Shown here one piece after another: positions 1-64,000 of a stretch of 64,000 nucleotides of DNA. The notes under the pieces are model-generated. The model was not told the origin of the DNA, ran no database searches, and saw only the letters and a list, made by a program, of their open reading frames with translations. Position 1 is the first letter of the stretch. Every line of letters begins with the position of its first letter. The DNA is taken from positions 329,879 through 393,878 of the forward strand of contig CAUTSC010000001.1 in assembly GCA_963541275.1 (NCBI GenBank). The letters are read 5' to 3'. The stretch is from an uncultured Pseudomonadota bacterium (GTDB taxonomy: Bacteria > Pseudomonadota > Alphaproteobacteria > Rs-D84 > CACZYB01). Position numbers and translations under genes: made by a program.

Positions 1-558
1 TTCAACTTTTTCTGTATCTTTATTTTCTTCTGCTTTTACAACTTCTTTTTCAGGTTTTTTAGCAGCATCTTTTTTCTCAGCTTTTAACTTTTGCTCTGTT
101 GCCTTTGCTTCTTCCTCTGTTCTTGCAACATTAATTTTTATTGTTTCAATAACTTCTGGATGAAGTGCAACTTTAACAGAATAAATTCCAATTTCTCTAA
201 TAGGTGTATCAATTGTAATTTTTGAATAACTAACAACAACACCAGCAGTTTTTAATATTTCTGCAATATCTCTGCTGTTCACAGAACCATAAAGATGTCC
301 AGTATCGCCAGCTTGTCTTATTGCTATAAAGGTTTTACCTTTAATTTTTTCTGCATCTGCAGCAGCTGTGATCTTTGCTGTATTATTTGCAGTTTCAAGT
401 TCTTGTTTTTTTGTTTCAAAATATTCAAGGTTAGCTTTGTTTACGCGAAGTGCTTTTTTAAAAGGGATAAGGAAATTTCTTGCATATCCATTTTTAACAA
501 CAACTTTGTCGCCAAGATTTCCAAGCCTACCAATTTTTTCAAGTAAAATAACTTCCAT
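1..558 (-). CDS. rplI: 50S ribosomal protein L9 (gene runs off the window start; N-terminal part present)
   Basis: Minus-strand translation from the ATG at 556-558 gives MEVILLEKIGRLGNLGDKVVVKNGYARNFLIPFKKALRVNKANLEYFE..., the canonical L9 N-domain. An AGGAG Shine-Dalgarno sits upstream. A K/E-rich C-terminal tail continues past position 1. It lies directly downstream of rpsR, as in rpsF-rpsR-rplI operons. The plus-strand ORFs 295..546 and 368..589 are antisense artefacts. Confidence 0.85.
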   Translation of the reverse strand, partial: MEVILLEKIGRLGNLGDKVVVKNGYARNFLIPFKKALRVNKANLEYFETKKQELETANNTAKITAAADAEKIKGKTFIAIRQAGDTGHLYGSVNSRDIAEILKTAGVVVSYSKITIDTPIREIGIYSVKVALHPEVIETIKINVARTEEEAKATEQKLKAEKKDAAKKPEKEVVKAEENKDTEKVE

Positions 559-567
559 CATTAACTC

Positions 568-792
568 CTATTCATTGTTTGCTACATAAGGAAGAAGTGC
601 AATATATCTTGCCCTTTTAATAGCGTTTGCAAGTTGTCTTTGTCCTTTTGCCGTTGTTCCAGAAAGACGTCTTGGAATAATTTTACCTCTTTCTGTTGTA
701 AATTTACGAAGAAGTCTTGCATCCTTGTAATCAACAATTATGCCTTTTAAAGGATCAGCTTTCACTCTTATAATTTTATCTTGTCCTTGCAT
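568..792 (-). CDS. rpsR: 30S ribosomal protein S18
   Basis: The 74-aa protein [69 protein letters not shown] is a typical S18. Confidence 0.9.
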
Positions 793-794
793 TT

Positions 795-1154
795 CTATTT
801 CCTTTCTTCTTTTGCGTCTCTGTAATCTTTTTGTGTCATAGCAGGAGATGACGCATCACTTTTTGCTTTTCTTTTCACTGTCATATAACGAAGCACATCT
901 TCATTTAAACCAAGTTTTCTTTCAAACTCTTTGATTGCAGGAACAGGAGCTTCCATTTCAATTAAAATGTAATGTCCTTTTCTGTTTTTTTTGATTTTAT
1001 ATGCAAGGTTTCTTAAACCCCAATTTTCTTCTTTAAATATTTTTGAACCATTGTCGGTCAAAATTTGTTTATACTCTTTTACAAAATCTGCAACTTGTTG
1101 AGTTGTAAGATCTTGCCTTAGAACACAAACTGTTTCATAAATAGCCATAATCAC
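795..1154 (-). CDS. rpsF: 30S ribosomal protein S6
   Basis: It contains ...[12 protein letters not shown]...[29 protein letters not shown]..., the S6 fold signature, with an acidic/K-rich tail. It is the first gene of the rpsF-rpsR-rplI order. Confidence 0.9.
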
Positions 1155-1289
1155 TCCTTGTGGATCATCAAAGGTGTAAATTTTAAATTTTTATACTTAT
1201 AAAAATCCTTTGATACATCTGTTTTAACAATTTCAAAACAGAAAGGTAATACAAAATTATACTACCTAAACAAAAAAATCAAGTATTTT

Positions 1290-2390
1290 TTATGGTTTAT
1301 AGTTAGCAAAGATCTCTTTTAAAATATTGTTATATTTTTTTAAATCTGTGATAGTTATAAATTCATTGTCTGTATGCGCCAGTTTTTGATCCCCACATCC
1401 AAAAACAATTGTCTCTATTCCTAAATCCTGCATATAACCCGCCTCGGTTGAATAAGGAAGTGTTATAAAATCAGTTTTTACAATAGATTTTACAAAATTT
1501 GCAAACACTTTATTCTCATTATAAAAAGGAACAAGTTCTTCTTTCTCTTCTGTTATAATTGTAGAGCCAGGATATTTTTCTTGTAATTTTAAAGCTTCAT
1601 TTAAAATATGACTATTCATAGTTTCCAATATTTTTTTATCAAAAACTCTGGCTAGCCAATTTATAACAGCTTTGTCTGCTACAATATTTGCTTGCGTTCC
1701 ACCATTTATTTCACCAACACTTAATGTTGATTTATTTTCTTTTAAAATTTCAACTTCTTTTTCCAAAAAATTAACTAGATGTGATGCAATATATATCGCA
1801 TTTACGCCAAGTTCTGGAGCACTGGAATGAGCAGATTTTCCAGTGATAATAGTTTCAAACCTTTTACAACCTTTTGTTCCAACACATATATTAAAATTTG
1901 TAGGTTCACCAACAATACAAGCATTAGGTAAAATATTGTTGTTTTTGAAAAATTCTTGGATCATTGGAATCCCATTAGACAAAGTTTCTTCATCAAATGT
2001 GAAAACTAAAATCACAGGATAATTTAAAGTGTAAATTTCTGGCAGTAAATTTAAAACACAAGCTGAAAATGATTTCATATCAACTGTGCCTCGTCCATAA
2101 ACTTTATCATCTTTTATTGTTGCAGAAAAAGGGGGAGTGTTCCATTTTGTTTCATCTGCTTTTACAACATCCAAATGCCCAAACAAAACCAAACCATTAT
2201 TTATGTTTTCAAGTTTATATTTATTTGATATTGCAATTATATGGTTTTGAACCCCATCATAAACAAGCTTAAAAATAAATCCATTTTTTGCAAGTAAATC
2301 ACAAACATAATGACAACATTCTGTATGAGAAATTGTTTCTATATCTGTTTTAAAATTTATTAAATCACATAAAATATTTTTTGCAGTCAT
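1290..2390 (-). CDS. M20-family metallopeptidase (ArgE/DapE-like deacylase)
   Basis: The 366-aa protein carries HLDVV (metal-binding H), GRGTVDMKS, FDEE and a C-terminal AHTDNEF motif, which together are typical of acetylornithine deacetylase / succinyl-DAP desuccinylase. Confidence 0.7.
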   Translation of the reverse strand: MTAKNILCDLINFKTDIETISHTECCHYVCDLLAKNGFIFKLVYDGVQNHIIAISNKYKLENINNGLVLFGHLDVVKADETKWNTPPFSATIKDDKVYGRGTVDMKSFSACVLNLLPEIYTLNYPVILVFTFDEETLSNGIPMIQEFFKNNNILPNACIVGEPTNFNICVGTKGCKRFETIITGKSAHSSAPELGVNAIYIASHLVNFLEKEVEILKENKSTLSVGEINGGTQANIVADKAVINWLARVFDKKILETMNSHILNEALKLQEKYPGSTIITEEKEELVPFYNENKVFANFVKSIVKTDFITLPYSTEAGYMQDLGIETIVFGCGDQKLAHTDNEFITITDLKKYNNILKEIFANYKP

Positions 2391-2394
2391 AGTT

Positions 2395-3147
2395 TTATCC
2401 TTTTATTTTTTGTTTTTGATTTATTATAAATTTTGTCATATTTGTTATATGTGCTTTTTGTGGCAAATTCTTCATTTTTTGCTTCTTGTTTTTATGTGTA
2501 ATCATACTATACATATATCCAAAAGATTCAAGTTCATTGGTGTTTGCAAAATATAATTGCTTTTTTGCCTTTGGCTCTTTTGTATAAACAAAAGCATAAC
2601 TTTTTGCATGAAACACAGGATCAAAATATACATGACTTATGCCAAATCCCATTTGGTGAAAATTTGTATAACTTTTTGGATTATCACCATCTATATAAGA
2701 AATGAAATTTTCTATGCCAAATTTTTCTTTTACTTGTTGCATTATATGGTTAATCATATATTGAGTAATTTTATTATTTCTGTATTCTTTTTGAACCATT
2801 AAAGAACCAAGACATCCAAAATCTTTTTCATTAAGATATATATCTTTCACATTTACTTCAAAATCATGATTTTTTTTGAAACTTATTGTTCCAATTATTT
2901 GATCTTTATCAAATGCCCCAACAATAAAACCTTCATCCATATATTTTTTGAAATCTTCTTTTGAATGATCATTTATTAAAGTTTGATCTGGACCAAGTTC
3001 ATGTAAAACATTATTTTGAAGTTGATATAAACTGTCTATATCTTTTTCAGTTAATGTTTTTATTTTTATTTGTTTTGGTGAGGTAAGTTTTTCACCATTG
3101 TAATTTTTTATAAATAATTCTGTTGAATTAAAGTTTACTATTTTCAT
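2395..3147 (-). CDS. hypothetical protein, possibly GNAT-fold acyltransferase
   Basis: A 250-aa ORF with no strong motif. A central segment, GCLGSLMVQKEYRNNKITQYMINHIMQ, resembles a GNAT acetyl-CoA binding core. The assignment is weak. Confidence 0.3.
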   Translation of the reverse strand: MKIVNFNSTELFIKNYNGEKLTSPKQIKIKTLTEKDIDSLYQLQNNVLHELGPDQTLINDHSKEDFKKYMDEGFIVGAFDKDQIIGTISFKKNHDFEVNVKDIYLNEKDFGCLGSLMVQKEYRNNKITQYMINHIMQQVKEKFGIENFISYIDGDNPKSYTNFHQMGFGISHVYFDPVFHAKSYAFVYTKEPKAKKQLYFANTNELESFGYMYSMITHKNKKQKMKNLPQKAHITNMTKFIINQKQKIKG

Positions 3148-3407
3148 TTTTTTATCCTTCGTTTAATTGTTTTTTTATCTCTTACTTACAAACTTTACTA
3201 ACCAGAACCTAATCTGTTAGAGGCAAGCGAATTTTCTGTTGAGATAAAAAGAACAATTCACCGCCGGCTAAATTCGGCGGAAACTACGGATAACAAGAAT
3301 ATCAATACTAAAATCGTTCATAATAAACGAATCTATATGGAAAATAAAATTATGTCAAGCATTTTTTTACTGCGAGTACTTTCATACCCGCAATAACTTA
3401 ACAAGGT

Positions 3408-3917
3408 TTAATCTTTTTTAAAAATACCTTCAATTTTATTTATTTCTTTACAACTTCCTGTGGAAGAGGTGGTTTTTGTATTATTTATATTTATTGAGAT
3501 TGCATGTTTTTGTTCCAACACATTAAACACAACGTTGCAATCTTTTTGATTTAATCCATTAAAAGTTAATTTTATGGTATCTGGAACTGGAACATTGTTT
3601 CCCGTTGCCTTTATGCCCGGTTTAACACCAACTTTTACTTCTTGTCCATTCCAAGGACTTTTAAGGGAAATATCACCCATCTTTGTTTTAACTATGCCTG
3701 TGATATCTTGCTCTGTTGTAAAACTTCTTCCTAAATAATAATTATTTACTTTTTCAACCACATCGCCAACCAAAGTGTCTGTTTTTATTCTGTTTGTTTT
3801 TTGCACTGCTTCGGAATAAGTTTGTATGATACCAGTTCCAATAACAATTGTTATTCCAAGATAAAGCAACATTTCCATCATTGAACGACCAGAATCATTT
3901 TTATATTTTAATTTCAT
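3408..3917 (-). CDS. type IV pilin / pseudopilin-like protein (prepilin-type N-terminus)
   Basis: The N-terminus MKLKYKNDSG|RSMMEMLLYLGITIVIGTGII has Gly at -1 and Glu at +5 relative to the predicted cleavage site, followed by a hydrophobic helix. This is the prepilin peptidase signature. Two C-terminal Cys (CNVV...GSCKE) suggest a disulfide loop as in type IVa pilins. Confidence 0.6.
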   Translation of the reverse strand: MKLKYKNDSGRSMMEMLLYLGITIVIGTGIIQTYSEAVQKTNRIKTDTLVGDVVEKVNNYYLGRSFTTEQDITGIVKTKMGDISLKSPWNGQEVKVGVKPGIKATGNNVPVPDTIKLTFNGLNQKDCNVVFNVLEQKHAISININNTKTTSSTGSCKEINKIEGIFKKD

Positions 3918-3981
3918 AATTTCTCCTTTTCTTTAAAATAAGGATATTATACAATGAATTTAACTTAAAAACAAATTAAAT

Positions 3982-4848
3982 ATGACAGAATATCTAAATA
4001 ATTTTTATGATAAATTACCCCCAGTTTCATATTATATAGAAAAATATGAATTAAATGCCCTTAAATCATTGGGGCAAAATTTTATTTTAGATCTTAATAT
4101 CACAAATAAAATAGCAAAAAATTTAAATGATATTTCAAATTCTGTTATTTTGGAAATTGGGTCTGGACCTTGTGGGTTAACAAGAGCAATTTTGCATCAA
4201 AACCCTAAAAAACTTATTGCAATAGAATTTGATAAAAGGGCAATTGAAATTTTACATGAATTGCAAAAAGTTTATAAAGACAAGTTGGTTATTATAAATG
4301 CCGATGCTTTACAGGTTGATTATAATGAATTAAAACAGCAATATGCAAAACATGATAGTTTCAAAATATGTGCAAATTTGCCATATAATATTTCTATACC
4401 TTTGACTATTAAATGGTTGTATCATACTGATATAATAGATCAAATGTTGCTTATGTATCAATTAGAGGTAGGCAACCGAATTACAGCAAAGCCCGATTCC
4501 AAAGATTATGGACGTATTTCAGTGATGAGTTCACTTAATTATAATACAAATATTTTATTTAAAGTATCAAAATCTTGTTTTGTGCCTCAACCAAAAATCA
4601 CATCTTGTATAGTAAATTTTGAAAAAAAATTATCTTATCCAACAAAGGATGAATTATTAAAAATTGAAAACCTTGTCAAAATTGCTTTCTCACAAAGACG
4701 AAAAATGTTAAAAACAACATTACTGCCAGCATTCAAAAATCAAAATGAGATGGATAAAATTTTAACACTTTTAAATATTTCTGGAAAAAATCGTGCAGAA
4801 AATTTAACACCAGAACAATTTTATGAACTTTCAAAATATGTCTTGTAA
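3982..4848 (+). CDS. rsmA: 16S rRNA (adenine1518/1519-N6)-dimethyltransferase
   Basis: GQNFILDLNITNKI, the SAM motif EIGSGPCGLT, and overall KsgA length and organisation. Confidence 0.9.
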   Translation: MTEYLNNFYDKLPPVSYYIEKYELNALKSLGQNFILDLNITNKIAKNLNDISNSVILEIGSGPCGLTRAILHQNPKKLIAIEFDKRAIEILHELQKVYKDKLVIINADALQVDYNELKQQYAKHDSFKICANLPYNISIPLTIKWLYHTDIIDQMLLMYQLEVGNRITAKPDSKDYGRISVMSSLNYNTNILFKVSKSCFVPQPKITSCIVNFEKKLSYPTKDELLKIENLVKIAFSQRRKMLKTTLLPAFKNQNEMDKILTLLNISGKNRAENLTPEQFYELSKYVL

Positions 4849-4926
4849 TTAAAATATAAGTTGCAAAAAATATGATAAAATTGTATCCTTGCTTTTTATA
4901 TAAGAGAGAAAATTTTAATAAAAATT

Positions 4927-5532
4927 ATGAAAGTAAAAACATTTATAGAGGGACGCCTTGCCAATAATAACTATCTAGTTATTGATGAAGCAACAAATAA
5001 AACTATTCTTATTGATGCAACAAAACCAGATGAAAATATTGTAAAATATATAAAAGATAACAATCTTGAACTTCAATATATTTTATTAACACATGCTCAT
5101 TTTGATCATGTTATGGGTATAAATTATATTGTGGAAAATTTTAAAGTTCCTTGTTTTTTACATGAAAATGATGATCCAGTTTTACAAAACCTGCCATCTT
5201 ATATAACAATAAAAATGGGAGATATCCCAAAGGTTCAATTGTTTGATGAAGATGCGAAATTTTTTGTTGGAAATATTCCTGTTAAAATAATACATACACC
5301 AGGACATTCACCTGGCAGTTGTTGTTTTTTAATTGAAAATTATTTGTTTTCTGGTGATACAATGTTTTTTGAAACTTATGGCAGGACCGATTTACTGGGT
5401 GGAAATTATAAAGATATGAGAAATAGTTTGAAAAGATTATTAACTTTGAATGATGTCATAGCTGTATTTCCTGGTCATAATGAAACAACAACTATTGGAC
5501 ACGAAAAATTGACTTATAAAGGAATATTTTGA
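4927..5532 (+). CDS. MBL-fold metallo-hydrolase (glyoxalase II-like)
   Basis: A THAHFDH metal-binding motif, HTPGHSPG, and a later His/Asp; 201 aa. Confidence 0.75.
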   Translation: MKVKTFIEGRLANNNYLVIDEATNKTILIDATKPDENIVKYIKDNNLELQYILLTHAHFDHVMGINYIVENFKVPCFLHENDDPVLQNLPSYITIKMGDIPKVQLFDEDAKFFVGNIPVKIIHTPGHSPGSCCFLIENYLFSGDTMFFETYGRTDLLGGNYKDMRNSLKRLLTLNDVIAVFPGHNETTTIGHEKLTYKGIF

Positions 5533-5533
5533 T

Positions 5534-6955
5534 ATGTTTAAATTTATAGTTTTGATTTTGTTTTTTCTTTCTGTAAATGTTAAGGCAGAAGAAATAAAAG
5601 ATGCCAATAATATAGAGGCAGGTAAACTTGTAGCAACAACAATGAAAGCTGTTGAAAATAAAGAAAGTGAGAAAAAAGAAGAAAAACAAGAAGCAGAAAA
5701 CACAAAAGATAAAAAGGATACAATAGAATTAAAACATGAAGATTTTTTGCCTCTTGCAAAAGTATTGATTTCCAAAAAAAAATATGATGAAGCAGAAAAA
5801 ATTTTAACAATTGAACCATATAATGTTTTGGAATTGGAACTTGAAAGATTAAATTTACTGGCAGAAGTTTATAAGGGTAAAGGACAGCTTGATAAAGCAG
5901 AAGAAACCTATCGTTTTATTTTGGATTTTCAACCAAATCTTACTCCTATCAGGTTGAAACTTGCAGAAATTGCCTTTATGAAGGGAAATTTTGTAAGTGC
6001 AGATTATCATTTTAAATTGGTGCTTACAGATAAGGATGTTCCAGATACAGTAAGGCAAAATATAAATATGGTAAGATATCTTATAAGAAAAAATAAAAAT
6101 TGGAATGTTTGGGTTGATTTTGGAATTGCTCCAGATACCAATTTCAATAATACATCTTATAATAAATGTATAACTATTTTAGGGTTGGAACTTTGTAATA
6201 AAAGCGAAGAAGAGTTGGTTATAGGTTTTAACACTGCCGCTGGTTTAAACTATGAACTTAAATTTGGAAATAATTGGCAGATAAGAAATGAGTTTATAAT
6301 TCAAAAAAACACTTATAATAAGCCAGAATACAATGATTTATATCTTGCTTATAATGTTGGGCCAAAATTTGTTCATAAAAGAGGAGAAACTTTTTTATCA
6401 CTTACAACAAACAAACAATATTTTGATGGTAAACCATACAGCTATTCCATAGGTGGGCGTTTATCAAACACTTTTGATATAACAGATAAATTATCCAATT
6501 CTGTGTCAATTGCATACAGCCCAATTTATTTCAGTGAATCACCAGAACAAGATAAAAAAATCTATTCTGCAAATTATGCTTTCTCTTATAGTTTGAATGC
6601 TTCGCAATATTTAATGTTAAAAAACAGATATAATTGGAACAAACCAAATAATCCAAAATATATTGGAAATAACAGTAAAAGTTTTTCAATTGGTTTTGGT
6701 ACAAGTTTATTTTGGGGATTTTCCGCTTATATGGAACCAAGCATAACATTTACAGACTACAGCAAAGCATTTTTTTCAAAAGGAAAAAGAAAAGATATAA
6801 CTTATAAATATGATTTATCATTATCTAATAATAAAATTTCATTTTGGGGATTTACACCAAATATAGGTATTGGTTATATTTATAATACTTCTAACAGCAG
6901 TATAAAAGAATATAAAAAACCAACATTTGAATTTAGTATCAATCAAAGATTATAA
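5534..6955 (+). CDS. outer-membrane protein: N-terminal TPR-like helical region plus C-terminal beta-barrel (Slam/DUF560-like or YaiO-like architecture)
   Basis: There is a signal peptide, MFKFIVLILFFLSVNVKA. The N-terminal 180 aa or so are helical and repeat-like (TPR-like). The C-terminal 290 aa are rich in alternating aromatic/polar residues, Asn/Tyr/Gly, and end in a terminal F-x-x-x-x-x-x motif (FEFSINQRL), typical of OM barrels. Confidence 0.5.
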   Translation: MFKFIVLILFFLSVNVKAEEIKDANNIEAGKLVATTMKAVENKESEKKEEKQEAENTKDKKDTIELKHEDFLPLAKVLISKKKYDEAEKILTIEPYNVLELELERLNLLAEVYKGKGQLDKAEETYRFILDFQPNLTPIRLKLAEIAFMKGNFVSADYHFKLVLTDKDVPDTVRQNINMVRYLIRKNKNWNVWVDFGIAPDTNFNNTSYNKCITILGLELCNKSEEELVIGFNTAAGLNYELKFGNNWQIRNEFIIQKNTYNKPEYNDLYLAYNVGPKFVHKRGETFLSLTTNKQYFDGKPYSYSIGGRLSNTFDITDKLSNSVSIAYSPIYFSESPEQDKKIYSANYAFSYSLNASQYLMLKNRYNWNKPNNPKYIGNNSKSFSIGFGTSLFWGFSAYMEPSITFTDYSKAFFSKGKRKDITYKYDLSLSNNKISFWGFTPNIGIGYIYNTSNSSIKEYKKPTFEFSINQRL

Positions 6956-7011
6956 ATAAAATTTTTTTACTTGATTTAAAAATATTTTATTTATATAATC
7001 TTGAAATCTTT

Positions 7012-7088
7012 GGGTGATTAGCTCAGTTGGCTAGAGCATCTCGTTTACACCGAGGAGGTCTGGGGTTCGAGTCCCTAATCACCCACCA
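7012..7088 (+). tRNA. tRNA-Val (anticodon TAC)
   Basis: GGGTGATTAGCTCAGTTGGCTAGAGCATCTCGTTTACACCGAGGAGGTCTGGGGTTCGAGTCCCTAATCACCCACCA folds into a cloverleaf, with anticodon loop TTTACAC and an encoded CCA. Confidence 0.9.
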
Positions 7089-7294
7089 TTTAGTAAATAA
7101 AATTTATCCTTGACAAAATACTTTTTGTTTTATACTATTTTGCCAACTATCCGAGAAGTAGATTTGAGTAGGACATATCTCGTCTGATAAGAATCTCTGC
7201 CACTTATTTTTTTATTTGTGGAATATTGGAACAAACAAGGTGTTTAAACTCAAAGATACCTTGTAAAAATAAACTTTAAATTAAGGAGATAAAA

Positions 7295-7909
7295 ATGAGT
7301 TTAAGATTGAAATCAAAATATAAAATTGACAGACGATATGGTGTTAACACTTGGGGTAGACCAAAATCACCATTTAATAAAAGAAAATATAAACCTGGGC
7401 AACATGGTCCTGTATCTCGTGGCAGAAGAACCGATTATGGTATGCAGCTTGCTGCAAAACAATTATTAAGAGGTTATTATGGAACTATCACAGAAAAAAA
7501 ATTCCATGCTTATTATAAAGAAGCTATGAGAAGAAAAGGTGATACCGCAAGCAATATTATTGCACAGCTTGAATCTCGTCTTGATACAATAGTATATAGA
7601 GCAAATTTTGTGCCAACTGTTTTTGCCGCAAGACAAGTTGTAAGTCATAAACATATTTTAGTTAATGGTAAAACAGTAAATATTCCATCTTACCAAGTAA
7701 AAGTTGGTGATGTTATTACATTGAAACAAAATGCTCGTGAAATCCCTATGGTGGTTCAAGTGAGAAATAATAAAGAAAGAGAAGTGCCAGATTATATTTC
7801 AGTAAATGATAAATATGAAGCAACTTTTTTAAGAGTGCCAGCAATAGACGAAGTTCCGTATCCAGTTAAAATGGAACCAAACTTGGTTGTTGAATTTTAT
7901 TCACGATAA
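7295..7909 (+). CDS. rpsD: 30S ribosomal protein S4
   Basis: [38 protein letters not shown]... plus [35 protein letters not shown] (S4 domain). Confidence 0.95.
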
Positions 7910-7931
7910 TTTATTTTTTATACCTTTGCAT

Positions 7932-7967
7932 AAAACAAGGAATCTTAATAGTTCCTTGTTTTTTTAT
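7932..7967 (+). terminator. rho-independent terminator after rpsD
   Basis: A hairpin AAACAAGGAA-tcttaatag-TTCCTTGTTT followed by a T7 run. Confidence 0.6.
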
Positions 7968-8546
7968 GAAAAAATTTATTCCAAAAATTATTAATTTAGG
8001 ATTTTATAAAAGAGATCTTTTAAATATAGATTCATTCAAATATTTTTTTGTAAAAATATTCGCCAGAAACGTAGTATCTTAAATATATAATGAATAGGTG
8101 AAGTTTAATTTAAAAAATCATACAAATATTTTGTGATAACCAAAATATTTGCCAATTTTTGTTTATAAAAATTATATATAAATTTTTTTAGATAATTTTA
8201 TGAGTTTAAGAATTCTTGTTTAGTAAATAAATGGGGATATTTTTTTATATGTTATTTTAATATGTGTCATTGAAATATTTTATTTAAGCAACATATTTAA
8301 CAATTTTTGCTTGCAAAAATTATATAACAATACAGATTTTTTTCATTGTAAGATGTATTTTATTTAATCTATATGCATTCAAATATCATTATTGTAAAGA
8401 TATTTGCCAATTTTTACAAAGTAAAAATTATATAAATATAAATAAGTACATATATTTACTTTCCAATCATCCCTAGATATTTTTGCTCTTTCTATCTATA
8501 TACTCTCCCTTTTCTTCCACGTCTCAAAAAATCGCAGATTTCTGCC

Positions 8547-8626
8547 ATTTTGAAAATTTTTATAAAAAAATGTAAAAAATTTGCATTTTGTTCTTGACTT
8601 TTAAAAAATAATGATTATACTATAAT
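8547..8626 (+). repeat. about 80-nt intergenic repeat element, copy 1 (carries a consensus sigma70-like promoter)
   Basis: TTGAAAATTTTTATAAAAAAATGTAAAAAATTTGCATTTTGTTCTTGACTTTTAAAAAATAATGATTATACTATAAT. About 80 % identical to 19878..19957. Confidence 0.55.
8594..8621 (+). promoter_or_regulatory. candidate orphan sigma70 promoter (TTGACT-16 nt-TATACT)
   Basis: It has a perfect -35 TTGACT, a 16-nt spacer and a -10 TATACT within the repeat element. No ORF follows; a small hairpin, GGGTAaagtaTACCC, lies at about 8636-8650. Confidence 0.4.
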
Positions 8627-8715
8627 TAACCAAAGGGTAAAGTATACCCAAAATTTCCAGAGAATAGATTTTTTATTTGCTATGGTGCGGACGCAGCTCG
8701 TTGTTGCTATGTGAA

Positions 8716-8790
8716 TTTTATTAAATATTTCATCCCAATATTTTTCTAAAGAAAAATGTTGGCCGCAAACTTTGTTTGCAAAAAAAACTA
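8716..8790 (+). repeat. direct repeat copy A (ATTTCATCCCAATATTTTTCTAAAGAAAAATGTTGG...TTTGCAAAAA)
   Basis: It pairs with 8945..9020 (about 85 % identity). Confidence 0.5.
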
Positions 8791-8944
8791 GAGAATAGAA
8801 AAATTTTAAAAAAAAGTAAAAAAAATTACTTTCCCTCTTGAAATTTAAAAATCGGGTACATATATATAAAATACGGCAGGGGTGAAGTCTGCAAAAATCA
8901 ATGATAGGGATTTATTATTTCAAAAAATTACTAGTTTGTGTGAT

Positions 8945-9020
8945 ATGAATTTAAATATATCATTCCAATATTTTTCTAAAGAAAAATGTTGGCGAGTTTT
9001 TGCTTGCAAAAATTATACTT
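8945..9020 (+). repeat. direct repeat copy B (ATATCATTCCAATATTTTTCTAAAGAAAAATGTTGG...TTGCTTGCAAAAATT)
   Basis: It pairs with 8716..8790. Confidence 0.5.
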
Positions 9021-9069
9021 TAATTTTATCATGAATGTGGATAGAAGGGTCTGAAAGCCCTATTAAATG

Positions 9070-9190
9070 GTGTGCTGTAAAGCATAGTACAAAAAGGGTA
9101 TATTCCTACTGTAATGGTAGGAAGGTGTAGGAATATTCAAATACTATACACTATTTCCATTTAATATAGTTTTCAGCTTCCTATCGCTAA
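9070..9190 (+). promoter_or_regulatory. conserved leader / operator-like element, copy 1 (TAGGAA/TTCCTA repeat array) upstream of cassette 1
   Basis: ...TTCCTACTGTAATGGTAGGAAGGTGTAGGAATATTCAAATACTATACACTATTT....CTTCCTATC is near-identical to 61849..61952. It contains an inverted repeat TTCCTAC/GTAGGAA and four TAGGAA half-sites. Confidence 0.55.
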
Positions 9191-9221
9191 TGATTAGTGA
9201 TGAAAAACAAGGAGAGACTAT

Positions 9222-9707
9222 ATGAAAAAATCAAAAATTAAGTATGCGATTTTACTTGGGTTGTTATTGTATAAATCCAGTTCTTTTGCTGCAAGCGATG
9301 CAACAAAAAAGCTTATACATGAAACCCTTGCAAAATATGGAATAAGTTCCGGCGGGAAAGAAGTATGCGGTACGGGACGAGAGCCAGAATATAACAATCA
9401 AACGGGAGTGGTAAAATGTAAAAACAATGCTGATGGCGACAGCAATAACTGCTGGGATGCAAGTTCCAGATTATGTAAAGAATGTCCCGTCGGTACAATA
9501 GTTAGTTCAAAAGATCACATAACCTGCAGACAAATTGTATGTCCAGATGGATTTGAGCTGAAAGAAATTATAAACAATGAATGTCCAGATGGTTTTGAAA
9601 TCAAATGGTTTGATGAAACTTGTGATGCAGAAACCTACGGCTTTAATGAAGTTATGGCAACAAAAAATTACACCACACAATCAACAAATTGTAAAAACAT
9701 AAAATAA
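9222..9707 (+). CDS. Cys-rich secreted protein, cassette 1 gene A (conserved N-module ATKKLIHETLAKYGISSGGKEVCG plus variable CPxG[FYM]E[LI] repeats)
   Basis: It has a signal peptide, MKKSKIKYAILLGLLLYKSSSFA, and a GGAGAG RBS. The N-terminal 24 aa after the signal are almost identical to the 61966 ORF. The C-terminal half is Cys-rich with CPDGFEL/CPDGFEI repeats. Confidence 0.7.
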   Translation: MKKSKIKYAILLGLLLYKSSSFAASDATKKLIHETLAKYGISSGGKEVCGTGREPEYNNQTGVVKCKNNADGDSNNCWDASSRLCKECPVGTIVSSKDHITCRQIVCPDGFELKEIINNECPDGFEIKWFDETCDAETYGFNEVMATKNYTTQSTNCKNIK

Positions 9708-9718
9708 AGGAGGAGAAT

Positions 9719-10576
9719 ATGAAAAAACATAAAATAAGTAAATTAGCATTGTTAACAGGATTGTTAATGATAAACACAAACACAAAAGGTTTCTATCAAT
9801 GCGTTCCTAAACAGGATTGGTTTAAGAAACAATATTATATCTTGACATTAGAGGATAAATTTAGAGTTGCTAAAACACAGATAAATAATCATAATCTGTG
9901 GATATTAGTTGAAGAAAATAAAACAAGTGGGAGTTTAGGTATCGGGATATATAAAGTAATAGTTGCAGGTGGGTGTGGAGGTGGTGGTGGAAGTGCAGGG
10001 AAAGATTATGAGGAGTATAATGTGTATTATTATCGTAGTGGTGGTGCTGGAGCAGTAGGGGAAATATCAATGAAACTATTTTATATTGATAGGTTAATGT
10101 CATATGCTGCCTGTATAGGATTAAAGGGTAGAAATGGAAGTGTTGGAGCTGGGGATGGAGGAAGTGGTGGTGGAGGAGGTGCAGGGTCTGCATTTAAAAT
10201 TAATGATTTAGAAATAATGGTTTCTGGAGGAGGTGGTGGAGGAGGTGCTTCTTCTCCTCATGGGGGAGGTGGTGGCGGTGGTGGCGGATATGGATGTGAA
10301 ATAGGAGGAAGAGGAGGATGGGGAAATAATAGTTATGATCATGTAAGTGGAGGAAATATTGTTAGAGATAGATATTTAGGTGGTGCTAAAGGGATAGATG
10401 GAGGAGAAGATTATGGAAACAATGGTGGAAGTGGTGGAAAAGGTGGTAGACCATGTGCAAATGGGGGTGTTGGAGGTACAGATTTGGGAAGTGGAGTAGG
10501 TGGTAATAGTTGTGCTACAAAAGGAAATGGCAATACTGGTGATGGTTATGTTAAAATTTACAAATATATTGGATAA
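9719..10576 (+). CDS. Gly-rich secreted protein, cassette 1 gene B
   Basis: It has a signal peptide and the conserved FYQCVPK..W start. Long GGGGGGG/GGSGG tracts give a local GC spike from GGN codons. The conserved C-terminus is GDGYVKIYKYIG. It is a paralog of 62523..63080. The RBS is AAGGAGGAG. Confidence 0.7.
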   Translation: MKKHKISKLALLTGLLMINTNTKGFYQCVPKQDWFKKQYYILTLEDKFRVAKTQINNHNLWILVEENKTSGSLGIGIYKVIVAGGCGGGGGSAGKDYEEYNVYYYRSGGAGAVGEISMKLFYIDRLMSYAACIGLKGRNGSVGAGDGGSGGGGGAGSAFKINDLEIMVSGGGGGGGASSPHGGGGGGGGGYGCEIGGRGGWGNNSYDHVSGGNIVRDRYLGGAKGIDGGEDYGNNGGSGGKGGRPCANGGVGGTDLGSGVGGNSCATKGNGNTGDGYVKIYKYIG

Positions 10577-10579
10577 TGT

Positions 10580-10608
10580 GTAAGATAGTATTTACTATCT
10601 TACTTTTC
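10580..10608 (+). terminator. hairpin terminator after cassette 1 (overlaps the glgB stop)
   Basis: GTAAGATAGTA-tt-TACTATCTTAC followed by TTTTC. Confidence 0.5.
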
Positions 10609-12793
10609 ATTCCATATTCATAAGTATAACACAGCTAAGGGGTGGTAGGGTTATATTGATTGAAAATTGTTTATTGTGCCATGGGGTGTTTTCTGTTTCT
10701 ATTGTCATTCGGTTTTTAACTCCACTGCCACCATACATAATGTCATCGCTGTTAAAAATTTCTTTTAAAATTGTATCTTTTGTGATACCAACTCTGTAAT
10801 CATATCTTACAACCGGAGTCATATTTACAACTATTATAACAAAATTATTTTTGCTGCTGTCATATCTTATATAACTGAAAATTTGATTATTTATATCATC
10901 TCCACAAATCCATTCAAAAAGATCTTTATTAGAGTCACCCTGATATAAACATTTATTGGTTGTATAAAGTAAATTTAAATCTTTTACCAGGTTTTGGATT
11001 CCTTTGTGTTTTGGATCATTTAATAAATGCCAATCAAGACTTTGTTCTTTATTCCATTCGTTATATTGACCAAACTCCCCCCCCATAAATAATAATTTTT
11101 TTCCAGGGTAAGACCACATGAAAGATAAAAATAACCTTAAATTTGCAAATTTTTGCCATTCATCACCTGGCATTTTTGAAAGCAAACTTTGTTTTCCATA
11201 AACAACTTCATCATGAGAAATTGGAAGCACAAAATTTTCACTGAACGCATAATGAAATGTAAATCCAATTAAATGTTGATGATATTTTCTGTAAACTGGA
11301 TCTTTTGTAAAATAGGAAAGTATGTCATGCATCCAACCCATATTCCATTTATAACCAAAACCCAGTCCTCCACAATTAACTGGTTTTGAAACATCTTTCC
11401 AACTGGTGGATTCTTCGGCATATGATGCAAAATGTGGACATTTTTCATAAAGTAAAATGTTGGTGTTTTTTAAAAAATCTATTGCTTCTAAATTATCGTG
11501 CCCACCATATTTATTTGGCGTCCATTCACCTGGACTTTTTGAATAGTCAAGATATAACATAGATGCAACCGCATCAAAGCGAAGTCCGTCAACTTTATAT
11601 TCTGTTAACCAAAAAAGGGCAGAGGAAAATAAAAAATTAACAACTTCTTTTTTAGAGTAGTCATAAATTTTTGTACCCCAATCTTTATGTTCACCTTTTT
11701 TAGTATCCGCATATTCATAAAGTGGTGTTCCATCAAAATTAGCAAGTCCGTGCGGATCCTTTGGAAAATGTGCCGACACCCAATCAAGTATAACGGCAAT
11801 ACCAGCCTTATGACATTCATTTATAAAATATTTAAAATCTGTTGGTGTACCATATCTGGATGTTGGGGCAAACATGCCAATTGTTTGATAACCCCATGAA
11901 TCATCAAATGGATATTCCATAACAGGCATTATTTCAATATGTGTGAAACCCATATATTTAACATAAGGGATAAGTTCGTTTGCAAGATCGCGATAAGTAA
12001 GCCAAAAATAACCATCCTTTTTTCGCCAAGAACCAAGATGAACTTCGTAAATTGAGATAGGTTTTGAAATGGAGTTAATAGTGTCTTTTTTTAGATTCCA
12101 TTCTGGTGTTTCATCCCAATTAAAATTTTTTATATCCCAAACAATAGAAGCATTTTTTGGTCTCATTTCTTGAAAAAAACCAAAAGGATCAGTTTTAAAT
12201 GGAAGTAGTTTTTTATTTTTATCCAAGAGTTCAAATTTGTAAAGCTCACCATCACCAATGTCAGGAATAAATATATCCCACAAACCACTTGTTAAATGTT
12301 TTCTCATAACATTAACACGCCCATCCCAATTATTAAAATTGCCAATCACACTTACCCTGTGTGCGTTTGGTGCCCAAAGTGCGAATGAAACACCCTTTAT
12401 TCCATTAAGGGTTATTGTTTGCGCACCAAGTTTGTTAAATAATTCAAAATGACGACCTTCACAAAATAAATAATCATCTATATCGCCAATTATGGATGGA
12501 AAATTATAAACATCATTTTTAATTGTTTCATTATTATTATAATCAATGATTTTTAATTTATAATTAGTGATTGCTTCTGTAAATTGTAGTTCAAATAATC
12601 CAAACTCGTGAATTTTTTGCATTTGAAATTCAGTGTTGTTTTTGATTATAAAAATTGATTTTGCAGTTGGAATAAAAACTCTTATCACACAAGCTGTATC
12701 AAAATTATGAAGTCCCAAAACAGAAAATGGATCAGTATGAAAACCATTTACAATAGCATCAATTTCTTGATTGTTTAAAACTTGTGCTGACAA
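10607..12793 (-). CDS. glgB: 1,4-alpha-glucan (glycogen) branching enzyme
   Basis: A 728-aa protein with GH13 catalytic motifs: GLRFDAV, HFPKD, YAESHD-like, and the GFGYKWNMGWMHD block typical of GlgB. Confidence 0.95.
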   Translation of the reverse strand: MSAQVLNNQEIDAIVNGFHTDPFSVLGLHNFDTACVIRVFIPTAKSIFIIKNNTEFQMQKIHEFGLFELQFTEAITNYKLKIIDYNNNETIKNDVYNFPSIIGDIDDYLFCEGRHFELFNKLGAQTITLNGIKGVSFALWAPNAHRVSVIGNFNNWDGRVNVMRKHLTSGLWDIFIPDIGDGELYKFELLDKNKKLLPFKTDPFGFFQEMRPKNASIVWDIKNFNWDETPEWNLKKDTINSISKPISIYEVHLGSWRKKDGYFWLTYRDLANELIPYVKYMGFTHIEIMPVMEYPFDDSWGYQTIGMFAPTSRYGTPTDFKYFINECHKAGIAVILDWVSAHFPKDPHGLANFDGTPLYEYADTKKGEHKDWGTKIYDYSKKEVVNFLFSSALFWLTEYKVDGLRFDAVASMLYLDYSKSPGEWTPNKYGGHDNLEAIDFLKNTNILLYEKCPHFASYAEESTSWKDVSKPVNCGGLGFGYKWNMGWMHDILSYFTKDPVYRKYHQHLIGFTFHYAFSENFVLPISHDEVVYGKQSLLSKMPGDEWQKFANLRLFLSFMWSYPGKKLLFMGGEFGQYNEWNKEQSLDWHLLNDPKHKGIQNLVKDLNLLYTTNKCLYQGDSNKDLFEWICGDDINNQIFSYIRYDSSKNNFVIIVVNMTPVVRYDYRVGITKDTILKEIFNSDDIMYGGSGVKNRMTIETENTPWHNKQFSINITLPPLSCVILMNME

Positions 12794-12941
12794 AATTTTT
12801 CCTTATTTTCAATTTTATTGTAAGGTATATATTTTTTTTATAATATGCAATATGATTTTAAAATAAATTTTGCTATTTTATGCTTGCTATATATAAAAAA
12901 TTGTATTAGAAAATATAACGAAGGAGCGAAAGGAAAAAGGG

Positions 12942-14621
12942 ATGCGCAAAGGTGTAGTGTTATTTTTAATATCTTTTGGTATTGTGAATAATTGCTATGC
13001 GCTTACTTTTACAGGGGTGAAAAATTCTGTTGAAAATTTTGCCCCTAATATCGCAACAATTGATGATATACAAAAGCAACCTTCAAATGTTGCAATGATT
13101 CCTGATGCACCAATTATTTCACAAACACAGACAGAAAAAAATATTGATGGTGAAAAAGATGTTGCAAAATTGGATACAGATATTTTACCTGTTGAAATTG
13201 AGAAGGAGGAAGAAGATAAAGTTGAAAAAGAGTATGTGAAACCTGTTAAACAAGCAGTTATAAAAGCAGCAGAAAAAAAACTTGTAAAGAAGACAAAAAA
13301 AACTATAAAAAAAAATACAAACGATACGTTTGATAGTTTAAAAGTTGGTGATGGCAAAGAAATTTTGGTATCCATGTCTATTCCAAATAATTACAAGGTA
13401 GATGAAAATAAACAGGAAAAGATTGCAGAAAAAAAAGTTGTAAAAAAATATAAAAAAAGAAAGAAAAATTATAAAAGTGAGAATTTAACCACTTCTATAA
13501 CAGAGCCAATAATTTATGATAAACAGATAATTTTAGCAGATAGTATCAAATCAAAAAAGAATCCTATTTTTCCAATATTAAACAAAGCATTTAAAAAGGA
13601 AGAAAATGATATAGTTGAAAAACCAACGCTTGAACCAGTAGCCCCTGTTATACCAGAGACAAAAACTGCTTTTTCAAATTTTGATTCTGATGAATTGCCA
13701 AAATCTTTGGAACCTTTAGTTGATAAAACCACCCAAAAAAAATTGAAAAAAAATAAAAATATTGAGTATATAAATTATGGGGCAGAAATAAAAAATAATC
13801 CTTTTTTAAAGGCATTTTCTGCATTAAGACCAGAAAAAGTTAATGAAAATAAATTTATTCCAACTATTGCAAGTCCAAGGAAAAAACGTGAAAAAACTAT
13901 TGCTTTTGTTCCATCATCTGTTTTAAAAAATGATTTAAAAAAAACTTATTTATCAGATAACAAATATTTATCCCCAGTTGAATCTGTTGATGGTGATGAT
14001 GTTGCTGTGGAAGATGAGGCGCAAGATGAAAATAAAGAAGAAGATACACCCGAAGCAGCTGACACAGATACAATTTTGGAATTAAAGGATACAGATACAA
14101 ATAATACAGAAAAAAAAGAAGAGGAAAAATCAACAGAAAGTAAAAAGACAGAAGATATTGATATTCAAAAGGTAAAAGAGCAGTTAAAGACTTTAAAAAA
14201 AGAGCAAAATATAACGGGGTCTTTAAAAGTATCTGGTCGTGAAGTGTTGCATATGAAAATAGAATTTGATAAAAAAAGCAGTGCTCTTTCAACAGAAAGT
14301 ATAAATTTACTTCGTTCTTTTGGTCAAATTGTTGTTGATAAGCCGACAAACTCTATTGAAATAAGTCTTCCTATGTCTGTTATGAACAACATTGATAAGA
14401 AAAAATTAACTGCTCGTAGGCTTGCCATAGTTGCCAATGTGTTAAGGAATACTGGAATATCCGATAAACAAATAAATCCAGTGTTAAGTAGTCGTGATGA
14501 AGACAGCTTTGCATTCCGTATTATATCAAATGATAAAATTGTTCAACACAAAGTTGGTGGTGGTAAAGACATAATGGGTGATGAAACGAGCAGTAAAATT
14601 TATGACCTTATGAAATGGTAG
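12942..14621 (+). CDS. K/E-rich secreted low-complexity protein with C-terminal OmpA/MotB-like peptidoglycan-binding-like domain
   Basis: It has a signal peptide and long KK.KK/EEE low-complexity stretches. The C-terminus ...SIEISLPMSVMNNIDKKKLTARRLAIVANVLRNTGISDKQI... resembles an OmpA_C-like domain (LSxRRAxxV..L). Confidence 0.45.
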   Translation: MRKGVVLFLISFGIVNNCYALTFTGVKNSVENFAPNIATIDDIQKQPSNVAMIPDAPIISQTQTEKNIDGEKDVAKLDTDILPVEIEKEEEDKVEKEYVKPVKQAVIKAAEKKLVKKTKKTIKKNTNDTFDSLKVGDGKEILVSMSIPNNYKVDENKQEKIAEKKVVKKYKKRKKNYKSENLTTSITEPIIYDKQIILADSIKSKKNPIFPILNKAFKKEENDIVEKPTLEPVAPVIPETKTAFSNFDSDELPKSLEPLVDKTTQKKLKKNKNIEYINYGAEIKNNPFLKAFSALRPEKVNENKFIPTIASPRKKREKTIAFVPSSVLKNDLKKTYLSDNKYLSPVESVDGDDVAVEDEAQDENKEEDTPEAADTDTILELKDTDTNNTEKKEEEKSTESKKTEDIDIQKVKEQLKTLKKEQNITGSLKVSGREVLHMKIEFDKKSSALSTESINLLRSFGQIVVDKPTNSIEISLPMSVMNNIDKKKLTARRLAIVANVLRNTGISDKQINPVLSSRDEDSFAFRIISNDKIVQHKVGGGKDIMGDETSSKIYDLMKW

Positions 14622-15346
14622 AATTTTTAAAATCTGTTTTAAATTTTATTTTTCCACCAAGTTGTATTATTTGTGATTCCAATCTGTTTTTAAATGATGG
14701 TTTGTGCAGTGATTGTTTGAATGAGTTAAAATTTATAACTAAACCATTTTGTAATTGTTGCGGATATCCATTTGATTTACAAGAATACGAAGTTTTAGAC
14801 AGCTTTTTATGTGCAAAATGTCTTGCAAAACATTATAAATTTGATATGGCAAGATCTGTTCTTTGTTATAATGATATATCAAAAAAAATTATTTTGCCCT
14901 TTAAACATGCTGATAAAACTGGCTATAAAAATTTTATTGCAAAATTAATGATAAATGCAGGGACAGATTTATTAAAAGATACAGATATTATAATCCCAGT
15001 TCCAATACATTTTACAAGGCTTTTAAAACGAAAATACAATCAAGCAACTTTGCTTTCTAATATTATAAGTAAAAAAACAAAAATCCCTATGTACTATGAT
15101 GTTTTATTTAGAATCAAAAAAACAAAATCCCAGGGGCATTTAACGACAAAACAAAGACAAGCAAATGTTTTAAATGCTTTTGTTGTTAAAAATGCTTATA
15201 AAATAAAGGGTAAAAAAATACTACTTATAGATGATGTTTTTACAACTGGTGCAACACTTAATGGATGTGCTAAAATCCTTAAAAAAAATGGAGCAGGAAA
15301 AGTTTATGTGTTAACCTTTGCTCGTGTTGTTCATAGCGTAAAATAA
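14615..15346 (+). CDS. comF: ComF-family competence protein (phosphoribosyltransferase domain)
   Basis: An N-terminal Cys4 zinc finger (CIIC...CSDC...CNCC) and a C-terminal PRTase motif, LLIDDVFTTGATL. Confidence 0.75.
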   Translation: MVEFLKSVLNFIFPPSCIICDSNLFLNDGLCSDCLNELKFITKPFCNCCGYPFDLQEYEVLDSFLCAKCLAKHYKFDMARSVLCYNDISKKIILPFKHADKTGYKNFIAKLMINAGTDLLKDTDIIIPVPIHFTRLLKRKYNQATLLSNIISKKTKIPMYYDVLFRIKKTKSQGHLTTKQRQANVLNAFVVKNAYKIKGKKILLIDDVFTTGATLNGCAKILKKNGAGKVYVLTFARVVHSVK

Positions 15347-15403
15347 TTTTTATTTTTTGATTTTAATATTTAAATTTATATTATAGAGTTTAAAAATGAG
15401 GAA

Positions 15404-15967
15404 TTGGTGATGATAAATTATAATGTGTTTTTTGATATGGATGGAGTTTTGGCTGATTTTGATAAATTTGCAAGAAATGTTGTAAATAATAAAGGCATAA
15501 ATAAACCATCAAAAAATTTAACTGAAGATGAAAAAACTAAAAAAGCTCTATTTTGGACTAAAATTATAACAACCTATCCAAAATGTTGGCTTGATTTTGA
15601 ACTTATTGATGGGATTAAAGAAATAGTTGAGAATTTATCAAAACAAAAAAATATCACACTTTATATTTTGTCATCAATACCCAGTTTGAAACATTGCTTG
15701 TTAAAAAATTTTGATACAGAAAGCTACAGAAATCTTGTAAAAATTTATAAAATAGAATGGCTTAAAAAATATAATTTATTTGGTTATTTTAAAAAAATAT
15801 TTTTGGTTGATAATGATAAAACAAATTATATGATAAGTGGCGAAAAAAATATTTTAATTGATGACCGACCAGCAAATATAAATGATTGGAAATTAAGCAA
15901 GGGGATTGGAATATTATTTCAAACGGCAAACCAGTTGGAAACTGATTTAAAGGAGATAATAATATGA
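15404..15967 (+). CDS. HAD-superfamily 5'(3')-deoxyribonucleotidase-like protein
   Basis: The N-terminal FFDMDGVLADF (HAD motif I, DxDxV) is as in NT5C-type deoxynucleotidases; 187 aa. Confidence 0.55.
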   Translation: MVMINYNVFFDMDGVLADFDKFARNVVNNKGINKPSKNLTEDEKTKKALFWTKIITTYPKCWLDFELIDGIKEIVENLSKQKNITLYILSSIPSLKHCLLKNFDTESYRNLVKIYKIEWLKKYNLFGYFKKIFLVDNDKTNYMISGEKNILIDDRPANINDWKLSKGIGILFQTANQLETDLKEIII

Positions 15968-16593
15968 TTAAAAATTTTGAACAAAAAAGACCGCAAGATT
16001 TAATAACAGCATTAAAACAAACTACACTTCTTGGTGATGAAAATATATATCCTTATGAAAATGCAATAATATCATTAAAGACTTTTAATTATAAAGATAT
16101 ATCACCAGTTCAATTTTATTATCTGCTTAACAATGTATTATTGTTAAAAAATTTAAAAAGTGATTTTAAAAATCATAATATTGATATCTTAAATCTTGAT
16201 GGTTATGTAAATTTTGAAGTGGATAACTATGATAAAAAATTAACTATGAGCCCACCAATTATTGAAAATGTGGATGGACAAAATTTACTGGTTGATGGTA
16301 TGCACAGGGTAGTTTTATCAATGATGCTTGGCAAAAATATAAAATGTGCATACATAGAAAATATTAAACCAGAACATTATACTTATGCTGTTTCTAATCC
16401 AAATGGATGGAGAGATGTAAAGTTATTTAGAGAAGAAATTCCAGAAAATTTTAAAACAAGAAACAGCAGATATGATGGAAATTACAGATATTATCGCAGA
16501 ATGTATAATTTTGAGGGTAAGATACAAATTCCACGCGAACATACATTAAAAACAGATTCTTATTTCAGGGAAATGATGTCAAAACAAAGATAA
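15964..16593 (+). CDS. ParB/sulfiredoxin-like nuclease-domain protein (hypothetical)
   Basis: It overlaps the upstream gene by 4 nt (ATGA). The motif LLVDGMHRVVLSMMLG matches the ParB/Srx DGxHR signature. It has a basic/aromatic C-terminus. Confidence 0.45.
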   Translation: MIKNFEQKRPQDLITALKQTTLLGDENIYPYENAIISLKTFNYKDISPVQFYYLLNNVLLLKNLKSDFKNHNIDILNLDGYVNFEVDNYDKKLTMSPPIIENVDGQNLLVDGMHRVVLSMMLGKNIKCAYIENIKPEHYTYAVSNPNGWRDVKLFREEIPENFKTRNSRYDGNYRYYRRMYNFEGKIQIPREHTLKTDSYFREMMSKQR

Positions 16594-16600
16594 CAATGAT

Positions 16601-17089
16601 TTAGATATTTGTTTTTGTTTTACGCTTATTTTTAAAAAAATCTTTTAACATTTTGCTTGCTTGTTTTTCAAGGTATCCACAGGAATATGTTGGTTTATAC
16701 AGATTTTTTTGCTTGTCATATAATTGTATTCCGTTTATAACTGCGCCTCCCTTTATATCACTTGCCCCAAAATAAATGTTTTTTATTTTTGCAAATGATA
16801 TTGCTGTGGCACACAAAGGACAAGGTTCAAGCGTGATAAAAATACTTGTATCAAATAAATATTTTTCTTTTGTTTTTTTTAATGCTTTGTTAATTGCAAT
16901 TATTTCAGCATGTTTTAATGGATTTTGTTTTTTTTCAATCTGATTATATCCTTTTGCAATAATATTTTTATTTTTATCAATTATCACTGCTCCAACTGGG
17001 ACTTCATCATTTTTTAATGCTTTTTTTGCCTCATTTATGGCAAGCTTCATAAAATAATCTATCTCTTTTTGTGATAAGTTTGTATCCAT
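16601..17089 (-). CDS. tadA: tRNA-specific adenosine deaminase
   Basis: HAEIIAI and PCPLCATA zinc-binding CDA motifs; 162 aa. Confidence 0.85.
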   Translation of the reverse strand: MDTNLSQKEIDYFMKLAINEAKKALKNDEVPVGAVIIDKNKNIIAKGYNQIEKKQNPLKHAEIIAINKALKKTKEKYLFDTSIFITLEPCPLCATAISFAKIKNIYFGASDIKGGAVINGIQLYDKQKNLYKPTYSCGYLEKQASKMLKDFFKNKRKTKTNI

Positions 17090-17187
17090 ATAAAATGTTC
17101 TTGTCTATCTTGATTTTTTATAATAAATTACTATACATTATTATATAGTTGAAAATTTTAAATACAATATTGAAAGAGAAGGTTAAA

Positions 17188-19839
17188 ATGCTTGGATTTT
17201 TAACAAAGTTGATTTTTGGAACAGAAAATAACAGACAACTTAAAAAATATAAAAAAATTGTACCTATAATAAATGATTTGGAACCGGAAATTGAAAAGTT
17301 ATCGGATGATGAATTAAAGGGAAAAACCGATTGGTTAAGGACGCGCATAAATAATGGTGAAACATTAAATGATATTTTACCTTATGCTTTTGCACTTGTT
17401 CGTGAGGCAGCAAAAAGAACCCTTGGGCAAAGACATTATGATGTTCAACTTATTGGTGGTATGATTTTACATGATGGAAAAATTACCGAAATGAAAACAG
17501 GCGAGGGTAAAACACTTGTTGCAACACTTCCTGTTTATTTAAATGCTATAATGGGAAAGGGTGTTCACGTTATAACAGTTAATGACTACCTTGCATCTCG
17601 TGATGCGGAAACTATGGGTAAAGTATATAAAAAATTGGGGCTTAGCGTTGGTTGTATTTTAAATGAATATGACGATGTTGAAAGACAGAAAGCATATAAT
17701 TGTGATATTACCTATGGAACCAACCACGAATTTGGATTTGATTATCTTCGCGATAACATGAAATTTAGAAAAGAGACCTTGGTACAAAGACCTTTTAATT
17801 ATTGTATAGTTGATGAAGTAGATTCTATTTTAATTGACGAGGCAAGAACACCTCTTATCATATCCGGTATTGCCGAAGGAACCGCCGATTCTTATAAAGC
17901 AATAAATGATATAATTCCACTTTTATTGCCACAACATTATAAAGTTGATGAAAAGGACAGAACCGCAACCCTAACCGAAGATGGAATGCAATACACAGAA
18001 GATATTTTATATCAAAAAGGTTATACAAAGGTAAAAAATTTATATGATATTGAAAATACAAAAATAGTTCACCATCTTGATAAATGTTTGACTGCACATA
18101 AATTATATAAAAGGGATGTTGATTACCTTGTTAAAAATGGTGAAGTTTATATCATTGACGAATTTACCGGTCGTATTATGGATGGACGTCGTTATTCGGA
18201 CGGCTTGCACCAGGCATTAGAGGCAAAAGAAAATGTTGCTGTGAAAGAGGAATCTCAAACCCTTGCAAGCATCACATATCAAAATTATTTTAGGTTATAT
18301 CCAAAAATCGCTGGGATGACAGGAACAGCCCTTACCGAAGCGCAAGAATTTGATGAAATTTATAAACTGGCTTGCATAGAGGTTCCAACCAATCTTCCAG
18401 TTATAAGAAAAGATTATAACGATGAAATCTATTTAACAGAAGAAGAAAAATTTAATGCAATAATCAAACTTGTTCGCGAATGTCATGACAGAAAACAACC
18501 TGTTTTAATTGGAACTATTTCAATTGAAAAATCCGAAAAATTAAATAAAGCATTAAAAGCCGCTGGTATCACAGCACAAGTTTTAAACGCAAAATATCAT
18601 GAAAAGGAAGCATACATTATTGCCGAAGCCGGTGTCCCAGGTACAATAACAATTGCAACAAATATGGCTGGACGTGGTACTGATATACAGCTGGGTGGAA
18701 ATTTTGATATGCGTTTTAAACAAGAAACGGAAAATATCACTGATGAAAATGAATTAAAGAAAAAAGCCGAAGAAATTAAAAAAGATATAGAAAAGAAAAA
18801 AGAAATTGCTCTTAAAGCTGGTGGTTTGTTTGTGATTGGAACTGAACGTCATGAATCTCGTCGTATTGATAACCAACTTCGTGGCAGAACCGGTCGTCAA
18901 GGAGATCCGGGTGCATCAAAATTCTATCTTTCAATGGAAGATGATTTAATGAGGATTTTTGGTGGCGATAGGATGAAAAATATGCTTGCTCGTTTGGGAC
19001 TTAAAAATGGTGAAGCAATAATTCATTCTTGGGTAACAAAAGCCCTTGAAAAAGCACAAATGAAAGTGGAAGCACAAAATTTTTCCATAAGAAAAAATTT
19101 ACTTAAATATGATGACATAATGAATGAACAAAGAAAGGTTGTATATTCTCAAAGAAAAGAAATAATGATAAGTGAAGATGTTTCAAATCACATAATTGAT
19201 ATGCGAGATGATGTGATAGAAGACATTGTTAATAAACGTATTCCGGAAAAATCATTCATTGATGAATGGCAAATTGATGAATTAGAACAAGATTGTATTG
19301 AATGGTTGAACCTTAAAATAGATATAAAAAAATATATTGCGGATAATAAAGATGTTTCTGCACAAGATATTTTCACGCTCATACAAAATGGCAGTCAAAT
19401 GGTGCTTTCACAAAAAGAAAAAGATTATGGTGCGGATTTTATGCGCTATGTTGAAAAATCAATTTTCTTGCAACATCTTGATATAGTGTGGAAAGATCAC
19501 TTACAAACACTTGATTTTTTAAGACAGGGAATAGGTCTTCGCGCGTACGGACAAAAAGATCCATTAAACGAATATAAAAGAGAGGCATTTTCCATATTTG
19601 AAGAAAATATGCTTAAAATAAAATACAAAACAACCGAAGGAATCCACAAAGTATATTTAAATGATGACAGCGAAAATTTAATAACAAAGATGGAAGAGGA
19701 TGCTGGTGTAGACGATTTTAATTATAATGATGGTAATTTAAATAATGCTGGTATTATTGATGATAAAATAGGTCGCAACACTCCATGCCCTTGCGGTTCC
19801 GGAAAAAAATATAAACATTGCTGTGGTAAAATTGTGTAA
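17188..19839 (+). CDS. secA: preprotein translocase ATPase SecA
   Basis: MLGFLTKLIFG... gives the SecA N-terminus. There are DEAD-like motifs, and the C-terminal zinc finger CPCGSGKKYKHCCG. The start is chosen at the internal Met 17188 (GAAGG RBS), not the track start 17149. Confidence 0.95.
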   Translation: MLGFLTKLIFGTENNRQLKKYKKIVPIINDLEPEIEKLSDDELKGKTDWLRTRINNGETLNDILPYAFALVREAAKRTLGQRHYDVQLIGGMILHDGKITEMKTGEGKTLVATLPVYLNAIMGKGVHVITVNDYLASRDAETMGKVYKKLGLSVGCILNEYDDVERQKAYNCDITYGTNHEFGFDYLRDNMKFRKETLVQRPFNYCIVDEVDSILIDEARTPLIISGIAEGTADSYKAINDIIPLLLPQHYKVDEKDRTATLTEDGMQYTEDILYQKGYTKVKNLYDIENTKIVHHLDKCLTAHKLYKRDVDYLVKNGEVYIIDEFTGRIMDGRRYSDGLHQALEAKENVAVKEESQTLASITYQNYFRLYPKIAGMTGTALTEAQEFDEIYKLACIEVPTNLPVIRKDYNDEIYLTEEEKFNAIIKLVRECHDRKQPVLIGTISIEKSEKLNKALKAAGITAQVLNAKYHEKEAYIIAEAGVPGTITIATNMAGRGTDIQLGGNFDMRFKQETENITDENELKKKAEEIKKDIEKKKEIALKAGGLFVIGTERHESRRIDNQLRGRTGRQGDPGASKFYLSMEDDLMRIFGGDRMKNMLARLGLKNGEAIIHSWVTKALEKAQMKVEAQNFSIRKNLLKYDDIMNEQRKVVYSQRKEIMISEDVSNHIIDMRDDVIEDIVNKRIPEKSFIDEWQIDELEQDCIEWLNLKIDIKKYIADNKDVSAQDIFTLIQNGSQMVLSQKEKDYGADFMRYVEKSIFLQHLDIVWKDHLQTLDFLRQGIGLRAYGQKDPLNEYKREAFSIFEENMLKIKYKTTEGIHKVYLNDDSENLITKMEEDAGVDDFNYNDGNLNNAGIIDDKIGRNTPCPCGSGKKYKHCCGKIV

Positions 19840-19877
19840 AAAAATGGATTTTAATAATTTTTGCAGCAGATTTTTAT

Positions 19878-19957
19878 TGTTTTTAAAATTTTTATAAAAA
19901 AATACAAAAAATTTTCATTTTGTTCTTGGTTTTTTTTTTAATAATGACTATGTTGGA
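19878..19957 (+). repeat. about 80-nt intergenic repeat element, copy 2 (degenerate promoter version)
   Basis: TTTAAAATTTTTATAAAAAAATACAAAAAATTTTCATTTTGTTCTTGGTTTTTTTTTTAATAATGACTATGTTGG. It lies in the convergent gap after secA. Confidence 0.5.
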
Positions 19958-20015
19958 ACTAATAAAGATAGGTTAAAAAGTGTAAGAAGCTTTTTTATAG
20001 TATGTAAATTTAATT

Positions 20016-21032
20016 TTATATCACAGATTTTATTTCTTTTTGATTTATGAAATCCAGGATATTTTTATATGCTCCGTCAAGGATACGGATATTTGCCTCT
20101 ATAGAATTAAATGCTATGTGTGGAGTTATAATGATATTATTTAATTGCAATAGTTTTTGATTTACAACCGAATAAGATAAGAATTTGTTATCTTTATTTT
20201 GTATTAAATTTATATCATTTTTTACAATTATGTCTTCATCTTCTAAAGCATCCAATGCTGCACCTTTTATTTTACCAGATAATAAATTGTTATATAATGA
20301 AAAAGCATCAATTAAATTGCCACGTGCTGTATTAATTATATAAACTCCATCTTTCATTTTTGCGATAGTTTTATCATTTATCATGTGATAATTTTCTTTT
20401 GTTGCCGGGCAATTAAGGCTTATGATATCAGCAGTTTTAAAAATATTATCAAGGGTTGTATATTTTAAAATATCCTTTTCTTCCAATTCTTTATTTTGAT
20501 ATATGTCATAGGCAATAACTTTACAACCAAATGCTTTTACCAGTTTTGCAAAATGTGCACCAATAGATCCAGTTCCAATAACCCCAATAGTTTTATCACA
20601 TAGATCTATACCCATATCTTCTGGTACATTTACTATACCTTTTTTTAACTTTTCAAATGAAAATCCAATTTTACGAGTCAGATTTAAAATAGTGCCAATT
20701 GCAAATTCAGCAACAGTTTTTTCACCATATCCAAAAACATTTGTGATTTTGATTTTATTTTTTTTACAATATTCTAGATCAATATTGTTATATCCTGTTG
20801 AACGACAAGCAATAAGTTTTAGTTTTGTAAATTTTTTAAGTAAATCACTTGATAATGTTGAATAAACAAAAGGTGATATGATAGCAGTATCTTTATAATG
20901 AGGTTTCAGTTCAGCATCACTTAAATCATTTAAACTTTTTGTAAAAATTACTGCTTCATAACCTTTGGCAAGTTTATGTTTTTTTATATAATTTTTTGTT
21001 AAATCATCAACATCACAAAATAAAATTTTCAT
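20016..21032 (-). CDS. D-isomer-specific 2-hydroxyacid dehydrogenase family protein
   Basis: The NAD-binding motif GVIGTGSIGAHFAKLVKAFGCKVIAYD and a catalytic His near the C-terminus (TPHIAF). Confidence 0.8.
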   Translation of the reverse strand: MKILFCDVDDLTKNYIKKHKLAKGYEAVIFTKSLNDLSDAELKPHYKDTAIISPFVYSTLSSDLLKKFTKLKLIACRSTGYNNIDLEYCKKNKIKITNVFGYGEKTVAEFAIGTILNLTRKIGFSFEKLKKGIVNVPEDMGIDLCDKTIGVIGTGSIGAHFAKLVKAFGCKVIAYDIYQNKELEEKDILKYTTLDNIFKTADIISLNCPATKENYHMINDKTIAKMKDGVYIINTARGNLIDAFSLYNNLLSGKIKGAALDALEDEDIIVKNDINLIQNKDNKFLSYSVVNQKLLQLNNIIITPHIAFNSIEANIRILDGAYKNILDFINQKEIKSVI

Positions 21033-21047
21033 CTTATACTATCCTTT

Positions 21048-21500
21048 TTATTTTGTTTTTATATTGCCACAAACAAATTTACCATTTGTTTCTTGTTGCA
21101 ACTTTTCAAGATCTTTACCTGTGATATTTATATCATATTTTTGGGGATCTGTATTTTTGCAGGCTATATTGCAAATTTTATTATCTTTGCTGCAATAAAC
21201 ATAAGTTGCATTTTGTGTTGATACAACAGAGCGAACATCACCAGTTGAAATATAGCTGTCGCTTGCAGTTAACATTCCTTGAGAATAAAAACTATAAACA
21301 ATTTCTGTATCTGTGATTTTGTTTGCCCAAATACCATTTGCAAGTGTTATGCCATCTTTTTCACACATAAAATTCATGTATTTTTGGTCGCTACAAGGAA
21401 CAAGGGCATCTTTTCCTTCGTAACGAAAATGATACTCAGTCTTGTTATTATTACATGCGCTTAGTCCAAGTAAAATTGTAAGTATAGTTAATTTTTTCAT
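21048..21500 (-). CDS. Cys-containing lipoprotein (hypothetical)
   Basis: A lipobox LLGLSAC after the signal peptide, and 8 Cys in 150 aa. Confidence 0.5.
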   Translation of the reverse strand: MKKLTILTILLGLSACNNNKTEYHFRYEGKDALVPCSDQKYMNFMCEKDGITLANGIWANKITDTEIVYSFYSQGMLTASDSYISTGDVRSVVSTQNATYVYCSKDNKICNIACKNTDPQKYDINITGKDLEKLQQETNGKFVCGNIKTK

Positions 21501-21508
21501 ATATCCTC

Positions 21509-22573
21509 CTATTGTTTATATTGTTTTATGAAATCTTGTCGCAAGTTATCTATTGTCATTTTTTTATCTGTATTTAAATGCCAATATTTCCATCCATTGC
21601 AAGTTGGTGTTTTTTGTAAATGTGCGCCAACTTTGTGTATTGAACCTTGAAAATTATTTGTTTTAAGACTGCCATCTGCAAGTATTATTGCGGTGTTGCC
21701 TTTATCATCTGTTAATGTTTCGCCAACCTTTAAAATACCGCATTCAATTAAATTTCCAAACGGAACACGAATTTGTTTTTGTTTTGTTGTGATTTCTGTT
21801 GTTGTTTGTTTTGTTATATTTTTAATTCGTTCAGTTGCATATTTTATATAAGTTTCATCTTGTTCTATGCCTATGAAATTTCTGTTTAATTTTTTTGCAA
21901 CTGCCCCTGTTGTTCCGGTTCCAAAAAATGGATCTAAAATTACATCATTTTCTTTTGTGGAAGATAAAATTACTCTGTAAAGTAAATGTTCTGGTTTTTG
22001 TGTTGAATGAACTTTTTCACCCAGATCATTTTTTAATCTTTCAGCTTTTGGACATATTGGCATATTCCAATCGGATCTCATTTGTAAGTCATCATTTAAT
22101 GCTTTCATTGCTTCATAATTAAAAAGATATTTTGAAGTTTGATTTTTTGATGCCCATATAAGAGTTTCGTGTGCATTAGTAAAACGTGTCCCCTTGAAAT
22201 TTGGCATGGGGTTATCTTTTATCCATATAATATCATTTAATATCCAAAAACCAAGATTTTGTAAAATTGAACCAACACGAAAAATATTATGATAAGAACC
22301 TATGATCCAGATTGTTGCGTTATCTTTCATTATGCGGTGAATTTCTTTTAGCCAGTTATAAGTAAAATCATCATAATCACTGAAAGATTTGAATTTATCC
22401 CAAGTGTCATTTACTCCATTTACAACAGAATCATCTGGTCTTGATAATCTGTTATTTAATTGTAGATTGTATGGAGGATCGGCAAATACCATGTCAACCG
22501 ATTTGTCTGGTATTGATTTTAGCTTTTCAATACAATCTCCTGCAATAATTGTGTTTAATTTTAATTTGTCCAT
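21509..22573 (-). CDS. ccrM: CcrM-type N6-adenine DNA methyltransferase (GANTC)
   Basis: The N-terminus ...IAGDCIEKLKSIPDKSVDMVFADPPYNLQL... carries the DPPY motif. A C-terminal non-catalytic extension is present as in CcrM. This is an alphaproteobacterial hallmark. Confidence 0.8.
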   Translation of the reverse strand: MDKLKLNTIIAGDCIEKLKSIPDKSVDMVFADPPYNLQLNNRLSRPDDSVVNGVNDTWDKFKSFSDYDDFTYNWLKEIHRIMKDNATIWIIGSYHNIFRVGSILQNLGFWILNDIIWIKDNPMPNFKGTRFTNAHETLIWASKNQTSKYLFNYEAMKALNDDLQMRSDWNMPICPKAERLKNDLGEKVHSTQKPEHLLYRVILSSTKENDVILDPFFGTGTTGAVAKKLNRNFIGIEQDETYIKYATERIKNITKQTTTEITTKQKQIRVPFGNLIECGILKVGETLTDDKGNTAIILADGSLKTNNFQGSIHKVGAHLQKTPTCNGWKYWHLNTDKKMTIDNLRQDFIKQYKQ

Positions 22574-22716
22574 TTCCTTATTCTCTATTTTTCTATGATA
22601 TCATAAAATTGAAGTTAAAAAAAGTGGAAAAAGAAAAAAATGTTAATATTTTTTTTAATGCTCTTGATTTTCTAGAAATAGTACATATATAATTAAGGTG
22701 TTATTTAGGAGGTTAT

Positions 22717-23439
22717 ATGAATTTAAATAAAATAAAAGAAGCAGAAGTTGTTGTTGGCAATGAAGGACTTAAAGCTTATATTTTAAAAGTTTATAATTAT
22801 ATGATGGTAAGTTTGGGTTTGACCGGAGTTGTATCATATCTTATGTTAAGGACGGGTTTATATAATAGTTTGATAACTGTATCAAAAGGGCGAGTAAGCT
22901 ATTCTGGTTTGGGATGGGTTGTTATTTTAGCCCCGCTTGTTGTTAATTTTTTTATGGCTTTTAAATTTGATTCTGTTTCGGCAAAACAACTTAAGGTTAG
23001 CGTTTTTACAATGGCTGCTTTATATGGTGCTTCTATATCACTTCTTATAAAGTTTGCTGGGGTTCATAATGCATTCCAGGCATTTTTCTTAACTGGTATT
23101 TTATTTGGAACTATGTCTCTTTATGGATACACAACAAAGAAAGATTTATTGGGTTGGGGCAATATTTTAAGAATGCTTTTGTGGGGTAGTTTGATAGTAT
23201 CGTTATTTAGTTTATTTTTTGGTGGTGTTGGGATTTGGTTTTCATATTTAATGGTTTTTGTATTTACTGGACTTGTTGCTTATGAAACACAAATGATAAA
23301 AAATATTTATTATGAAGTTGGTGATTATACAGAAGATTCAGATAAGATTGCTGTATGGTGTGCATATAGTCTTTATTTAGATTTCATAAATATATTTATT
23401 CATTTACTTAGAATTTTATCAAGCTCTCGTAATAGATAA
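22717..23439 (+). CDS. BAX inhibitor-1/YccA family membrane protein
   Basis: ...LKAYILKVYNYMMVSLGLTGVVSY... followed by 7 TM segments. Confidence 0.8.
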   Translation: MNLNKIKEAEVVVGNEGLKAYILKVYNYMMVSLGLTGVVSYLMLRTGLYNSLITVSKGRVSYSGLGWVVILAPLVVNFFMAFKFDSVSAKQLKVSVFTMAALYGASISLLIKFAGVHNAFQAFFLTGILFGTMSLYGYTTKKDLLGWGNILRMLLWGSLIVSLFSLFFGGVGIWFSYLMVFVFTGLVAYETQMIKNIYYEVGDYTEDSDKIAVWCAYSLYLDFINIFIHLLRILSSSRNR

Positions 23440-23491
23440 TAAATTTTTATATTTATATTGAGAATGATTTTGCGTGATATATAGTTTAATT

Positions 23492-24616
23492 ATGAAAAAT
23501 TATATATCACGTTTGATACTTACGAATTTTCGTTCTTATGAAAAGTCAGTTTTTGATACTGGCGGTTCAAAAATAGTTATAGTTAGTGGAAATAATGGGA
23601 TAGGTAAGACAAATTTACTTGAGGCTGTGTCTTTGTTGTCTCCTTATGGTCCGTTTAGAAAAGCAAAATTAAATCAATTATTAAATAATAATATTGATGC
23701 AGATAAATTTGTTCTGTTTTTTAATTTTGTGAGTGATGATAACGATATAAATATTGGAATTTCATATAATAATATAAATGATGCTGAAAAAGAAGTTGCT
23801 GAAAGTCGTAAAGTAGTTGTTAATAACAAGGATGTAAATATTTTTTCTTTACAAAATTATGTGAAAATTGTTTGGATTACTCCATTTATGGACAGATTAT
23901 TTTCCGAGAATGGAACAGAAAGACGGAAATTTTTTGATAATTTAATTATAAATTTTTATCCTGGTTATTCAAAAATTTTGTTAAATTATAATAATTTATT
24001 GAAACAAAGATCAAAAATTTTAAAAAATACAACTTATGATGAAAAATGGTTGTCTGTGATAGAAACGGAAATAGTAAAAAATGGTGTTGCAATTGCAGGT
24101 TATAGAATAGAGTTTGAAGAAAAATTGAATAATATCTTGGCAAAGCAAGATTGTGGAATATTTCCCAAAATACAAATTAAAATAATTGGAGATATAGAAG
24201 ATAGTTTGAAAATAAATAAATCAGTTGTTGTTGAAGATTATTATAAAAAATTATTATTTCAAAACAGGGAAATGTTTAAATATAACTTTGCTCCATCAGT
24301 AGAAGGTGTTCACAGAACAGATTTTTCAGCCTTTAATTTAACAAAAAATATAAGTGTGGATCAAACTTCGGCTGGGGAACAAAAATGTGCGGTGATTTCA
24401 ATTATACTTTCATATACTGAAATGTTGTTTTTATATTATAACACTTATCCTATTATTTTAATAGATGATGTTTTATCGCATCTTGATAATTTCAAGATAA
24501 ATGAATTGTTTAAATTTTTAGATAAAATACCAACACAAATATGGCTTAGTGGCGTTAATAGATCTGATTTTGCTTTTTTTGAAAAAGATTATGTAAAGTT
24601 TATAGAATTAAAATGA
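23492..24616 (+). CDS. recF: DNA replication and repair protein RecF
   Basis: The start is chosen at MKNYISRL. It has a Walker A (GNNGIGKTNLLEAV), an SMC-like signature and a Walker B (LIDDV). Confidence 0.85.
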   Translation: MKNYISRLILTNFRSYEKSVFDTGGSKIVIVSGNNGIGKTNLLEAVSLLSPYGPFRKAKLNQLLNNNIDADKFVLFFNFVSDDNDINIGISYNNINDAEKEVAESRKVVVNNKDVNIFSLQNYVKIVWITPFMDRLFSENGTERRKFFDNLIINFYPGYSKILLNYNNLLKQRSKILKNTTYDEKWLSVIETEIVKNGVAIAGYRIEFEEKLNNILAKQDCGIFPKIQIKIIGDIEDSLKINKSVVVEDYYKKLLFQNREMFKYNFAPSVEGVHRTDFSAFNLTKNISVDQTSAGEQKCAVISIILSYTEMLFLYYNTYPIILIDDVLSHLDNFKINELFKFLDKIPTQIWLSGVNRSDFAFFEKDYVKFIELK

Positions 24617-24652
24617 TACTTAAATAATCTTTCTTTTTTTATTTTTGTTTTT

Positions 24653-26788
24653 GTGTTATTATTTTATGGTAGAGAGAATAAAATGGCATTTTTTAAAAAT
24701 ATTTTTGAAGATAAGGAAATGGGGGAGTATAACAAGGCTGCCCGATGGCTTTTGTCTGCTTATATACTTCTTGGAATTTTTTATTGGTTTTGGCTTGTTT
24801 CTATTTTCCCTATCTCATATTGGATAAATCATAATTTTGATAATAGTGTTTTTTATTCTCATGCAATGAAAGTTTATTTTAGCAATATTTATAAAACTGC
24901 TGGATTTTATGTGTTGTATGAATATTGGTTGTGGGGTTTTTCCTTTCTACATGGTGAGACAACAACAATTATTCCAGTTATTCCAATTATGGCATATCCG
25001 TCGTTGCAACTTATGATAAAGAAAAAGAATCCTTATAAGATGATGGTTGTGCAGGATACTGCGAAAAAAGCTAATGAATCTATACTTAAAAAAATGAAAG
25101 TTTGGGATGGATTTATCATAGTTCTTGGTAAATTTAAAAAACGATTTTTAAAATTAAGTGAAACTTTATCTGTGCTTGCTTTTGCTCCACCTGGAACTGG
25201 TAAAACAGTTGGTATTGTTGTCCCTACAATTTTTGAATGTGATACGGTCAGCATGATTGTTAATGATCCAAAACCTGAACTTTGTTATATAACAAGTGGT
25301 TATAGAGCAAAAATCGGACCTGTGTTTATTATAAATTGGGGTGAAGAGGATGATCCAGAAAATAATATTTATTATCCATCCTGGAATCCTTTGTCCCCTG
25401 GAACTATTCCAAAACAAGGACCAGAAAGGGATATGTATGTTGATAGTATGGTTAATGTTTTTGTGCAAGATCCCGCTGGCTCATCTGCAGATCCGCATTG
25501 GACCAAAACTGGACGAAATGCTTTGTCTGGATTTATACATTTTATAGTTTCAAAGTGTGAAAGAGCAAAAATAAATGATTATTTTTATTCACGCCTTTTA
25601 AATGGGGAATTTAATTCAAACGATGCAATAAAACTTGAAACATATTATTCCAATATGAATACAACATATGCAAAGGCTGCTCTTTCTTTACTGAGAACTG
25701 GTGAGATGACAATAAATAATTACGTCCCGGTTGGAACATGGGATAATATTCCAGAGGAATGGGTTGGACGCGAAGCAAGTATACCACTTCTTTTAGATTG
25801 GTTAAATGAATCACAGGTTCAAATAAGTAAAAATATTACGAAAAGGAAAGAAGAGGGGGATCAAATGGCATCTCTTGCAGATCCTATGAAAGAGATGTTA
25901 GAAGATGCAGTAAGCGAATCTTTAAATTATGGTTATGCACACAGGGCTGTTTTAGAGTTGACACAGCTTGCAAATACTCCTGATAAAGAAAGGGGATCTA
26001 TTTTATCAACTGCACTTACAGGAATAGGAATTTTTAAAAACCAGGCGGTAAGGCAAAGAACGGATCACAGTGATTTTACATTTAAAGATTTACGTGGAAT
26101 GGTTGATCCAACTGATGGAAAAATTAAACCTATAACTGTTTATTTATCTGTTAATCAGGCTGATGCAAGGGCTCTTAATGTTATAACAGGTGTTTTTGTA
26201 GAGCTTATGTCAAATTTTTTAATTTCTAATCCTCCAAATAAAGTTGTAAATTTTAAAGGTGATAAGATAGGCCCTTATCCAGTTTTATTTGTGCTTGATG
26301 AATTTCCGCAAATGCCAAAATTAAATGCGGTAATAGATGGACCAGCAATAGGAAGAGGACAAAAAGTTTCATATTTATTGATAGCTCAGGATTTTGCTCA
26401 GGTAGAAGCTGGGTATGGTAAAGAAGCTGTTGAAACTTTGATGTCAACTACTGCTGCAAAAATACTTCTTACACAAAATAATGAAAATACTGCAAGGCGT
26501 TTTTCGGAAATTATGGGTAAAGAATCATTTAGTAAAGAAGTATATAAAAATGAAAGTCACAAAGATAAATTTAATTTAGATTCAGAGGAAAGTCTTGATT
26601 CAAAATCACTTTATTCAACATCAGATATAATGAAATTATCACCTGATAAGCAAATAGTTTTAATGCAAGGTTATCCAACAAATCCAATTGAGGCAGAAAG
26701 CCCAAGGTATTATAAGGATCCAGATCTTCTTGCAAAATCAAAGATTCCAGCTGCAACTCCTATTCCAAAATGGTTATTTAAAAAATAA
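24653..26788 (+). CDS. virD4: type IV secretion coupling protein (VirD4/TraG family)
   Basis: It has N-terminal TM helices, a Walker A (APPGTGKTVGIVVP), a Walker B (PVLFVLDEFPQMPKL) and an acidic C-terminal tail; 711 aa. Confidence 0.75.
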   Translation: MLLFYGRENKMAFFKNIFEDKEMGEYNKAARWLLSAYILLGIFYWFWLVSIFPISYWINHNFDNSVFYSHAMKVYFSNIYKTAGFYVLYEYWLWGFSFLHGETTTIIPVIPIMAYPSLQLMIKKKNPYKMMVVQDTAKKANESILKKMKVWDGFIIVLGKFKKRFLKLSETLSVLAFAPPGTGKTVGIVVPTIFECDTVSMIVNDPKPELCYITSGYRAKIGPVFIINWGEEDDPENNIYYPSWNPLSPGTIPKQGPERDMYVDSMVNVFVQDPAGSSADPHWTKTGRNALSGFIHFIVSKCERAKINDYFYSRLLNGEFNSNDAIKLETYYSNMNTTYAKAALSLLRTGEMTINNYVPVGTWDNIPEEWVGREASIPLLLDWLNESQVQISKNITKRKEEGDQMASLADPMKEMLEDAVSESLNYGYAHRAVLELTQLANTPDKERGSILSTALTGIGIFKNQAVRQRTDHSDFTFKDLRGMVDPTDGKIKPITVYLSVNQADARALNVITGVFVELMSNFLISNPPNKVVNFKGDKIGPYPVLFVLDEFPQMPKLNAVIDGPAIGRGQKVSYLLIAQDFAQVEAGYGKEAVETLMSTTAAKILLTQNNENTARRFSEIMGKESFSKEVYKNESHKDKFNLDSEESLDSKSLYSTSDIMKLSPDKQIVLMQGYPTNPIEAESPRYYKDPDLLAKSKIPAATPIPKWLFKK

Positions 26789-26792
26789 ACTA

Positions 26793-27986
26793 TTAAAATA
26801 TTTTTGAGTTGCTGTTTATAAGATTTATGCTTTTGGTTTTATTTTTGAAATTTTTTAATCCATTTTCAATTATTAAACTTATAAGTTCAGTATAGTTTAA
26901 TTTATATTTTGATTTTTCCCACAAATAAAATGCAAAAGATCCAGGTATAGGATTAACTTCGTTTAACCATAATTCACCAGTTTTTGCATTAGATAAAAAA
27001 TCAATTCTTGGATTCCCAGTTGCATTCATATAATCAAACAATTTTACAACTGAATCTTTTATAAATGTTTCCTGCTCTTTTGTTAAGCTAGGATTAAATT
27101 CTCGTCTTGATTCCAGTGTTTTTGTATCTGGCAAGGCAAGTTTCATGGTTGTTTTTTTTGCTCCTTTTTTTGACAGATATTTATCACTGAAAGTTAAAAA
27201 ATCATTTTTATTTGTTGGTGTTTCAATTGCTGATGTTATTATTTTATCATCTTTATTTAATATAACTGCAATATTATATTCTTTTAAATTTTCAACAAAT
27301 GGTTCAATAATTATTTCGGTATCTATTTTAAAAATAGACAGAATTGCAGAGTTTAATTCATCTTTATTTGTTGCTTTATAAACACCAACTGAACTGCCAA
27401 GGTTTACAGGTTTTAAACATACAGGATAGGTTATTTTTAAATTTTTTGTGATTTCATTTATATCAATAAAAGTTTCATTTTTCGGTTTTTTGATAATTGT
27501 TTCATCAAGAACTTTTATATTTAATTTACGACAAATATCTTTTGTTTTTATTTTATCCATATAAATTGCAGATGATAAAACATTCGCTCCAGTATAAGGA
27601 ATGTTTGCCATTTCCATTAAACCTTGGATTGCGCCTGTTTCACCAAAATCACCATGTAAAGCAAAAAGAGCTATATCAAATTCAATTGTTTTTTTACAAA
27701 ATAGTTTAGAATTGTTTATATATAATGTTGGTTTAGAATTTTTTTTACCAGTATTTATACTTATATTATATAAATTTTTGTATGTATCATCTGTTATAGG
27801 ATAATTTTTTAAATTAAGTAATTGTTTGCCACTCCACCAGTTGCCATTTGTATCAATATATACTGGAACAGCCTCGTATTTTGTGATATCCAAAACTTGA
27901 ATTGCCTGTAGTCCCGTTAAAATACTTACATCATGCTCATAGGATTTTCCGCCAAAAAATATTGCAACTTTTGTTCTGTTTGTCAT
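26793..27986 (-). CDS. ddl: D-alanine--D-alanine ligase
   Basis: VAIFFGGKSYEHDVSILTG and a C-terminal ATP-grasp domain; long form, 397 aa. Confidence 0.9.
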   Translation of the reverse strand: MTNRTKVAIFFGGKSYEHDVSILTGLQAIQVLDITKYEAVPVYIDTNGNWWSGKQLLNLKNYPITDDTYKNLYNISINTGKKNSKPTLYINNSKLFCKKTIEFDIALFALHGDFGETGAIQGLMEMANIPYTGANVLSSAIYMDKIKTKDICRKLNIKVLDETIIKKPKNETFIDINEITKNLKITYPVCLKPVNLGSSVGVYKATNKDELNSAILSIFKIDTEIIIEPFVENLKEYNIAVILNKDDKIITSAIETPTNKNDFLTFSDKYLSKKGAKKTTMKLALPDTKTLESRREFNPSLTKEQETFIKDSVVKLFDYMNATGNPRIDFLSNAKTGELWLNEVNPIPGSFAFYLWEKSKYKLNYTELISLIIENGLKNFKNKTKSINLINSNSKIF

Positions 27987-27995
27987 AAATACTCC

Positions 27996-30629
27996 TTATA
28001 ATTTTGATAAAATATTTTTTATATTTTCAATAGAATCTGGAATTTTTGTTGTATCTGTTCCACCAGCTTGTGCAAGATTTGGTTTTCCACCACCGCCATT
28101 TCCATTTAGTATATTTGAAGTTTGTTTTACCAGCTCTATTGCAGAAATTTTATTTATTAAATTATCACTTATACTTATAACAACAGAAACTTTGTTATCA
28201 TTTATTGTGAAAAGAGAGATAATAGTATCTTTATTATTTTCAATTTTTATTTTATCAATAACATTTTTTATGGTTGCTGTATCAATGTTATTATAAACAC
28301 TATGAATGAAATTTATATCAGAGATAGTATCAGATTCAATTTTAAGTAAGCAATTATTTATTATTTGATTTTTATTTTTGCTTGCTTGTTCTTTTTGAAT
28401 TTGCAATCTTTCTTTTTCTTTCTCTTGTTTTTTTAAATTTTCTGTGTCAATTGTAGTTTGCAATTCAACAATTAAATCTTTTGCAGGTTTGTTTGTATTT
28501 GATATATATTTTTTTGCAAAATTTAAGGCAGCATTTCCGGCTATTCCTTCAATTCTTCTTATTCCTGCAGCAATAGATTCTTCTTTTATTATTTTGAAAA
28601 ATTTAATTGCAGATGTATTTTGAGAGTGAGTTCCACCACAAAGTTCAATTGAAATATCTCCCATTTTTACAACTCTTACTATACCTTTGTATTTTTCACC
28701 AAACAAAGCAATTGCATTTGTTTTTTTTGCCTCTGCTAATGTCATTTCAGATGATGTAATTTCTATATTTTCATCAATATAGGTGTTTATCATTATTTCA
28801 ATTTGTTTTATTTCATCAGGTGTCATTGCTCTTTGACTTGTAAAATCAAAACGGAAATTATTTGGTCCAACCCAAGAGCCTTTTTGACTTGTGCTTTCTC
28901 CTAGTATTTGTTTTAAAGCAGAATGTAATAAATGGACTGCAGAATGGTTTGACATAGTGTTTAATCTGTTATCTCTGTCAACCGACATTTTTATAGTGTC
29001 TCCCACCTTTAAATTATAGTTGGAATCTGTTTTTATTTTATGTAAGAAAACATTATCTAAAACTTTTTGAACATCAATAACTTGATATATATTGTTATTG
29101 CTGTCAATGATAGTTCCAATATCTGCAATTTGTCCACCACTTTCACCATAAAATGGGGTAGTGTCAGTTGTTATAAAAAACTCATGCTCATTTGAAATTT
29201 CATTTAATTTTTTATCATTAAAAATAATTGACGTTATTTGTGATGTAGTTTCTAAATTATCATATCCAACGAATTTCGTTTCACCAACTTCATTTTTTAT
29301 TTTGTAATATATTTCTTTGTTGCCTGCTTCACCTTTGAATTTGGATGATTTTTGTGAAAGCTCTTTCTGTTTTTGCATCTCGTCATTAAATTCATTTATA
29401 TTAACAGAAATATTTTTACCCCTTAAAATATCAGTTGTTAAATCAAGTGGAAAACCATAAGTGTCATAAAGTTTAAATGCTGTTTTACCACTGAAAATTT
29501 TGCCAGATGTATTTGTAAGTTCTTGTTCTAAAATTTTAATTCCTTGATCAAGTGTTGTGATAAAATTTTCTTCTTCTGTTTTAATTGTTTCTTTTATAAA
29601 TACATCTTGTTTATACAATTCATCATAGGTATCACCCATTTCATTTTTTACAGCTTCTGTTATTTTATAAAATACAGGTTCTTTTATCCCAAGCATATTT
29701 ATATATCTTAATGCTCTCCTTATAATCCTGCGAAGTACATAACCTCTGCCTTCATTTGATGGTATAACTCCATCTGCTATTAAAAAAGAGCAAGCCCTTA
29801 TGTGATCTGTGATTATTTTAAAAGACGCAATATTATCATTGGTTCTTTTTATGTGCAAAACATCTTCGGTATAGTTTATAAGGTTTTGAAATAAATCTAT
29901 ATCAAAATTATCAGTTTTGTTTTGTAATACAGATGCAATTCGTTCAAGCCCCATTCCTGTATCAATATTTTTATTTTTTAACTCTACTTTTTCTCCAGTT
30001 GGTAAAGTTTCATATTGCATAAAAACATTGTTCCAGATTTCAATATATCTGTCGCCATCTTCATCTGGAGTCCCAGGCAGTCCGCCAGAGATATTTTCAC
30101 CTTTATCATAAAAAATTTCTGTATCAAAACCGCAAGGTCCAATATCTCCCATGCTCCAAATATTATCTTTTATATCAAGGATTCTGTTATCATCAACCAT
30201 TGCAATTTTTTTCCATAAATTCCTTGCTTCTGTATCTTCTGGATATATGGTAAAATAAAGCTTATCTTTTGGTAGTTTTAAAATTGTTGATAAAAATTCC
30301 CATGCATAACTGATTGCTTGTTCTTTGAAATAGTCGCCAAAGGAAAAATTGCCAAGCATTTCAAAAAATGTATGATGTCTTGTTGTATAACCAACATTAT
30401 CAAGATCGTTATGTTTACCTCCGGCTCTAACACATTTTTGAGATGTTGTTGCACGGGTATAAGGTCTTGTTTCTTTACCTGTAAAAACATCTTTGAATTG
30501 ATTCATTCCTGCATTGGTAAAAAGAAGTGTTGGGTCATTTTCTGGGACAAGAGAACTTGATTTTACAAGAGTGTGATTTTTTGAAACAAAAAAATCTGTA
30601 TAAATTTTTCTTATATCTTTTAGATTCAT
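27996..30629 (-). CDS. alaS: alanine--tRNA ligase
   Basis: An 877-aa protein with class II motifs, the editing-domain HxxxH...CGGTH, and a C-terminal DHHA1-like region. Confidence 0.95.
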   Translation of the reverse strand: MNLKDIRKIYTDFFVSKNHTLVKSSSLVPENDPTLLFTNAGMNQFKDVFTGKETRPYTRATTSQKCVRAGGKHNDLDNVGYTTRHHTFFEMLGNFSFGDYFKEQAISYAWEFLSTILKLPKDKLYFTIYPEDTEARNLWKKIAMVDDNRILDIKDNIWSMGDIGPCGFDTEIFYDKGENISGGLPGTPDEDGDRYIEIWNNVFMQYETLPTGEKVELKNKNIDTGMGLERIASVLQNKTDNFDIDLFQNLINYTEDVLHIKRTNDNIASFKIITDHIRACSFLIADGVIPSNEGRGYVLRRIIRRALRYINMLGIKEPVFYKITEAVKNEMGDTYDELYKQDVFIKETIKTEEENFITTLDQGIKILEQELTNTSGKIFSGKTAFKLYDTYGFPLDLTTDILRGKNISVNINEFNDEMQKQKELSQKSSKFKGEAGNKEIYYKIKNEVGETKFVGYDNLETTSQITSIIFNDKKLNEISNEHEFFITTDTTPFYGESGGQIADIGTIIDSNNNIYQVIDVQKVLDNVFLHKIKTDSNYNLKVGDTIKMSVDRDNRLNTMSNHSAVHLLHSALKQILGESTSQKGSWVGPNNFRFDFTSQRAMTPDEIKQIEIMINTYIDENIEITSSEMTLAEAKKTNAIALFGEKYKGIVRVVKMGDISIELCGGTHSQNTSAIKFFKIIKEESIAAGIRRIEGIAGNAALNFAKKYISNTNKPAKDLIVELQTTIDTENLKKQEKEKERLQIQKEQASKNKNQIINNCLLKIESDTISDINFIHSVYNNIDTATIKNVIDKIKIENNKDTIISLFTINDNKVSVVISISDNLINKISAIELVKQTSNILNGNGGGGKPNLAQAGGTDTTKIPDSIENIKNILSKL

Positions 30630-30746
30630 TTTTTTATCCTTAGTCTTGAAAATTATAATAACATATATTTAAAAAGCTATTAAATTTTTATATAGTTGAA
30701 AATTATATAGGTTTTATGTATTATGTTTTATGAGGTAGAGAAAATT

Positions 30747-32024
30747 ATGAAATTCTATAGAAGTTTTTTAAGATTTTTTATTCTTTTTTTTGTTATGCTT
30801 TTTGCTTTTGAAAATTATTCTTTTTCACAATCAAAAGGTAAGTCAAATTCTAGAAACAGGAAGAGAAAAAAGAATGTAGAATCAATTGAACAAATAAAAG
30901 AAGATTGTGCGACAAAATATATTCTTGGACTTGATAGGGAATGTTATAATCCAGATAAAGTTCATAAAGGTGGTGTATATACAGATTGCAGTGAGAAAAC
31001 AACAGCTGATTATTATGATATAATGGATATGCAATTGTCTGCACTTGTTGGAATTTCACAATTTCAAATGTATAAAATAAAATGTAGTCCTTATAAAAGT
31101 TTTGCATTAAATCGTTGGATTACAAGTAAAGGTATTGTTGAAAAATCTGTTGTAAAGGGATCACCTGAATGTCTGCTTGCGACTAAGAAATTGGATGCTG
31201 CAAAGCAATGTTATTCGGTTGCTTTGGCTCATGATGGAAGCTTTGTAGATTTTAAAAGTGTCATGATGCAAACATGTGGCAAGATGCCAGATGTGGCTGA
31301 CAGGTTTGCAAAAGCAGGGGATATCGGTTATGCAAATTTACCAAAATTGATTGAAAATTATGCAAGTTTGCAATTTACAAGGAAAAGTGAAGATTGGAGG
31401 AAGGCAGTTGAAGCTGTGTTTACTGGATATCTTTATGATGCAAGACAAAAATGTGGTGAAGAAACCTATAAAGTTATAACTGGCAACAAATATTCTCTTG
31501 ATAAAAGGGAAAATTTACTTTCAACACTTAATAAATCTTTTGTAGATTCTGTTGTTGGAAACACGAGGAGGAATGGACGAATTGTTACTATGTCGCCTTC
31601 TTCTTATGAAATGATTCCAAGTGCAGGTATTACAGGTGGAATATATAGTGATGAAATGGGACGAAATATTAAAAACAGATATATTGGTATAAATACTTAT
31701 TTAATATCACCTGTAAATAGTATTGCTGTTGCAGTTGCAAAGTTGGCTGGACTTTTAGTTGGGATGGCAGTAAATCTTGATTATGATACAACCGAAAAGG
31801 CAATACTTGCAGGTATAGGTGCGTCGATTAATGATATAAATTCTGTTAATAGTTCTTTGAATAATTTGCGAGTTGGAGATTATTTTATTATAAAGCAGAC
31901 TGATTATACTTGTCAAGTTTATGTATTGGAAAATAATGATAAATTGATTCCTGTATCACAAAATGAGATTATGAATAATGCAAGGTTATCAAAGTTAATT
32001 TTTGATTGTCAAAAGGTTCTATAA
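30747..32024 (+). CDS. secreted hypothetical protein, paralog family member 1
   Basis: It has a signal peptide. It shares blocks with the 34799..36979 ORF: AKQCYSVALAHDGSF/AKKCYAAMISSDGSF, RFAKAGDIGYANL/RFFNAGDYGLSDL, and CGEETYKVITGNKY/CGEEDYQITKVNDY. Its stop overlaps the prfB start (TAATG). Confidence 0.6.
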   Translation: MKFYRSFLRFFILFFVMLFAFENYSFSQSKGKSNSRNRKRKKNVESIEQIKEDCATKYILGLDRECYNPDKVHKGGVYTDCSEKTTADYYDIMDMQLSALVGISQFQMYKIKCSPYKSFALNRWITSKGIVEKSVVKGSPECLLATKKLDAAKQCYSVALAHDGSFVDFKSVMMQTCGKMPDVADRFAKAGDIGYANLPKLIENYASLQFTRKSEDWRKAVEAVFTGYLYDARQKCGEETYKVITGNKYSLDKRENLLSTLNKSFVDSVVGNTRRNGRIVTMSPSSYEMIPSAGITGGIYSDEMGRNIKNRYIGINTYLISPVNSIAVAVAKLAGLLVGMAVNLDYDTTEKAILAGIGASINDINSVNSSLNNLRVGDYFIIKQTDYTCQVYVLENNDKLIPVSQNEIMNNARLSKLIFDCQKVL

Positions 32025-33095
32025 TGGTTGTTGATGATATAAAAAAGATATTGGATGATTTATGGAGGTATCTTTGATATTTCATCTTTACAAGAAAAAA
32101 TTGTAAAGTTGGAACAACAAATAAATCAATCTGATTTTTGGGATAATTCTGATGCCGCAGTTAAGATTTTAGCGGAAAAAAAAGATATAGAAAATAAAAT
32201 TTCTTTTTATAATAAGGTGTCAAAAGAATTTGATAATTTAAATGAGTTGTTAGAGTTATCCAAAACAGAATCAGATGATGAAATGCTTTTGGAAGTTGAA
32301 AATCAACTAGTTGAATTTTATAAAAATTTAAAAATTGACTCCCTTTCATATTTTATGAATGACAAAGAAGATAAATGTTGTGCCTTTTTGGAGATTCATA
32401 GTGGTGCGGGTGGAACGGAAGCATGTGATTGGGCAGATATGTTAAAAAGAATGTATCTTATGTGGGCTGAAAAACATAAGCATAAAATTGAAATACTTGA
32501 GGAACATGCAGGTGATGTTGTAGGTATAAAATCAACTTTGATACAAATAAGTGGAGACAGAGTTTATGGATGGCTTAAAAATGAAAGTGGGATACACAGA
32601 CTTGTTCGTATCTCTCCATTTGACAGCAATGCCAGACGTCATACTAGTTTTGCATCTGTTTGGGTTTATCCAGTTATAAATAATGATATAGTTATAAATA
32701 TAGATACAAAAGATTTAAAAATTGATACTTACAGAGCAAGTGGTGCCGGTGGACAACATGTTAATAAAACAGACAGTGCCGTAAGGATTACTCATATTCC
32801 AACAGGTATTGTTGTACAATGTCAAAATGAAAGATCTCAATTTAAAAATAAAGATATTGCAATGTCTCTTTTAAAATCAAAACTTTATAATTTAGAACTT
32901 GAAAAACAACAAAAAGAAAAGAAAAAAATAAATGATGAAAAAAAAGATATTTCATGGGGAGAACAGATAAGATCCTATGTTTTACAACCATATCAACTGG
33001 TTAAAGATTTAAGAAATGGTGTTGAAAATACAAATGTTGATGCAGTATTAAATGGTGATATTGATTGTTTTTTAACTGAAATGCTTGTGAATTAA
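32024..33095 (+). CDS. prfB: peptide chain release factor 2 (programmed +1 frameshift at 32072-32078)
   Basis: Frame 0: ATG at 32024 to ...GAT TTA TGG AGG TAT CTT TGA, with an internal SD GGAGG and the slippery CTT-TGA-T. The +1 frame then continues DISSLQEKIVKLEQ... and carries SPF and GGQ (ASGAGGQHVNKT). Confidence 0.9.
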
Positions 33096-33166
33096 ATGTT
33101 ATAACTTCTTGACAAGAATTGTTTATTTTAATATACTTTATAAGTTTTTATTGGAGGTTTTTAATA

Positions 33167-34093
33167 ATGAAAAAAAATATAATATCTTTGGTTTTAAGTT
33201 CTTTTTTATTTGTTGCAGGTTATGATGTAAAGGCAGCAGTTGAAAATAATGTTGCAGACAATGTAAAACCAGCAACTGAAGTTGTTGATGTAAAGGATGC
33301 ACCAGTTGAAACAATAGAAAATTATCCAACAGAAAAATGGTATGAGGGGGTGTCATTTGGTGGTGGAGTTGGTTTACTTGGTGGTGTTAATTTACAACTA
33401 GGATACAGATTCCCTGGGGATCAAAGTTTTCTTAAAAACAGATTAGGTTTTAGGGTTGAATATAATACCTTGTCTCCGGTTTGGAATTATTTTAAAAATC
33501 ATTTAGATGGAAAATTAAAGTTTGGTGATAATACATTGGAGCCAAAAGTTTCAGCTAGAAATTTAGGGTTAAATCTTGATTTTTATCCTTTTGGTAAATT
33601 GTGGTTTCTTGGAAATATGAGGTTGTCAACAGGGTATTATTTTGGTAAATTTGAATTGGGTGGAATTTATAGAAAAAAGATAGATGTTGGTGATCAAATA
33701 GATATGGCTGGTGCAAAATGGGAAGCTGTTGTAGGTGAAGAACCATCTATTATTTTTGATGTTGCGTTAAAAGACAAAGTTATAGGACCTTATTTAGGAG
33801 CAGGTTGGGATTTTTCATTTCCTTTTGGCTTCAAGTTGTTTGTTGATGGTGGTCTTGTATTTACATCTGAACCAGAAATTGTTGCAGATATAAGGGGTAC
33901 AGGTAAAGTTAAAATAACTTTAGAGGATGGAACAGTACTTCCTACTATAGATTTAGCAAATAGTGCAGAATTGCAAGAACTTAGAGATAGAATAAAAGAG
34001 CTTCAAAGCCAGTTTGATGATAAGATTAAAGATTATAAAAAATATATGAAATATTTCCCTATGTTAAAAGTTGGTCTTATTTACAGATTTTAG
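33167..34093 (+). CDS. outer-membrane beta-barrel protein (Omp25/OmpA-TM-like; hypothetical)
   Basis: It has a signal peptide, MKKNIISLVLSSFLFVAGYDVKA, and Gly/aromatic-rich amphipathic strands. The C-terminal ...KVGLIYRF ends in Phe. There is an internal coiled-coil segment. Confidence 0.55.
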   Translation: MKKNIISLVLSSFLFVAGYDVKAAVENNVADNVKPATEVVDVKDAPVETIENYPTEKWYEGVSFGGGVGLLGGVNLQLGYRFPGDQSFLKNRLGFRVEYNTLSPVWNYFKNHLDGKLKFGDNTLEPKVSARNLGLNLDFYPFGKLWFLGNMRLSTGYYFGKFELGGIYRKKIDVGDQIDMAGAKWEAVVGEEPSIIFDVALKDKVIGPYLGAGWDFSFPFGFKLFVDGGLVFTSEPEIVADIRGTGKVKITLEDGTVLPTIDLANSAELQELRDRIKELQSQFDDKIKDYKKYMKYFPMLKVGLIYRF

Positions 34094-34116
34094 TTCTTTA
34101 TAATTTTTTATTCTAA

Positions 34117-34149
34117 AAAGATACATAAGTTTTTATGTATCTTTTTTTC
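34117..34149 (+). terminator. rho-independent terminator
   Basis: AAAGATACATAagtttTTATGTATCTTT followed by TTTTT. Confidence 0.55.
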
Positions 34150-34251
34150 TTGTATAAATTTTATTTATATTTGAGATATATTATGCTTTGATAAGCATTT
34201 AAAATAGAAATTATTGTATGAATAATAAAGTTGTATTAAATATTTTTATCT

Positions 34252-34698
34252 TTAATTTTGGTTATTTAGGCTGCCTTGTTTAAATTTGCCTATATGACCG
34301 AAAAGTTCCTGAAAAAAGCTTAATTTTATTTCTGCTGGGAAATTGGTTGAGGCGTCAACTTTACTTTTTAAATCTTTATTTTTTAAATCTTTAAGGGTTA
34401 TATTTTGAACTTTATTTTTATTAAAACTTATAACAATTATATCATATTTTGTGAATTTTGGTTCTAAAAAAGCAAGTATTTTTCCCTCCATCATATGATA
34501 GATCCATTTTTCTTGTCCTATGATAGTTTTTGCGGATGGTTGTCCCAATATATCCACAACATTTTGTTTTGTTGCTGCGTGTTGTACTTGGTTATATTCT
34601 AGCTCTCTTACCGGGATGCCAGATTTGTATTCTTTATAAATACACCCACTTAACAAAAAAAGAATTATACTTATCTTAATTATTTTTTTCATTTTCAA
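34252..34698 (-). CDS. BamE/SmpA-OmlA-like lipoprotein
   Basis: It has a lipobox LLSGC. The middle ...QNVVDILGQPSAKTIIGQEKWIYHM... matches the BamE fold pattern. Confidence 0.45.
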   Translation of the reverse strand: MKMKKIIKISIILFLLSGCIYKEYKSGIPVRELEYNQVQHAATKQNVVDILGQPSAKTIIGQEKWIYHMMEGKILAFLEPKFTKYDIIVISFNKNKVQNITLKDLKNKDLKSKVDASTNFPAEIKLSFFQELFGHIGKFKQGSLNNQN

Positions 34699-34798
34699 TC
34701 CTGCATTTTATTATACAGATAATATTTTGGATGTCTATTTTTTTATTGAGAAAAGATTTTTTCTTACATATTATTCTATATAAAGGAGAGATTTAAAG

Positions 34799-36979
34799 AT
34801 GTTTGATAGATTTTGTAAAATAATTTTTGTTTTAAGTTTGATTTTTACAAATTCCGTATTTGCCAAAAAAACAAAAAGGCAGATAAGAAAAGAAAAATTT
34901 ATTTATCCTATGCCTGTTGATGCAGAATGTTATAGCGAAATAGATTATTGTTTTAACAGATATTGTTTTGATAAAAAAACTTTGACTGATGGTGTTTATT
35001 CAAAATGTTCTGCTGTGTCTCCTGCAAATATTTTAATAAATGTAGAGGAATGTTTGAAAACCAGATCTGTTGTTAAAGAGTTGGATTTAACAAAAGGTTG
35101 TAAAAAAGTTTCTTATAATAGAGTTTTAACTTTGCTTGAAAATAAGGATAAGATGGAAAAAGGTTTGAAAAAAAATTCTGCCAGTTGTCAATATGCAACA
35201 AATATGTTGCAATCCGCAAAAAAATGTTATGCTGCAATGATAAGTTCAGATGGATCTTTTTCACGAGATTTGTATGATAAATTGAATAATTTATGTGGTG
35301 AGCACATAAGTGGTGAACCAGATATGGTAAAGCGCTTTTTTAATGCTGGTGATTATGGTTTATCGGATCTTGATATGGTAGATGCTTTACGAGCATCAGG
35401 TCAAAATACGGTGAAAAGAGAAAATTGGCGTCAGGTTGTTGATGCAACTTTGGCAGGATATACAGAAATTGCAGAGTTGTCATGTGGAGAAGAAGATTAT
35501 CAAATAACAAAAGTGAATGATTATTTACTAGATAGCAGGAATAATTTGACAATGATAAAAATGAAAGAAGAAGCAAAACAAATAGGTAAAAAATTGGGGG
35601 ATAAGTTTGTGGACAGGATGTATCCGGGACAAACATGTAAATCACAACCTTTGCCAGAAAACGCTTTGATGTGGTATTATAGTCCAAATTCAAATCCAAG
35701 TTGTAGAATAGTTTGTAAAGAGGGTTATGTTGTTTCAAAATCTTTTACAAAATGTGTTGAACCAGTGGATAGTGAACCAGTATTTAATGGAATAAATTTA
35801 GGTTATGGTAAGTCAAAAATTAGTGGTAGTGTTGTAGCATTTCCAGGTGGGGGAGGTGGTGCTAGTGGAAGCGAAAATGTTGATGTAAGTAAAAATGGTG
35901 ATAAAAATACTGGGGCACCAGAAAAGTCAGATATCTCTGTAAGATGTAGGAATAACAAGAATCCTGTACGTTTAAAATATTCTGATACTAAAAAAGATAT
36001 TTGTGCTTTATTTTTCCCAAATAGTGTTGCAAATGGTAAGGAATATGAAAGATGTAGTGATGCACCAGAAAGATTTTATATAGATGGGAAATGGTATGAT
36101 ATGACTATAGCTAAGTTAAATAAAACTTTTGATCAAAATTTTGAAATTATGGGGGATAAATATGCTTCCAATATGTCAAAATATTTAAAGGATAATTGTG
36201 AAAAAATTTTGAAAGAGGACGATCCACAAGAAGGAGGAGAAACTGAAGCTTCAGGAAAAGATGGATGTATAACCGTTAAAAAATTTAAAGCATTGTTTGA
36301 TATGTTGGATAAAAGTTATAAAAATGAATTTATAGATGCAGAGTATAAGTTTAAAACAATGTTTAATTTGAATAATGTAAATGATTTGCAAAAAGGTATT
36401 GGTTCATTTAATATTTATAATCCAAAATATATTGATCAAATATATTTTATGCAGAATTTAGTAAAGAAGTATATACAAAGTTTTACAGAATTAAAAAATA
36501 AAAATATTTGTGATAAAACGTCTAAAAAAGTTGCTCAAATTTATAAACAATTGGATGAATTTTTATCTTATTTAAATAATCAAAATTATAAAATTAATTA
36601 TAGCAGATGTAATGTAGTATCTTTGAGATTTTTAAAACAAAATTTAGAAAATTTATTGGATAATAAATTAAATATATTAAAAGGTTGGAAGTCGGAATTA
36701 AAAGGAGATGGTGGTTTATTATATTATGAAAAATCAGATAAACTTTTTGATAATGATGAGAGATATTGTGCTGTTGGTAAATGTATTGAAGTTATAAATA
36801 TGAATCTTAATAGTGTTTGTTTTGAACGTTGTAATGGAAAAGTTTGGTTTGGAAATGATATGTTATCAAAATATTTTTCACAAGAGGATAGTAATGGAAG
36901 GAGATATTTACAAAAAGAAAAAGTTCAAAAAGATATTGATTTTTTACAATGTGTGTTGAATAGAGCAGGTGTTAATTGA
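34799..36979 (+). CDS. secreted hypothetical protein, paralog family member 2 (726 aa, Cys-rich)
   Basis: It has a signal peptide. The N-terminal 250 aa are paralogous to the 30747 ORF. It carries a long extra C-terminal region with a poly-Gly linker (PGGGGGASGSEN). Confidence 0.6.
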   Translation: MFDRFCKIIFVLSLIFTNSVFAKKTKRQIRKEKFIYPMPVDAECYSEIDYCFNRYCFDKKTLTDGVYSKCSAVSPANILINVEECLKTRSVVKELDLTKGCKKVSYNRVLTLLENKDKMEKGLKKNSASCQYATNMLQSAKKCYAAMISSDGSFSRDLYDKLNNLCGEHISGEPDMVKRFFNAGDYGLSDLDMVDALRASGQNTVKRENWRQVVDATLAGYTEIAELSCGEEDYQITKVNDYLLDSRNNLTMIKMKEEAKQIGKKLGDKFVDRMYPGQTCKSQPLPENALMWYYSPNSNPSCRIVCKEGYVVSKSFTKCVEPVDSEPVFNGINLGYGKSKISGSVVAFPGGGGGASGSENVDVSKNGDKNTGAPEKSDISVRCRNNKNPVRLKYSDTKKDICALFFPNSVANGKEYERCSDAPERFYIDGKWYDMTIAKLNKTFDQNFEIMGDKYASNMSKYLKDNCEKILKEDDPQEGGETEASGKDGCITVKKFKALFDMLDKSYKNEFIDAEYKFKTMFNLNNVNDLQKGIGSFNIYNPKYIDQIYFMQNLVKKYIQSFTELKNKNICDKTSKKVAQIYKQLDEFLSYLNNQNYKINYSRCNVVSLRFLKQNLENLLDNKLNILKGWKSELKGDGGLLYYEKSDKLFDNDERYCAVGKCIEVINMNLNSVCFERCNGKVWFGNDMLSKYFSQEDSNGRRYLQKEKVQKDIDFLQCVLNRAGVN

Positions 36980-36981
36980 TT

Positions 36982-37890
36982 TTATTTTCTATTATGTGGG
37001 TGGGTTTTAAGGTAGGTTTTGGTTATTTTTGTTAGGTCGCTTTTGGTATAGATTTGAGTTGTAGAAAGTGATGAGTGTCCCAACAATTCTTGGATAGTTC
37101 GTAGATCTGTTCCATTTTTTAAAAGCGTTGTTGCAAAGCTGTGTCTTAATGTGTGAGGTGTTGTGGTTTCTTTAAATCCGTTCAGCTCTCGTGCATTTTT
37201 TATGGTTCTTTGTGCTATACGTGGGGATAATCTTGCTCCCATTGTTCCACGAAATAATGGAGAATTTGGTTTAAAATTAAAAGGTGCAATTTTTAAATAG
37301 TCATTTATTGCTGTTTTTACAATTGGCAATATTGGAACAATTCTGGTTTTATTTCCTTTTCCTGTTATTCGTAAAAAATCATTTTCTATATCAATAATAT
37401 TTAAATTTAATGCTTCACTTATTCTTAAACCTGTTGAATAAATAAGTGTGAAAAGGGCTATGTTTAATTTTGCTTGCCATTTTTGTTTGAATATTTGATT
37501 AAAGCTATTCAGCAAAGTTATAACATCTTCATTTTCAAGTACGCTTGCAATTTTTTTTGTTTGTTTTGGTGATTTCAAAATTAAAATAGCAGAATTATTT
37601 GCAATATTGTTTATTTGTAAATATTTAAAAAAGGTTTTAAGACTGCTGATATTTCTTGCTATTGTTTTGTTTGTTTTATTGTTGGTTGCAAGGTTTGTTA
37701 TAAAGCTCCTAAATTCGGCAATAGTTATGTTTTCTAAAACTTTTTTATCTGTTGTTTGTTTGTTTAGATCATTTTGTAAAAACTTGATGAAAGTTTGTAA
37801 ATCACGTTTGTAATTTGATATAGTATTTTGTGATAATCTTTTTTCAGTTTGTAAAAAAACTAGCCAATCATTTAAAATTTTCTTTATCAT
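36982..37890 (-). CDS. tyrosine recombinase XerC/XerD
   Basis: A C-terminal catalytic box, HTLRHSFATTLLKNGTDLRTIQELLGHSSLSTTQIYT, and an N-terminal SAM-like domain. Confidence 0.85.
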   Translation of the reverse strand: MIKKILNDWLVFLQTEKRLSQNTISNYKRDLQTFIKFLQNDLNKQTTDKKVLENITIAEFRSFITNLATNNKTNKTIARNISSLKTFFKYLQINNIANNSAILILKSPKQTKKIASVLENEDVITLLNSFNQIFKQKWQAKLNIALFTLIYSTGLRISEALNLNIIDIENDFLRITGKGNKTRIVPILPIVKTAINDYLKIAPFNFKPNSPLFRGTMGARLSPRIAQRTIKNARELNGFKETTTPHTLRHSFATTLLKNGTDLRTIQELLGHSSLSTTQIYTKSDLTKITKTYLKTHPHNRK

Positions 37891-37959
37891 AATTTTATTG
37901 TTTTTTTTTATTTTTGTTCTTATATTATATCATAATTATAATAAAAAGAGTATAATAAT

Positions 37960-38503
37960 ATGACAGATAATAAAATTGAAAAAGATGATATAAAAAAATA
38001 TCTTGATTTAACAGAGCAAGTTGCAAAAAATTCAAAAGATCCGTCAACACAGGTGGGGGGCAGTGATAGTTGATAAGTTGGGTAATGAAATATCAAGAGG
38101 TTGTAATAATTTTGTTGCTGGTGGGGATGAAAAATTTATGACTTGGAATTTAAGACCTATGAAATATAGTTTGGTAGTACATGCGGAAATGTCAGCAATA
38201 ATATCTGCAAAGCAAGATTTAACAGATTGTTCTATTTATACTTTGTATGCTCCATGTTCCAATTGTTTAAAACATATATTGCAAGCTGGTATAACAAAAA
38301 TATTTTATAAAAATTTGTTAGTGAATAGTCAAGCTATTATGAAATCTGATGAAAAAGAAGCTATTGCAAGATTGATCCTTTCAAAACCTGGGGTTATTTG
38401 TAAAAATTGTAATGGTGATGATTGGATAAATGAGTTAGGTATACTTGAAGACACATATATAAGCAACTCTGTAAAGAAATGTGTTTTACAAAAACAAAAA
38501 TAA
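37960..38503 (+). pseudogene. dCMP deaminase (ComEB-like) interrupted by a +1 frameshift in a G6 tract at 38055-38060
   Basis: From the ATG at 37960, frame A gives MTDNKIEKDDIKKYLDLTEQVAKNSKDPSTQVGGSDS* (stop at 38071). Frame B (38021 onward) continues ...GAVIVDKLGNE...HAEMSAI...PCSNCLKHI. Removing one G restores a single 181-aa ORF. Confidence 0.6.
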
Positions 38504-38506
38504 TTT

Positions 38507-38881
38507 TTATTCTTCATCCATGTTATCTTCATTATTATCTGTGCTTTCTTCTATATTATCAGTTTCTGTATTATCGCTTATTTTCCCTTTTGTAGTGTGT
38601 TTTGATGAATGAATTTCTTTCATTGAATAAGTTGGAACAAGGTTATATTTATCTTTTTCAACAGATTTTTTATTGTTTTTTGTTAGATAGTAAGGTTTTT
38701 GTGGTTCTTCGCCAGTTCCTTTTGCAAAATTATCATTGAAATTGTTTGTAAGTTCAGTTGTTTTTTCATCATATTTAACACGTCCTTTATCATCCATGTT
38801 ATATGTGAAACCACCAAATCTGCCGGGATTTGCAGATGCTATGTTGCTTATTAAACAAAAAATTACAGCTAAATATTTCAT
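38507..38881 (-). CDS. small secreted acidic protein (hypothetical)
   Basis: A signal peptide, MKYLAVIFCLISNIASA, and an acidic C-terminus. Confidence 0.45.
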   Translation of the reverse strand: MKYLAVIFCLISNIASANPGRFGGFTYNMDDKGRVKYDEKTTELTNNFNDNFAKGTGEEPQKPYYLTKNNKKSVEKDKYNLVPTYSMKEIHSSKHTTKGKISDNTETDNIEESTDNNEDNMDEE

Positions 38882-38936
38882 AAATTGTATTATAGCATAA
38901 TAAACTTGATTTTGTTAATAAAAAATATAGTATGTA

Positions 38937-39230
38937 AGTGGGGATAGTTGAAGAACTGCTGTATATTATAGGTATATATAGAGGAAAGTCTGGACACCTC
39001 AAGAGAAAGATAACGGATAACGTCCGTCTGTAGTAATACGAGGATTAGAGCCACAGAGACGAGTCTGGAAACAGAGTGAAACGGGCAATCTCTATCTGGT
39101 GCAAGACTAAATAGAAGGGTGTTGAGTGCTCTTGTGAACCCTTGGGTGAGTCGCATGAAATATGTAGTAATATATATTCAAGATAAATAGTTCTTTTTAA
39201 CAGAATCCAGCTTACAGACTATCCCTTGTA
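38937..39230 (+). ncRNA. rnpB: RNase P RNA (reduced type A)
   Basis: P4 5' strand is GAGGAAAGTCTGGAC and P4 3' strand is ACAGAATCCAGCTTA, with a compensatory CTGG/CCAG change versus the consensus CCGG/CCGG. P1 pairs GGGATAGT (38941) with ACTATCCC (39218). Internal ...ACAGAGTGAAACGGGCAAT... and GGTGCAAGACTAAATAGAAGGGTG blocks match conserved regions. It lies in a gap with no ORF. Confidence 0.7.
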
Positions 39231-39240
39231 GAGTTTTTAT

Positions 39241-39900
39241 ATGGTTGCAATTTCAAAGAAAATAAGAGTAAAGGTGAAAACTGCCAAGTATAGAAAAATT
39301 TCTTCTACTAGGTGGTTGGACAGACAATTAAATGATGTGTATGTGCAAAAATCAAAAGAGTTAGGTTATAGATCCAGGGCCACATTTAAAATCTTGGAAA
39401 TAGATAATAAGTTTCATATTTTTAAAACTGGGATGAAAGTTGTTGATATAGGTTCTGCCCCAGGTGGATGGAGTGATGTGATAGTTAAAAAAGTTGGAAA
39501 AAATAATATTGTTGCAATTGATATTTTGCCTATGAATGAAATTGATGGAGTTAAATTTAAACAAATTGATTTTAATGATGAAGGTGCAAAAGATTTTATA
39601 ACAGAAAGTTTACATGGAAAAGCTGATGTTGTGATGAGTGATATTGCACCAAATACAACTGGAAATGTTAGCTTGGATCATTTACAAATAATGGCACTTG
39701 TTGAGCAAGCTTTTAATTTTGCAATAACAATTTTAAAACAAAATGGAAGTTTTATTGCAAAGGTAAGGCAAGGGGGGACCGAAAATCAACTTCTTACAGA
39801 AATAAAACAAAACTTTAAAATTGTAAAACATTTTAAACCAGAATCATCAAGAAAAGAAAGCAGCGAGACTTATCTTATCGCAATGGGATTTAAAGCTTAA
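39241..39900 (+). CDS. rlmE: 23S rRNA (uridine2552-2'-O)-methyltransferase
   Basis: The FtsJ motifs RSRATFKILEID and VVDIGSAPGGWS, then DVVMSDIAPN. Confidence 0.85.
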   Translation: MVAISKKIRVKVKTAKYRKISSTRWLDRQLNDVYVQKSKELGYRSRATFKILEIDNKFHIFKTGMKVVDIGSAPGGWSDVIVKKVGKNNIVAIDILPMNEIDGVKFKQIDFNDEGAKDFITESLHGKADVVMSDIAPNTTGNVSLDHLQIMALVEQAFNFAITILKQNGSFIAKVRQGGTENQLLTEIKQNFKIVKHFKPESSRKESSETYLIAMGFKA

Positions 39901-39908
39901 GTTTGAAA

Positions 39909-41642
39909 TTATTCAACTCTTACAGCAGGTGGTCTTACACAATAAACACAAGTTAGTTTTTTATTAAATAACATCCATGAAGTATTCGATGGACAACATC
40001 TTTCTTTTGCTCCATTTATTGATGCAAGTGGTGGCAATTTATTATTGCACCATTTTGTATAACATTGACCATCAATTAAAACTTGGTATTCTGTGGAACA
40101 ACCTTTTGGAAAACATTTTCCCATATTTGTTTGGCTGCAATTACCAATAGTGATATTTGTTATATCCATTCCACAAGAATGCTTTTGTCTTTCAGATGTT
40201 ATTTTGCAAGCATTGTTATAAGAATTGGAATCACAATTAAAACAATTCCATACTCTGGTCGTTTTATTATATGAAAGTCCCCAATTATTTTCATTAAAAG
40301 TTCCTCCCTTGATTTTATCAATTTGTTCAGGAGTACAATTTGAAAAACAACTTTCTATTTTTTTATCATTTTTCTTTTTGTCTTTATCACCTATCAATTC
40401 ATCTATAAGAGTAGAATTCAGATCTTTAAATTCTGGATAAGGTTTGCATTGCCATTTTTTATCTTTAAATTCTGTTGTTTCACAAACAGAACAATTTTCA
40501 ATTGCGTTGGAATTTTTTTTGTATGCAAGTTCGCATATTGGTTTATTCATTGATGCTTGTCCACTTTTTACAATTTCTCCATCTGTTTCTTTATCTATAT
40601 TCTTAACACCTAAATATCTATAGTCGCCTTGGCTTTTCTTCTTACATTCTTCTATATATTTTTCTTTATTGTGTACGCAATAAAATTTATTTGATTTATA
40701 TTTTGGGAACCAAGCATCTGTAATTGACAGCTCTGTAAAAATATTCTTGCCCTTGTCATCATTAAAAATCATAAATCCATTTTTATTTTGGCAAAATTCT
40801 GTTCCATCAGAGCAAGTATAAAATCTTGTTTGTGAGTTCCAAACCGTTTTTTGTGGAGCGGTACAACCAATAGAAACAGATTCTTTTGCACAGCAATATT
40901 TATACTCGGAGATCTTGGTACAATTTTCTTTACCTTTTGCTTCACTTGCTGTGTATTCATTTTCGTGGTTGGTACAAGGTTTTACATTAGAAGCGTTAAC
41001 ACATTTAAAAGTATTATCCGCTTGTTTTAAAGCATATTCACCTTCTTTACACTTATAAAGAGTATTTATGTTTGAAAGTTCTTGTTGTTTTATACAAGAA
41101 ACAAGACCTATTCCTATTACTTGTTCTTTATCATTTGCTGGTGTTGGTTTATTATCTGGCATAATAACATATTTACCATCTGCTTTATTTTCATTATCTT
41201 TTAATATAAACAGACCTTTTTGTAAGATCTGGGATGTAAGATACATATCTTTTTTATTTAAAATTTTCCAAGTGGTAGTTGAAAGACAATGTTCACTAAC
41301 ATCTGGTGAAATTTGATCATTTTGTTTACATTCAACATTATCACCTGCAGTATTTATACAATATTTTTTTATGGATATATTTTCATCACCTTGGCAAGAA
41401 AAAGATTTATTATTTGTGATGATTGCTTTTAAATCTTCTTGATATTCATATGCTGTACTATTAGCAAGAGATGTTCTGTCGTTTGTGAATGCTTTTTCAT
41501 GAAATTGTTTTATACAATTTATATTTGCATTTAACAATAATTCTTGTTTATCAAGCTTTGTATTGCTGTCTGTTCTTTTTGAAACAAAATATTGATAAGA
41601 TGCAAGCATCAAACCCATTATAAGTATAATAAAAATATTCAC
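39909..41642 (-). CDS. large Cys-rich secreted/surface protein (hypothetical; about 50 Cys in 577 aa)
   Basis: An N-terminal signal/anchor, MNIFIILIMGLMLASYQYF, and no recognisable enzymatic motif. Confidence 0.45.
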   Translation of the reverse strand: MNIFIILIMGLMLASYQYFVSKRTDSNTKLDKQELLLNANINCIKQFHEKAFTNDRTSLANSTAYEYQEDLKAIITNNKSFSCQGDENISIKKYCINTAGDNVECKQNDQISPDVSEHCLSTTTWKILNKKDMYLTSQILQKGLFILKDNENKADGKYVIMPDNKPTPANDKEQVIGIGLVSCIKQQELSNINTLYKCKEGEYALKQADNTFKCVNASNVKPCTNHENEYTASEAKGKENCTKISEYKYCCAKESVSIGCTAPQKTVWNSQTRFYTCSDGTEFCQNKNGFMIFNDDKGKNIFTELSITDAWFPKYKSNKFYCVHNKEKYIEECKKKSQGDYRYLGVKNIDKETDGEIVKSGQASMNKPICELAYKKNSNAIENCSVCETTEFKDKKWQCKPYPEFKDLNSTLIDELIGDKDKKKNDKKIESCFSNCTPEQIDKIKGGTFNENNWGLSYNKTTRVWNCFNCDSNSYNNACKITSERQKHSCGMDITNITIGNCSQTNMGKCFPKGCSTEYQVLIDGQCYTKWCNNKLPPLASINGAKERCCPSNTSWMLFNKKLTCVYCVRPPAVRVE

Positions 41643-41745
41643 CTTTGACTCCTTATTTTCCTATTTTATTTTTATATTAAAATTTTAGTTTAAAATCAAT
41701 ATAATTTTGTTGTTTTAAAATTTATTTTATATCATTATAAAAATA

Positions 41746-42720
41746 TTGAGAGATTATAAAATGTATAAAAATTTACGAAATAATTTTATGCTTATTTTTG
41801 TGTTTGGAATTTTATTTTTTACTTATTTTTTATATATTCCAGTTGTAAGACAAGATGTTATGATTGAACTTCCGAAGGGAGTTGTTTTACAAAAAGTGAT
41901 AGATGATTTATATAACAGAAAAATCATAACTTTTAAATTCCCACTTAAATTTTGGATGTATTTTACCTGGAATCAGAATGGGTTGAAAATAGGGGAATAT
42001 AAAATACTTAAAAACAGCTCTGTAAATGATATAAAAAATGTTATTACCAGTGGCAGGATTTATAATAAATTTATTACAATTCCAGAGGGGTTAACGATAA
42101 AACAAATAAAGGAAATTTTAAATAATAATCTGGAAATAGAGGGAAAAATTTCAATTGATATAAAGGAAGGAACTTTGCTGCCTCAAACTTATGCATATAA
42201 TAAATCAATAACAAAAAATGATATAATAATAAAAATGCAAGATGCTATGGTTGAAGTTTTGGATAAAGAATGGAAAAAACGTGATGAAAATTTACCACTT
42301 AAAACAAAAGAGGAAGCATTAATTTTGGCATCAATTGTTGAAAAAGAAACTGGTATAAGAGAAGAGCGGGGACTTGTTGCATCGGTGTTTATAAACAGGT
42401 TAAGAAAAAATATGAGACTGCAAAGTGATCCAACCATTGTCTATGCTATAACAAATAAATATGGGAATATGAAAGGAAAAAGATTGTATTCTTCTCAGTT
42501 GAAAATAAATTCTCCTTTTAATACCTATAAAATCAAAGGTTTACCAATAACAGCAATTTGCAATCCCGGGATTGAAAGTATAAAAGCAGTTTTACATCCA
42601 ATAAAAACAGATTATTTATATTTTGTTGCAGATGGAACGGGAGGCCATAAATTCGCATCCACTTTGGATGAACATAATGAAAATGTTAAAGTTTGGAGGA
42701 AAATAAAAAATAATTTATAA
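41746..42720 (+). CDS. mltG: endolytic murein transglycosylase MltG (YceG family)
   Basis: An N-terminal TM segment, then IPEGLTIKQI and the LQSDPTIVYA motif typical of YceG/MltG. Confidence 0.7.
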   Translation: MRDYKMYKNLRNNFMLIFVFGILFFTYFLYIPVVRQDVMIELPKGVVLQKVIDDLYNRKIITFKFPLKFWMYFTWNQNGLKIGEYKILKNSSVNDIKNVITSGRIYNKFITIPEGLTIKQIKEILNNNLEIEGKISIDIKEGTLLPQTYAYNKSITKNDIIIKMQDAMVEVLDKEWKKRDENLPLKTKEEALILASIVEKETGIREERGLVASVFINRLRKNMRLQSDPTIVYAITNKYGNMKGKRLYSSQLKINSPFNTYKIKGLPITAICNPGIESIKAVLHPIKTDYLYFVADGTGGHKFASTLDEHNENVKVWRKIKNNL

Positions 42721-42765
42721 ATGTGTTGACTTTTTTATAAATTATGATATATTTCCCTTTGTTTT

Positions 42766-42841
42766 GGGTGATTAGCTCAGTCGGTAGAGCAACTGACTTT
42801 TAATCAGTGGGTCACAGGTTCGAATCCTGTATCACCCACCA
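42766..42841 (+). tRNA. tRNA-Lys (anticodon TTT)
   Basis: GGGTGATTAGCTCAGTCGGTAGAGCAACTGACTTTTAATCAGTGGGTCACAGGTTCGAATCCTGTATCACCCACCA folds into a cloverleaf, with anticodon loop CTTTTAA and an encoded CCA. Confidence 0.9.
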
Positions 42842-43070
42842 TTTTTTTTTGTATGTAAAATCAATAACTTGCAATGTTTTAATACTTTTAGAATTTTATC
42901 TATAAAAACTCCGTTGCCTAATTTAAAAACAATAAAATTAATTATCACAGCTTTTGTTAAAAGCTTTAATTAGAAACTTTTTTTCAAATATTAATAAAAA
43001 AATCTTGATATTAAAAGTAAGTTTTGTTATACTATTCATACGAATCATACTTGAACCTAGAGGAGAAAAA

Positions 43071-43295
43071 ATGAAACACCCAGAGGGAAAATACGCTTGG
43101 ACTGTTAAGGTAGGAGAAAAGGGTCAGTTTGTTATACCAAAAGAAGCCCGTGATGTTTTTAATATTAAACCTGGTGATACTTTAATAGTTCTTGCAGATA
43201 TAAATAAAGGGATTGCCATTCCACCTAAACATGAGTTTGCATATTTGATGGATACTATTTTCAATCAAAATACAAAAGAGGAGGACAAAGAATGA
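43071..43295 (+). CDS. AbrB/MazE/SpoVT-family DNA-binding protein
   Basis: MKHPEGKYAWTVKVGEKGQFVIPKEARDVFNIKPGDTLIVL is a swapped-hairpin AbrB-like domain. An AGGAG RBS and a TTGATA-17-TATACT promoter lie upstream. The track start 42954 is rejected. Confidence 0.65.
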   Translation: MKHPEGKYAWTVKVGEKGQFVIPKEARDVFNIKPGDTLIVLADINKGIAIPPKHEFAYLMDTIFNQNTKEEDKE

Positions 43296-44017
43296 ATGCT
43301 ATTATCATAAAAAATCTTACAAAAAAATATGGAAATGTGCTTGCAGTAAATAATCTTAATTTGACTATTAAAGCGGGAGAATTATTTGCTTTGCTTGGTG
43401 TAAATGGTGCAGGAAAAACCACGACAATTAAAATGTTATCTTGCCTTATAAAACCAACAAGTGGTGATGCTTTTCTTCTTGGAGATAGTATTATCTCAAA
43501 TCTGCATGCAATAAAAGAAAAAATCAATATTTCACCACAAGAAACGGCAATAGCCGCAAATTTATCAGTACTGGAAAATTTAAAACTTATCGCTGGAATA
43601 TACGGACAAGATGACAAAATAGCAAATAACAATGCTTATGAAATAGCAGAAAAATTTGGTTTGAAAAATGAATTAAATAAAAGGGCTAAAAATTTATCTG
43701 GTGGAATGCAACGTCGTCTTGCTATTGCTATGGCTTTGATTTCCAAACCTAAAATTTTATTTTTGGATGAACCTACACTGGGAATTGATGTCTTGGCTAG
43801 GCGTGAATTGTGGGCTTCTATCAAATCATTAAAAGGAAAAATTACAATAATTCTTACCACTCATTATATGGATGAGGTTGAAAATTTATCTGATCGCGTG
43901 GGGATAATGGCTGCTGGAAAATTGATTGCCGTTGGAACTGTGGCAGAGTTAACCAAACAAACAGGTACTTTGAAATTAGAAGATGTTTTTGTTGCTCTTG
44001 TAGGAGGTGTGATATGA
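43292..44017 (+). CDS. ABC transporter ATP-binding protein
   Basis: Walker A GVNGAGKTT, signature LSGGMQRRL and Walker B ILFLDEPT. It overlaps the upstream gene by 4 nt. Confidence 0.85.
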   Translation: MNAIIIKNLTKKYGNVLAVNNLNLTIKAGELFALLGVNGAGKTTTIKMLSCLIKPTSGDAFLLGDSIISNLHAIKEKINISPQETAIAANLSVLENLKLIAGIYGQDDKIANNNAYEIAEKFGLKNELNKRAKNLSGGMQRRLAIAMALISKPKILFLDEPTLGIDVLARRELWASIKSLKGKITIILTTHYMDEVENLSDRVGIMAAGKLIAVGTVAELTKQTGTLKLEDVFVALVGGVI

Positions 44018-44763
44018 GAATGTTTTTATTTGCAAAACGTAATATAAAAGAAATTTTACGTGATCCTGTAAATCTTTTTTTTAGTCTCGGTTTCCCGCTT
44101 GTTTTATTGGTTTTGTTATCTATTATCAATGCTGCTATTCCACCAGAGGTAAAAAATACTATGTTTCAAATAAAAAATCTTGCACCAGGTCTTGCAATGT
44201 TTGGTAGTGTGTTTATGGCATTATTTGCAGGTATGTTGTTATCAAAAGATAGGACATCATCTTTTTTGATGCGTTTGTTTACATCTCCAATGACTGCAAA
44301 GGATTTTATTTTGGGCTATACTTTGCCTATGATAGTTATGACAATAATGCAAGCAACAATAACATTATTGGTGGCTGGATTTTTTGGATTTGATATAAAT
44401 GTCAATATTATTTTTGCAATTATTATGACAGCATTAAGTTCATTGTTTTTTATCGGTACAGGTTTATTTTTTGGAAGTATTTTGAATGATAAAGCGGTCA
44501 GTGGTGTTTGTGGAGCGTTATTAACCAATATTGCAGGTTGGTTGTCTGGAGTTTTTATTCCTGTTGATTTAATAGGGGGTACTTTTAAAACAATAACACA
44601 TATGTTGCCATTTTATCACAGCGTTGAAGTAATAAGAATAAGTTTAAGTGGCAATTTCAATTCTATTTTTACTCATTTGATTATTGTTGTGGGATATATA
44701 GTTGTTATTTTCACCCTTGCCATCATGACTTTCAATCGCAAAATGACCGGTGAAAAAGAGTAA
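44014..44763 (+). CDS. ABC-2 type transporter permease
   Basis: Six TM segments, and it overlaps the ATPase stop. Confidence 0.7.
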   Translation: MRMFLFAKRNIKEILRDPVNLFFSLGFPLVLLVLLSIINAAIPPEVKNTMFQIKNLAPGLAMFGSVFMALFAGMLLSKDRTSSFLMRLFTSPMTAKDFILGYTLPMIVMTIMQATITLLVAGFFGFDINVNIIFAIIMTALSSLFFIGTGLFFGSILNDKAVSGVCGALLTNIAGWLSGVFIPVDLIGGTFKTITHMLPFYHSVEVIRISLSGNFNSIFTHLIIVVGYIVVIFTLAIMTFNRKMTGEKE

Positions 44764-44790
44764 AATTAACACCCTAGTAATCAATAAGAA

Positions 44791-45903
44791 TTGTTTCACA
44801 AGTTTGTAAGGATATACTTTGCTCTGTCCCGTTTTTATCTAATATTTTTTTATTGCATTCTACTTTATATCCACATACACTTTTATAAAATACAGGAGAG
44901 AGAGATGAGAAATAGTTTAGAAAAAATCACAACTGATAAAAATGTAGTTGAAAAATTGTATGATGGTGCGCACATCTCTATGGAAACAAGACAAATGTTG
45001 CTTGATTTATTGTATCCAAACGACAAGTTGGGGTTGTGGGTTTCAAGGATTTTGATGTTGCTTGGACTTGTTCTTACTTTTACAGGAGTTATTTACTTTT
45101 TTGCTTTTAATTGGGTCAAACTTACACCTAGCACAAAATTTGCTTTAATAGAGACAGCAATGTATTGTTGTTTAGCGTTTGCAAACAGAGTGAAAAAGGA
45201 AAATGTCAGTAAAATTTTTTTATTATCAGCAAGTATTTTTGTTGGTATATTTATGGCTGTGTTTGGTCAAATATATCAAACTGGGGCAAACGCATATGAA
45301 CTTTTTCTTAATTGGTCAGCACTTATTTTTATTTGGACTATTATATCAAAATACGCTCCACAATGGATATTGTGGCTTCTTATTACAAACATAAGTTTTA
45401 TATTATGGTGGCAACAATCTGGATATGCTGGAAAAATATATTGGATGATTTATACATACCTTATACTATTTGATGGATTTTTTCTTGCTTTAAGAGAATT
45501 TTTAGCAAACAAAAAACATTATGAATTTTTAAAAGCAGAGTGGACAAGAGAATTTATTTTTGTGCCTGTTTCTATTATGGTATCTATTCCTATTATAGTT
45601 TGGATTCTTGATTGGGACAAAGCTGCTATTTCTTGGATGATAAGTGGAATAGTTGGAATAATAACCTATAGCATAATGTTTTATGTTTATCGTTATAAAT
45701 TATGTGATATAAAATCCATAGCATCCATTGTTTTATCAAGTTGTGTTATATTTGATACTTTTATTTATAAGCTGCTGGATATGTTTATAAAAGATAGAGT
45801 ATTGTTAATGTTTTTAATGTCTATTGCTACACTTATTATCTGTGTTTTTGGAGTAAATTACATAACAACAATAATGAAAAGAAAGGAATTTAAAAATGCT
45901 TAA
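44791..45903 (+). CDS. DUF2157-like integral membrane protein
   Basis: It is polytopic. The short cytoplasmic N-domain is MRNSLEKITTDKNVVEKLYDGAHISMETRQMLLDL. It is the first of the conserved DUF2157/DUF4401/GDYXXLXY triad. The true start may be 44906. Confidence 0.5.
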   Translation: MFHKFVRIYFALSRFYLIFFYCILLYIHIHFYKIQEREMRNSLEKITTDKNVVEKLYDGAHISMETRQMLLDLLYPNDKLGLWVSRILMLLGLVLTFTGVIYFFAFNWVKLTPSTKFALIETAMYCCLAFANRVKKENVSKIFLLSASIFVGIFMAVFGQIYQTGANAYELFLNWSALIFIWTIISKYAPQWILWLLITNISFILWWQQSGYAGKIYWMIYTYLILFDGFFLALREFLANKKHYEFLKAEWTREFIFVPVSIMVSIPIIVWILDWDKAAISWMISGIVGIITYSIMFYVYRYKLCDIKSIASIVLSSCVIFDTFIYKLLDMFIKDRVLLMFLMSIATLIICVFGVNYITTIMKRKEFKNA

Positions 45904-46981
45904 AAAAATAAATATAAAAAATGCTTTTCTTTTATTTGAATTTTTAAAAAGTAAAAAATTATTAAAAAATGAAAAACTAGCACAAAAAACCATTATTGTA
46001 AAAGAAGATGAAAAAGTGCAAGCTTATACAAAAGGTTTCCTTGGATTTGGTGCATTTTTAACTGCACTTTGCATAATGGGAATTTTGCATACAATAAATT
46101 TAGTAAGTTATAATAATACTATAGAGCTTTTTATTTGGGGACTACTATTTATTGTTTTTGCCATTTTATTTAAAAGATCCGCAGGTGATGATAAAGCTAC
46201 AAAAGAATATAGTTTTATAATACAACTTTCATTTGCATTCATGTTTATTGGAAAGTTTTATTTTGTTTGGGGATTTACAGATTTGATTGATACTGATGAG
46301 CCGCCTTATGCAGGATTATTGCTTGCAACTTTGTTGACTTATAATACATATAAAATGCCAGGGGACAGATTTTTATCAACGTTTATAACTTTGATGGCTA
46401 TGTTAATTTCTATAAAAAAAGCATGGATATATAATGTGTTTTTCTTATTCCAGCTTATGATTACGGGATTTTTATTAACAAACAAAAAATTAAAATCAGA
46501 TTATATGCCACTTGCAAAAGCTTTTGTCATGTCGTTTGCAATAACTACTTGGTGGCTAGTTGGAAATCCAGCAAACAGATATTGGGAAATTGGGCAATTA
46601 GGGAATTTATATTTTATAAAAATATCATTGGTGATTAGTTTTATTATGCTATTTTTTACAATTCCAAAAGATATAAAAAAAATAAAAATGGAACCTTTTT
46701 TACTTGCATCTGTTTTATCAATACTACTTGGTATTATTCCAGGAATTTTGCTTGGTATTATTTTAATGTTGCTTGGTTATTTAAAACATGAAAAATTTCT
46801 TATAAGTGTTGGAGGAATTTTCATTCCAATATGCTTATTTACTTTTTATTATAATCTGGATATTACACTTATGACAAAATCAATAATTCTTATTATAAAT
46901 GGAATTGTTTTGATACTGGGAAGTTTTTACATGAAACACAAAGGATGGGATAAAGGAGAAAATTTATGCATAAAAAAATAA
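45896..46981 (+). CDS. DUF4401-like integral membrane protein
   Basis: It has 10 or more TM segments and overlaps its neighbours on both sides. Confidence 0.45.
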   Translation: MLKKINIKNAFLLFEFLKSKKLLKNEKLAQKTIIVKEDEKVQAYTKGFLGFGAFLTALCIMGILHTINLVSYNNTIELFIWGLLFIVFAILFKRSAGDDKATKEYSFIIQLSFAFMFIGKFYFVWGFTDLIDTDEPPYAGLLLATLLTYNTYKMPGDRFLSTFITLMAMLISIKKAWIYNVFFLFQLMITGFLLTNKKLKSDYMPLAKAFVMSFAITTWWLVGNPANRYWEIGQLGNLYFIKISLVISFIMLFFTIPKDIKKIKMEPFLLASVLSILLGIIPGILLGIILMLLGYLKHEKFLISVGGIFIPICLFTFYYNLDITLMTKSIILIINGIVLILGSFYMKHKGWDKGENLCIKK

Positions 46982-47466
46982 TGATGTGGTGGGGATTTTT
47001 TATTATTTTATTTTTTAATTATAATATTTATAAAAAAGAGCAAATAAAGAAAAGCAAAGATATTGTTTTATTGGAACTTGCACCTGTGGATCCAAGATCC
47101 TTGATGCAAGGTGATTATATGAGATTAAATTATGCAATAACAAATGACAGCAAAATTAAACTTAATTTAAAATCAAGAAAAGATGGTAAAATAGTTATTG
47201 CTCCAGATAAAAATAATGTGGCACAATTTATAAAAATTTATGAAGGAGAACAGTTAAAAGCAGGAGAAAAATTATTATCCTATTACAGAAATTATCACAG
47301 AATTAAAATTGTTCCAAATAGTTTTATGTTTCAAGAAGGACACGGAAAATTCTATGATAAAGCAAAATATGCAATATTTAAATTTAACTCAGATGGAAAA
47401 TATTTATTAACTGGTCTTGCCGATAAAGATGGAAAAGAAATAATTCCAACGGATAACAGCAAATAA
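46966..47466 (+). CDS. GDYXXLXY-motif protein
   Basis: An N-terminal TM anchor, then ...DPRSLMQGDYMRLNYAITND..., which matches GDYxxLxY exactly. Confidence 0.7.
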   Translation: MHKKIMMWWGFFIILFFNYNIYKKEQIKKSKDIVLLELAPVDPRSLMQGDYMRLNYAITNDSKIKLNLKSRKDGKIVIAPDKNNVAQFIKIYEGEQLKAGEKLLSYYRNYHRIKIVPNSFMFQEGHGKFYDKAKYAIFKFNSDGKYLLTGLADKDGKEIIPTDNSK

Positions 47467-47471
47467 AAATT

Positions 47472-48200
47472 TTATCTAGTTTTTGTTAGCTTATATCTTG
47501 CAAGTACATTTACCATATCACTATGTAAAACTTGCCTAGTTATTTTTTGTTGTTCAGTTATTAATTTTGCAAGAAGTATTTTTTTTGCGATATGAGCGAT
47601 TTTAGCATTCTTATTTTCTTTTAACTTATCTTGATTTATTTTTTCTTCATCATAAAAGTTAACAAGTAAGTAAGGATTCTCTTTACTTCTAAAATCAATA
47701 ACGAAAGGAGCAAAACCTTGATTAACAAGGAGAGCATTTGCAACTAAAACAGCAGTTTTTTTATTATCATAATCAAAAAATTGGGACTTTGCTATATCTA
47801 AACACAATTCTAACTCTCTTATACCAACATTTTTACTAGATTTATAATCGTTAGACAAGTCCATAAACACATTTGATAATTGATAAACTTTATATCCTGT
47901 CCATTTTGTTCTATCAATTGTAATATTCCTTTCTCTAAATTTCCATGCAGTTGCCCTATTATACATAGAAACCATACAATGTATTTTACAAACTTCATCT
48001 TGAGATAGAAAAAATTTATTTTTCAAAACTTTTTCAATAATATATTCTTTTACTTGTTCTATTAAATTTTCCTTTTCCTTTCCTTCACCAAAAGAAAGAA
48101 TTTTGGAAAACTCCTTAAAATCTTGCAATGTTTTTACAGCTTTATTTTTACCTATTTTTAATAATTTTTCTTCTGTTTCAATTATATTCATACTTTTCAA
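47472..48200 (-). CDS. hypothetical protein with degenerate Fic/Doc-like core
   Basis: QFFDYDNKKTAVLVANALLVNQGFAPFVI aligns with the Fic core HPFxDGNGRTARLLxNxxLxxxGYPPxxI, but lacks the catalytic His and GNGR. Confidence 0.3.
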   Translation of the reverse strand: MKSMNIIETEEKLLKIGKNKAVKTLQDFKEFSKILSFGEGKEKENLIEQVKEYIIEKVLKNKFFLSQDEVCKIHCMVSMYNRATAWKFRERNITIDRTKWTGYKVYQLSNVFMDLSNDYKSSKNVGIRELELCLDIAKSQFFDYDNKKTAVLVANALLVNQGFAPFVIDFRSKENPYLLVNFYDEEKINQDKLKENKNAKIAHIAKKILLAKLITEQQKITRQVLHSDMVNVLARYKLTKTR

Positions 48201-48356
48201 TCCTTAAAATATGGGAAAGATAAAAAATATTTTACCTAAAATCAATAAGAATTTGCCTTATAGTATTGAAATTATAAAAATAATTACTATATAAAAGAAA
48301 ATTGACATATATATTATGTTTTGATAGTTTATTTTTATATCAAAGGAAATTTTATC

Positions 48357-50909
48357 ATGAATGAAATAATAGCAGATTCTAAGACAGAAATAGTTGAAGA
48401 TATTATTATTAAAGAGCAAGATAATAATCAAACTTACCCTCAAGAAAAGGTGAATTATTGTTTATTACCACTTCGTGATTTGGTTGTATTTCCTGGTATG
48501 GTTATTCCAATTTTTGTTGGTCGTGGCAAATCAATTGCAACAATACAAGAAGCAATGAAAAGAAATAAAGAAATTGTTCTTGTCGCTCAAAAAGATTCCA
48601 ATGTTAATTTCCCAAAAGAAACAGATTTATTTACAATTGGTGTAAAAGCAAACATTGTTCAAATGGTAAGATTGCAAGATAATACCGTGAAAATATTGGT
48701 AGAGGCAAAATATAAAGTAAAAATTTCAGATTTTGTAAATTCTAAACCTTTTTGGGAGGTTATGGCAGAAACTATTCCAGAAATAAAAGATAATTGGGTG
48801 GAAGAAGAGATTGAACCACTTTTAAAATCAGTAAGACACAGCTTTATAAGATATTTAAAATTAAACAGAGATTTTTTTATAGATAACATTTCTGGTATAG
48901 ATAAAATCACAAATCCAATTATATTGATAGATACCATTATAATGGGTATGAATGTAAAAATTGAAAAAAAACAAGAAGTTTTAGAAACCAATACATTAAA
49001 AGAAAAATTGGAAAAACTTTATTTAATGATAGAAACAGAACTTGATTTTTTAAAAATGGACAGAAAAATCAGACAAAAAGTTAAAAAAAATATAGATAAG
49101 ACACAAAAAGATTTTTATTTGCAAGAACAAATGAAAGTAATAAGAAAAGAATTGGGTGATGATGAAAACGAATATGAAGATGTTGAAAGTTATAAATCAA
49201 AAATTGAAAAGGCGGGATTATCAAAGGAGGCATATGTAAAGGCAAAAGCAGAAGTTAAAAAATTATCCAATATCTCATCTCATTATCCAGAATACAATTT
49301 AATTTGTAATTGGCTTGATACAATTTTGGAACTTCCTTGGAAAAAATCAACCGAGCTTACAACAACTTTACTAGAGGCAGAAAAAAAATTAAATCAAGCT
49401 CATTATGGACTTGAAAAAATAAAGGACAGAATACTTGAATTTTTGGCAGTTCAAAAAAGGGTAGGTACAAACAAAGGAACAATACTTTGTTTTATGGGAC
49501 CTCCTGGGGTTGGTAAAACATCTCTTGGTCGTGCAATAGCAACAAGTACAGGCAGAGTTTTTGAAAAAATATCTCTTGGTGGTGTATATGATGAAGCAGA
49601 AATCAGGGGACATAGAAAAACGTATATTGGTGCAATGTGTGGAAAAATTATTTCAACAATCAAAAAAGCAGGTGTAAATAATCCTATAATAATGCTTGAT
49701 GAAATTGACAAATTAAGTTCAAACTTTCATGGTGATCCAGCAAGTGCATTATTGGAAGTTTTGGATCCTGAACAAAATACTAATTTTAACGATCATTATT
49801 TAGATTTAGATTTTGATCTTTCAAATGTGATGTTTATTGCAACATCAAATTCATATAATATTCCAAGACCTTTACTAGATCGTATGGAAGTTATTGAAAT
49901 TTCTGGTTATACAGAAAATGAAAAAATTGAAATAACAAAACAACACATAATTCCAAAATTATTTACAAAAAATGGAATAAGTAAAGATGAATTGCTAATA
50001 AAAGATAGCGCAATCACAGATATAATAAGATATTATACAAAAGAATCTGGTGTTCGTGGTCTTGAAAGAGCAATAGATAAGTTAATCCGTAAAGTAATAA
50101 GAAAGATAGTAGAAAATGAAAAACCAGATGATAGTTCTTTATTTTCATTAACAGCAGAAAAAAGTGAAGAAGCGAAAGAAAAAGATAAAGTTATAATCAC
50201 AACGGAAAATTTAAAAGATTATTTGGGTGTTCCAAGATTTGATTTCGGTAAAATTGAAAAACAAGATTCCGTTGGTACAATAACAGGTCTTGCATGGACG
50301 GAAGTTGGTGGTGAATTATTATCAATTGAATCTGTTGTTATGGCTGGAACTGGTAAATCTGTATTTACTGGAAAACTTGGTGATGTAATGAAAGAATCAA
50401 TTGAAACAGCAAAATCTTTTGTAAGAAGTAAATCAACAGAATTTGGTATTAACCCAGAAATATGGGATAAAATTGACATACATATACATGTGCCAGAGGG
50501 GGCAACTCCAAAGGATGGACCATCCGCTGGTCTTGCTATGATGACATCTATTGTTTCAACTCTTACAAATATTCCTGTACATAAGGATGTTGCAATGACT
50601 GGTGAAATAACTCTTCGTGGAAATGCTCTTACAATTGGTGGTTTAAAAGAAAAACTGCTTGCTGCAATTCGTGGTGGTATAAAAACAGTTATAATTCCAC
50701 AAGATAATGTAAAAGATTTAGAGGAAATGCCAGAAATAATTGGAAAATCTTTAAACATAATTCCTGTTTCAACTGCAATGGAAGTTTTAAAAATTGCCCT
50801 TATAAAAGATTTTACTCCTATTGAAACAAACGGAGATTTTTTTGAAAATATCTTACAAGCATCTAAACTAAAAGAAGAAAGAATGTTTGGACTTCGTTCT
50901 ATGTCCTAA
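48357..50909 (+). CDS. lon: ATP-dependent Lon protease
   Basis: A LON N-domain, an AAA+ Walker A (GPPGVGKTS), and the protease Ser-Lys dyad (PKDGPSAGLAM...K). The start is chosen at MNEIIADSK. Confidence 0.95.
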   Translation: MNEIIADSKTEIVEDIIIKEQDNNQTYPQEKVNYCLLPLRDLVVFPGMVIPIFVGRGKSIATIQEAMKRNKEIVLVAQKDSNVNFPKETDLFTIGVKANIVQMVRLQDNTVKILVEAKYKVKISDFVNSKPFWEVMAETIPEIKDNWVEEEIEPLLKSVRHSFIRYLKLNRDFFIDNISGIDKITNPIILIDTIIMGMNVKIEKKQEVLETNTLKEKLEKLYLMIETELDFLKMDRKIRQKVKKNIDKTQKDFYLQEQMKVIRKELGDDENEYEDVESYKSKIEKAGLSKEAYVKAKAEVKKLSNISSHYPEYNLICNWLDTILELPWKKSTELTTTLLEAEKKLNQAHYGLEKIKDRILEFLAVQKRVGTNKGTILCFMGPPGVGKTSLGRAIATSTGRVFEKISLGGVYDEAEIRGHRKTYIGAMCGKIISTIKKAGVNNPIIMLDEIDKLSSNFHGDPASALLEVLDPEQNTNFNDHYLDLDFDLSNVMFIATSNSYNIPRPLLDRMEVIEISGYTENEKIEITKQHIIPKLFTKNGISKDELLIKDSAITDIIRYYTKESGVRGLERAIDKLIRKVIRKIVENEKPDDSSLFSLTAEKSEEAKEKDKVIITTENLKDYLGVPRFDFGKIEKQDSVGTITGLAWTEVGGELLSIESVVMAGTGKSVFTGKLGDVMKESIETAKSFVRSKSTEFGINPEIWDKIDIHIHVPEGATPKDGPSAGLAMMTSIVSTLTNIPVHKDVAMTGEITLRGNALTIGGLKEKLLAAIRGGIKTVIIPQDNVKDLEEMPEIIGKSLNIIPVSTAMEVLKIALIKDFTPIETNGDFFENILQASKLKEERMFGLRSMS

Positions 50910-50980
50910 GGTATTAAAATCTGCTGGTAAATATTTACATTTTGTGATAATCTATTCTTGTTATTATTTACAGGAAAGGT

Positions 50981-52246
50981 ATGTTTTTCAAAAAATATGA
51001 ATTGATGATTGCTTGGCGATATCTTAAATCAAAAAGAAAAGATGGTTTTATTTCTGTAATCTCATTTTTATCTTTTATAGGTATCACTCTTGGTGTTGCA
51101 ACTTTGATTGTTGTTATGTCTGTTATGAATGGATTTCGTGAGGAAATGTTGTCTAAAATCTTGGGGATGAACGGACATATAACAATTTTATCAAAATATG
51201 CTGGTAAAAATATCACAAATCATAAACAGCTTGCAAATAAAATTGAAAATATAACAGAAATTAAAGATAAAATAATTTCAAATGTTCCATCAATTGAAAT
51301 GCAAGTTATGGGTTCTAGTAATAATAATTCTTATGGAATTATGGTTCGTGGAGTTGAGTTTGATGATATAAAAAAAATAAAACCTCTTTTTGAAAGTATA
51401 AAAACAACAATAGATAAAAATAAATTTAATTCTGGTGAAATTATAGTAGGTGAAAGCCTTGCAAAAAAAATGGGTGTATGGATAGGTGATGAAATAACAA
51501 TTGCAACCGCAAAAGGAAATATCACTGCATTTGGTACAATTCCACGAATAAAATCTTATACAATTGTTGATGTATTTAAAACAGGAATGTCATCTTATGA
51601 TGCCAATTATATTTACATGAGTTTAAATGAAGCACAAATGTTTTTTAACATGAAGGGTCAAATTGAATTTATAGAAATATTTTTGCAAAATCCAGATATA
51701 GCAGTCAAAATGACAGAAGTATTAAATAAAAATTTAAGTGATTTATATATTGCAACCAACTGGAAAAATCAAAATTCTTCTTTTGTCTCAGCTCTTGATG
51801 TTGAACGTAATGTGATGTTTTTGATTTTGTCCCTTATAATTCTTATTGCATCATTTAATATTGTTTCAAGTTTGGTAATGCTTGTCAAAGATAAATCTTT
51901 TGATATTGCAATACTTCGTACAATTGGCGCGACAAAAACAAGTATAATGAAAATATTTTTACTTTCGGGTGGAATAATAGGTTTTGTTGGAACAATAAGT
52001 GGTGGAATATTGGGTTTAATTGTAAGTTATAATATAGAGGATATAAGGCAATTTTTACAAAAAATTCTTGGTAAAGAATTGTTTTCAAGTGATGTTTATT
52101 TTCTATCAACTTTACCATCAAAAATAGATTATGTTGAATTTTTTTGGGTTATTGTGTCTTCATTTATAATATCTTTGCTTGCAACAATTTATCCATCAAA
52201 AAAAGCTTCAAAACAAGAACCAGTAAATGTTTTAAGGTATGAATAA
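50981..52246 (+). CDS. lolE: lipoprotein-releasing system permease LolC/E
   Basis: The FtsX/MacB-like topology: TM1, a large periplasmic domain, then 3 TM segments. It is adjacent to lolD. Confidence 0.8.
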   Translation: MFFKKYELMIAWRYLKSKRKDGFISVISFLSFIGITLGVATLIVVMSVMNGFREEMLSKILGMNGHITILSKYAGKNITNHKQLANKIENITEIKDKIISNVPSIEMQVMGSSNNNSYGIMVRGVEFDDIKKIKPLFESIKTTIDKNKFNSGEIIVGESLAKKMGVWIGDEITIATAKGNITAFGTIPRIKSYTIVDVFKTGMSSYDANYIYMSLNEAQMFFNMKGQIEFIEIFLQNPDIAVKMTEVLNKNLSDLYIATNWKNQNSSFVSALDVERNVMFLILSLIILIASFNIVSSLVMLVKDKSFDIAILRTIGATKTSIMKIFLLSGGIIGFVGTISGGILGLIVSYNIEDIRQFLQKILGKELFSSDVYFLSTLPSKIDYVEFFWVIVSSFIISLLATIYPSKKASKQEPVNVLRYE

Positions 52247-52988
52247 AATGGTTTTAAGTTTACAAAATATTTTTAAATCTTATGGATTTAACAATAATAA
52301 AATTGATATTTTACAAGGTTGCAATCTGGATATAAAAGAACAAGAAATGGTGGCTCTTATCGGGCCATCAGGAAGTGGTAAATCTACACTTTTATATACG
52401 GCTGGTCTTCTTGATACGTTTGAAAGTGGTGAAGTTGTCATTTATAACAAAAAAACAAAAAATTTAACAGATAGTGAAAAAACAAAATTAAGACTTAATA
52501 ATATTGGTTTTATTTATCAACAACATAATTTATTTGCAGATTTTACTGCACTTGAAAATGTAATGTTGCCAATGATTATAAAAGGAGAAAAAAAAGAAAT
52601 TGCAATTCAAAAAGCAACAGAAAAATTAAAACTTATGGAGCTTGGGACAAGAATAAATCACAGACCAGCAGAGTTATCAGGGGGAGAACAGCAACGAGTT
52701 GCAATAGCACGAAGTCTTGCCAACAATCCAAAATTATTGTTAGGTGATGAACCAACTGGAAATCTTGATCCATATAATGCAGAACTTGTTTTACATTTAC
52801 TTTTAAATCTGGTTCGTGATACAAAAATAACAGCCCTTATTGCAACGCATAATCCATATCTTGCATCTCAAATGACCAGAAAAATTGCACTAGTATCTGG
52901 AAAATTATATGATCTTGAAAAGGAAGAAGATGTAAAATTTTTAAAAACAAATGAAACAGGAAAAAAGATTTTAAAATCATTTAGCTAG
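52239..52988 (+). CDS. lolD: lipoprotein-releasing system ATP-binding protein LolD
   Basis: GPSGSGKST, LSGGEQQRVAIARSL and LLLGDEPTGNLD. Confidence 0.8.
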   Translation: MNKMVLSLQNIFKSYGFNNNKIDILQGCNLDIKEQEMVALIGPSGSGKSTLLYTAGLLDTFESGEVVIYNKKTKNLTDSEKTKLRLNNIGFIYQQHNLFADFTALENVMLPMIIKGEKKEIAIQKATEKLKLMELGTRINHRPAELSGGEQQRVAIARSLANNPKLLLGDEPTGNLDPYNAELVLHLLLNLVRDTKITALIATHNPYLASQMTRKIALVSGKLYDLEKEEDVKFLKTNETGKKILKSFS

Positions 52989-52998
52989 GAGAGTAAAA

Positions 52999-54642
52999 AT
53001 GAATTTTCAAAACACAAGTACTTATAATCAACTTAAAAAGGAACAAGAATTTTTAAGTGATACCTATATAAAAGATTTATTTAAAAATGATAATGAAAGA
53101 TTTTCAAAATTTTCAAAAAGTTATAAAGACATAGTTTTTGATTTTTCAAAAAATTTAATAACTGAAAAAATTTTAAATCTGCTTATTAAAACATTGGAAC
53201 AACTTAATTTACAAGAAAAAATCAAAGATATGTTCCAAGGTGTAAAAATAAATATAACTGAAAAACGAGCTGTTTTACATACTCTTTTAAGAAGTAATGA
53301 AACAAGTTTTATTTTTGATGGTAAAGATATAAAAAAAGAAATAGATACAACAAAAAATAATATTTTTGAATTTGCAGAAAAAATAAGAAATGGAGAATTT
53401 AAAGGTCATACAGGTAAAAGAATTTTGGATGTTGTAAATATTGGAATAGGGGGCAGTTATCTTGGACCTTTAATGGCAATAGAAGCTTTGAAATATTATA
53501 AAACTCCACTTATTAACTTTCATTTTGTATCAAATGTTGATGCTACTGATATTATGGAAGTATTAAAAAAAGTTTCACCAGAAACAACATTATTTATAGT
53601 GGCAAGTAAAACTTTTACAACTGATGAAACTATGACTAATGCAATAACTGCAAAAAATTGGTTAGTTGATAAATTGGGACTTGAAGCTGTAAGTGATCAT
53701 TTTTGTGCTGTAAGCTCTGCACCAATTCTTGCAGTACAATTTGGAATAAAAAAAGAAAATGTTTTTGGATTTGGTGATTATGTTGGTGGACGTTATTCTT
53801 TGTGGGGTCCAATTGGACTTCCGGTTATCATAAGTATTGGAGCAAAATTATTTCAAAATTTTTTGGATGGTACAAACGATGCTGATATCCATTTTAAAAA
53901 TACAGAATTTAAAGATAATATTCCTGTTTTAATGGCTCTTATTTCTGTATGGAATATAAATTTTCTTAAAAATACGACATCTGCAATTTTGCCATATGAT
54001 AATTATTTAAAATATTTACCACTTTATTTACAACAACTTGTTATGGAAAGTAATGGTAAATCAACAGATATAAATGGAAATAAAATAGATTATAAAACAT
54101 CAGCTGTTGTTTTTGGAGAAATAGGGACAAATTCACAACATTCTTTTTATCAGCTATTGCACCAAGGAACAGAAAAAGTTTTATGTGATTTTATTTTGCC
54201 TATTATTTCATTTAACGAGACAGGCGACCATCAACAAAAATTGCTGGCAAATGGTGTTGCACAAACTGAAGCACTTTTAAATGGTAAGACCAAAATGGAA
54301 GTAATAGAAGAGTTAAAACTACAAAAAATTTCAGTGGCAGAAATAGAAAAAATAGTTAATTTTAAAATGTTTGAAGGAAACAGACCATCAAACACTTTTT
54401 TAATAAAAAAAATAACACCTTATAATCTCGGTATGTTAATTGCTTTTTATGAACATAAAACATTTGTTGAAGGTGTATTTTGGAACATAAATTCTTTTGA
54501 TCAATTTGGTGTAGAACTTGGCAAACAACTTGCAAAGCGAGTTTATAAAGATATAACAAATACAGAAGATAATTTAATAAATGAATATGATAATTCAACT
54601 GCCAGTCTTATTAAAATCATAAAAGATATAAGAAAAGTTTAA
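52999..54642 (+). CDS. pgi: glucose-6-phosphate isomerase
   Basis: DFSKN, ITEKRAVLHTLLR, GIGGSYLGP, and sugar-isomerase signature regions; 547 aa. Confidence 0.9.
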   Translation: MNFQNTSTYNQLKKEQEFLSDTYIKDLFKNDNERFSKFSKSYKDIVFDFSKNLITEKILNLLIKTLEQLNLQEKIKDMFQGVKINITEKRAVLHTLLRSNETSFIFDGKDIKKEIDTTKNNIFEFAEKIRNGEFKGHTGKRILDVVNIGIGGSYLGPLMAIEALKYYKTPLINFHFVSNVDATDIMEVLKKVSPETTLFIVASKTFTTDETMTNAITAKNWLVDKLGLEAVSDHFCAVSSAPILAVQFGIKKENVFGFGDYVGGRYSLWGPIGLPVIISIGAKLFQNFLDGTNDADIHFKNTEFKDNIPVLMALISVWNINFLKNTTSAILPYDNYLKYLPLYLQQLVMESNGKSTDINGNKIDYKTSAVVFGEIGTNSQHSFYQLLHQGTEKVLCDFILPIISFNETGDHQQKLLANGVAQTEALLNGKTKMEVIEELKLQKISVAEIEKIVNFKMFEGNRPSNTFLIKKITPYNLGMLIAFYEHKTFVEGVFWNINSFDQFGVELGKQLAKRVYKDITNTEDNLINEYDNSTASLIKIIKDIRKV

Positions 54643-54699
54643 GATTGTATAAGAAATATAAAATTGCTATAACTTTTTATATATAAAGAAAGAATAATT

Positions 54700-57678
54700 A
54701 TGGCTCAAGTTTTTAATATATCTCCAAGATTTCCATTTTTAGAAGTGTTGGCAGAGTATATTTTAAAGACTGCTTTACAGCAAAATATAAATATTGCAGA
54801 TGATATAATTTTACTTCCAACTCGTCGTTCATGCCGTCATTTAAAAGAAATATTTTTAAAATTAAATGATTTTAAACCATTGATGCTTCCAAAAATTATT
54901 CCTCTCGGTGATATGGATGAAGATGAAATATCAATTACTGATTTTGAAAATAATGATTTATTTGATGATTTACCAGAAACTATTTCGAAACTTGAAAGGA
55001 CCCTTGTTTTATCAAAATTTATAAAAGAATCAAATTATCTTGATAATGATAAACAAAAAATAACTGATGAACAAATTTATTCTTTGGCTGATAATTTAAC
55101 CCACCTTATGGATATGGTTGAAATGGAAGAGTTAGATTTTAAAAATCTCTCCTCAATTGTTCCAGATGAATATGCAGCAAATTGGCAAGAGACATTAAAA
55201 TTTTTAAAAATCATAACAGATATTTATCCACAATTTTTAAAAACAATTCACAAAATAAATCCAGTTGAAAAAAAGGTCAAGTTAATAAGAAAGCAAGTTA
55301 ATATATGGAACAATAATAAATATCAAGGACGTATTTTTGCAGCTGGATCTACGGGGTCAATGATACCTATTTCTTACATGTTGCAAAATATTGCAAGGTT
55401 GAAAAATGGTTTTTTAATTTTACCGGGACTTGATAAAAACTTAACACAAAAAGATATAGAATTTTTAACATCAACAAATAATTTAAATCAAAGCCATCCA
55501 CAATATAATATTGTAAATCTTATTTCTAAACTTAACTTACTGCCAAATGATATTCCTGAATTGCCACTTTTTAAAGATTATAAAATTGCAAGTAAAGATA
55601 GAGAGTTTTTTGCAACAAAAATAATGGCACAAACAGAAATGAATAATAATTTAACAATAAAACAAAATTTTACAGATGATGTTTTAAATGGAGTGTCAAT
55701 TATTAAATCATATAAACAACAAGATGAGAGTTTTGCCATTTCTTGTTTTTTAAGGATAGTTGTTGAAGAAAATAAAACAGCAATAGTAATAACTCCAGAT
55801 AAAAATCTTGCAAAGTTTATAAAAGCAGATTTATTAAAATGGAATATAAAAGTTGACGATTCTGCTGGTATAACAGGTATAGATACAATAACAGGAAATT
55901 ATTTTGTATTAGTTTTAAAAATGATACAGAAAAATTTTTCACCATATAATTTATTGGAAGTTTTAAAACATCCATACACAAAAGTGGGTTATAATAAAGA
56001 AATTTTAAATAATATTGTAAAAGATTTAGAAAGCATTTTACGTGGTATTTATGAACCAAAAAGTTTGTTGGAAATAATAGATAAATCTTTTGAATATCCA
56101 GATGTTCAAGAAATGTTAAGAAAACTTGGCAATTTAACAAGTGGATTTACAGAAATTTTAAAATACGAGAAAACATATCATTTACAGGAATTGTTAACAA
56201 AACATATAAAGTTAGTTGAAAGTTTTGTTTTTGAAAATGATAATACAGATATTGAAAAAACACTTTACAATACAGATTATGATGCACAACTAGCAGATGA
56301 ATTGTCAAATATTTTGACTGAATTTACAAAAATAGAAAAAGAATATAAACAAATGCCAATTGATATAATAAGAGGCATTTCATATTTTTCTTTTATAATA
56401 AAATTATTAAATTCAATATCACTTCGTCCACGAGAAAAATTAAATCCAAATATAATTATAACCAACTCAATAGAAGCAAGATTATTATCCGCAGATTATT
56501 ATATCATGGCTGGTTTAAATGAAGGAATTTTTCCAAAACAAACTTCGGAAGATCCATGGATGAACAGAAGCATGAAAAAAGAATTTAAATTGCCACTTCC
56601 AGAAAAAAAGATAGGTTTATCTGGACATGATTTTACAGAGTTTTTTTGTAAGCCAAATGTGATTTTAACTTATTCTGAAACAATAGATGGAAAACCAGTT
56701 ATGATGGCAAGATGGCTTAATAAACTGGATGCAATAAAAGAAATAAATAACATTCATTTTGAAAATCCGTTAGAAGATAAAATTGAAGTTTGGAAAGATT
56801 ATTTTTATAATAAGTCAGCTAAAATTTTTGAACGTGCAAGATTTAATCCCAAGGGTAATGATGTTTTCCCAAAAAAATTATCTGCAACAAATATTGAAAC
56901 TTGGTATCAAGATCCATACAGCATTTTTGCAAAAAAAATTTTAAAACTAAACAAACTTGATGAAATAAATCAAATTAAAAATAGTGAGTTTGGAAATATT
57001 ATTCATGAAGGAATAAAAAATTTTGAAGAGAAAAAAAAATCAACACAGGAAGAATTATATAATATATTTATTTTGCGATCTGTTAAATTTTCAAACCTTT
57101 TAAGTTTTAATTTTTGGAAAATAAAATTCAAAGATATCGCAAAATATTATATTGATTTTAAAAATTCTATAAAAGATGAAGTTAAAAAAACTTATGTGGA
57201 AATAGAGGGTTGTTGGAAAATTCCTGATACAAATATTACTATCACCGCCAAAGCAGACAGAATAGATATTTTAAATGATGGTACAGCAATAATTTATGAT
57301 TTTAAAACTGGTGAATTTCCATCAAAAAAAGATGTTGAAAGTGGATATTATCCACAACTTTTAATAGAAGCTTTAATATTAAAACATGATGGATTTAAAG
57401 GGATAGAAAAAATCAAGGTTTCAAACATAAAATATATAAAATTGGCATTGTTATCAGCATGTGAAATAACAAATGCAATAAATTCTAAAACTTCACTGGA
57501 TGATCTGTTGCAAGAAACAGAAATAAATCTTATAAAAACAGTTAAATTATTTGAAAATAACAATCAAGAATATGTATCTTATCCTAATCCAGATATTGTT
57601 GGTGATAATATAAAAAAATATGGTGAATATAATCATCTGGCAAGAGTGGATGATTGGTTAGTATTGGATGATGAATAA
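54700..57678 (+). CDS. addB: double-strand break repair protein AddB (alphaproteobacterial type, C-terminal RecB-family nuclease)
   Basis: A 992-aa protein. The N-terminus is ISPRFPFLEVLAEYIL. It has a degenerate helicase-like region. The C-terminal nuclease motif is AKADRIDIL...IIYDFKTG. Confidence 0.7.
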   Translation: MAQVFNISPRFPFLEVLAEYILKTALQQNINIADDIILLPTRRSCRHLKEIFLKLNDFKPLMLPKIIPLGDMDEDEISITDFENNDLFDDLPETISKLERTLVLSKFIKESNYLDNDKQKITDEQIYSLADNLTHLMDMVEMEELDFKNLSSIVPDEYAANWQETLKFLKIITDIYPQFLKTIHKINPVEKKVKLIRKQVNIWNNNKYQGRIFAAGSTGSMIPISYMLQNIARLKNGFLILPGLDKNLTQKDIEFLTSTNNLNQSHPQYNIVNLISKLNLLPNDIPELPLFKDYKIASKDREFFATKIMAQTEMNNNLTIKQNFTDDVLNGVSIIKSYKQQDESFAISCFLRIVVEENKTAIVITPDKNLAKFIKADLLKWNIKVDDSAGITGIDTITGNYFVLVLKMIQKNFSPYNLLEVLKHPYTKVGYNKEILNNIVKDLESILRGIYEPKSLLEIIDKSFEYPDVQEMLRKLGNLTSGFTEILKYEKTYHLQELLTKHIKLVESFVFENDNTDIEKTLYNTDYDAQLADELSNILTEFTKIEKEYKQMPIDIIRGISYFSFIIKLLNSISLRPREKLNPNIIITNSIEARLLSADYYIMAGLNEGIFPKQTSEDPWMNRSMKKEFKLPLPEKKIGLSGHDFTEFFCKPNVILTYSETIDGKPVMMARWLNKLDAIKEINNIHFENPLEDKIEVWKDYFYNKSAKIFERARFNPKGNDVFPKKLSATNIETWYQDPYSIFAKKILKLNKLDEINQIKNSEFGNIIHEGIKNFEEKKKSTQEELYNIFILRSVKFSNLLSFNFWKIKFKDIAKYYIDFKNSIKDEVKKTYVEIEGCWKIPDTNITITAKADRIDILNDGTAIIYDFKTGEFPSKKDVESGYYPQLLIEALILKHDGFKGIEKIKVSNIKYIKLALLSACEITNAINSKTSLDDLLQETEINLIKTVKLFENNNQEYVSYPNPDIVGDNIKKYGEYNHLARVDDWLVLDDE

Positions 57679-57693
57679 AAAAAAAGGAAAATA

Positions 57694-58512
57694 ATGAATA
57701 AAAAAATAGCAGTAATAACAATGGCAAGAAATGATAATTTATTTTTAACTAAATGGATAGATTATTATGGGACTAGTTTGGGATTTGAAAATTTATATGT
57801 GTATCTGGATGGATTAGATCAAAATTTTCAAGATGAAAGAGTTAATATAACTAAAGTGGAACATAAACAATTATCAAGAGCAAAAGGTGATAAATACAGG
57901 ATAACACTTTTAAATAAACTTGCAAAATCATTGTTTGAAAAAGGTTATGAAATACTGGTTGGATGTGATTGTGATGAGTTTTTGATTGTTGATACAAATA
58001 CAAATTTAGATTTATATAGTTATTTATCAAATTTAAAAATAAAAGGTTGTATTTCTGGACTTGGTTTAGATGTGGGGCAAAATTTAAAAGAAGAGACAGA
58101 TTTAGATTTTTCAAAAAACTTACTATCTCAACGAAATTATGCTTTACTTTCAACCCGTTATACAAAACCAGTTATTTTAAATAAAGCATTAAATTGGGGC
58201 AGTGGTTTTCATTCTGTAAAAGGGAAAAGAGTGAATATTGATAAAAATTTATATTTACTACATTTTGGTGGAGCAGATTTGAAAACATTAAAAAATAAAA
58301 ACAGAGAAATTGATTGGCAAAATCATTTAAAACGAAGGGCAAAAACAATCTATCTTACAACTAATTCAAAAAAATATGGTGAAAAAATTATAAAAATAGC
58401 AAGATTTTTACAAAATATTTTATTTCCAATCTATTCCTGGCAAAAACCAGCAATGCTATTCTTAAAACCAGTCATAAAAATTCCAGAAAGATTTAAAAAG
58501 GTAAAGATATAG
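57694..58512 (+). CDS. putative glycosyltransferase (GT-A-like; hypothetical)
   Basis: VITMARND and a DxD-like CDCDEF motif. Confidence 0.35.
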   Translation: MNKKIAVITMARNDNLFLTKWIDYYGTSLGFENLYVYLDGLDQNFQDERVNITKVEHKQLSRAKGDKYRITLLNKLAKSLFEKGYEILVGCDCDEFLIVDTNTNLDLYSYLSNLKIKGCISGLGLDVGQNLKEETDLDFSKNLLSQRNYALLSTRYTKPVILNKALNWGSGFHSVKGKRVNIDKNLYLLHFGGADLKTLKNKNREIDWQNHLKRRAKTIYLTTNSKKYGEKIIKIARFLQNILFPIYSWQKPAMLFLKPVIKIPERFKKVKI

Positions 58513-58519
58513 AATATTT

Positions 58520-59482
58520 TCAAATATTTTTAATCTTTTTTATATGATAATCTGTTAATAAATTTTCTTTTTTTAATTCATTTAAAACAGATTTTCCTTG
58601 TAAAATTTCTTCTTTATCTTTTAAGTGATTAAAGTGATTTATTATATAACTTACAAAAGGATATATATAATTTTCCTTTACTTTTTCAAAATTTGTACTT
58701 TTTTTATATATTTCAACAACTTTTTTTAACCCTATATGTAAATTGATAATTTTTTTTAACTGATTATTGCTTGCCATAATAGAATTAAAATTTGGAATAT
58801 AATAATATAAATTTAAGCTTGTAATAGTAATAAGAGGCTTTTTTGCAAATACTTCAAGAAGCCAAGGAAAATCTTCAAAAATAATTCCTTTCATAAATGG
58901 AATATTTTCTATTAACTTTTTACTATAAAACCCCTGCCAAACATAACAATGTTTTAATTGTAATTTTTCTCCTTTTATCTTTTTTTCACTAGCATAAGAA
59001 AAAATATCATTGCTGGTAATATAGTCTATATTTCTATAATCATAATTTTTATTTAAATTAAATGGCTTTACATCAGTTGATAAATGTAGGGCCTGTCTTA
59101 TAAGTAATCTAGTTCTATAATTGGTATGTTTTTTTATAAAAACAATATCAGATTTTTCTTGTTCTGCCAAATTAACACATATCTCTAATAAATTTTTATG
59201 TATAAAATCATCACTATCTAAAAAATAAATATAATCTCCATTTGCTTTTTCAACACCATAATTTCTTGCATCTGAAAGGCCACCATTTTCTTTTGTAAAA
59301 ACCTTGATCCTATCATCTTTTTTTGCATATTCATTCGCAATATTTAAAGAGTTATCAGGGGAACCATCATTAACACAAATAATTTCAAAATCTCTAAAGG
59401 TTTGATTTAAGACGGAATCTAAACAGCTTGCTAAATATTTTTCTACATTATAAATTGGAATTATGACTGAAATTTTTGGCAT
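58520..59482 (-). CDS. family 2 glycosyltransferase
   Basis: ISVIIPIYNVEKYLASCLDSVLNQTF...NDGSPD...YIYFLDSDD, the classic GT2 motifs. Confidence 0.8.
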   Translation of the reverse strand: MPKISVIIPIYNVEKYLASCLDSVLNQTFRDFEIICVNDGSPDNSLNIANEYAKKDDRIKVFTKENGGLSDARNYGVEKANGDYIYFLDSDDFIHKNLLEICVNLAEQEKSDIVFIKKHTNYRTRLLIRQALHLSTDVKPFNLNKNYDYRNIDYITSNDIFSYASEKKIKGEKLQLKHCYVWQGFYSKKLIENIPFMKGIIFEDFPWLLEVFAKKPLITITSLNLYYYIPNFNSIMASNNQLKKIINLHIGLKKVVEIYKKSTNFEKVKENYIYPFVSYIINHFNHLKDKEEILQGKSVLNELKKENLLTDYHIKKIKNI

Positions 59483-59512
59483 ACTTTTTTATAAATCACA
59501 TATATACAAAAA

Positions 59513-59589
59513 TGGTCGGGGAGACAAGATTTGAACTTGCGGCACCTAGTTCCCAAAACTAGTACTCTACCAGACTGAGCTACTCCCCG
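59513..59589 (-). tRNA. tRNA-Pro (anticodon TGG)
   Basis: The reverse complement CGGGGAGTAGCTCAGTCTGGTAGAGTACTAGTTTTGGGAACTAGGTGCCGCAAGTTCAAATCTTGTCTCCCCGACCA folds into a cloverleaf with anticodon loop TTTGGGA. Confidence 0.9.
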
Positions 59590-59654
59590 AACAAACCTTA
59601 ATTATATATAATGTTTTTTTTATTTCAACAATTTTTAATGGAACTGAATATTTA

Positions 59655-61763
59655 TTGATTTTAATAATATTTTATTTTAATTTAAACAAAATGTTAAGAT
59701 TGTCAAGATACATCACTTATACTTCAAAACAAATTGAAAAAGAATATTTTCAATATGTCTTTTTTATTCCTGTTTTAATCTCTATTGGTATTTTAATTTA
59801 CTTTAATCTTAATTTTGAACCCAATATTCACAATACATTTTTGATTTTGTTATTAAGCATTTTTTCTCTGTTCATTGATTTGCCAAAAAGAAAAAAATAT
59901 TTTATTTTTAAAGTTTTAAAATTTGCACTTTTATTTATTATTTTGGGATTTTTCATTATTACAATCAAAGCCAATTTTTTAAATACATTTTTACTAAATA
60001 AAAAAGCAAATGATAAAATTATTACTGGAAGGGTTATAAGGATAGAACAAAATCAAAAATATAATAAGATAGTTGTTGATAATGTAAAAATTTTAAATAT
60101 TGGGATTTATTCTGTTTTAAATAAAATCAAAAAATTGCAGATAAATTTTAATACTTCACATAAACTGCCAGAAATAGGTAAAGATATTATTGTAAAAGCA
60201 GATATTAGACCCTTTTTATATCCTATCACAAATAAAAGTTTTAATTTCCGTCGTTATTATTATTTTAATGAAATATCAGGCAAAGCTTTTCTAAAATCAA
60301 ATTGGCAATATAATTTACAACAAAAAGATAACAATATTTTTGATAAGATTATTTTCAAAATTTACAAACTACGTCAAAAGATAAATGAAAAAATTTCATC
60401 AATAATAAAAAACGATAATAAAGAAATTATTATGTCAATTATGACAGGTAAAAGATATTTTGAAAATAAAATAACAGAACAATATAAAGCTGCAGGTGTC
60501 AGTCATATTTTATCTATTTCTGGGCTTCATTTTGGAATTATAATGGGATTTATCTTTTTTATTATAAGATATTTTTTGCTACTTTTCTCATATATTCAAA
60601 ATAAATATGATATAAAAAAATTAACAGCAATTATCACATTTTTAATAAGCATAATTTATTTAATTATAAGTGGAGCACGTATTCCAACAATTCGTGCATT
60701 TATAATGTTTTCTTTTATGATGCTTGCAATTTTAACAGATAAAAATCCAGTATCAATAAGGATAGTGGTGTTAAGTATGTTAATAATACTTTTGTTATAT
60801 CCAGAATCTTTAATAACCGCAGGTTTTCAATTATCATTCATTGCAACAATAACAATATTAAAATTTTTTGAAATAAAAGATCTATGGATGATAAATATAA
60901 ATAATCATACGGGATTTCATAAATACCTATTTAAAAGTATCAACTTTGTAAATGGAATTATTTTATCATCAATTGCGGTGTCTATTTTTACAATGCCAAT
61001 AATAATTTATCATTTTAATACAATACAATTATATGGATTTTTAGGAAATTTACTCATTGTGCCAATTTTCACATTTTTTGTAATGCCAACAATTTTACTA
61101 ACTTTTATTTTTATGCCATTTAATTTTTATAAAATATTTTTATATCTACTTGATTTTGAAATAAATATTATAAATTTTTTAACAGAAATTATTTCAAAAT
61201 TTCCATTTACTAATATCAAATTTTATGGCATTTCAAATATATCACTTGTTTTAATATATCTTGGGATTGCTATAAGGTTGATTTTTAAAACTAACCTAAA
61301 AAATATGGGATATGTTTTTATTTTTATTGGAATGAGTTGCAATTTTTTTAATAAAACCCCAGATATAATAATAAACAAATTTGGAAATATTTTTGCTATT
61401 AAACAAGATAATAAAATACACATTTTAAATTTAAGTAATTATAAAATAAAAGAATATGAAATTGCTGAATATAAAAAAGTTTTTAAAAGTAATATAGTTG
61501 TAAATACAGATAAAAAAAACTGGATAATAAATAACACAAAAATTGCATTTATAAATGATAACAAAGATTATGAAATTGCATGCAAAGAAAATACTTTAAT
61601 TTTTATAACTAACCCAAAATATACGATGAATTTTATTTGTAATAAAAGAGTGTTTGATAATATTTTTTCTCTTACTACTAAAGGCGCAGAATTTTACATA
61701 AACAATAATAAATATAAAGTAAAACCAATTATTGATATAGACAATAAAAGTATTTGGGATTAA
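59655..61763 (+). CDS. comEC: ComEC/Rec2-family DNA internalisation channel protein (no C-terminal MBL domain)
   Basis: A DUF4131-like N-domain and a competence domain with AAGVSHILSISGLHFGII, on a polytopic membrane protein. The start may be the internal Met at 59691. Confidence 0.8.
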   Translation: MILIIFYFNLNKMLRLSRYITYTSKQIEKEYFQYVFFIPVLISIGILIYFNLNFEPNIHNTFLILLLSIFSLFIDLPKRKKYFIFKVLKFALLFIILGFFIITIKANFLNTFLLNKKANDKIITGRVIRIEQNQKYNKIVVDNVKILNIGIYSVLNKIKKLQINFNTSHKLPEIGKDIIVKADIRPFLYPITNKSFNFRRYYYFNEISGKAFLKSNWQYNLQQKDNNIFDKIIFKIYKLRQKINEKISSIIKNDNKEIIMSIMTGKRYFENKITEQYKAAGVSHILSISGLHFGIIMGFIFFIIRYFLLLFSYIQNKYDIKKLTAIITFLISIIYLIISGARIPTIRAFIMFSFMMLAILTDKNPVSIRIVVLSMLIILLLYPESLITAGFQLSFIATITILKFFEIKDLWMININNHTGFHKYLFKSINFVNGIILSSIAVSIFTMPIIIYHFNTIQLYGFLGNLLIVPIFTFFVMPTILLTFIFMPFNFYKIFLYLLDFEINIINFLTEIISKFPFTNIKFYGISNISLVLIYLGIAIRLIFKTNLKNMGYVFIFIGMSCNFFNKTPDIIINKFGNIFAIKQDNKIHILNLSNYKIKEYEIAEYKKVFKSNIVVNTDKKNWIINNTKIAFINDNKDYEIACKENTLIFITNPKYTMNFICNKRVFDNIFSLTTKGAEFYINNNKYKVKPIIDIDNKSIWD

Positions 61764-61848
61764 TATAAAAATATTTTTCTTGTATAAAAATCTTTTTAAT
61801 ATTATCATAAAATTTAAAGAAAGGGTGTGACAACCCATGTACTAATAA

Positions 61849-61952
61849 AGTGCTGAATAGCACAAAGTGTTTTCCTACTGCAAGGTAGGAAGGTATAGGA
61901 ATATCCAATACTATACACTATTTTAGTACATAGTTGTCAACTTCCTATCAAA
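61849..61952 (+). promoter_or_regulatory. conserved leader / operator-like element, copy 2 (TAGGAA/TTCCTA repeat array) upstream of cassette 2
   Basis: GTGCTGAATAGCAC hairpin, then TTCCTACTGCAAGGTAGGAAGGTATAGGAATATCCAATACTATACACTATTT...CTTCCTATC. Confidence 0.55.
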
Positions 61953-61965
61953 AAAGGAGGATTAG

Positions 61966-62502
61966 ATGAAAAACTATATAAAAAATCATGGCAAAATTTT
62001 GCTGTTTGCTACGGGGATTTTATTTTCGCACAAAGCATTTTCAGCAAGTGAGGCAACTAAGAAGTTGATACACGAAACCCTTGCAAAATATGGAATAAGT
62101 TCCGGTGGTAAGGAAGTTTGCGGGGGTGATGAAGAACCAATTTGTAATGAACCAGGTTGCAAAGTTAAATGCAACAGGGTAGATGCAACAACTGGATTAA
62201 AGGCAAACAATTTCTGGTCGCCAAGTGATAGGTTATGTAAATCTTGTCCGGTTGGAACAATACTCAACAAAACCTCATTCCAAAGTTGTAATCAAGTTGT
62301 GTGTCCAGAAGGGACAACTGGGATAAAAGTGAGTGGTGGAAATTGTCCCACTGGGATGGATTTATTTGCTCCCAGCAAAGGAATCTGCCCCGAGGGATAT
62401 GAACTTATCAAAATTACAAATGGAAAATGCCCGGATGGGATGGAGCTTATTGATTTAAGAAACAACTGCCCATCAGGATATGAAATGTTTAAACAATCAT
62501 AA
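61966..62502 (+). CDS. Cys-rich secreted protein, cassette 2 gene A
   Basis: A signal peptide, then SEATKKLIHETLAKYGISSGGKEVCG (identical to cassette 1 apart from the first residue, which is D in cassette 1 and E here). The repeats are CPEGYEL, CPDGMEL, CPSGYEM and CPTGMDL. Confidence 0.7.
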   Translation: MKNYIKNHGKILLFATGILFSHKAFSASEATKKLIHETLAKYGISSGGKEVCGGDEEPICNEPGCKVKCNRVDATTGLKANNFWSPSDRLCKSCPVGTILNKTSFQSCNQVVCPEGTTGIKVSGGNCPTGMDLFAPSKGICPEGYELIKITNGKCPDGMELIDLRNNCPSGYEMFKQS

Positions 62503-62522
62503 TAAAAGGAAAGGAGAAAACT

Positions 62523-63080
62523 ATGATGAAAAAACAAATAAGTAAAATAAGTTTATTAAGTGCAATGCTTGTTGCAACTATGGTAAACGCCCAAGAATTC
62601 TACACCTGCGTTCCAAAAAGGAATTGGTGGAGTGATCTTATAAAAGATGGAGTAGAAAAAGGAGTTACAGAAGGTAAGAAAGAAATAGAAGAAAATAAAT
62701 GGGAAACTATTATAGATCTTACTACGGACAGTAATCCTGTTGAATTAAAACAGGCATTGTTGCCAGGCAAATACAGAGTGACAGTTGCTGTTGCAGGAGT
62801 AGGTATGGACGGAGAGAAGAAAGTAAGAATATTTACCCTTGATAAGAAAGAAGAATTTAAAGCATGTATAGAAGTAAGTGGAGGAAATGGGGGAGATAAA
62901 TATAGTATTGGTAAAGCAACATATATTGGTGGTGGCGGTGGGGGTGGTGGGGGAAGTTATTTTGAAATAGGTGAAGTTAAACTTTTATTAAAAGGTGGTG
63001 ACGGAGAAGATGCCACTCAAGAAAAAGCAGGTAAAGGTGCCAGTCCAGATGGATATATTAAAATAGAAAAATGGAAATAG
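62523..63080 (+). CDS. Gly-rich secreted protein, cassette 2 gene B
   Basis: A signal peptide, EFYTCVPK..W, a GGGGGGGGG tract, and a C-terminal PDGYIKIEKWK (cf. GDGYVKIYKYIG in cassette 1). Confidence 0.7.
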   Translation: MMKKQISKISLLSAMLVATMVNAQEFYTCVPKRNWWSDLIKDGVEKGVTEGKKEIEENKWETIIDLTTDSNPVELKQALLPGKYRVTVAVAGVGMDGEKKVRIFTLDKKEEFKACIEVSGGNGGDKYSIGKATYIGGGGGGGGGSYFEIGEVKLLLKGGDGEDATQEKAGKGASPDGYIKIEKWK

Positions 63081-63103
63081 ACTAAATAACTTCTATACAC
63101 AGT

Positions 63104-63131
63104 CTCTCCTGTTTTTTGCAGGAGTTTTTGT
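63104..63131 (+). terminator. rho-independent terminator after cassette 2
   Basis: TCTCCTGttttttGCAGGAG followed by TTTTTGTTT. Confidence 0.6.
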
Positions 63132-63138
63132 TTATAAT

Positions 63139-64000
63139 TTATTTAATTAAATCCAATTGTGTGTTGTATAGATCTATGTATTGTGAGGCGGATTTGTTCC
63201 ATGAAAAATCTTGGTTCATTGCTTGTTTTATTATGTTATTCCATATTTTTTTATCATTTTGATATAAATCAAGCGTACGAATTGTCGTATATATAAGATC
63301 ATGTACAGAATAATTTTCAAACAAGAAGCCCGTTGCATCATGTGAAACTATGGTATGAGTAAAATCTGCATTTATAATTGAATCGGCAAGTCCTCCAGTT
63401 TTGCGAGCAATAGGAATTGTACCATATTTCATTGCAAAAATTTGTGTCAGTCCGCAAGGTTCATAAAGTGCTGGATTTATTAAAATATCCGATCCTGCAA
63501 TTAAAAGATGTGATAAATCTTCATCAAAATCTGTGATTACAATTTGATTTGGATGATTGTTTTGCAACATTTTTAACTTTGGAACGTATCCACCTTGATC
63601 TGTTCCCATAATTATAATTTGTATGTTATGCATTACAAGAGCAGGTATCGCCTCTATTAAAATATCTATCCCTTTTTGTGTGGCAAGACGGCTTAATACA
63701 CAAAACACAGGAATATTTGGATTTTGTATTATGTTAAATCTTTTTTGCAATTCCAATTTATTTTGTTGTTTGCCAGTTTTAAAAGTTTTTTTATCATAAT
63801 TTGTAAGAATAGTTTTATCAGTTTCTGGATTCCAAACACTATAATCAACTCCATTTAAAATCCCAGTTAGCTGATTTTTTCTTTGTATCATATCATGATG
63901 AAGTCCATAGCCATAAAATTCAGTTTGTATTTCATTTGCATAATTTGGACTTACTGTTGTGATTTTATCTGCAAAATGAATCCCAGCTTTTAAAAAAGAA
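63139..64000 (-). CDS. glgA: glycogen synthase (C-terminal part; gene continues past the window end)
   Basis: The minus-strand frame reads continuously from 64000: ...FLKAGIHFADKITTVSPNYANEIQTEFYGYGLHHDMIQRKNQLTGILNGVDYSVWNPETD...YEPCGLTQIFAMKYGTIPIARKTGGLADSI, which are GT5 GlgA motifs. The track start at 63891 is an internal Met. Confidence 0.85.
   Translation of the reverse strand, partial: SFLKAGIHFADKITTVSPNYANEIQTEFYGYGLHHDMIQRKNQLTGILNGVDYSVWNPETDKTILTNYDKKTFKTGKQQNKLELQKRFNIIQNPNIPVFCVLSRLATQKGIDILIEAIPALVMHNIQIIIMGTDQGGYVPKLKMLQNNHPNQIVITDFDEDLSHLLIAGSDILINPALYEPCGLTQIFAMKYGTIPIARKTGGLADSIINADFTHTIVSHDATGFLFENYSVHDLIYTTIRTLDLYQNDKKIWNNIIKQAMNQDFSWNKSASQYIDLYNTQLDLIK

Follow-up and report, generated by a model that had tools for sequence, protein, structure and literature searches.

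Small, densely coding genomes are expected to have minimal regulatory capacity. The bacterium whose DNA is considered here belongs to the Rs-D84 ('Ca. Enterousia') lineage of uncultured gut Alphaproteobacteria, with genomes of less than 1 Mb that are 81–94% coding (PMC12306168), and the 64-kb stretch of its DNA that we analysed (the window) contains, between rpsD and a two-gene cassette, a 1,312-nt block without genes. What is this block made of, and what, if anything, does it do for the genes next to it?

A gene-free block with a repeated module

ORFs of at least 60 aa are absent from positions 7910–9221 in every frame, as the initial annotation had stated, the longest ORF overlapping the block being 50 aa. 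No other ORF-free gap of the window is as large: the second-largest, which contains tRNA-Val, measures 339 nt, and the median is 57 nt. On the 5′ side, the rpsD stop codon at 7909 is directly followed by an intrinsic terminator read from the sequence (7932–7965, + strand; stem AACAAGGAA / TTCCTTGTT, then a T-run). On the 3′ side lies the cassette (9222–10576, + strand). Its first gene (9222–9707) encodes a Cys-rich protein of 161 aa that has a signal-like hydrophobic segment at its N-terminus, and its second (9719–10576) a Gly-rich protein of 285 aa whose N-terminus is similar. Neither protein has a Pfam match, and the 39 homologues all come from ENA or NCBI metagenome-derived records. The proposed comparison with the rpsD-downstream region of relatives was not possible in a direct way, since synteny around rpsD is not maintained even in the closest relatives, where the rpsD neighbours differ; the block has DNA similarity to none of 80 rpsD loci, and gene order is poorly conserved across the clade generally.

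The repeats reported in the block are genuine and, within the window, restricted to it. The 28-mer CCAATATTTTTCTAAAGAAAAATGTTGG has exact copies at 8735 and 8965 only (expected 0), TTTTTGCTTGCAAAAATTATA is exact at 8304 and 8997 with a 3-mismatch copy at 8156 (0.13 expected), and the pair GCCAATTTTT...AAAAATTATATA is located at 8150 and 8404. The short repeats had been taken for distinct families; all of them belong to one module of approximately 70 nt that is present in six copies (8020, 8109, 8257, 8366, 8717 and 8952) at irregular spacings of 89, 148, 109, 351 and 235 nt. Likewise, the '75-nt repeat' and the 'promoter-bearing 80-nt element' exist as described but are not separate, being pieces of one unit of approximately 235 nt that occurs twice, at 8559–8796 (X1) and 8803–9037 (X2), and that we termed module X. 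The approximately 70-nt module, the 3′ part of X, consists of a hairpin (hairpin 1) followed by T5-GCTTGCA-A5 (the −35 region) and TTATATA; its copies give nhmmer E-values of 2e-7 to 2e-11, a match by construction, as they are the training copies.

The modules are imperfect palindromes, and repeats of this kind could be recombination or replication sites, such as attC-like boundaries, origin iterons or members of a MITE/REP family. The gene upstream of the cassette differs between cassette contexts wherever the sequence includes one, and sRNA-Xcc1, the Rfam family that comes nearest, is associated with integrons in Xanthomonas (10.1101/2025.06.18.660453), both as recombination sites might predict, but gene order in the clade is poorly kept anyway and no integrase was seen among the genes in the annotated part of the window. 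Moreover, a search for the module across the window and 1.3 Mb of relatives found no window copy beyond 8018–9022 and no further copies in the relatives, so the module is not a dispersed repeat. With irregular copy spacing and no copies outside the locus, CRISPR, REP and MITE assignments were rejected. A replication origin was rejected as well: the window holds 30 DnaA boxes versus 27.6 expected, with one 1-mismatch box in the block, and there is no GC-skew switch, the cumulative skew climbing on both sides. We regard recombination or replication sites as very improbable.

Still harder to credit are the readings of the block as the remains of a protein-coding gene or as a series of leader-peptide ORFs, for which its length and two short ATG ORFs at 8757 and 8987 are the only grounds. 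Every frame contains 21–29 stop codons per 376 codons, a six-frame Pfam scan gave no match at E ≤ 1, and tblastn with 315 proteins (39 family members, the window ORFs and proteins of seven cassette loci, L081–L084, L086, L088 and L089) returned nothing meaningful. These searches do not support the earlier suggestion of a degraded gene remnant; the decaying parts of the block are copies of a non-coding repeat and not of a gene. The leader peptides postulated from the sequence, MLAANFVCKKN and MLASF..., fare no better: their ATG falls within the 12-bp stem of hairpin 1, on its 3′ arm, and has no Shine–Dalgarno (SD) sequence. Nor is it conserved among module copies, being present only in copies U4 and U5 and replaced by ATA in the other five (U0–U3 and L084).

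The predicted cassette promoter and two-fold leader RNA

The suggestion that the block might be a regulatory hub for the downstream cassette is supported at its 3′ end, which comprises a conserved cassette promoter and a leader RNA supported by covariation. The promoter (9004–9032, + strand) is predicted from its sequence to be of the sigma-70 type, with −35 TTGCAA at 9004–9009, a 17-nt spacer and −10 TATCAT at 9027–9032, and its place and sequence are conserved in all aligned upstream regions (TTGTAT/TTGCAT ... TATCAT/TATTAT/TACTAT). A MerR-type promoter (TTGGCG, 19 nt, TATACT) was considered and rejected, as the alignments show the conserved TTGCAA-17-TATCAT instead.

The final approximately 180 nt of the block (9040–9221), which had escaped notice before, are a conserved structured RNA. 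Its core, a leader of approximately 150 nt (9040–9188, + strand), scores 150 bits with covariance model R1 and 120.6 bits with R2, as a training sequence of both models, and folds with a z-score of −3.7. The leader elements, all on the + strand, are a 5′ hairpin (GGG 9047–9049 with CCC 9058–9060), helices P2 (9052–9058 with 9169–9175) and P3 (9061–9066 with 9161–9166), a variable hairpin P4, P5 (CCTAC 9105–9109 with GTAGG 9117–9121) and a hairpin P6 with the loop GGAATATTCAAATA, to which are added two alternative helices, B1 (GGTAGGAAG 9116–9124 with CTTCCTATC 9177–9185) and B2 (ACTAT 9150–9154 with ATAGT 9166–9170). The segment that joins the leader to the gene (9183–9224, + strand) contains an optional hairpin, ATCGCTAAT-G-ATTAGTGAT (9183–9201), an A-rich linker, the SD sequence AAGGAG (9209–9214) and the start codon at 9222. 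The optional hairpin occurs in five of the ten distinct window-type leaders and is not an intrinsic terminator, because no T-tract follows it.

The first fold (state A) has 93.9% of cells paired in an alignment of 25 sequences, versus 41–46% when the partners are slid, with compensatory changes at 21 of 32 pairs. Except for a sequence-only MAFFT alignment of nine sequences, in which 10 compensated pairs were already present, the alignments used to assess covariation had been fitted to the covariance model. Among its helices, P2 is 99.4% paired with five of seven pairs compensated, P3 is 90% paired with all six pairs compensated, and P5 and P6 are 96% and 95% paired, respectively. A long-range helix P1 (AGGG:UCCU) of the first model was discarded, being 85% paired versus 97% for the local GGG:CCC hairpin. 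The second fold (state B) was not part of model building: pairing in B1 is 100%, with four pairs that covary; 96.7% of B2 is paired, U-A having been exchanged for A-U (CUAU:AUAG to CAAU:AUUG); RNAalifold on isolated 3′ halves predicts B1 independently; and new matches bear the triple change CUCCUGA / GGUCAGGAGG / CCUCCUGACC, supporting state B. P5 and B1 have one strand in common and are mutually exclusive. By these models, two mutually exclusive leader folds are conserved, the exact topology of state A being provisional. In the window leader, state A is favoured over state B by approximately 13 kcal/mol, and the minimum-energy fold leaves the SD sequence unpaired.

Promoter and leader precede all ten distinct homologous cassettes that were recovered (the window cassettes at 9 kb and 61 kb, L081–L084, L086 and L088–L090). 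The paralogous cassette of the window (61764–63080, + strand) has the same promoter and a leader at 61816–61952 (128.8 bits with R1 and 113 bits with R2, again a training sequence) but no module X. Across 1.34 Mb from related Alphaproteobacteria of the Rs-D84 ('Ca. Enterousia'-like) group, R2 recovered 33 leader copies, or approximately one per 40 kb of sampled loci, and three leader copies were found on IMG/VR contigs. Of the 33 R2 coordinate sets, 13 lie outside the training alignment, and the model thus generalises, L090 (121.6 bits) and 12 further matches being at non-training coordinates. Most copies precede ORFs as their 5′ leaders, and the relatives L018 and L013 have tandem ORF-less copies that carry terminators. 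The associated genes encode Cys-rich proteins with signal-like N-termini, small HTH proteins and ABC transporters, and suggest no particular ligand or metabolic pathway. The presence of one RNA with two folds in front of many genes for Cys-rich, apparently secreted proteins suggests that a single RNA-based regulon may serve the surface or secreted proteins of these organisms.

The copies fall into two types with respect to termination. Our terminator script found a terminator hairpin, starting within the last 4–7 nt of the motif, in approximately 21 of 29 Enterousia-type copies and in none of 11 window-type copies, including 9040–9188. Because the 3′ tail of the Enterousia-type leader also forms an intrinsic terminator, those copies look like attenuators or riboswitch-like switches; structured domain and terminator are coupled there, and the window copy has no terminator platform.

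Module X and its apparently eroded copies

Upstream of the cassette promoter lie the two intact modules, X1 and X2 (both + strand), the 3′ end of X2 running into the promoter. X1 is homologous to X2 and to sequences at L084 1108–1342 and L090 ~318–432. It carries a promoter-like TTGACT-16-TATACT at 8594–8621, a 5′ hairpin (GGGTAAAGTATACCC, 8635–8649) and hairpin 1 at 8735–8762, followed by GCAAAC-TTT-GTTTGC; the corresponding elements of X2 are TTGAAA at 8838–8843, a 17-nt spacer and TATATA at 8861–8866, a 5′ hairpin at approximately 8875–8892 and hairpin 1 at 8965–8992, followed by CGAGTTTTTG. The hexamers (TTGAAA or TTGACT, 16–17 nt, TATATA-like) are common to X1, X2, L084/L085 and L090 at fixed positions, as is the place of the 5′ hairpin, and the middle part varies by large indels. 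Module X is found upstream of two further homologous cassettes (L084/L085 and L090), whose proteins are approximately 54–61% identical to those of the window, and the cassette does not need it, since it is present in just three of the ten distinct contexts.

Four eroded copies of the 3′ part of X lie further upstream (8018–8436, + strand): U0 (8020–8091), U1 (8109–8179), U2 (8257–8329) and U3 (8366–8433), in a region with a GC content of 17.1% versus 25.5% in other intergenic DNA. Over the module copies, hairpin 1 is 91% paired with four compensated pairs, pairing being kept through compensatory and length changes, and its stability declines from X2 (−12.7 kcal/mol, z −4.1) through X1 (−11.9 kcal/mol), U1 (−8.3 kcal/mol) and U0 (−3.7 kcal/mol) to U2, in which it is lost. 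A metagenome scan with hairpin 1 returned one chance match, on an unrelated contig of higher GC content that ended in an Illumina adapter.

Such features could describe trans-acting small-RNA genes, in which case X1 and X2, and perhaps the ORF-less leader copies of relatives, would form a small-RNA cluster. Each X would have its own promoter, the promoter-like hexamers being conserved in four X copies from three lineages; the conservation of the 5′ and 3′ hairpins around a variable middle fits; hairpin 1 of X2 is stable (z about −4) and forms, with the T5 behind it, a site at 8965–8992 that was called terminator-like; and the tandem ORF-less leaders of L018 and L013 carry terminators. However, the T-run behind hairpin 1 begins only past a 4-nt gap, and the hairpin of X1 was not called terminator-like and has no U-tract adjacent to it. 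The X of L090 has no hairpin 1 and leads straight into the cassette promoter, which disfavours hairpin 1 as an obligatory terminator; X is always directly upstream of the same cassette in the same orientation and never elsewhere; and inspection by eye gave no consistent complementarity between X and the leader. Small-RNA genes, a source of small RNAs being among the possibilities in the initial annotation, are a less likely but plausible reading of X.

Alternatively, with the proximal promoter and leader excepted, the upstream kilobase (7970–9000) could be non-functional debris, generated by slippage or unequal recombination at the T5/A5-flanked promoter region, in which X1 and X2 would look intact because they are recent. 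X1 and X2 are 95% identical over a stretch of 43 nt, decay rises steadily towards the 5′ end, X is missing from seven of the ten distinct contexts, and the block is unique to the locus. Against this, X is common to L084/L085 and L090 despite the divergence of the cassette proteins, and the hexamers and 5′ hairpin are kept there while neighbouring sequence diverges, which points to selection having acted on one or more of the X copies; moreover, a dead region of 1 kb is unexpected in a lineage with such small and densely coding genomes (PMC12306168). Debris throughout appears unlikely, and the block probably divides, the promoter and leader, and perhaps X1 and X2, being functional and the remainder duplication debris.

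Two further interpretations of X were abandoned. As a diverged or truncated leader copy, X scored at most 5 bits with R1 with filters off and had no match with R2, and HMMs of the leader 3′ half gave E ≥ 0.39, so kinship with the leader was dropped. By eye, the X of L084 resembles the leader core (CAAGG..AAGGTGT..ATACTA), a likeness without statistical support that was dropped too. A second hairpin (AATTTTTGC-TT-GCAAAAATT), considered as a structure or operator, had just 55% of cells paired and no consistent register, and its position in other cassettes is occupied by T5-CTTGTAT-A5, which is simply the −35 hexamer with a T tract and an A tract on its two sides.

A proposed layered control region and its relation to known RNAs

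Our preferred reading, to which we assign a probability of roughly 60%, is that the block is an expanded, three-layered 5′ control region of the operon 9222–10576. In the first layer (9004–9221), the sigma-70-type promoter would start a 5′ UTR of approximately 185 nt; we infer its start site, just as we infer where the other transcripts begin, in which direction regulation works, what X does and how its copies decayed. The first approximately 150 nt of this UTR would be a member of a lineage-wide family of RNAs with two folds. In state A, the loop of the 5′ hairpin would pair with a distal strand (P2), P3, P5 and P6 would form, and the tail CUUCCUAUC would be left free; in state B, GGUAGGAAG would pair with this anti-SD-like tail (B1) and ACUAU with AUAGU (B2). 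In Enterousia-type relatives the free tail would serve as the 5′ arm of the terminator, state A permitting and state B blocking termination, a layout like that of a classical attenuator or riboswitch, and in the window lineage, which has no terminator, the output may be on translation or mRNA stability, as the tail could pair with the SD sequence. The choice between the states would be set by some signal, whether a small molecule, a protein or other. In the second layer (8559–9037), X1 and X2, each with its own promoter, short 5′ hairpin and stable 12-bp hairpin, may serve as extra upstream promoters, whose transcripts would either end at hairpin 1 (giving RNAs of approximately 110–135 nt) or continue into the leader. 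The third layer (8018–8436) would be made up of U0–U3, older copies of the 3′ part of X with promoters lost, a GC content of 17% and a fading hairpin, presumably left behind by repeated local tandem duplication.

Nothing in the block reached an Rfam gathering score in the search for small-RNA candidates that the initial annotation had recommended, and the matches at E ≤ 10, among them PreQ1 and, on the minus strand, an S15-Flavobacteria leader, are noise that arises from A/T-rich promoter sequence. For the leader, no Rfam family, riboswitch and leader families included, was at threshold, and the motif is absent from Rfam 15. In design, the leader resembles terminator/antiterminator leaders (riboswitches, T-box elements and protein-dependent attenuators), with which it shares a conserved multi-helix 5′ UTR domain, exclusive helices with one common strand (P5 versus B1), in Enterousia-type copies a 3′ strand that doubles as the 5′ arm of the terminator, and ORF-less copies that would appear as small RNAs. 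It differs from riboswitches and attenuators in that its genes encode uncharacterised Cys-rich and small HTH proteins with no ligand-indicating metabolic pathway, in a copy density that is unusually high for one class, and, for the window copy, in having no terminator; Rfam models of these RNAs gave no match.

The closest Rfam family, sRNA-Xcc1 (RF02221, 88 nt), is found in integron cassettes of Xanthomonas campestris upstream of symE and also in APSE phage. It lies upstream of and co-oriented with its gene (10.1101/2025.06.18.660453; 10.1101/2020.03.17.996009), as the leader does, and was detected as a discrete RNA of approximately 100 nt (PMC2996969), as one would expect of a terminated leader. 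The Xcc1 consensus has an outer 9-bp G-rich/C-rich stem around two hairpins, AAUA in the first loop and an ACC tail, and state B of the leader has the same shape (GGUUGGAGG ... GAAUAUA ... CUAU..AUAG ... CCUCCAACC-ACC). However, leader relatives score below threshold (28.8 bits for L073 and 37.5 bits for L027 versus a gathering score of 53), RF02221 has no match at E ≤ 10 in window positions 7850–9300, Xcc1 lacks the leader 5′ half (5′ hairpin and P2–P5) that makes the alternative fold, and hosts, at the phylum level, and downstream genes are not the same. Owing to these scores, the missing 5′ half and the differing hosts and genes, homology between the leader and Xcc1 is unproven, shape alone being no proof.

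Tentatively, the leader may represent an undescribed class of ligand- or protein-responsive switch that co-ordinates the Cys-rich repertoire, with sRNA-Xcc1 as a truncated relative and the X array as a record of its spread. If so, it would be expected approximately 20 times per sub-1-Mb Rs-D84 genome, its ORF-less copies would work as small RNAs, the sRNA-Xcc1 found in APSE phage and in integrons of Xanthomonas would have to be re-read as a cis-acting leader, and the X array would record how leaders and promoters spread through local duplication. The leader offers a concrete target for the discovery of ligands or protein partners in organisms not yet grown, a model of it would improve the annotation of Rs-D84 metagenome-assembled genomes, and the sub-threshold link to sRNA-Xcc1 is a testable re-interpretation of an orphan 'sRNA' on integrons and phages.

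Multi-copy small RNAs of Alphaproteobacteria ('cuckoo' or alpha-r RNAs) occur in several copies per genome, some of them tandem, and carry a C/U-rich anti-SD-like motif. The leader, compared with them through the Rfam scan, is similar in its alphaproteobacterial hosts, in being multi-copy and sometimes tandem, and in its anti-SD-like CCUCC or CUUCC. It differs in that no Rfam model is at threshold and most of its copies precede ORFs, and its anti-SD-like motif lies in a strand of a covarying helix and not in a hairpin loop.

The ORF-free block downstream of rpsD

An ORF scan of the window, whose GC content is about 28%, placed rpsD at 7295-7909 and the start of the next ORF of at least 60 amino acids (aa) at 9222. 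The intervening 1,312 nt (7910-9221) are easily the largest ORF-free gap in the 64 kb, in agreement with the initial annotation, which had described an ORF-free block here; the next-largest, 339 nt, holds tRNA-Val, and the median gap is 57 nt. The repeats that it had listed are likewise all present and restricted to the block. We consider the block real and mostly explained, in a three-layer account, as an operon control region (probability about 0.6). Its proximal part belongs to an uncatalogued, multi-copy family of two-state leader RNAs, and its distal part is an array of accessory promoter modules grading from intact to eroded, in which the ~235-nt module X has a putative role.

Other explanations fared poorly. 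A degraded gene was an early suggestion, but every frame contains 21-29 stops per 376 codons, and neither six-frame Pfam searches (E<=1) nor comparison with local proteins gave a match. Leader peptides had also been suggested; the ATGs in question lie inside a stem, lack a Shine-Dalgarno sequence (SD) and are not conserved. A dispersed repeat or CRISPR array was rejected on irregular spacing and the absence of further copies in the window and 1.3 Mb of relatives, and a replication origin on DnaA boxes that are not enriched and the lack of a skew switch.

Comparison with the regions downstream of rpsD, proposed in the initial annotation, revealed no DNA similarity to the block at any of the 80 closest rpsD loci drawn from a species-representative genome collection, all from uncultured gut Alphaproteobacteria. 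RpsD identity to the window is 87% at best and about 60% for 'Ca. Enterousia'; the clade is the order Rs-D84, whose genomes are mostly <1 Mb (PMC12306168). The rpsD neighbours vary even across the five closest relatives. The useful comparison was based on the downstream cassette gene rather than on rpsD. This gene (9222-9707) encodes a Cys-rich 161-aa protein with a signal-like hydrophobic N-terminal segment, in which a Pfam search found no domain; it has 39 homologues, and genomic context was recovered for 8 of them (L081-L090). The product of the second cassette gene (9719-10576) is 285 aa long, with extended poly-Gly tracts, a signal-like N-terminus and no Pfam domain; local GC skew there reaches +0.73 and GC 45%, against 28% for the genome. 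This second gene varies among homologous cassettes; its product has 360 aa in L084, for instance. The gene at 5534-6955, the second one upstream of the block, codes for a Slam-like protein (PF04575 surface lipoprotein assembly modifier, E 4e-23) that may bear on how the Cys-rich proteins are exported.

A leader RNA family with two folds

The gene upstream of the cassette, where recovered, is different in every context, and about 200 nt 5′ of the start codon can be aligned in 10/10 distinct cassette contexts. All ten share a predicted promoter (in the window TTGCAA 9004-9009, a 17-nt spacer and TATCAT 9027-9032) followed by a conserved RNA of ~150 nt, which supports the proposal of a regulatory hub for the downstream cassette. 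The window leader folds far more stably than shuffled controls (z = -3.7), and RNAalifold on a sequence-only alignment of nine sequences predicted a multi-helix structure with compensatory changes in 10/32 pairs. Its long-range helix P2 occurs as TGACAAC/GTTGTCA, TGAAAGC/GTTTTCA, TCAGAAC/GTTCTGA and TTAGCGA/TCGCTAA. A covariance model built from these nine sequences (R1) recovered the 11 expected copies at 113-150 bits and, unexpectedly, about 16 weaker, full-length matches in rpsD loci of the Enterousia type. A second model (R2), built from 25 sequences, found 33 copies in the 1.34 Mb searched, with 13 of the 33 coordinate sets outside the training alignment. In the 25-sequence alignment, which was fitted to the model, 93.9% of cells are paired, as against 41-46% with the partners slid, and 21/32 pairs show compensatory change. 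Our confidence is high that this leader is a real structured RNA with a cis-regulatory role.

The 3′ arm of helix P5 (GGUAGGAAGG in the window type, GGUUGGAGG in the Enterousia type) is perfectly complementary to the 3′ tail (CUUCCUAUC and CCUCCAACC, respectively). This alternative pairing (state B, helices B1 and B2) lies outside the covariance model and was checked separately. Pairing in B1 is complete (100% of cells), four of its positions covary, and RNAalifold predicted the helix independently from isolated 3′ halves; the B2 hairpin ACUAU:AUAGU covaries to CAAU:AUUG. The new matches carry a triple change, CUCCUGA / GGUCAGGAGG / CCUCCUGACC. Because P5 and B1 are mutually incompatible, the RNA has two evolutionarily maintained states. 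The minimum-energy fold of the window copy, at -51.2 kcal/mol, is state A, which contains P5; state B is about 13 kcal/mol less favourable. A local hairpin at the 5′ end, GGG-N8-CCC, is 97% paired and shows G-C to A-U changes, and was preferred to the long-range P1 of the first model (85% paired); with this hairpin adopted, P2 pairs its loop with a distal strand, in a pseudoknot-like arrangement.

A paralogous cassette at 61764-63080 begins directly after the stop codon of ORF 59655-61763. It has the same promoter as the 9222-10576 cassette and a leader at 61816-61952 (128.8 bits), lacks module X, and encodes a 178-aa Cys-rich protein (61966-62502) and a 185-aa protein (62523-63080). Most genes 3′ of leaders encode small proteins that are rich in Cys, have signal-like N-termini and lack Pfam domains, two having sub-threshold Flg_new matches; the others include a few that encode small HTH proteins or ABC transporters, and the set suggests no ligand. 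Three further full-length matches to R2 (107 bits) lie on predicted viral contigs from IMG/VR (L092 12034-12175, L093 8454-8590, L094 782-923). Downstream of them are a 316-aa protein whose N-terminus is hydrophobic and an ORF resembling an ABC transporter, and their neighbours resemble, judged by sequence appearance only, phage lysin, methyltransferase and phospholipase D genes.

The putative promoter module array

The block repeats form two nested units: a ~70-nt module, aligned in six copies (U0 8020, U1 8109, U2 8257, U3 8366, U4 8717, U5 8952), and module X in two (X1 8559-8796, X2 8803-9037), whose 3′ ends are U4 and U5. The TTGCTTGCAAAAATTATA repeat of the initial annotation corresponds to the cassette promoter's -35 region, set between T and A tracts; in U5 it belongs to the real cassette promoter, and in U1-U3 the -10 region is past recognition. 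X1 and X2 align with a segment of L084/L085 directly 5′ of the cassette promoter, and with a shorter segment of L090; at these loci the cassette proteins share only ~54-61% identity with the window's. X occurs in 3/10 distinct cassette contexts, always in the same position and orientation, and nowhere else in the window or 1.3 Mb of relatives. Its putative promoter (TTGAAA or TTGACT, 16-17 nt, TATATA/TATACT/TATATG) and 5′ hairpin (consensus around GGGGTGAAGTGTATCC) are kept, as is, except in L090, the 12-bp hairpin 1 (CCAATATTTTT...AATATTGG); the middle part is variable and 44 nt shorter in L084. Hairpin 1 is 91% paired with 4 compensated pairs and survives the length changes. Descent of X from the leader was looked for and found no support. 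The sole metagenome match to the hairpin-1 pattern, L091 (ERZ1024349 contig) 1195-1242, was dismissed as chance; the end of that contig is an Illumina adapter (AGATCGGAAGAGCACACGTCTGAACTCCAGTCAC), an assembly contaminant.

U0-U3 retain hairpin 1 and the -35 part only. GC content in this half is 17.1%, as against 25.5% in the window's other intergenic DNA, and hairpin 1 stability falls from -12.7 in X2 and -11.9 in X1 to -8.3 in U1 and -3.7 in U0, and is lost in U2. We infer for U0-U3 a history of duplication and decay, in which serial tandem duplication of the promoter-proximal module would have built the array and the most upstream copies would be the oldest, decaying by AT-biased mutation.

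Expression platforms and known RNA families

A terminator-search script detected an intrinsic terminator, (A)ACCACC-loop-GGUGGUU-U(4-8), with its 5′ arm overlapping B1, at the tail of about 21 of 29 Enterousia-type copies and in 0/11 window-type copies. The predicted Enterousia-type layout is that of a classical attenuator, with P5 as anti-antiterminator, B1 as antiterminator, and the terminator. Five of ten distinct window-type leaders, including that at 9040-9188, have a hairpin (9183-9201 in the window copy), an A-rich linker and an SD in order; in the window copy the free CUUCC tail may pair, if weakly, with the SD.

For eleven Enterousia-type copies, no ORF with an SD in front of it lies within 200 nt, so that they would give a ~150-nt RNA alone. 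Four of these ORF-less copies, all on the minus strand (L064 10769-10885, L037 10921-11034, L043 10773-10884, L058 4750-4864), adjoin the downstream end of rpsD on the opposite strand, convergently, and the terminator hairpin is directly visible in L064 and L037. The rpsD-downstream copy looks like a conserved small-RNA locus in the same position as the window's block. Tandem minus-strand copies in L018 (323-456, 69-201) and L013 (5372-5504, 5163-5292) parallel the X1-X2-leader arrangement: the first of each pair has a terminator and no ORF, the second in L013 precedes a small HTH ORF, and the L018 sequence stops 68 nt past its second copy.

The suggested Rfam search for small RNAs found no Rfam 15 family at gathering score in the block, nor in the window's leaders or eight Enterousia loci. 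The sole suggestive match was sRNA-Xcc1 (RF02221), at 28.8 bits on the L073 copy (gathering score 53), and the part that aligns is exactly leader state B, with its outer stem, pair of hairpins and ACC tail. The 88-nt sRNA-Xcc1, detected by Northern blot (PMC2996969), precedes symE in integron cassettes of Xanthomonas and an ORF in APSE phage (10.1101/2025.06.18.660453; 10.1101/2020.03.17.996009). As the score lies below threshold and the window leader has no sRNA-Xcc1 match, we treat the relation as a lead rather than membership. R1 and R2 miss a shorter element at L027 10929-11019 (GUCGGGGGG...CUCCCCGAC, then the terminator CCGUCA..UGACGGUUUUU) that precedes a secreted protein. It reaches 37.5 bits against sRNA-Xcc1, again short of the gathering score of 53, and may represent a second subtype in these genomes, one resembling Xcc1. 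Both strands of a long, perfect palindrome at L027 12499-12696 match Wolbachia sRNA 46 below threshold (47 bits; gathering score 65). Ordinary RNAs of the window comprise RNase P RNA class A (38940-39230, 207 bits), tRNA-Val(TAC) 7012-7088, tRNA-Lys(TTT) 42766-42841 and tRNA-Pro(TGG) 59513-59589.

Follow-up and report, generated by a model that had tools for sequence, protein, structure and literature searches.

The window, a stretch of 64,000 nucleotides from an uncultured, AT-rich gut alphaproteobacterium, carries two distant copies of a two-gene cassette, in which a gene for a cysteine-rich secreted protein (A) is followed by a gene for a glycine-rich secreted protein (B). This arrangement raises the question of what kind of genetic unit the cassettes represent, how their expression is controlled, and which function would be served by the variation found among their products. 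A sequence-only reading had described them as a duplicated and diversifying pair, and this description provided the claims that are re-examined below.

Each cassette is a self-contained operon, composed of a σ70 promoter, a structured leader, the A and B genes and an intrinsic terminator, all on the forward strand. In cassette 1, a promoter scan revealed TTGCAA-N17-TATCAT at 9004..9032, which moves the beginning of the unit upstream from position 9070, where it had been placed before, and the –35/–10 arrangement of this promoter was kept upstream of all related cassettes. The full leader (approximately 9040-9221) contains a structured core at 9047..9185, whose last nine bases (9177..9185) form an anti-Shine-Dalgarno-like tail, CUUCCUAUC, the first eight of them being CUUCCUAU. 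It is followed by the ribosome-binding site AAGGAGAG (9209-9216) and by A1 (9222..9707), an A1-type protein of 161 aa with the C-terminal tail ATKNYTTQSTNCKNIK, and then by the ribosome-binding site AGGAGG (9708-9713) and B1 (9719..10576), a B1-type protein of 285 aa that starts with FYQCVPK in its mature form and ends with GDGYVKIYKYIG. The operon is closed by a terminator at 10580..10608, with a 10-bp stem followed by TTTTC. Similarly, cassette 2 presented a promoter, TTGTAT-N17-TATCAT (61780..61808), which was missed by the consensus scan because its –35 hexamer fits only three of six positions, and was read from the sequence and aligned with the promoters of cassette 1 and of the related loci. 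Its leader core (61823..61949) ends in the same CUUCCUAUC tail at 61941-61949, and precedes A2 (61966..62502), an A2-type protein of 178 aa with extra CPxG repeats and the C-terminal end YEMFKQS, B2 (62523..63080), a minimal glycine-rich-domain protein of B2 type and 185 aa with the N-terminus QEFYTCVPKRNWW and the C-terminus DGYIKIEKWK, and a terminator at 63106..63130. An integron attC cassette was also considered as an identity for these units and rejected: the structured element lies at the 5′ end, downstream of the promoter, and GTTRRRY R′/R″ cores are not visible.

The coordinates given earlier for the four open reading frames were exact, and the cassettes are indeed alike in gene order, in their short A-B gaps (11 and 20 nt) and in the strong ribosome-binding site that precedes each gene. 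The Sec-type signal peptides at the N-termini of both A and B were recognized again, by eye from the sequences, as was the constant N-terminal module of each protein, and the 24-aa A module ATKKLIHETLAKYGISSGGKEVCG was identical between A1 and A2. Paralogy was confirmed for both genes, with 43% identity between A1 and A2 (E=5e-37) and 29% over approximately 200 residues between B1 and B2 (E=9e-13). This last alignment runs across the whole core, at variance with the claim that the B proteins are similar only at their ends. The divergence of A1 and A2 past the shared module had been overstated, since both keep a common cysteine framework, and consists of an insertion of approximately 28 aa with extra CPxG repeats in A2, which also lacks the A1 tail.

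Conservation extends into the non-coding DNA upstream of the two cassettes, where the mean column identity was 76% and a 21-nt motif of the leader occurred exactly twice in the window against zero expected occurrences. The leader had been noticed from the sequence alone, and its nature as a structured, covarying RNA had been missed. It is a conserved structured domain with four helices supported by covariation, in which a long-range bipartite helix, P1, closes the hairpins P2, P3 and P4 within a core of approximately 140 nt. The folding z-scores of the leaders ranged from –3.2 to –5.6, with values of –4.9 (core) and –4.1 (full) for cassette 1 and of –5.2 (core) and –4.8 (full) for cassette 2, and the covariance model scored these two leaders at 153 and 111 bits, respectively. 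In an alignment of seven related leaders, fitted to a structure that was derived from one of its own sequences, 88% of the cells were paired and 16 of the 38 pairs were compensatory, against 7.6±1.8 in shuffled alignments (0/500) and 1-7 in slid controls. The compensatory changes were abundant in P1 and P2 (15/24 pairs), where the sequence changes and the pairing is kept; P3 and P4 are invariant and thus give little covariation information. Moreover, the cognate 5′ and 3′ strands of P1 paired at –14.6 kcal/mol, compared with –6.8 for non-cognate strands, and only 2 of 5040 permutations were as good, the inner P1 helix being poorly formed by the leaders of loci L001 and L002. In 5/5 leaders, the sense strand folded more stably than its antisense counterpart. 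Across the window, Rfam returned no match at the gathering threshold, and the best matches at E<=10 were far below it (e.g., 22.9 versus 130 bits). Two further candidates were discarded at this point: a leader peptide, as short upstream ORFs are not conserved between leaders, and a homology of the window leader with that of locus L074, which amounted to a 19.5-bit match.

The CUUCCUAU tail is identical in all seven leaders; the base that follows it, the ninth, varies, with a U in L002 in place of C. According to thermodynamic prediction, this tail would pair with the ribosome-binding site in five of six leaders (probability of being unpaired, 0.04-0.19), and in the predicted ensemble of cassette 2 the ribosome-binding site was 96% paired with it. 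In cassette 1, the tail was predicted to pair with a 5′ GGG, leaving the ribosome-binding site mostly free.

The A proteins carry at their mature N-terminus a near-invariant helix, (A)SEATKKLIHETLAKYGISxGGK, including the invariant module SEATKKLIHETLAKYGIS. Beyond it, A seems to be a small disulfide-rich protein built of CPxG[FY]EL hairpin repeats, with a weak resemblance to EGF and TNFR repeats; against EGF-like/cEGF (PF12662), TNFR and ephrin-receptor-like repeats it gave neither an above-threshold Pfam score nor a significant structural match. Searches of Pfam, NCBIfam, PHROGs and PADLOC also returned no family for A, in agreement with the initial impression that no characterized family was involved. 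A is under purifying selection, with overall dN/dS values of 0.06-0.37 (0.23-0.37 for A1 and 0.06-0.21 for A2), and the seven A2-type paralogues of one genome are 80-93% identical, whereas their B partners vary. The pattern of conserved ends and hypervariable middles, attributed before to both proteins, therefore describes B as the variable partner and does not describe A. The constraint on the invariant A module acts on the protein, since synonymous sites inside the module vary; for the same reason, and with dS of approximately 1, nucleotide-level constraint and recent gene conversion were rejected as its origin.

For B, the claim that no characterized family could be recognized did not hold, as the window proteins appear to belong to a glycine-rich-domain fold group that comprises the receptors ALK/LTK and the tips of phage tail fibers. 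The AlphaFold2 model of B2 (pLDDT 72) matched the ALK glycine-rich domain, its similarity to solved glycine-rich domains was clearly above background, and phage tail-fiber and tail-tip proteins were among its closest structures. Both window B bodies are predicted to be a TNF-like β-sandwich with an inserted poly-glycine region; with regard to a polyglycine-II bundle, the insert of B2 is short (residues 126-137) and modeled at pLDDT <50. At the sequence level, a B profile that included B1 matched the protein P0153 over the whole domain (E ~1e-6; profile 54-232, residues 202-386), and P0153 passes the threshold of PF21722 (Gly_rich_2) with 27.4 bits against a cut-off of 24.3, so that the link of the window proteins to this family is transitive, by way of this single protein. 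PF21722 itself gave no match at E<=1 to B1, B2 or any of 24 aligned B proteins, PF12810 gave no direct match to the window B proteins even at E<=1, and direct searches of Pfam, NCBIfam, PHROGs and PADLOC with B1 and B2 were negative. The B profile retrieved only poly-glycine linker artifacts from the PDB sequences and no sequence-level match to ALK. Large proteins with SprB repeats or CarboxypepD_reg domains were rejected as B homologues, the match being confined to a short LxPGxYxV strand motif.

The variation of B is superimposed on an invariant mature N-terminus (FYxCVPK..WW), after which the body changes: B proteins measure 185-360 aa, and their glycine insert ranges from approximately 10 to more than 150 residues. 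This wide variation in length and body is in line with the duplicated, diversifying family proposed before. In approximately one third of the B paralogues the body is of a non-Gly type, and its only detectable resemblance to the glycine-rich domain lies in one strand (hhalign probability 25%); for this reason a single fold is not claimed for all B proteins and the label of binding domain may fail to cover the whole family. The gene-wide dN/dS of B was 0.24-0.67, with dS near saturation, and gene-wide positive selection was not detected; values were 0.04-0.14 for the N-terminus in B2-type pairs, 0.32-0.49 for the N-terminus in two pairs involving B1, and 0.33-0.73 for the body. The slipped-strand variation in length or phase that had been suggested for the glycine tracts was discarded, as the gene lacks a long homogeneous tandem tract. 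Tandem Repeats Finder revealed in-frame repeats only, either 2-3 copies of 9-12-nt units or eight TGG units with an imperfect match (80%), and these short and imperfect repeats, together with the mixed GGN codons, make the tracts poor substrates for slippage.

The count of two copies is correct within the 64-kb window; on the 401-kb source contig, where proteins 100% identical to all four window proteins are recorded, there are at least 8 A genes and at least 10 B genes. The cassettes are thus members of a large dispersed family, for which 39 A clusters and 33+5 B clusters were retrieved, all from ENA/NCBI assemblies, the five B clusters by a word-indexed search with B1, in which poly-glycine words dominated, and the 33 with Gly-masked B2. 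Promoter, leader, A and B are present on each of eight related contigs. Scans with patterns from the A alignment found no relatives in 185,579 GTDB species genomes, in JGI metagenomes or in IMG/VR, a set of 50,697 phage genomes contained no tblastn match to A1 or B1, and the literature on PF21722 and on gut RF32 biology offered nothing specific. Both the cassette family and, to date, the leader are confined to one narrow lineage. The genes adjacent to the cassettes and the related loci include rpsD, glgB, comEC, glgA, a DHH phosphoesterase, rplU-rpmA, an ABC-transporter/FtsX pair and ychF, and phage genes were found neither around the two cassettes nor in the related loci.

Within this family, A and B types are paired without exception in eight cassettes, A1-type with B1-type in three and A2-type with B2-type in five. 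Its retention at two distant loci, L073 and L074, shows the pairing to be old: there, a distant B homologue (hhalign probability 96.9%, E=1.8e-10) directly follows an A-like gene. Moreover, a Cys-rich module is fused to some B homologues (P0004, P0153, P0157 and P0167). Exchange between cassettes is also visible: the comEC locus is occupied by A2/B2 in the window and by A1/B1-type cassettes in L001 and L002, with the L001 breakpoint located just past the N-terminal module of A, and the B genes P0004, P0005 and P0094 are chimeric.

We consider it quite possible, if somewhat short of an even prospect, that A and B constitute a Sec-exported binding complex whose diversity arises by duplication and recombination and whose synthesis is gated by the leader. 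Both proteins would assemble outside the cytoplasm into an adhesin or a receptor-binding module, in which A would be the conserved partner and B would carry the specificity. Diversification would proceed by duplication, by indels in the glycine region and by recombination, for which the conserved 5′ part (promoter, leader, signal peptide and N-terminal module) may serve as a handle. At the level of translation, the leader would gate A and probably also the coupled B, its invariant tail sequestering the ribosome-binding site unless captured by the four-helix domain. In this proposal, we infer the physical interaction of A with B, their final location, the binding function and its target, and the direction and trigger of the RNA switch. 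A bolder combination, in which the leader would represent a translational riboswitch of a new class, sensing a ligand or a signal, and A·B would be the bacterial split counterpart of the ALK/LTK supermodule of TNF-like/Gly-rich and Cys-rich (EGF-like) parts, is regarded as unlikely.

Other explanations account for part of the same observations. The strictly conserved N-terminus of B, its interchangeable bodies (Gly-rich and several unrelated non-Gly types), the co-variation of A and B types, the many paralogues and the strain-dependent cassette at one locus recall polymorphic toxins, in which B would be an effector with a constant trafficking N-terminus and a variable C-terminal warhead and A an immunity protein, chaperone or activator. 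The bacteriocin-like character proposed before fared poorly, since Pfam, NCBIfam, PADLOC and PHROGs revealed no toxin, immunity or defense domain, and the Gly-rich body presents the fold of a binding domain instead of a toxin. Besides, A is encoded upstream, is secreted and remains nearly identical among paralogues with wholly different B bodies, contrary to the specificity expected of a cognate immunity protein, and with Sec signals on both proteins a toxin would reach the producer's own periplasm; an effector role is accordingly somewhat less credible still than the riboswitch combination. Alternatively, the Sec signals, the disulfide-rich and Gly-rich composition, the strong ribosome-binding sites and the purifying selection on A would suit structural or housekeeping components of the envelope, such as a periplasmic or outer-surface coat or matrix, with the paralogues as dosage or condition-specific isoforms. 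That several unrelated proteins use polyglycine-II bundles as a rigid scaffold (PMC12227593) also counts for an envelope role. The narrow distribution, with absence from the pattern searches of GTDB, JGI and IMG/VR, the extreme diversity of B bodies and their replacement between strains, and the elaborate regulatory leader on every copy speak against such components, which we judge improbable.

The proximity of the B2 model to tail-fiber and tail-tip structures, together with the match of P0153 to a PHROG tail-fiber family, would be expected if the proteins were domesticated phage receptor-binding proteins, acting as decoys or in superinfection exclusion, or prophage tail-fiber remnants. This origin seems very unlikely in view of the lack of phage genes at the loci and of matches in the phage genomes and IMG/VR, the presence of Sec signal peptides, the absence of fiber shafts, and the long-term purifying selection on cassettes that have a promoter and leader of their own. 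Finally, the upstream element might act as DNA, either through TAGGAA/TTCCTA operator sites, four copies of which are invariant in all leaders, or as a recombination site with an attC-like hairpin, as the invariance of P3/P4, with its scarce covariation information, and the coincidence of the recombination breakpoint with the conserved 5′ part could suggest. The pairing of P1 and P2 that survives sequence change, in the compensatory counts as in the permutations, favors RNA instead, and the conserved G·U pairs and greater sense-strand stability indicate that it is the sense-strand RNA. The position of the element between a σ70 promoter and a ribosome-binding site, and the lack of an integrase gene beside the window cassettes or in the related loci, among the selected ORFs scanned, also count against a DNA role, to which we give little credence.

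The cassettes place the glycine-rich fold of ALK/LTK and phage fibers in a new setting, since B is a small, free-standing bacterial protein that is exported by Sec and always accompanied by a Cys-rich partner of its own. They offer a simple system to study the ligands of this rare poly-glycine fold and the contribution of the Cys-rich partner. They constitute an undescribed multigene family in uncultured animal-gut Alphaproteobacteria, a group with almost no functional knowledge, and the presence of at least 10 cassettes in 0.4 Mb, together with strain-specific loci, suggests that these bacteria vary to a large extent in the specificity of their surface or of their interactions. The covarying leader with its anti-SD tail, perhaps the most novel part of the system, is a candidate for a new cis-regulatory RNA and lends itself to direct tests; were it a riboswitch, a single signal would turn on all A·B binding modules together. 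If the binding-complex reading were wrong, the promoter, the leader and the constant and variable partners would remain a well-defined unit.

Several known systems share features with these cassettes. The msp2/p44 genes of Anaplasma and pilE/pilS of Neisseria are multigene families of variable surface proteins, with conserved 5′ ends and exchange of segments by recombination. Like them, the cassette family comprises many paralogues with a conserved 5′ region, variable bodies and mosaic genes, and a cassette at a fixed locus differs by strain, with the breakpoint where the conserved part ends. Unlike them, every copy has its own promoter, leader and terminator, which implies that there is no single expression site fed by silent donors, and exchange seems to be rare instead of programmed, because the synonymous divergence between copies is near saturation. 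In the architecture of its leader, a multi-helix junction of approximately 140 nt with a long-range closing helix, followed by an invariant anti-SD-like tail with a predicted pairing to the ribosome-binding site, the system resembles SD-sequestering riboswitches and RNA thermometers; it differs from them in having no Rfam family and in preceding genes for secreted proteins instead of metabolic or transport genes.

Concerning the proteins, PF21722 domains are found at the tips of phage tail fibers and appendages, such as the fiber of cyanophage Pam3 (7ypx) and the gp33 "tail wing brush" and gp29 of mycobacteriophage Bxb1 (9d93). In contrast to these tips, B has neither a phage context nor a fiber shaft. 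It carries a Sec signal and the FYxCVPK module, is encoded in a unit with its own promoter and leader, and has the gene of a Cys-rich protein as an obligatory companion; the window proteins score below the Pfam threshold. In ALK/LTK (PDB 7lir, 7lrz, 7nx3 and 7ls0), the glycine-rich domain consists of a TNF-like part and a Gly-rich region, is followed by an EGF-like module, and binds ligands. B differs from it in being a separate bacterial protein that is secreted and lacks both membrane anchor and kinase, and its Cys-rich partner is encoded by a separate upstream gene or is fused to the N-terminal side instead of the C-terminal side.

The A-B cassette family is real and more elaborate than the sequence-only reading had seen. 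The positions which that reading had assigned to the four ORFs were all confirmed, namely A1 (9222..9707, 161 aa) and B1 (9719..10576, 285 aa) in cassette 1, and A2 (61966..62502, 178 aa) and B2 (62523..63080, 185 aa) in cassette 2, and the two cassettes indeed agree in gene order, in the short gap between A and B (11 and 20 nt) and in having a strong ribosome-binding site at each gene. They are paralogues, as had been claimed, A1 and A2 sharing 43% identity (E=5e-37) and B1 and B2 29% over ~200 residues (E=9e-13). The latter alignment takes in the core, contrary to the notion that the likeness of the B proteins was confined to their ends, and the 24-aa module of the A proteins, described as nearly identical, is in fact an exact match between A1 and A2 (ATKKLIHETLAKYGISSGGKEVCG). 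None of the four genes is pseudogene-like, and a tblastn scan of the window with all family proteins revealed these two cassettes and no others. Each unit is a complete operon. In cassette 1, a promoter scan placed a sigma-70 promoter at 9004-9032 (TTGCAA-N17-TATCAT), a hairpin at 8965-8992 insulates the unit from upstream DNA, and an intrinsic terminator lies 3′ of B1 (10580-10603); in cassette 2, the sigma-70 promoter, read from the sequence, lies at 61780-61808 (TTGTAT-N17-TATCAT) and the intrinsic terminator 3′ of B2 at 63106-63124. The non-coding DNA 5′ of the cassettes is also similar (76% mean column identity), and their G+C content of 34-38%, against roughly 28% in the surrounding window, is probably due to Gly, Cys and Pro codons. 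Overall, this operon anatomy is held with high confidence.

The DNA flanking the cassettes presents further features. From rpsD to cassette 1, a stretch of some 1.1 kb (7910-9000) with 22% G+C and no ORF >50 aa carries four copies of a 65-80-nt repeat (8107-8186, 8256-8324, 8721-8784 and 8948-9027), the last of which includes both the insulating hairpin and the –35 element of the promoter of cassette 1. Fragments of the repeat flank cassettes, 5′ or 3′, in three related contigs (L002, L004 and L071); the repeats could be a recombination element flanking the cassettes, or traces left when cassettes were gained or lost in the past. A second intergenic repeat (8534-8602 and 19866-19934, 84% identical), also found 3′ of the cassette in contig L072, holds a near-consensus promoter (TTGACT-N17-TATACT) and is a candidate small RNA gene or mobile promoter element. 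Moreover, each cassette converges with an apparent glycogen gene on the minus strand, a branching-enzyme-like glgB (10607-12793) for cassette 1 and a glycogen-synthase-like glgA (63139-63891) for cassette 2, assigned by eye from translations and placed 52 kb apart; they may derive from a former glg cluster split by rearrangement at cassette sequences, or their arrangement may be coincidental. Three large ORFs (5534-6955, 12942-14621 and 34799-36979; 473, 559 and 726 aa) gave no NCBIfam match at E<=1e-5, and the second adjoins glgB, close to cassette 1.

Proteins 100% identical to all four window proteins are recorded on a 401,359-bp NCBI/ENA contig, hereafter the source contig. The window encodes AddB in its alphaproteobacterial form, SecA, AlaS, Lon, ComEC and a VirD4-like coupling protein, besides three tRNAs and an RNase P RNA. 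Its SecA shares 66-73% identity with that of metagenome-assembled genomes labelled Alphaproteobacteria or just "bacterium", and those among them that name a source come from animal guts (water-deer rectum, Hadza human gut); the organism presumably resembles the AT-rich gut order RF32. The RNase P RNA (class A, 38940-39230) is a reduced form, with 291 nt against a 367-position model. The VirD4/TraG-like type IV coupling protein lies at 24653-26788, with adjoining ORFs at 20016-24616; type IV systems can take Sec-exported substrates, as in the pertussis-toxin precedent, although a connection with the A/B family would be speculative. The A family comprises 39 clusters at 90% identity. The B family yielded 5 clusters at first and 33 in a second search in which the poly-Gly run, which swamps the word index, had been masked. 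Members of both families come exclusively from ENA/NCBI assemblies. On the source contig alone there are at least 8 copies of A and at least 10 of B. When 185,579 GTDB species genomes, JGI metagenomes and IMG/VR were scanned with patterns from the A alignment, no relative emerged; the family is large inside its own lineage and apparently confined there.

Eight ENA contigs (L001-L006, L071 and L072) each carry promoter, leader (the 5′ non-coding element between the cassette promoter and gene A), A and B at differing chromosomal sites: 3′ of comEC, 3′ of a DHH phosphoesterase gene, 3′ of rplU-rpmA with an uncharacterised ORF, or 3′ of an ABC-transporter/FtsX pair. Two subtypes of each gene were distinguished among these cassettes. 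A1-type proteins end in the tail ATNNYTTxSTxCKNI, and A2-type proteins have additional CPxG repeats and the C-terminus YEMFKQS; B1-type proteins read NFYTCVPxDDWF...GDGYVKIYKYxG, and B2-type proteins QEFYTCVPKKSWW...DGYVIIEKxE. Subtype pairing was kept in all eight, A1 with B1 in three and A2 with B2 in five. The comEC locus (window 60449-62123 compared with L001 1-1680 and L002 1-1098) is shared with related strains, L001 and L002 being 93% and 83% identical to window 60449-61766, and it holds an A1/B1-type cassette in both and A2/B2 in the window. Across the leader and as far as nt 158 of A, L001 keeps 93% identity to cassette 2; from there on it matches cassette 1 at 71%, which places the breakpoint at the end of the conserved A N-terminal module. 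Similarly, chimeric B genes were found, P0004 and P0005 joining a B1-type N-terminus to a B2-type body and P0094 being the reverse. In L004 (1917-2563), B is split into an 83-aa N-terminal ORF and a 160-aa ORF in a different frame; either this copy is a pseudogene with a frameshift or the assembly is at fault, and its intact counterpart, P0086, lies on the source contig.

Of the two partners, A is constant and B variable. A constitutes a new family of Cys-rich repeat proteins, whose alignment comprises a signal peptide, a helix module that is close to invariant and a framework of conserved Cys (10 in A1, 12 in A2). Synonymous sites in the invariant module are free to vary and dS between copies is ~1, so the module is conserved by protein-level purifying selection, and the same observations ruled out recent gene conversion or RNA constraint. 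With dN/dS of 0.06-0.37, and with 80-93% identity to A2 in seven A2-type paralogues of the source contig, A is not the hypervariable protein that had been supposed, whereas the recorded B genes of that contig differ greatly among themselves. All B proteins start with a signal peptide; the mature N-terminus is invariant (FYxCVPK..W) and leads through a linker to an "LxPGKY+V" strand, beyond which the body varies. Gly-rich B proteins span 185 to 360 aa, with a Gly insert of about 10 to >150 residues; other bodies are of non-Gly type and end in STLEIYKKNDD or ELYKYE, and their similarity to the Gly-rich body was not detectable (hhalign probability 25%). Over the N-terminal 36 codons, B dN/dS was 0.04-0.14 in B2-type pairs and 0.32-0.49 in the two pairs involving B1; the body gave 0.33-0.73, an estimate limited by saturation and by alignment uncertainty in the Gly region. 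A gene-wide signal of positive selection was absent.

B1 and B2 had no match in Pfam, NCBIfam, PHROGs or PADLOC. In a full HMMER run over 1.84 billion representatives, the B profile retrieved 95 proteins, mostly family members; giant SprB-repeat and CarboxypepD_reg proteins were rejected as homologues, their match being limited to the short PGxYxV strand. The distant homologue P0153 matched the whole domain (E about 1e-6), and it exceeds the Pfam threshold for PF21722 (Gly_rich_2) and also matches a PHROG tail-fibre family. B, tied by profile and structure to the glycine-rich-domain fold group, is thus a divergent, remote member of it that falls under Pfam's own threshold. Two distant B homologues from the profile search were traced to contigs. 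Immediately 5′ of P0153, L073 carries a gene for a Cys-rich protein that aligns to the A profile (hhalign probability 96.9%, E=1.8e-10), and in L074 a 130-aa A-like protein (…LQKYGVP…CRQISCPEG…CPEGYGLIEINNNQCP) precedes P0157, the pair lying 3′ of a DHH gene, like the L004 cassette. Distant B homologues retain the F[YW]QCMP N-terminus, and in P0004, P0153, P0157 and P0167 a Cys-rich "CxxGxYxxxxxCxxC" module, with weak TNFR/ephrin-receptor-like Pfam matches, sits as a fusion after the FYxCxP N-terminus and ahead of the Gly-rich domain, which hints, in the manner of a Rosetta stone, at cooperation of the Gly-rich domain with Cys-rich modules. The A-B pairing is thus old, and the kept adjacency together with the fusion suggests that the two are partners, physically or functionally.

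Seven distinct leaders aligned well and matched no Rfam family, even at E<=10. Minimum free energy folds of five of the seven share an architecture in which a long bipartite helix, P1, formed by the 5′ end and a segment ~100 nt downstream, encloses hairpins P2, P3 and P4. Folding z-scores were -3.2 to -5.6, and the sense strand was more stable than the antisense every time. P1 strands vary among copies with complementarity kept (for example CUGAAA/UUUCAG, UGACAAC/GUUGUCA, UUAGUGAU/GUCGCUAA), and the mean energy of cognate duplexes, -14.6 kcal/mol against -6.8 for non-cognate ones, was equalled in 2 of 5040 permutations; the inner P1 helix is poorly formed in L001 and L002. After realignment to a covariance model, 88% of cells pair and both-sided changes affect 16 of 38 pairs (7.6±1.8 in shuffles, 0/500; 1-7 in slid controls), concentrated in P1 (10/18) and P2 (5/6) with P3 and P4 near-invariant, a covariation drawn from seven related sequences in an alignment fitted to the structure of one of them. 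An invariant CUUCCUAU tail stands directly 3′ of P1. Predicted ensembles of five out of six leaders have the A ribosome-binding site 81-96% paired, chiefly with this tail; in that of cassette 1 the tail pairs with a 5′ GGG and the site is mostly unpaired. This suggests that the leader may be a translational switch, in which the folded domain would capture the tail and free the ribosome-binding site. L074 has a 280-nt leader of its own, again highly structured (3245-3525, z=-6.0, a 10-bp long-range helix) and with no Rfam match, whose relationship to the window leader is unconvincing (19.5 bits).

Taken as a whole, the cassette may encode a Sec-exported, leader-gated A·B binding complex in which B carries the specificity, a tentative reading rated somewhat short of even. 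Transcription would start at the cassette promoter, and the leader would control translation of A and probably of the closely spaced B; both proteins would be exported by Sec and oxidised, and their invariant N-terminal modules would drive assembly, mutual or with a shared conserved partner. Cys-rich A would serve as an unchanging stalk or adaptor, and binding specificity would come from the B body, a Gly-rich-domain head in both window copies, with the repertoire growing and changing by duplication, Gly-region indels and occasional recombination via the conserved 5′ part. That the leader element acts instead at the DNA level, an alternative touching this part only, is improbable. Structural envelope proteins seem an unlikely account of the pair, and a toxin with its partner a still more doubtful one, as no toxin domain was found, B is exported by Sec, and A is nearly invariant and lies upstream of B. 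Least probable are domesticated phage receptor-binding proteins or decoys, given that phage context is absent and phage searches returned no match.

Searches of the literature and family libraries retrieved no description of the A-B cassette, nor of any family of secreted proteins present in many copies behind a common structured leader. The proposed "hypervariable orphan effector" fits less than had been thought: B is variable, but A is constant and B belongs to a known fold group. Within this group, B can be likened to ALK/LTK and to the phage fibre tips of PF21722, although, since it failed the direct Pfam test, it was classed as a new subfamily rather than counted as a Pfam member. Poly-Gly (PGII) domains are known in phage adhesins too (PMC12227593), and in ALK/LTK a glycine-rich region and an EGF-like module form the conserved extracellular part that binds ALKAL/Augmentor ligands (PMC10605310).

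Follow-up and report, generated by a model that had tools for sequence, protein, structure and literature searches.

The Two Cassettes and Their Leaders

Two cassettes for secreted proteins lie in the window, which here means the whole 64,000-nucleotide stretch that was analyzed. The host is AT-rich (28% GC), and rpsD, glgB, comEC, and glgA-like genes are among the neighbors in the window. Each cassette has a gene for a Cys-rich protein and one for a Gly-rich protein, and the coding sequences of cassettes A and B share about 68% of their nucleotides. Pfam and NCBIfam returned nothing usable for the cassette proteins, and the AlphaFold2 model of the Cys-rich protein (pLDDT 59.5) is too low in confidence for a fold search.

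The original prediction placed a conserved noncoding block 5' of each cassette, and both copies are indeed found there. The block is the core of a folded RNA leader of about 145 nt and not a protein-binding operator. The elements of copy A are the following.

9004-9032 (+), promoter: -35 TTGCAA at 9004-9009, 17-nt spacer, -10 TATCAT at 9027-9032 (promoter scan; putative function)
9043-9187 (+), whole structured leader RNA, with an a1/b1 part and a C4-like part (match to covariance model R1, consensus fold, pair counts)
9046-9058 (+), 5' strands of helix P1: AGGGU 9046-9050 pairing with 9176-9180, a 1-nt bulge, and the a1-like UGAAAGC
9052-9058 (+), a1-like UGAAAGC, pairing with a' at 9169-9175 as helix P1b (pair counts, inverted repeat)
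9061-9070 (+), b1-like segment UAUUAAAUGG, pairing with 9157-9166 as helix P2
9073-9084 (+), variable hairpin P2a, UGCU-GUAA-AGCA
9104-9122 (+), hairpin P3: decoy strand UCCUACU 9104-9110 pairing with GGUAGGA 9116-9122
9116-9124 (+), 5' strand GGUAGGAAG of an alternative, C4-like outer stem, pairing with 9177-9185
9123-9152 (+), hairpin P4, equal to hairpin 1 of the C4-like fold: AGGUGUAG, 13-nt loop GAAUAUUCAAAUA, then CUAUAC(A)CU
9151-9176 (+), hairpin 2 of the C4-like fold: CUAU 9151-9154 pairing with AUAG 9166-9169 (stem invariant in 11 of 11 leaders); loop with b'-like CCAUUUAAUA at 9157-9166, then a'-like junction (G)UUUUCAG at 9169-9176
9177-9185 (+), pyrimidine tail CUUCCUAUC, the 3' strand of the outer stem, overlapping the P1a 3' strand 9176-9180
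9185-9199 (+), extra hairpin CGCUAA-UGA-UUAGUG, common to leaders L006 and L009
9201-9207 (+), a2-like UGAAAAA, complementary to a' UUUUCA and common to L006 and L009
9209-9216 (+), Shine-Dalgarno sequence AAGGAGAG
9222 (+), start codon of the 161-aa secreted Cys-rich protein
9719-10576, Gly-rich protein gene of cassette A

The corresponding elements of copy B are as follows.

61780-61808 (+), promoter: -35 TTGTAT at 61780-61785, 17-nt spacer, -10 TATCAT at 61803-61808
61819-61951 (+), whole structured leader RNA
61822-61826 (+), AGGGU; 61828-61834, a1-like UGACAAC; 61837-61845, b1-like AUGUACUAA
61850-61863 (+), variable hairpin P2a, GUGCU-GAAU-AGCAC
61873-61879 pairing with 61884-61890 (+), decoy hairpin P3
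61884-61892 (+), 5' strand of the outer stem
61891-61919 (+), hairpin P4
61923-61931 (+), b'-like UUAGUACAU; 61933-61939, a'-like GUUGUCA
61941-61949 (+), tail and 3' strand of the outer stem, CUUCCUAUC
61954-61961 (+), Shine-Dalgarno sequence AAGGAGGA
61966 (+), start codon of the 178-aa Cys-rich protein
62523-63080, Gly-rich protein gene of cassette B

Across the block as first delimited, copies A and B are identical in 68 of 85 aligned columns, and in 47 of 53 in its central part. The core 21-mer GGTAGGAAGGTRTAGGAATAT, with up to three mismatches tolerated, occurs in the 64 kb only at 9116-9136 and 61884-61904; it is absent from 100 dinucleotide shuffles, and 0 matches are expected in 64 kb. 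The hexamer TAGGAA/TTCCTA is rarer in the window than expected (22 sites versus 38.6), and eight of the 22 sites fall inside the leaders (copy A: 9103, 9118, 9128, and 9178; copy B: 61872, 61886, 61896, and 61942). The original prediction had counted three or four half-sites in both orientations; either copy has four hexamers, all within 80 bp. The second TAGGAA of copy A and a TATACA taken earlier for a -10 box are both located in hairpin P4. Model R1 recognizes only copies A (146.3 bits, E 4e-28) and B (128.1 bits) in the window, the next score being 20 bits, and for this reason the leader is not a dispersed repeat.

The comparison is based on 11 distinct leaders, mostly obtained via the downstream protein, so that their association with this gene is biased. 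With the 161-aa protein as query, 39 relatives were retrieved; the leaders of the relatives were read from ENA-only contigs, long contigs with several paralogues each being left out.

Promoter and Transcript

A sigma-70-type promoter, TTG(C/T)A(A/T)-16/17-TAnnAT, is located 5' of the block in 11 of 11 homologous loci, and the first helix begins 9-13 nt past the end of the -10 element (28 nt in two of these loci). The copy B promoter scores below the threshold of the promoter scan, and its position is conserved in the homologues. The flanking DNA, originally described as unrelated, is not so on the upstream side, where homology and structure reach about 60 nt further 5', up to this conserved promoter. 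Because the promoter is upstream of the block in every homologous locus, the sequence indicates that the block is probably transcribed, with a predicted start for copy A at about 9039, 6-7 nt 5' of the first helix. The -35 and -10 elements are conserved 70-150 nt 5' of the TAGGAA hexamers and neither overlap nor adjoin them. In copies A and B the start codon is 17-37 nt past the tail, and the stretch that separates it from the RNA contains no terminator and no second promoter; thus, the operons of the window must be translated from this leader.

Fold A: A Four-Way Junction

RNAalifold, applied to nine leaders, predicts five helices, and the resulting four-way junction (fold A) has 93-95.5% of its cells paired, compared with 35-55% in slid controls. 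Compensatory changes are found at 11-13 pairs. The count with 13 such pairs has 33 doubly changed cells at 93.4% paired (36-53% with slid partners), which none of 500 shuffles matches, and the count over 11 leaders gives 95.5% paired with 40 compensated cells. The strongest covariation joins segments about 100 nt apart: five compensated pairs belong to P1b (a1:a') and 5-8 to P2 (b1:b'; up to eight of its ten pairs), and P1b keeps all seven pairs in ten of the 11 leaders, one of its positions being occupied by as many as six pair types. This covariation is direct comparative evidence for pairing of a1/b1 with a'/b' inside the precursor. P3 is paired in 100% of the cells, its three one-sided changes all leading to G-U, and P4 in 98.6-98.9%, with one A-U pair replaced by a compensated G-C. 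The core next to the junction is invariant, the peripheral stems covary, and minimum-energy folds of single sequences have the same architecture in most leaders.

The inverted repeat TTCCTAC...GTAGGAA, on which the idea of an operator was partly built, does exist and corresponds to the two strands of the RNA hairpin P3. The small upstream hairpins noted in both copies are also real; they are P2a, at which all leaders have a hairpin, with unrelated sequences.

The P1a register AGGG:UCCU was dropped in favor of AGGGU:ACUUC, which suits the changes in L003, L009, L011, and L012. Pairing of the P4 loop with the AUUU that comes after it, as a pseudoknot, was rejected on geometry, the region being invariant as well. 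CsrA-type sites were also rejected, the GGA motifs being in stems and not in loops, and a leader peptide (a 16-codon ORF starting at an ATG inside copy A) was discarded because a 1-nt indel abolishes the ORF in copy B.

Fold B and Access to the Shine-Dalgarno Sequence

The 3' two-thirds of the leader can refold into an outer stem enclosing two hairpins (fold B). The outer stem can form nine of nine pairs in 11 of 11 leaders and in three phage copies, compensated changes included, and 99.5% of the cells of fold B are paired versus 25-55% when slid (98.5% in hairpin 1). Since only two pairs covary among the leaders, support for fold B within this set is mainly from invariance and homology. In most copies fold A is the more stable of the two by 3-16 kcal/mol, and in the computed ensemble the tail divides between its 5' and its downstream partners. 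The tail of copy A, CUUCCUAUC, resembles an anti-Shine-Dalgarno sequence, and in the minimum-energy fold of copy B its CUUCCU pairs with AGGAGG.

In eight of the 11 leaders, fold A is predicted to leave the Shine-Dalgarno sequence more accessible than fold B does, and in one more the two folds are about equal; L002 and L003 depart from this pattern. The difference in L011 and L012 is between 0.71/0.57 in fold A and 0.01/0.00 in fold B, and the decoy strand of these two leaders matches 8 nt of the Shine-Dalgarno region with perfect complementarity. In both, the RNA has a strong promoter of its own and is directly followed by an intrinsic terminator. The same RNA is thus joined to two expression platforms, Shine-Dalgarno sequestration by CUUCCU and, in L011 and L012, the terminator.

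A two-state device may be proposed on these grounds. Its 5' third carries segments like a1 and b1, which can pair with a' and b', together with a decoy copy (UCCUAC) of the outer-stem strand. Its 3' two-thirds can fold like C4 and sRNA-Xcc1, the outer stem GGUAGGAAG:CUUCCUAUC enclosing hairpins 1 and 2, the latter with b' in the loop, and a junction in which a' is single-stranded. The two folds are mutually exclusive: in fold A, a1:a', b1:b', and the decoy hairpin are formed and the Shine-Dalgarno sequence would be mostly free, whereas in fold B the pyrimidine decoy strand is released and could occlude it. Switching would then gate translation of the secreted Cys-rich/Gly-rich cassette, the assignment of ON and OFF states to the folds being putative. 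RNase P processes C4, and we infer that a free small RNA may be cut from the leader, too. If C4 is taken as a guide, the most likely trigger would be such a C4-like RNA that, once released, binds in a copy-specific manner to a1/b1 of newly made transcripts.

Relation to C4, sRNA-Xcc1, and a Phage Homologue

The C4 antisense RNA with its a1 and b1 sites is that of the immI operon of phages P1 and P7 (Citron and Schuster 1990, as cited in PMC2864571 and PMC8198154). The P1 record has a1, b1, C4, a2, and b2 annotated, a1 and b1 being termed "putative" sites. In the P1 sequence a' occurs in the junction and b' in the hairpin-2 loop, that is, in the same places as in the leaders, and the minimum-energy fold of the P1 precursor has a1:a', b1:b', and an upstream decoy hairpin on the 5' strand of the outer stem, which is the architecture of fold A. 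The order of elements is also shared: promoter, a1 in a GG...CC hairpin, b1, spacer hairpins, an RNA of about 75 nt, and the regulated gene, with a precursor predicted to adopt the same multibranch structure. In the leaders, as in C4, a' and b' are complementary to upstream a1 and b1 of the same transcript, in the order a1 to b1, and an RNA of about 75-80 nt has a long outer stem around two hairpins and a single-stranded junction. Some leaders have a1/a' nearly identical to those of P1: the a1 hairpin of L009, GGUUUGACAGCC, is close to GGUUUUGACAGCC of P1, and a' of copy B, UUGUCAAC, resembles CUGUCAAC.

There are also differences. Compared with the P1/P7 system, the module is compacted to 145 nt, it resides on an alphaproteobacterial chromosome in front of secreted-protein or kinase genes instead of icd/ant/kilA (no ant, icd, or kilA genes are found at the window loci), and it has in addition the anti-Shine-Dalgarno-like pyrimidine tail and the decoy strand. 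The CCACC 3' tail of C4 is kept in L011 and L012 and is absent from the window copies. A plausible a2-like site occurs only in copy A (9201-9207), where its role as a2 is weakly supported, and in L006; most leaders, copy B included, lack a2/b2. When a'b' was compared by RNAduplex with the 60-120 nt downstream, z ranged from -2.3 to +1.0 and there was no consistent site near the ribosome-binding site. Since most leaders lack a2/b2, the classical C4 mechanism is not simply transferable.

Scores against the Rfam families C4 (RF01695, gathering 45 bits), c4-a1b1 (RF03163, 46.7 bits), and sRNA-Xcc1 (RF02221, 53 bits) are low. No leader reaches any Rfam gathering score; the gathering scan of the whole window gave only RNase P RNA and three tRNAs, and in E-value scans the window leaders gave nothing above noise, with no C4 or sRNA-Xcc1 match at E ≤ 10. 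The sRNA-Xcc1 model did not match the other leaders either. The C4 model aligns to L012 exactly as fold B (24.1 bits, below the 45-bit gathering score), and c4-a1b1 weakly matches the a1 hairpin of copy B (61823-61836, 9.4 bits).

A phage sequence, L013, holds three copies of the RNA. It folds like the P1 precursor (z -5.9), and it has the canonical layout, with a1, the RNA, and a KilA-N/Ant-like gene whose Shine-Dalgarno sequence is overlapped by a2. Model R2, built from the 11 leaders with fold B only, matches L013 at 1633-1704 (45.5 bits, E 4e-9), 5' of this KilA-N/Ant-like gene, and matches the Rfam-grade sRNA-Xcc1 copy at 501-582 over its full length (17 bits, E 0.047, with rough calibration); it does not match P1 C4. 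The Rfam sRNA-Xcc1 model in turn scores 69.7 bits at 503-586 and 29.9 bits at the related copy, 1635-1708. The sister of the Rfam-grade copy has a 20-nt core and the 16-nt UUUUCAGCUUCCUAUC in common with copy A. The leaders share with sRNA-Xcc1 the outer stem, the two hairpins, the UUUUCAG junction, and the pyrimidine 3' strand. However, sRNA-Xcc1 (RF02221) is an integron- or island-borne small RNA of Xanthomonas and Xylella, free and trans-acting, with tandem copies in islands (PMC12189769), whereas here the RNA is part of the leader of a chromosomal mRNA and has a covarying 5' partner domain.

Distribution

The genes downstream of the RNA are those of the secreted Cys-rich and Gly-rich proteins in the window and of an APH-like kinase in L011 and L012. 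At least seven Cys-rich paralogues occur on one 401-kb contig, whose S4 protein is identical to that of the window (same organism or a close relative). The exact core motif has a single match among 185,579 representative genomes, a chance one inside a Saccharibacteria coding region, and two matches in JGI metagenomes. A protein-based metagenome scan, plasmid and phage BLAST with the leader, and a search of the window with R2 for stand-alone C4-like copies gave no match, and nothing relevant was found in the literature on the motif and on related riboswitch candidates.

Alternative Explanations

The leader is, with moderate confidence, a divergent chromosomal version of the P1/P7-type a1/b1-C4 antisense module, about 145 nt long and two-state, which gates access to the Shine-Dalgarno sequence. 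A small-molecule or ion riboswitch would use the same folds differently: the four-way junction would be the aptamer, and a ligand stabilizing P1 would free the Shine-Dalgarno sequence of the window copies or, in L011 and L012, let the terminator form. An invariant core with covarying peripheral stems, two expression platforms behind one RNA, and two unrelated types of downstream genes would all suit such a device, and the leaders share with riboswitch and attenuator platforms the mutually exclusive helices, an anti-Shine-Dalgarno-like tract by the ribosome-binding site, and a terminator version in relatives. Conserved covarying stems with an expression platform are found here, yet they are not specific to riboswitches, and we consider a riboswitch unlikely: the a1/b1-C4 correspondence with P1 and L013 accounts for every helix, the regulated genes are neither metabolic nor for transport and suggest no ligand, the distribution is very narrow, and scans of Rfam 15 (gathering and E-value) gave no riboswitch family. 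Nothing indicates a ligand pocket, and the recognition helices have the character of addresses for RNA-RNA contacts. Alternatively, the element could only encode a small RNA of the sRNA-Xcc1/C4 type that acts in trans, is located before the cassette incidentally, and lacks any effect in cis, as its own strong promoter and immediate terminator in L011 and L012, the trans action and tandem occurrence of sRNA-Xcc1, and the three copies in L013 might suggest. This is quite improbable, as the window leaders have neither terminator nor second promoter before the start codon, the kinase gene of L011 and L012 has no other promoter (the gene upstream of it runs in the other direction), and the decoy strand of these two leaders exactly complements 8 nt of the Shine-Dalgarno region.

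The original prediction offered an operator or a cis-regulatory RNA and preferred the former; its second option is supported by the covarying fold and the upstream promoter. That a multimeric factor, e.g., a response regulator, binds the TAGGAA half-sites as an array overlapping an internal promoter is suggested by the A/T-rich TATACA and by the four hexamers that both copies have, in the two orientations, within 80 bp, but is very unlikely. In the homologues the half-sites change from TAGGAA to TGGAAA, TGGGAA, or TAGGAG, from TTCCTA to TTTCTA or CTCCTG, and also to CCTCCTAC, and pairing of the plus strand is kept, often by G-U and otherwise by Watson-Crick pairs; G-U pairs are meaningless in duplex DNA. 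The supposed -10 box forms the 3' side of an RNA hairpin and becomes TGCACG or TGCACA in L005, L008, L011, and L012 with pairing retained, and the conserved promoter is 5' of the block and not internal; nor can a half-site array explain covariation between segments about 100 nt apart. Most improbable of all is that the similarity has no function and was left by a recent duplication or gene conversion. The cassettes are paralogous, and a 32-nt coding stretch is identical in A and B as well. Yet the core is 89% identical, well above the coding sequence, compensatory changes accompany the divergence of the helices between the cores, and the fold persists where the downstream proteins are only 48-60% identical and before an unrelated gene.

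Significance

The analysis corrects a plausible operator call, as the repeated hexamers are strands of RNA helices, and through the leader an uncultured alphaproteobacterium probably controls how two of its operons for secreted proteins are translated. The P1-type C4/a1b1 architecture, so far cataloged for phages and mainly for Gammaproteobacteria, is thereby extended to chromosomal, nonphage operons of this alphaproteobacterium. The C4 family is probably broader than annotated, because current Rfam models miss these members, and the leaders without a2/b2 suggest that an antisense system has given rise to a switch that is purely intramolecular.

The C4-type module here precedes a multicopy family of secreted proteins. 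Co-regulation of the two cassettes, also part of the original prediction, is plausible as far as the shared type of leader is concerned; the a/b codes of the A and B leaders differ, and these different recognition helices argue for copy-specific rather than common control. A further-reaching and unlikely reading is that the module was recruited as an address-coded self-regulator of the multigene family, each leader with its own a/b code, so that expression would be mutually exclusive or under copy-specific negative feedback. Each transcript could then release a C4-like RNA that would recognize only a1/b1 of its own kind of cassette and would flip nascent leaders into the closed fold, with no need for an a2/b2 site or a protein regulator.

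Conserved Blocks and Their Cassettes

The original prediction described two near-identical noncoding blocks with unrelated flanks, and both stretches read as claimed and align with each other. The 21-nt core, GGTAGGAAGGTRTAGGAATAT, occurs in the window only at 9116-9136 and 61884-61904, with up to three mismatches tolerated, and had no match in 100 shuffles. The tight conservation also held, since the block centre is identical at 47 of 53 positions between copies A (9043-9187) and B (61819-61951), versus about 68% in the downstream coding sequences. The upstream flanks, by contrast, are related, as the similarity extends about 60 nt further upstream and reaches the promoter. TAGGAA/TTCCTA is depleted in the window (22 sites observed versus 38.6 expected), and 8 of these sites lie in the two leaders.

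The window has a G+C content of 28%, and its proteins identify the source as an uncultured alphaproteobacterium, because AddB is of the alphaproteobacterial type and the nearest named S4 proteins come from "Alphaproteobacteria bacterium" MAGs (82% identity) and Rickettsiales MAGs (about 70%). Each leader precedes a two-gene cassette, whose first product is Cys-rich with a signal peptide (161 or 178 aa) and whose second is Gly-rich; a family search returned no match for either. A 401-kb contig holds an S4 protein identical to that of the window and at least seven Cys-rich protein paralogues. Other features of the window are:

7012-7088, 42766-42841 and 59513-59589, tRNA genes Val-TAC, Lys-TTT and Pro-TGG
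24653-26788, VirD4/TraG-like coupling protein
38940-39230, class A RNase P RNA, short (291 nt), 207 bits
10607-12793 (-) and 63139-63891 (-), glycogen-metabolism genes convergent with the two cassettes; by their translations, a putative GlgB-like branching enzyme adjoins A and a putative glycogen-synthase-like gene adjoins B

The two Cys-rich genes share an identical 32-nt stretch, GAAACCCTTGCAAAATATGGAATAAGTTCCGG (9321-9352 and 62074-62105), with zero synonymous changes, which, against about 68% overall, suggests that gene conversion or an additional constraint on the nucleotide sequence is at work. Also common to both cassettes is ACTATAT(G/A)AAAAA(A)TCA (9217-9233 and 61972-61987), complementary to the invariant leader AUAUAGU; it contains the ATG start in A, and the start of B lies 13 nt upstream of it.

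RNA Structure of the Leaders

A protein search yielded 39 relatives, and leaders were read from the contigs of the ENA-only entries, giving nine distinct leaders when copies A and B are counted. L011 and L012 came from a DNA-pattern scan of JGI metagenomes, so that the sample is 11 sequences, most of them obtained via the downstream protein. RNAalifold returned five helices, namely a long closing helix made up of P1a and P1b, then P2, and hairpins P3 and P4; a variable hairpin, P2a, was seen by eye in every leader. Single-sequence folds give the same architecture (fold A, a four-way junction) in most leaders, and P1b pairs perfectly in 10 of 11, one position showing as many as six pair types.

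Pairing and compensation in the leader alignments
MAFFT, 9 leaders: 93.4% of cells paired (slid controls 36-53%); compensated, 13 pairs and 33 cells (reached by 0/500 shuffles)
Covariance-model-fitted, 11 leaders: 95.5% of cells paired (slid controls 35-55%); compensated, 11 pairs (reached by 12/500 shuffles) and 40 cells (0/500)

Given these pairing and covariation results, the main explanation cannot be a DNA operator. The TAGGAA "half-sites" proved to be strands of P3, P4 and P1a, with substitutions that are wobble-compatible on the + strand only, and TATACA, the supposed -10 box, belongs to an RNA stem. The covariance model matches copies A and B only in the 64 kb.

A promoter, TTG(C/T)A(A/T)-16/17-TAnnAT, is present at all 11 loci and ends 9-28 nt ahead of the first helix. 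The divergent members L011 and L012 (84 and 75 bits) stand upstream of a different gene, for an APH-family (APH/choline-kinase-like) protein:

L011 690-850, leader RNA in a metagenome contig (JGI/NCBI)
L012 4232-4390, leader RNA in a metagenome contig (JGI/NCBI)

In both, the promoter is stronger (TTGCAA-16-TATAAT), the 5' side carries one more hairpin, and the 3' tail is a C4-like CCACC; the RNA is followed by an intrinsic terminator whose start lies inside the tail, and no second promoter serving the kinase gene was found. The a/b "address" sequences are shuffled among copies: the homologous locus L009 combines a1/a' of the copy-B type with b1/b' of copy A, and a third a type is common to L003 and L006, which suggests modular recombination among leaders.

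The AT-rich 1.1-kb spacer ahead of cassette A (7910-9030) is made of repeated small units:

about 8109-8176
8257-8324
8560-8790
8800-9020

Each combines a promoter-like TTGAAA/TTGACT-17-TATATA with two hairpins, one GGGGU...ACCC and the other terminator-like with 12 bp (CCAATATTTTTCTAAAGAAAAATGTTGG plus a T-run, 8965-8992). Each closes with a GCAAAC...GTTTGC/TTGCAAAAA segment, which in the last copy provides the -35 of the leader promoter. A unit of this type also precedes the leader in L003 (1120-1290). The units, which had no match in Rfam, may be tandem small-RNA genes.

Relation to the C4 Antisense RNA

Rfam scans of the leaders returned no family at threshold. The C4 antisense model gave L012 a sub-threshold 24.1 bits, aligned in an alternative fold with GGUAGGAGG paired to CCUCCUACC and two hairpins enclosed, and c4-a1b1 weakly matched a region touching the 5' hairpin of copy B. 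Both motifs are listed in PMC2864571, and C4 function is summarised in PMC8198154.

A core scan of viral contigs found L013, an IMG/VR phage contig with three sRNA-Xcc1/C4-like copies among antirepressor-like genes:

L013 503-586
L013 1346-1434
L013 1635-1708

Here GGUAGGAAGGUGUGGAAAUACCCAAUACCACAC...UUUUUCAGCUUCCUAUC lies directly upstream of a KilA-N/Ant-like gene; Rfam assigns this copy to sRNA-Xcc1 below threshold and a sister copy at 69.7 bits. A model built from the 11 leaders only, in the C4-like fold (fold B), scored L013 at 45.5 bits (E 4e-9, such E-values being rough) and its Rfam-grade copy at 17 bits. For the third copy, a1 (1539-1546) and a2 (1724-1731) are both complementary to its junction UUUUUCAG, and a2 overlies the Shine-Dalgarno of the KilA-N/Ant-like ORF.

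The annotated phage P1 record has the order promoter, a1, b1, C4, a2, b2, icd, with a' in the junction that follows hairpin 2 and b' in the loop of that hairpin. The P1b- and P2-forming segments of the leaders sit exactly at these a' and b' places, and the minimum-energy fold of the phage precursor pairs a1:a' and b1:b' into the leaders' four-way junction, its outer-stem 5' strand being held in an upstream decoy hairpin. L013 folds like this precursor, and the phage P1 a1 hairpin is almost identical to that of L009. Judged by sequence and predicted fold, the leader architecture matches the C4/a1b1 module.

Unlike the known C4/a1b1, however, the leaders fail Rfam thresholds, reside in an alphaproteobacterial chromosome, precede secreted-protein and kinase genes, are compact with anti-Shine-Dalgarno-like strands, and in most copies lack the classical a2/b2 sites; on these grounds they are a variant form of that module. 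A weak a2-like UGAAAAA is present in copy A (9201-9207). Between the tail and Shine-Dalgarno of this copy is an extra hairpin, CGCUAA...UUAGUG (9185-9199), found in the window in copy A only and also in L006 and L009. Its 3' arm, UUAGUGA, equals the phage P1 b1/b2 sequence and the L003/L006 a1; the hairpin may be a relict target site.

Two Folds and a Possible Switch

The outer stem of fold B is pairable at 9/9 positions in all leaders and is mutually exclusive with P3 and P1a. In most copies the energy difference, 3-16 kcal/mol, favours fold A over fold B, and the case for fold B comes mainly from invariance and homology. The pyrimidine tail pairs partly with the 5' end and partly with the Shine-Dalgarno region. 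Under constrained folding, 8 of 11 leaders expose the Shine-Dalgarno more in fold A than in fold B, and one more exposes it about equally; L011 and L012 show an extreme contrast, and their decoy strand AAUCUCCU is the exact complement of AGGAGAUU.

The incompatible folds, the shared tail, Shine-Dalgarno access, and the L011/L012 terminator with no other promoter for the kinase gene together led to the proposal of a two-state leader, in which fold A would be open and fold B closed, the predicted ON/OFF assignment being purely thermodynamic. With C4 as the precedent, the most economical idea for a trigger is that a released C4-like RNA would bind a1/b1.
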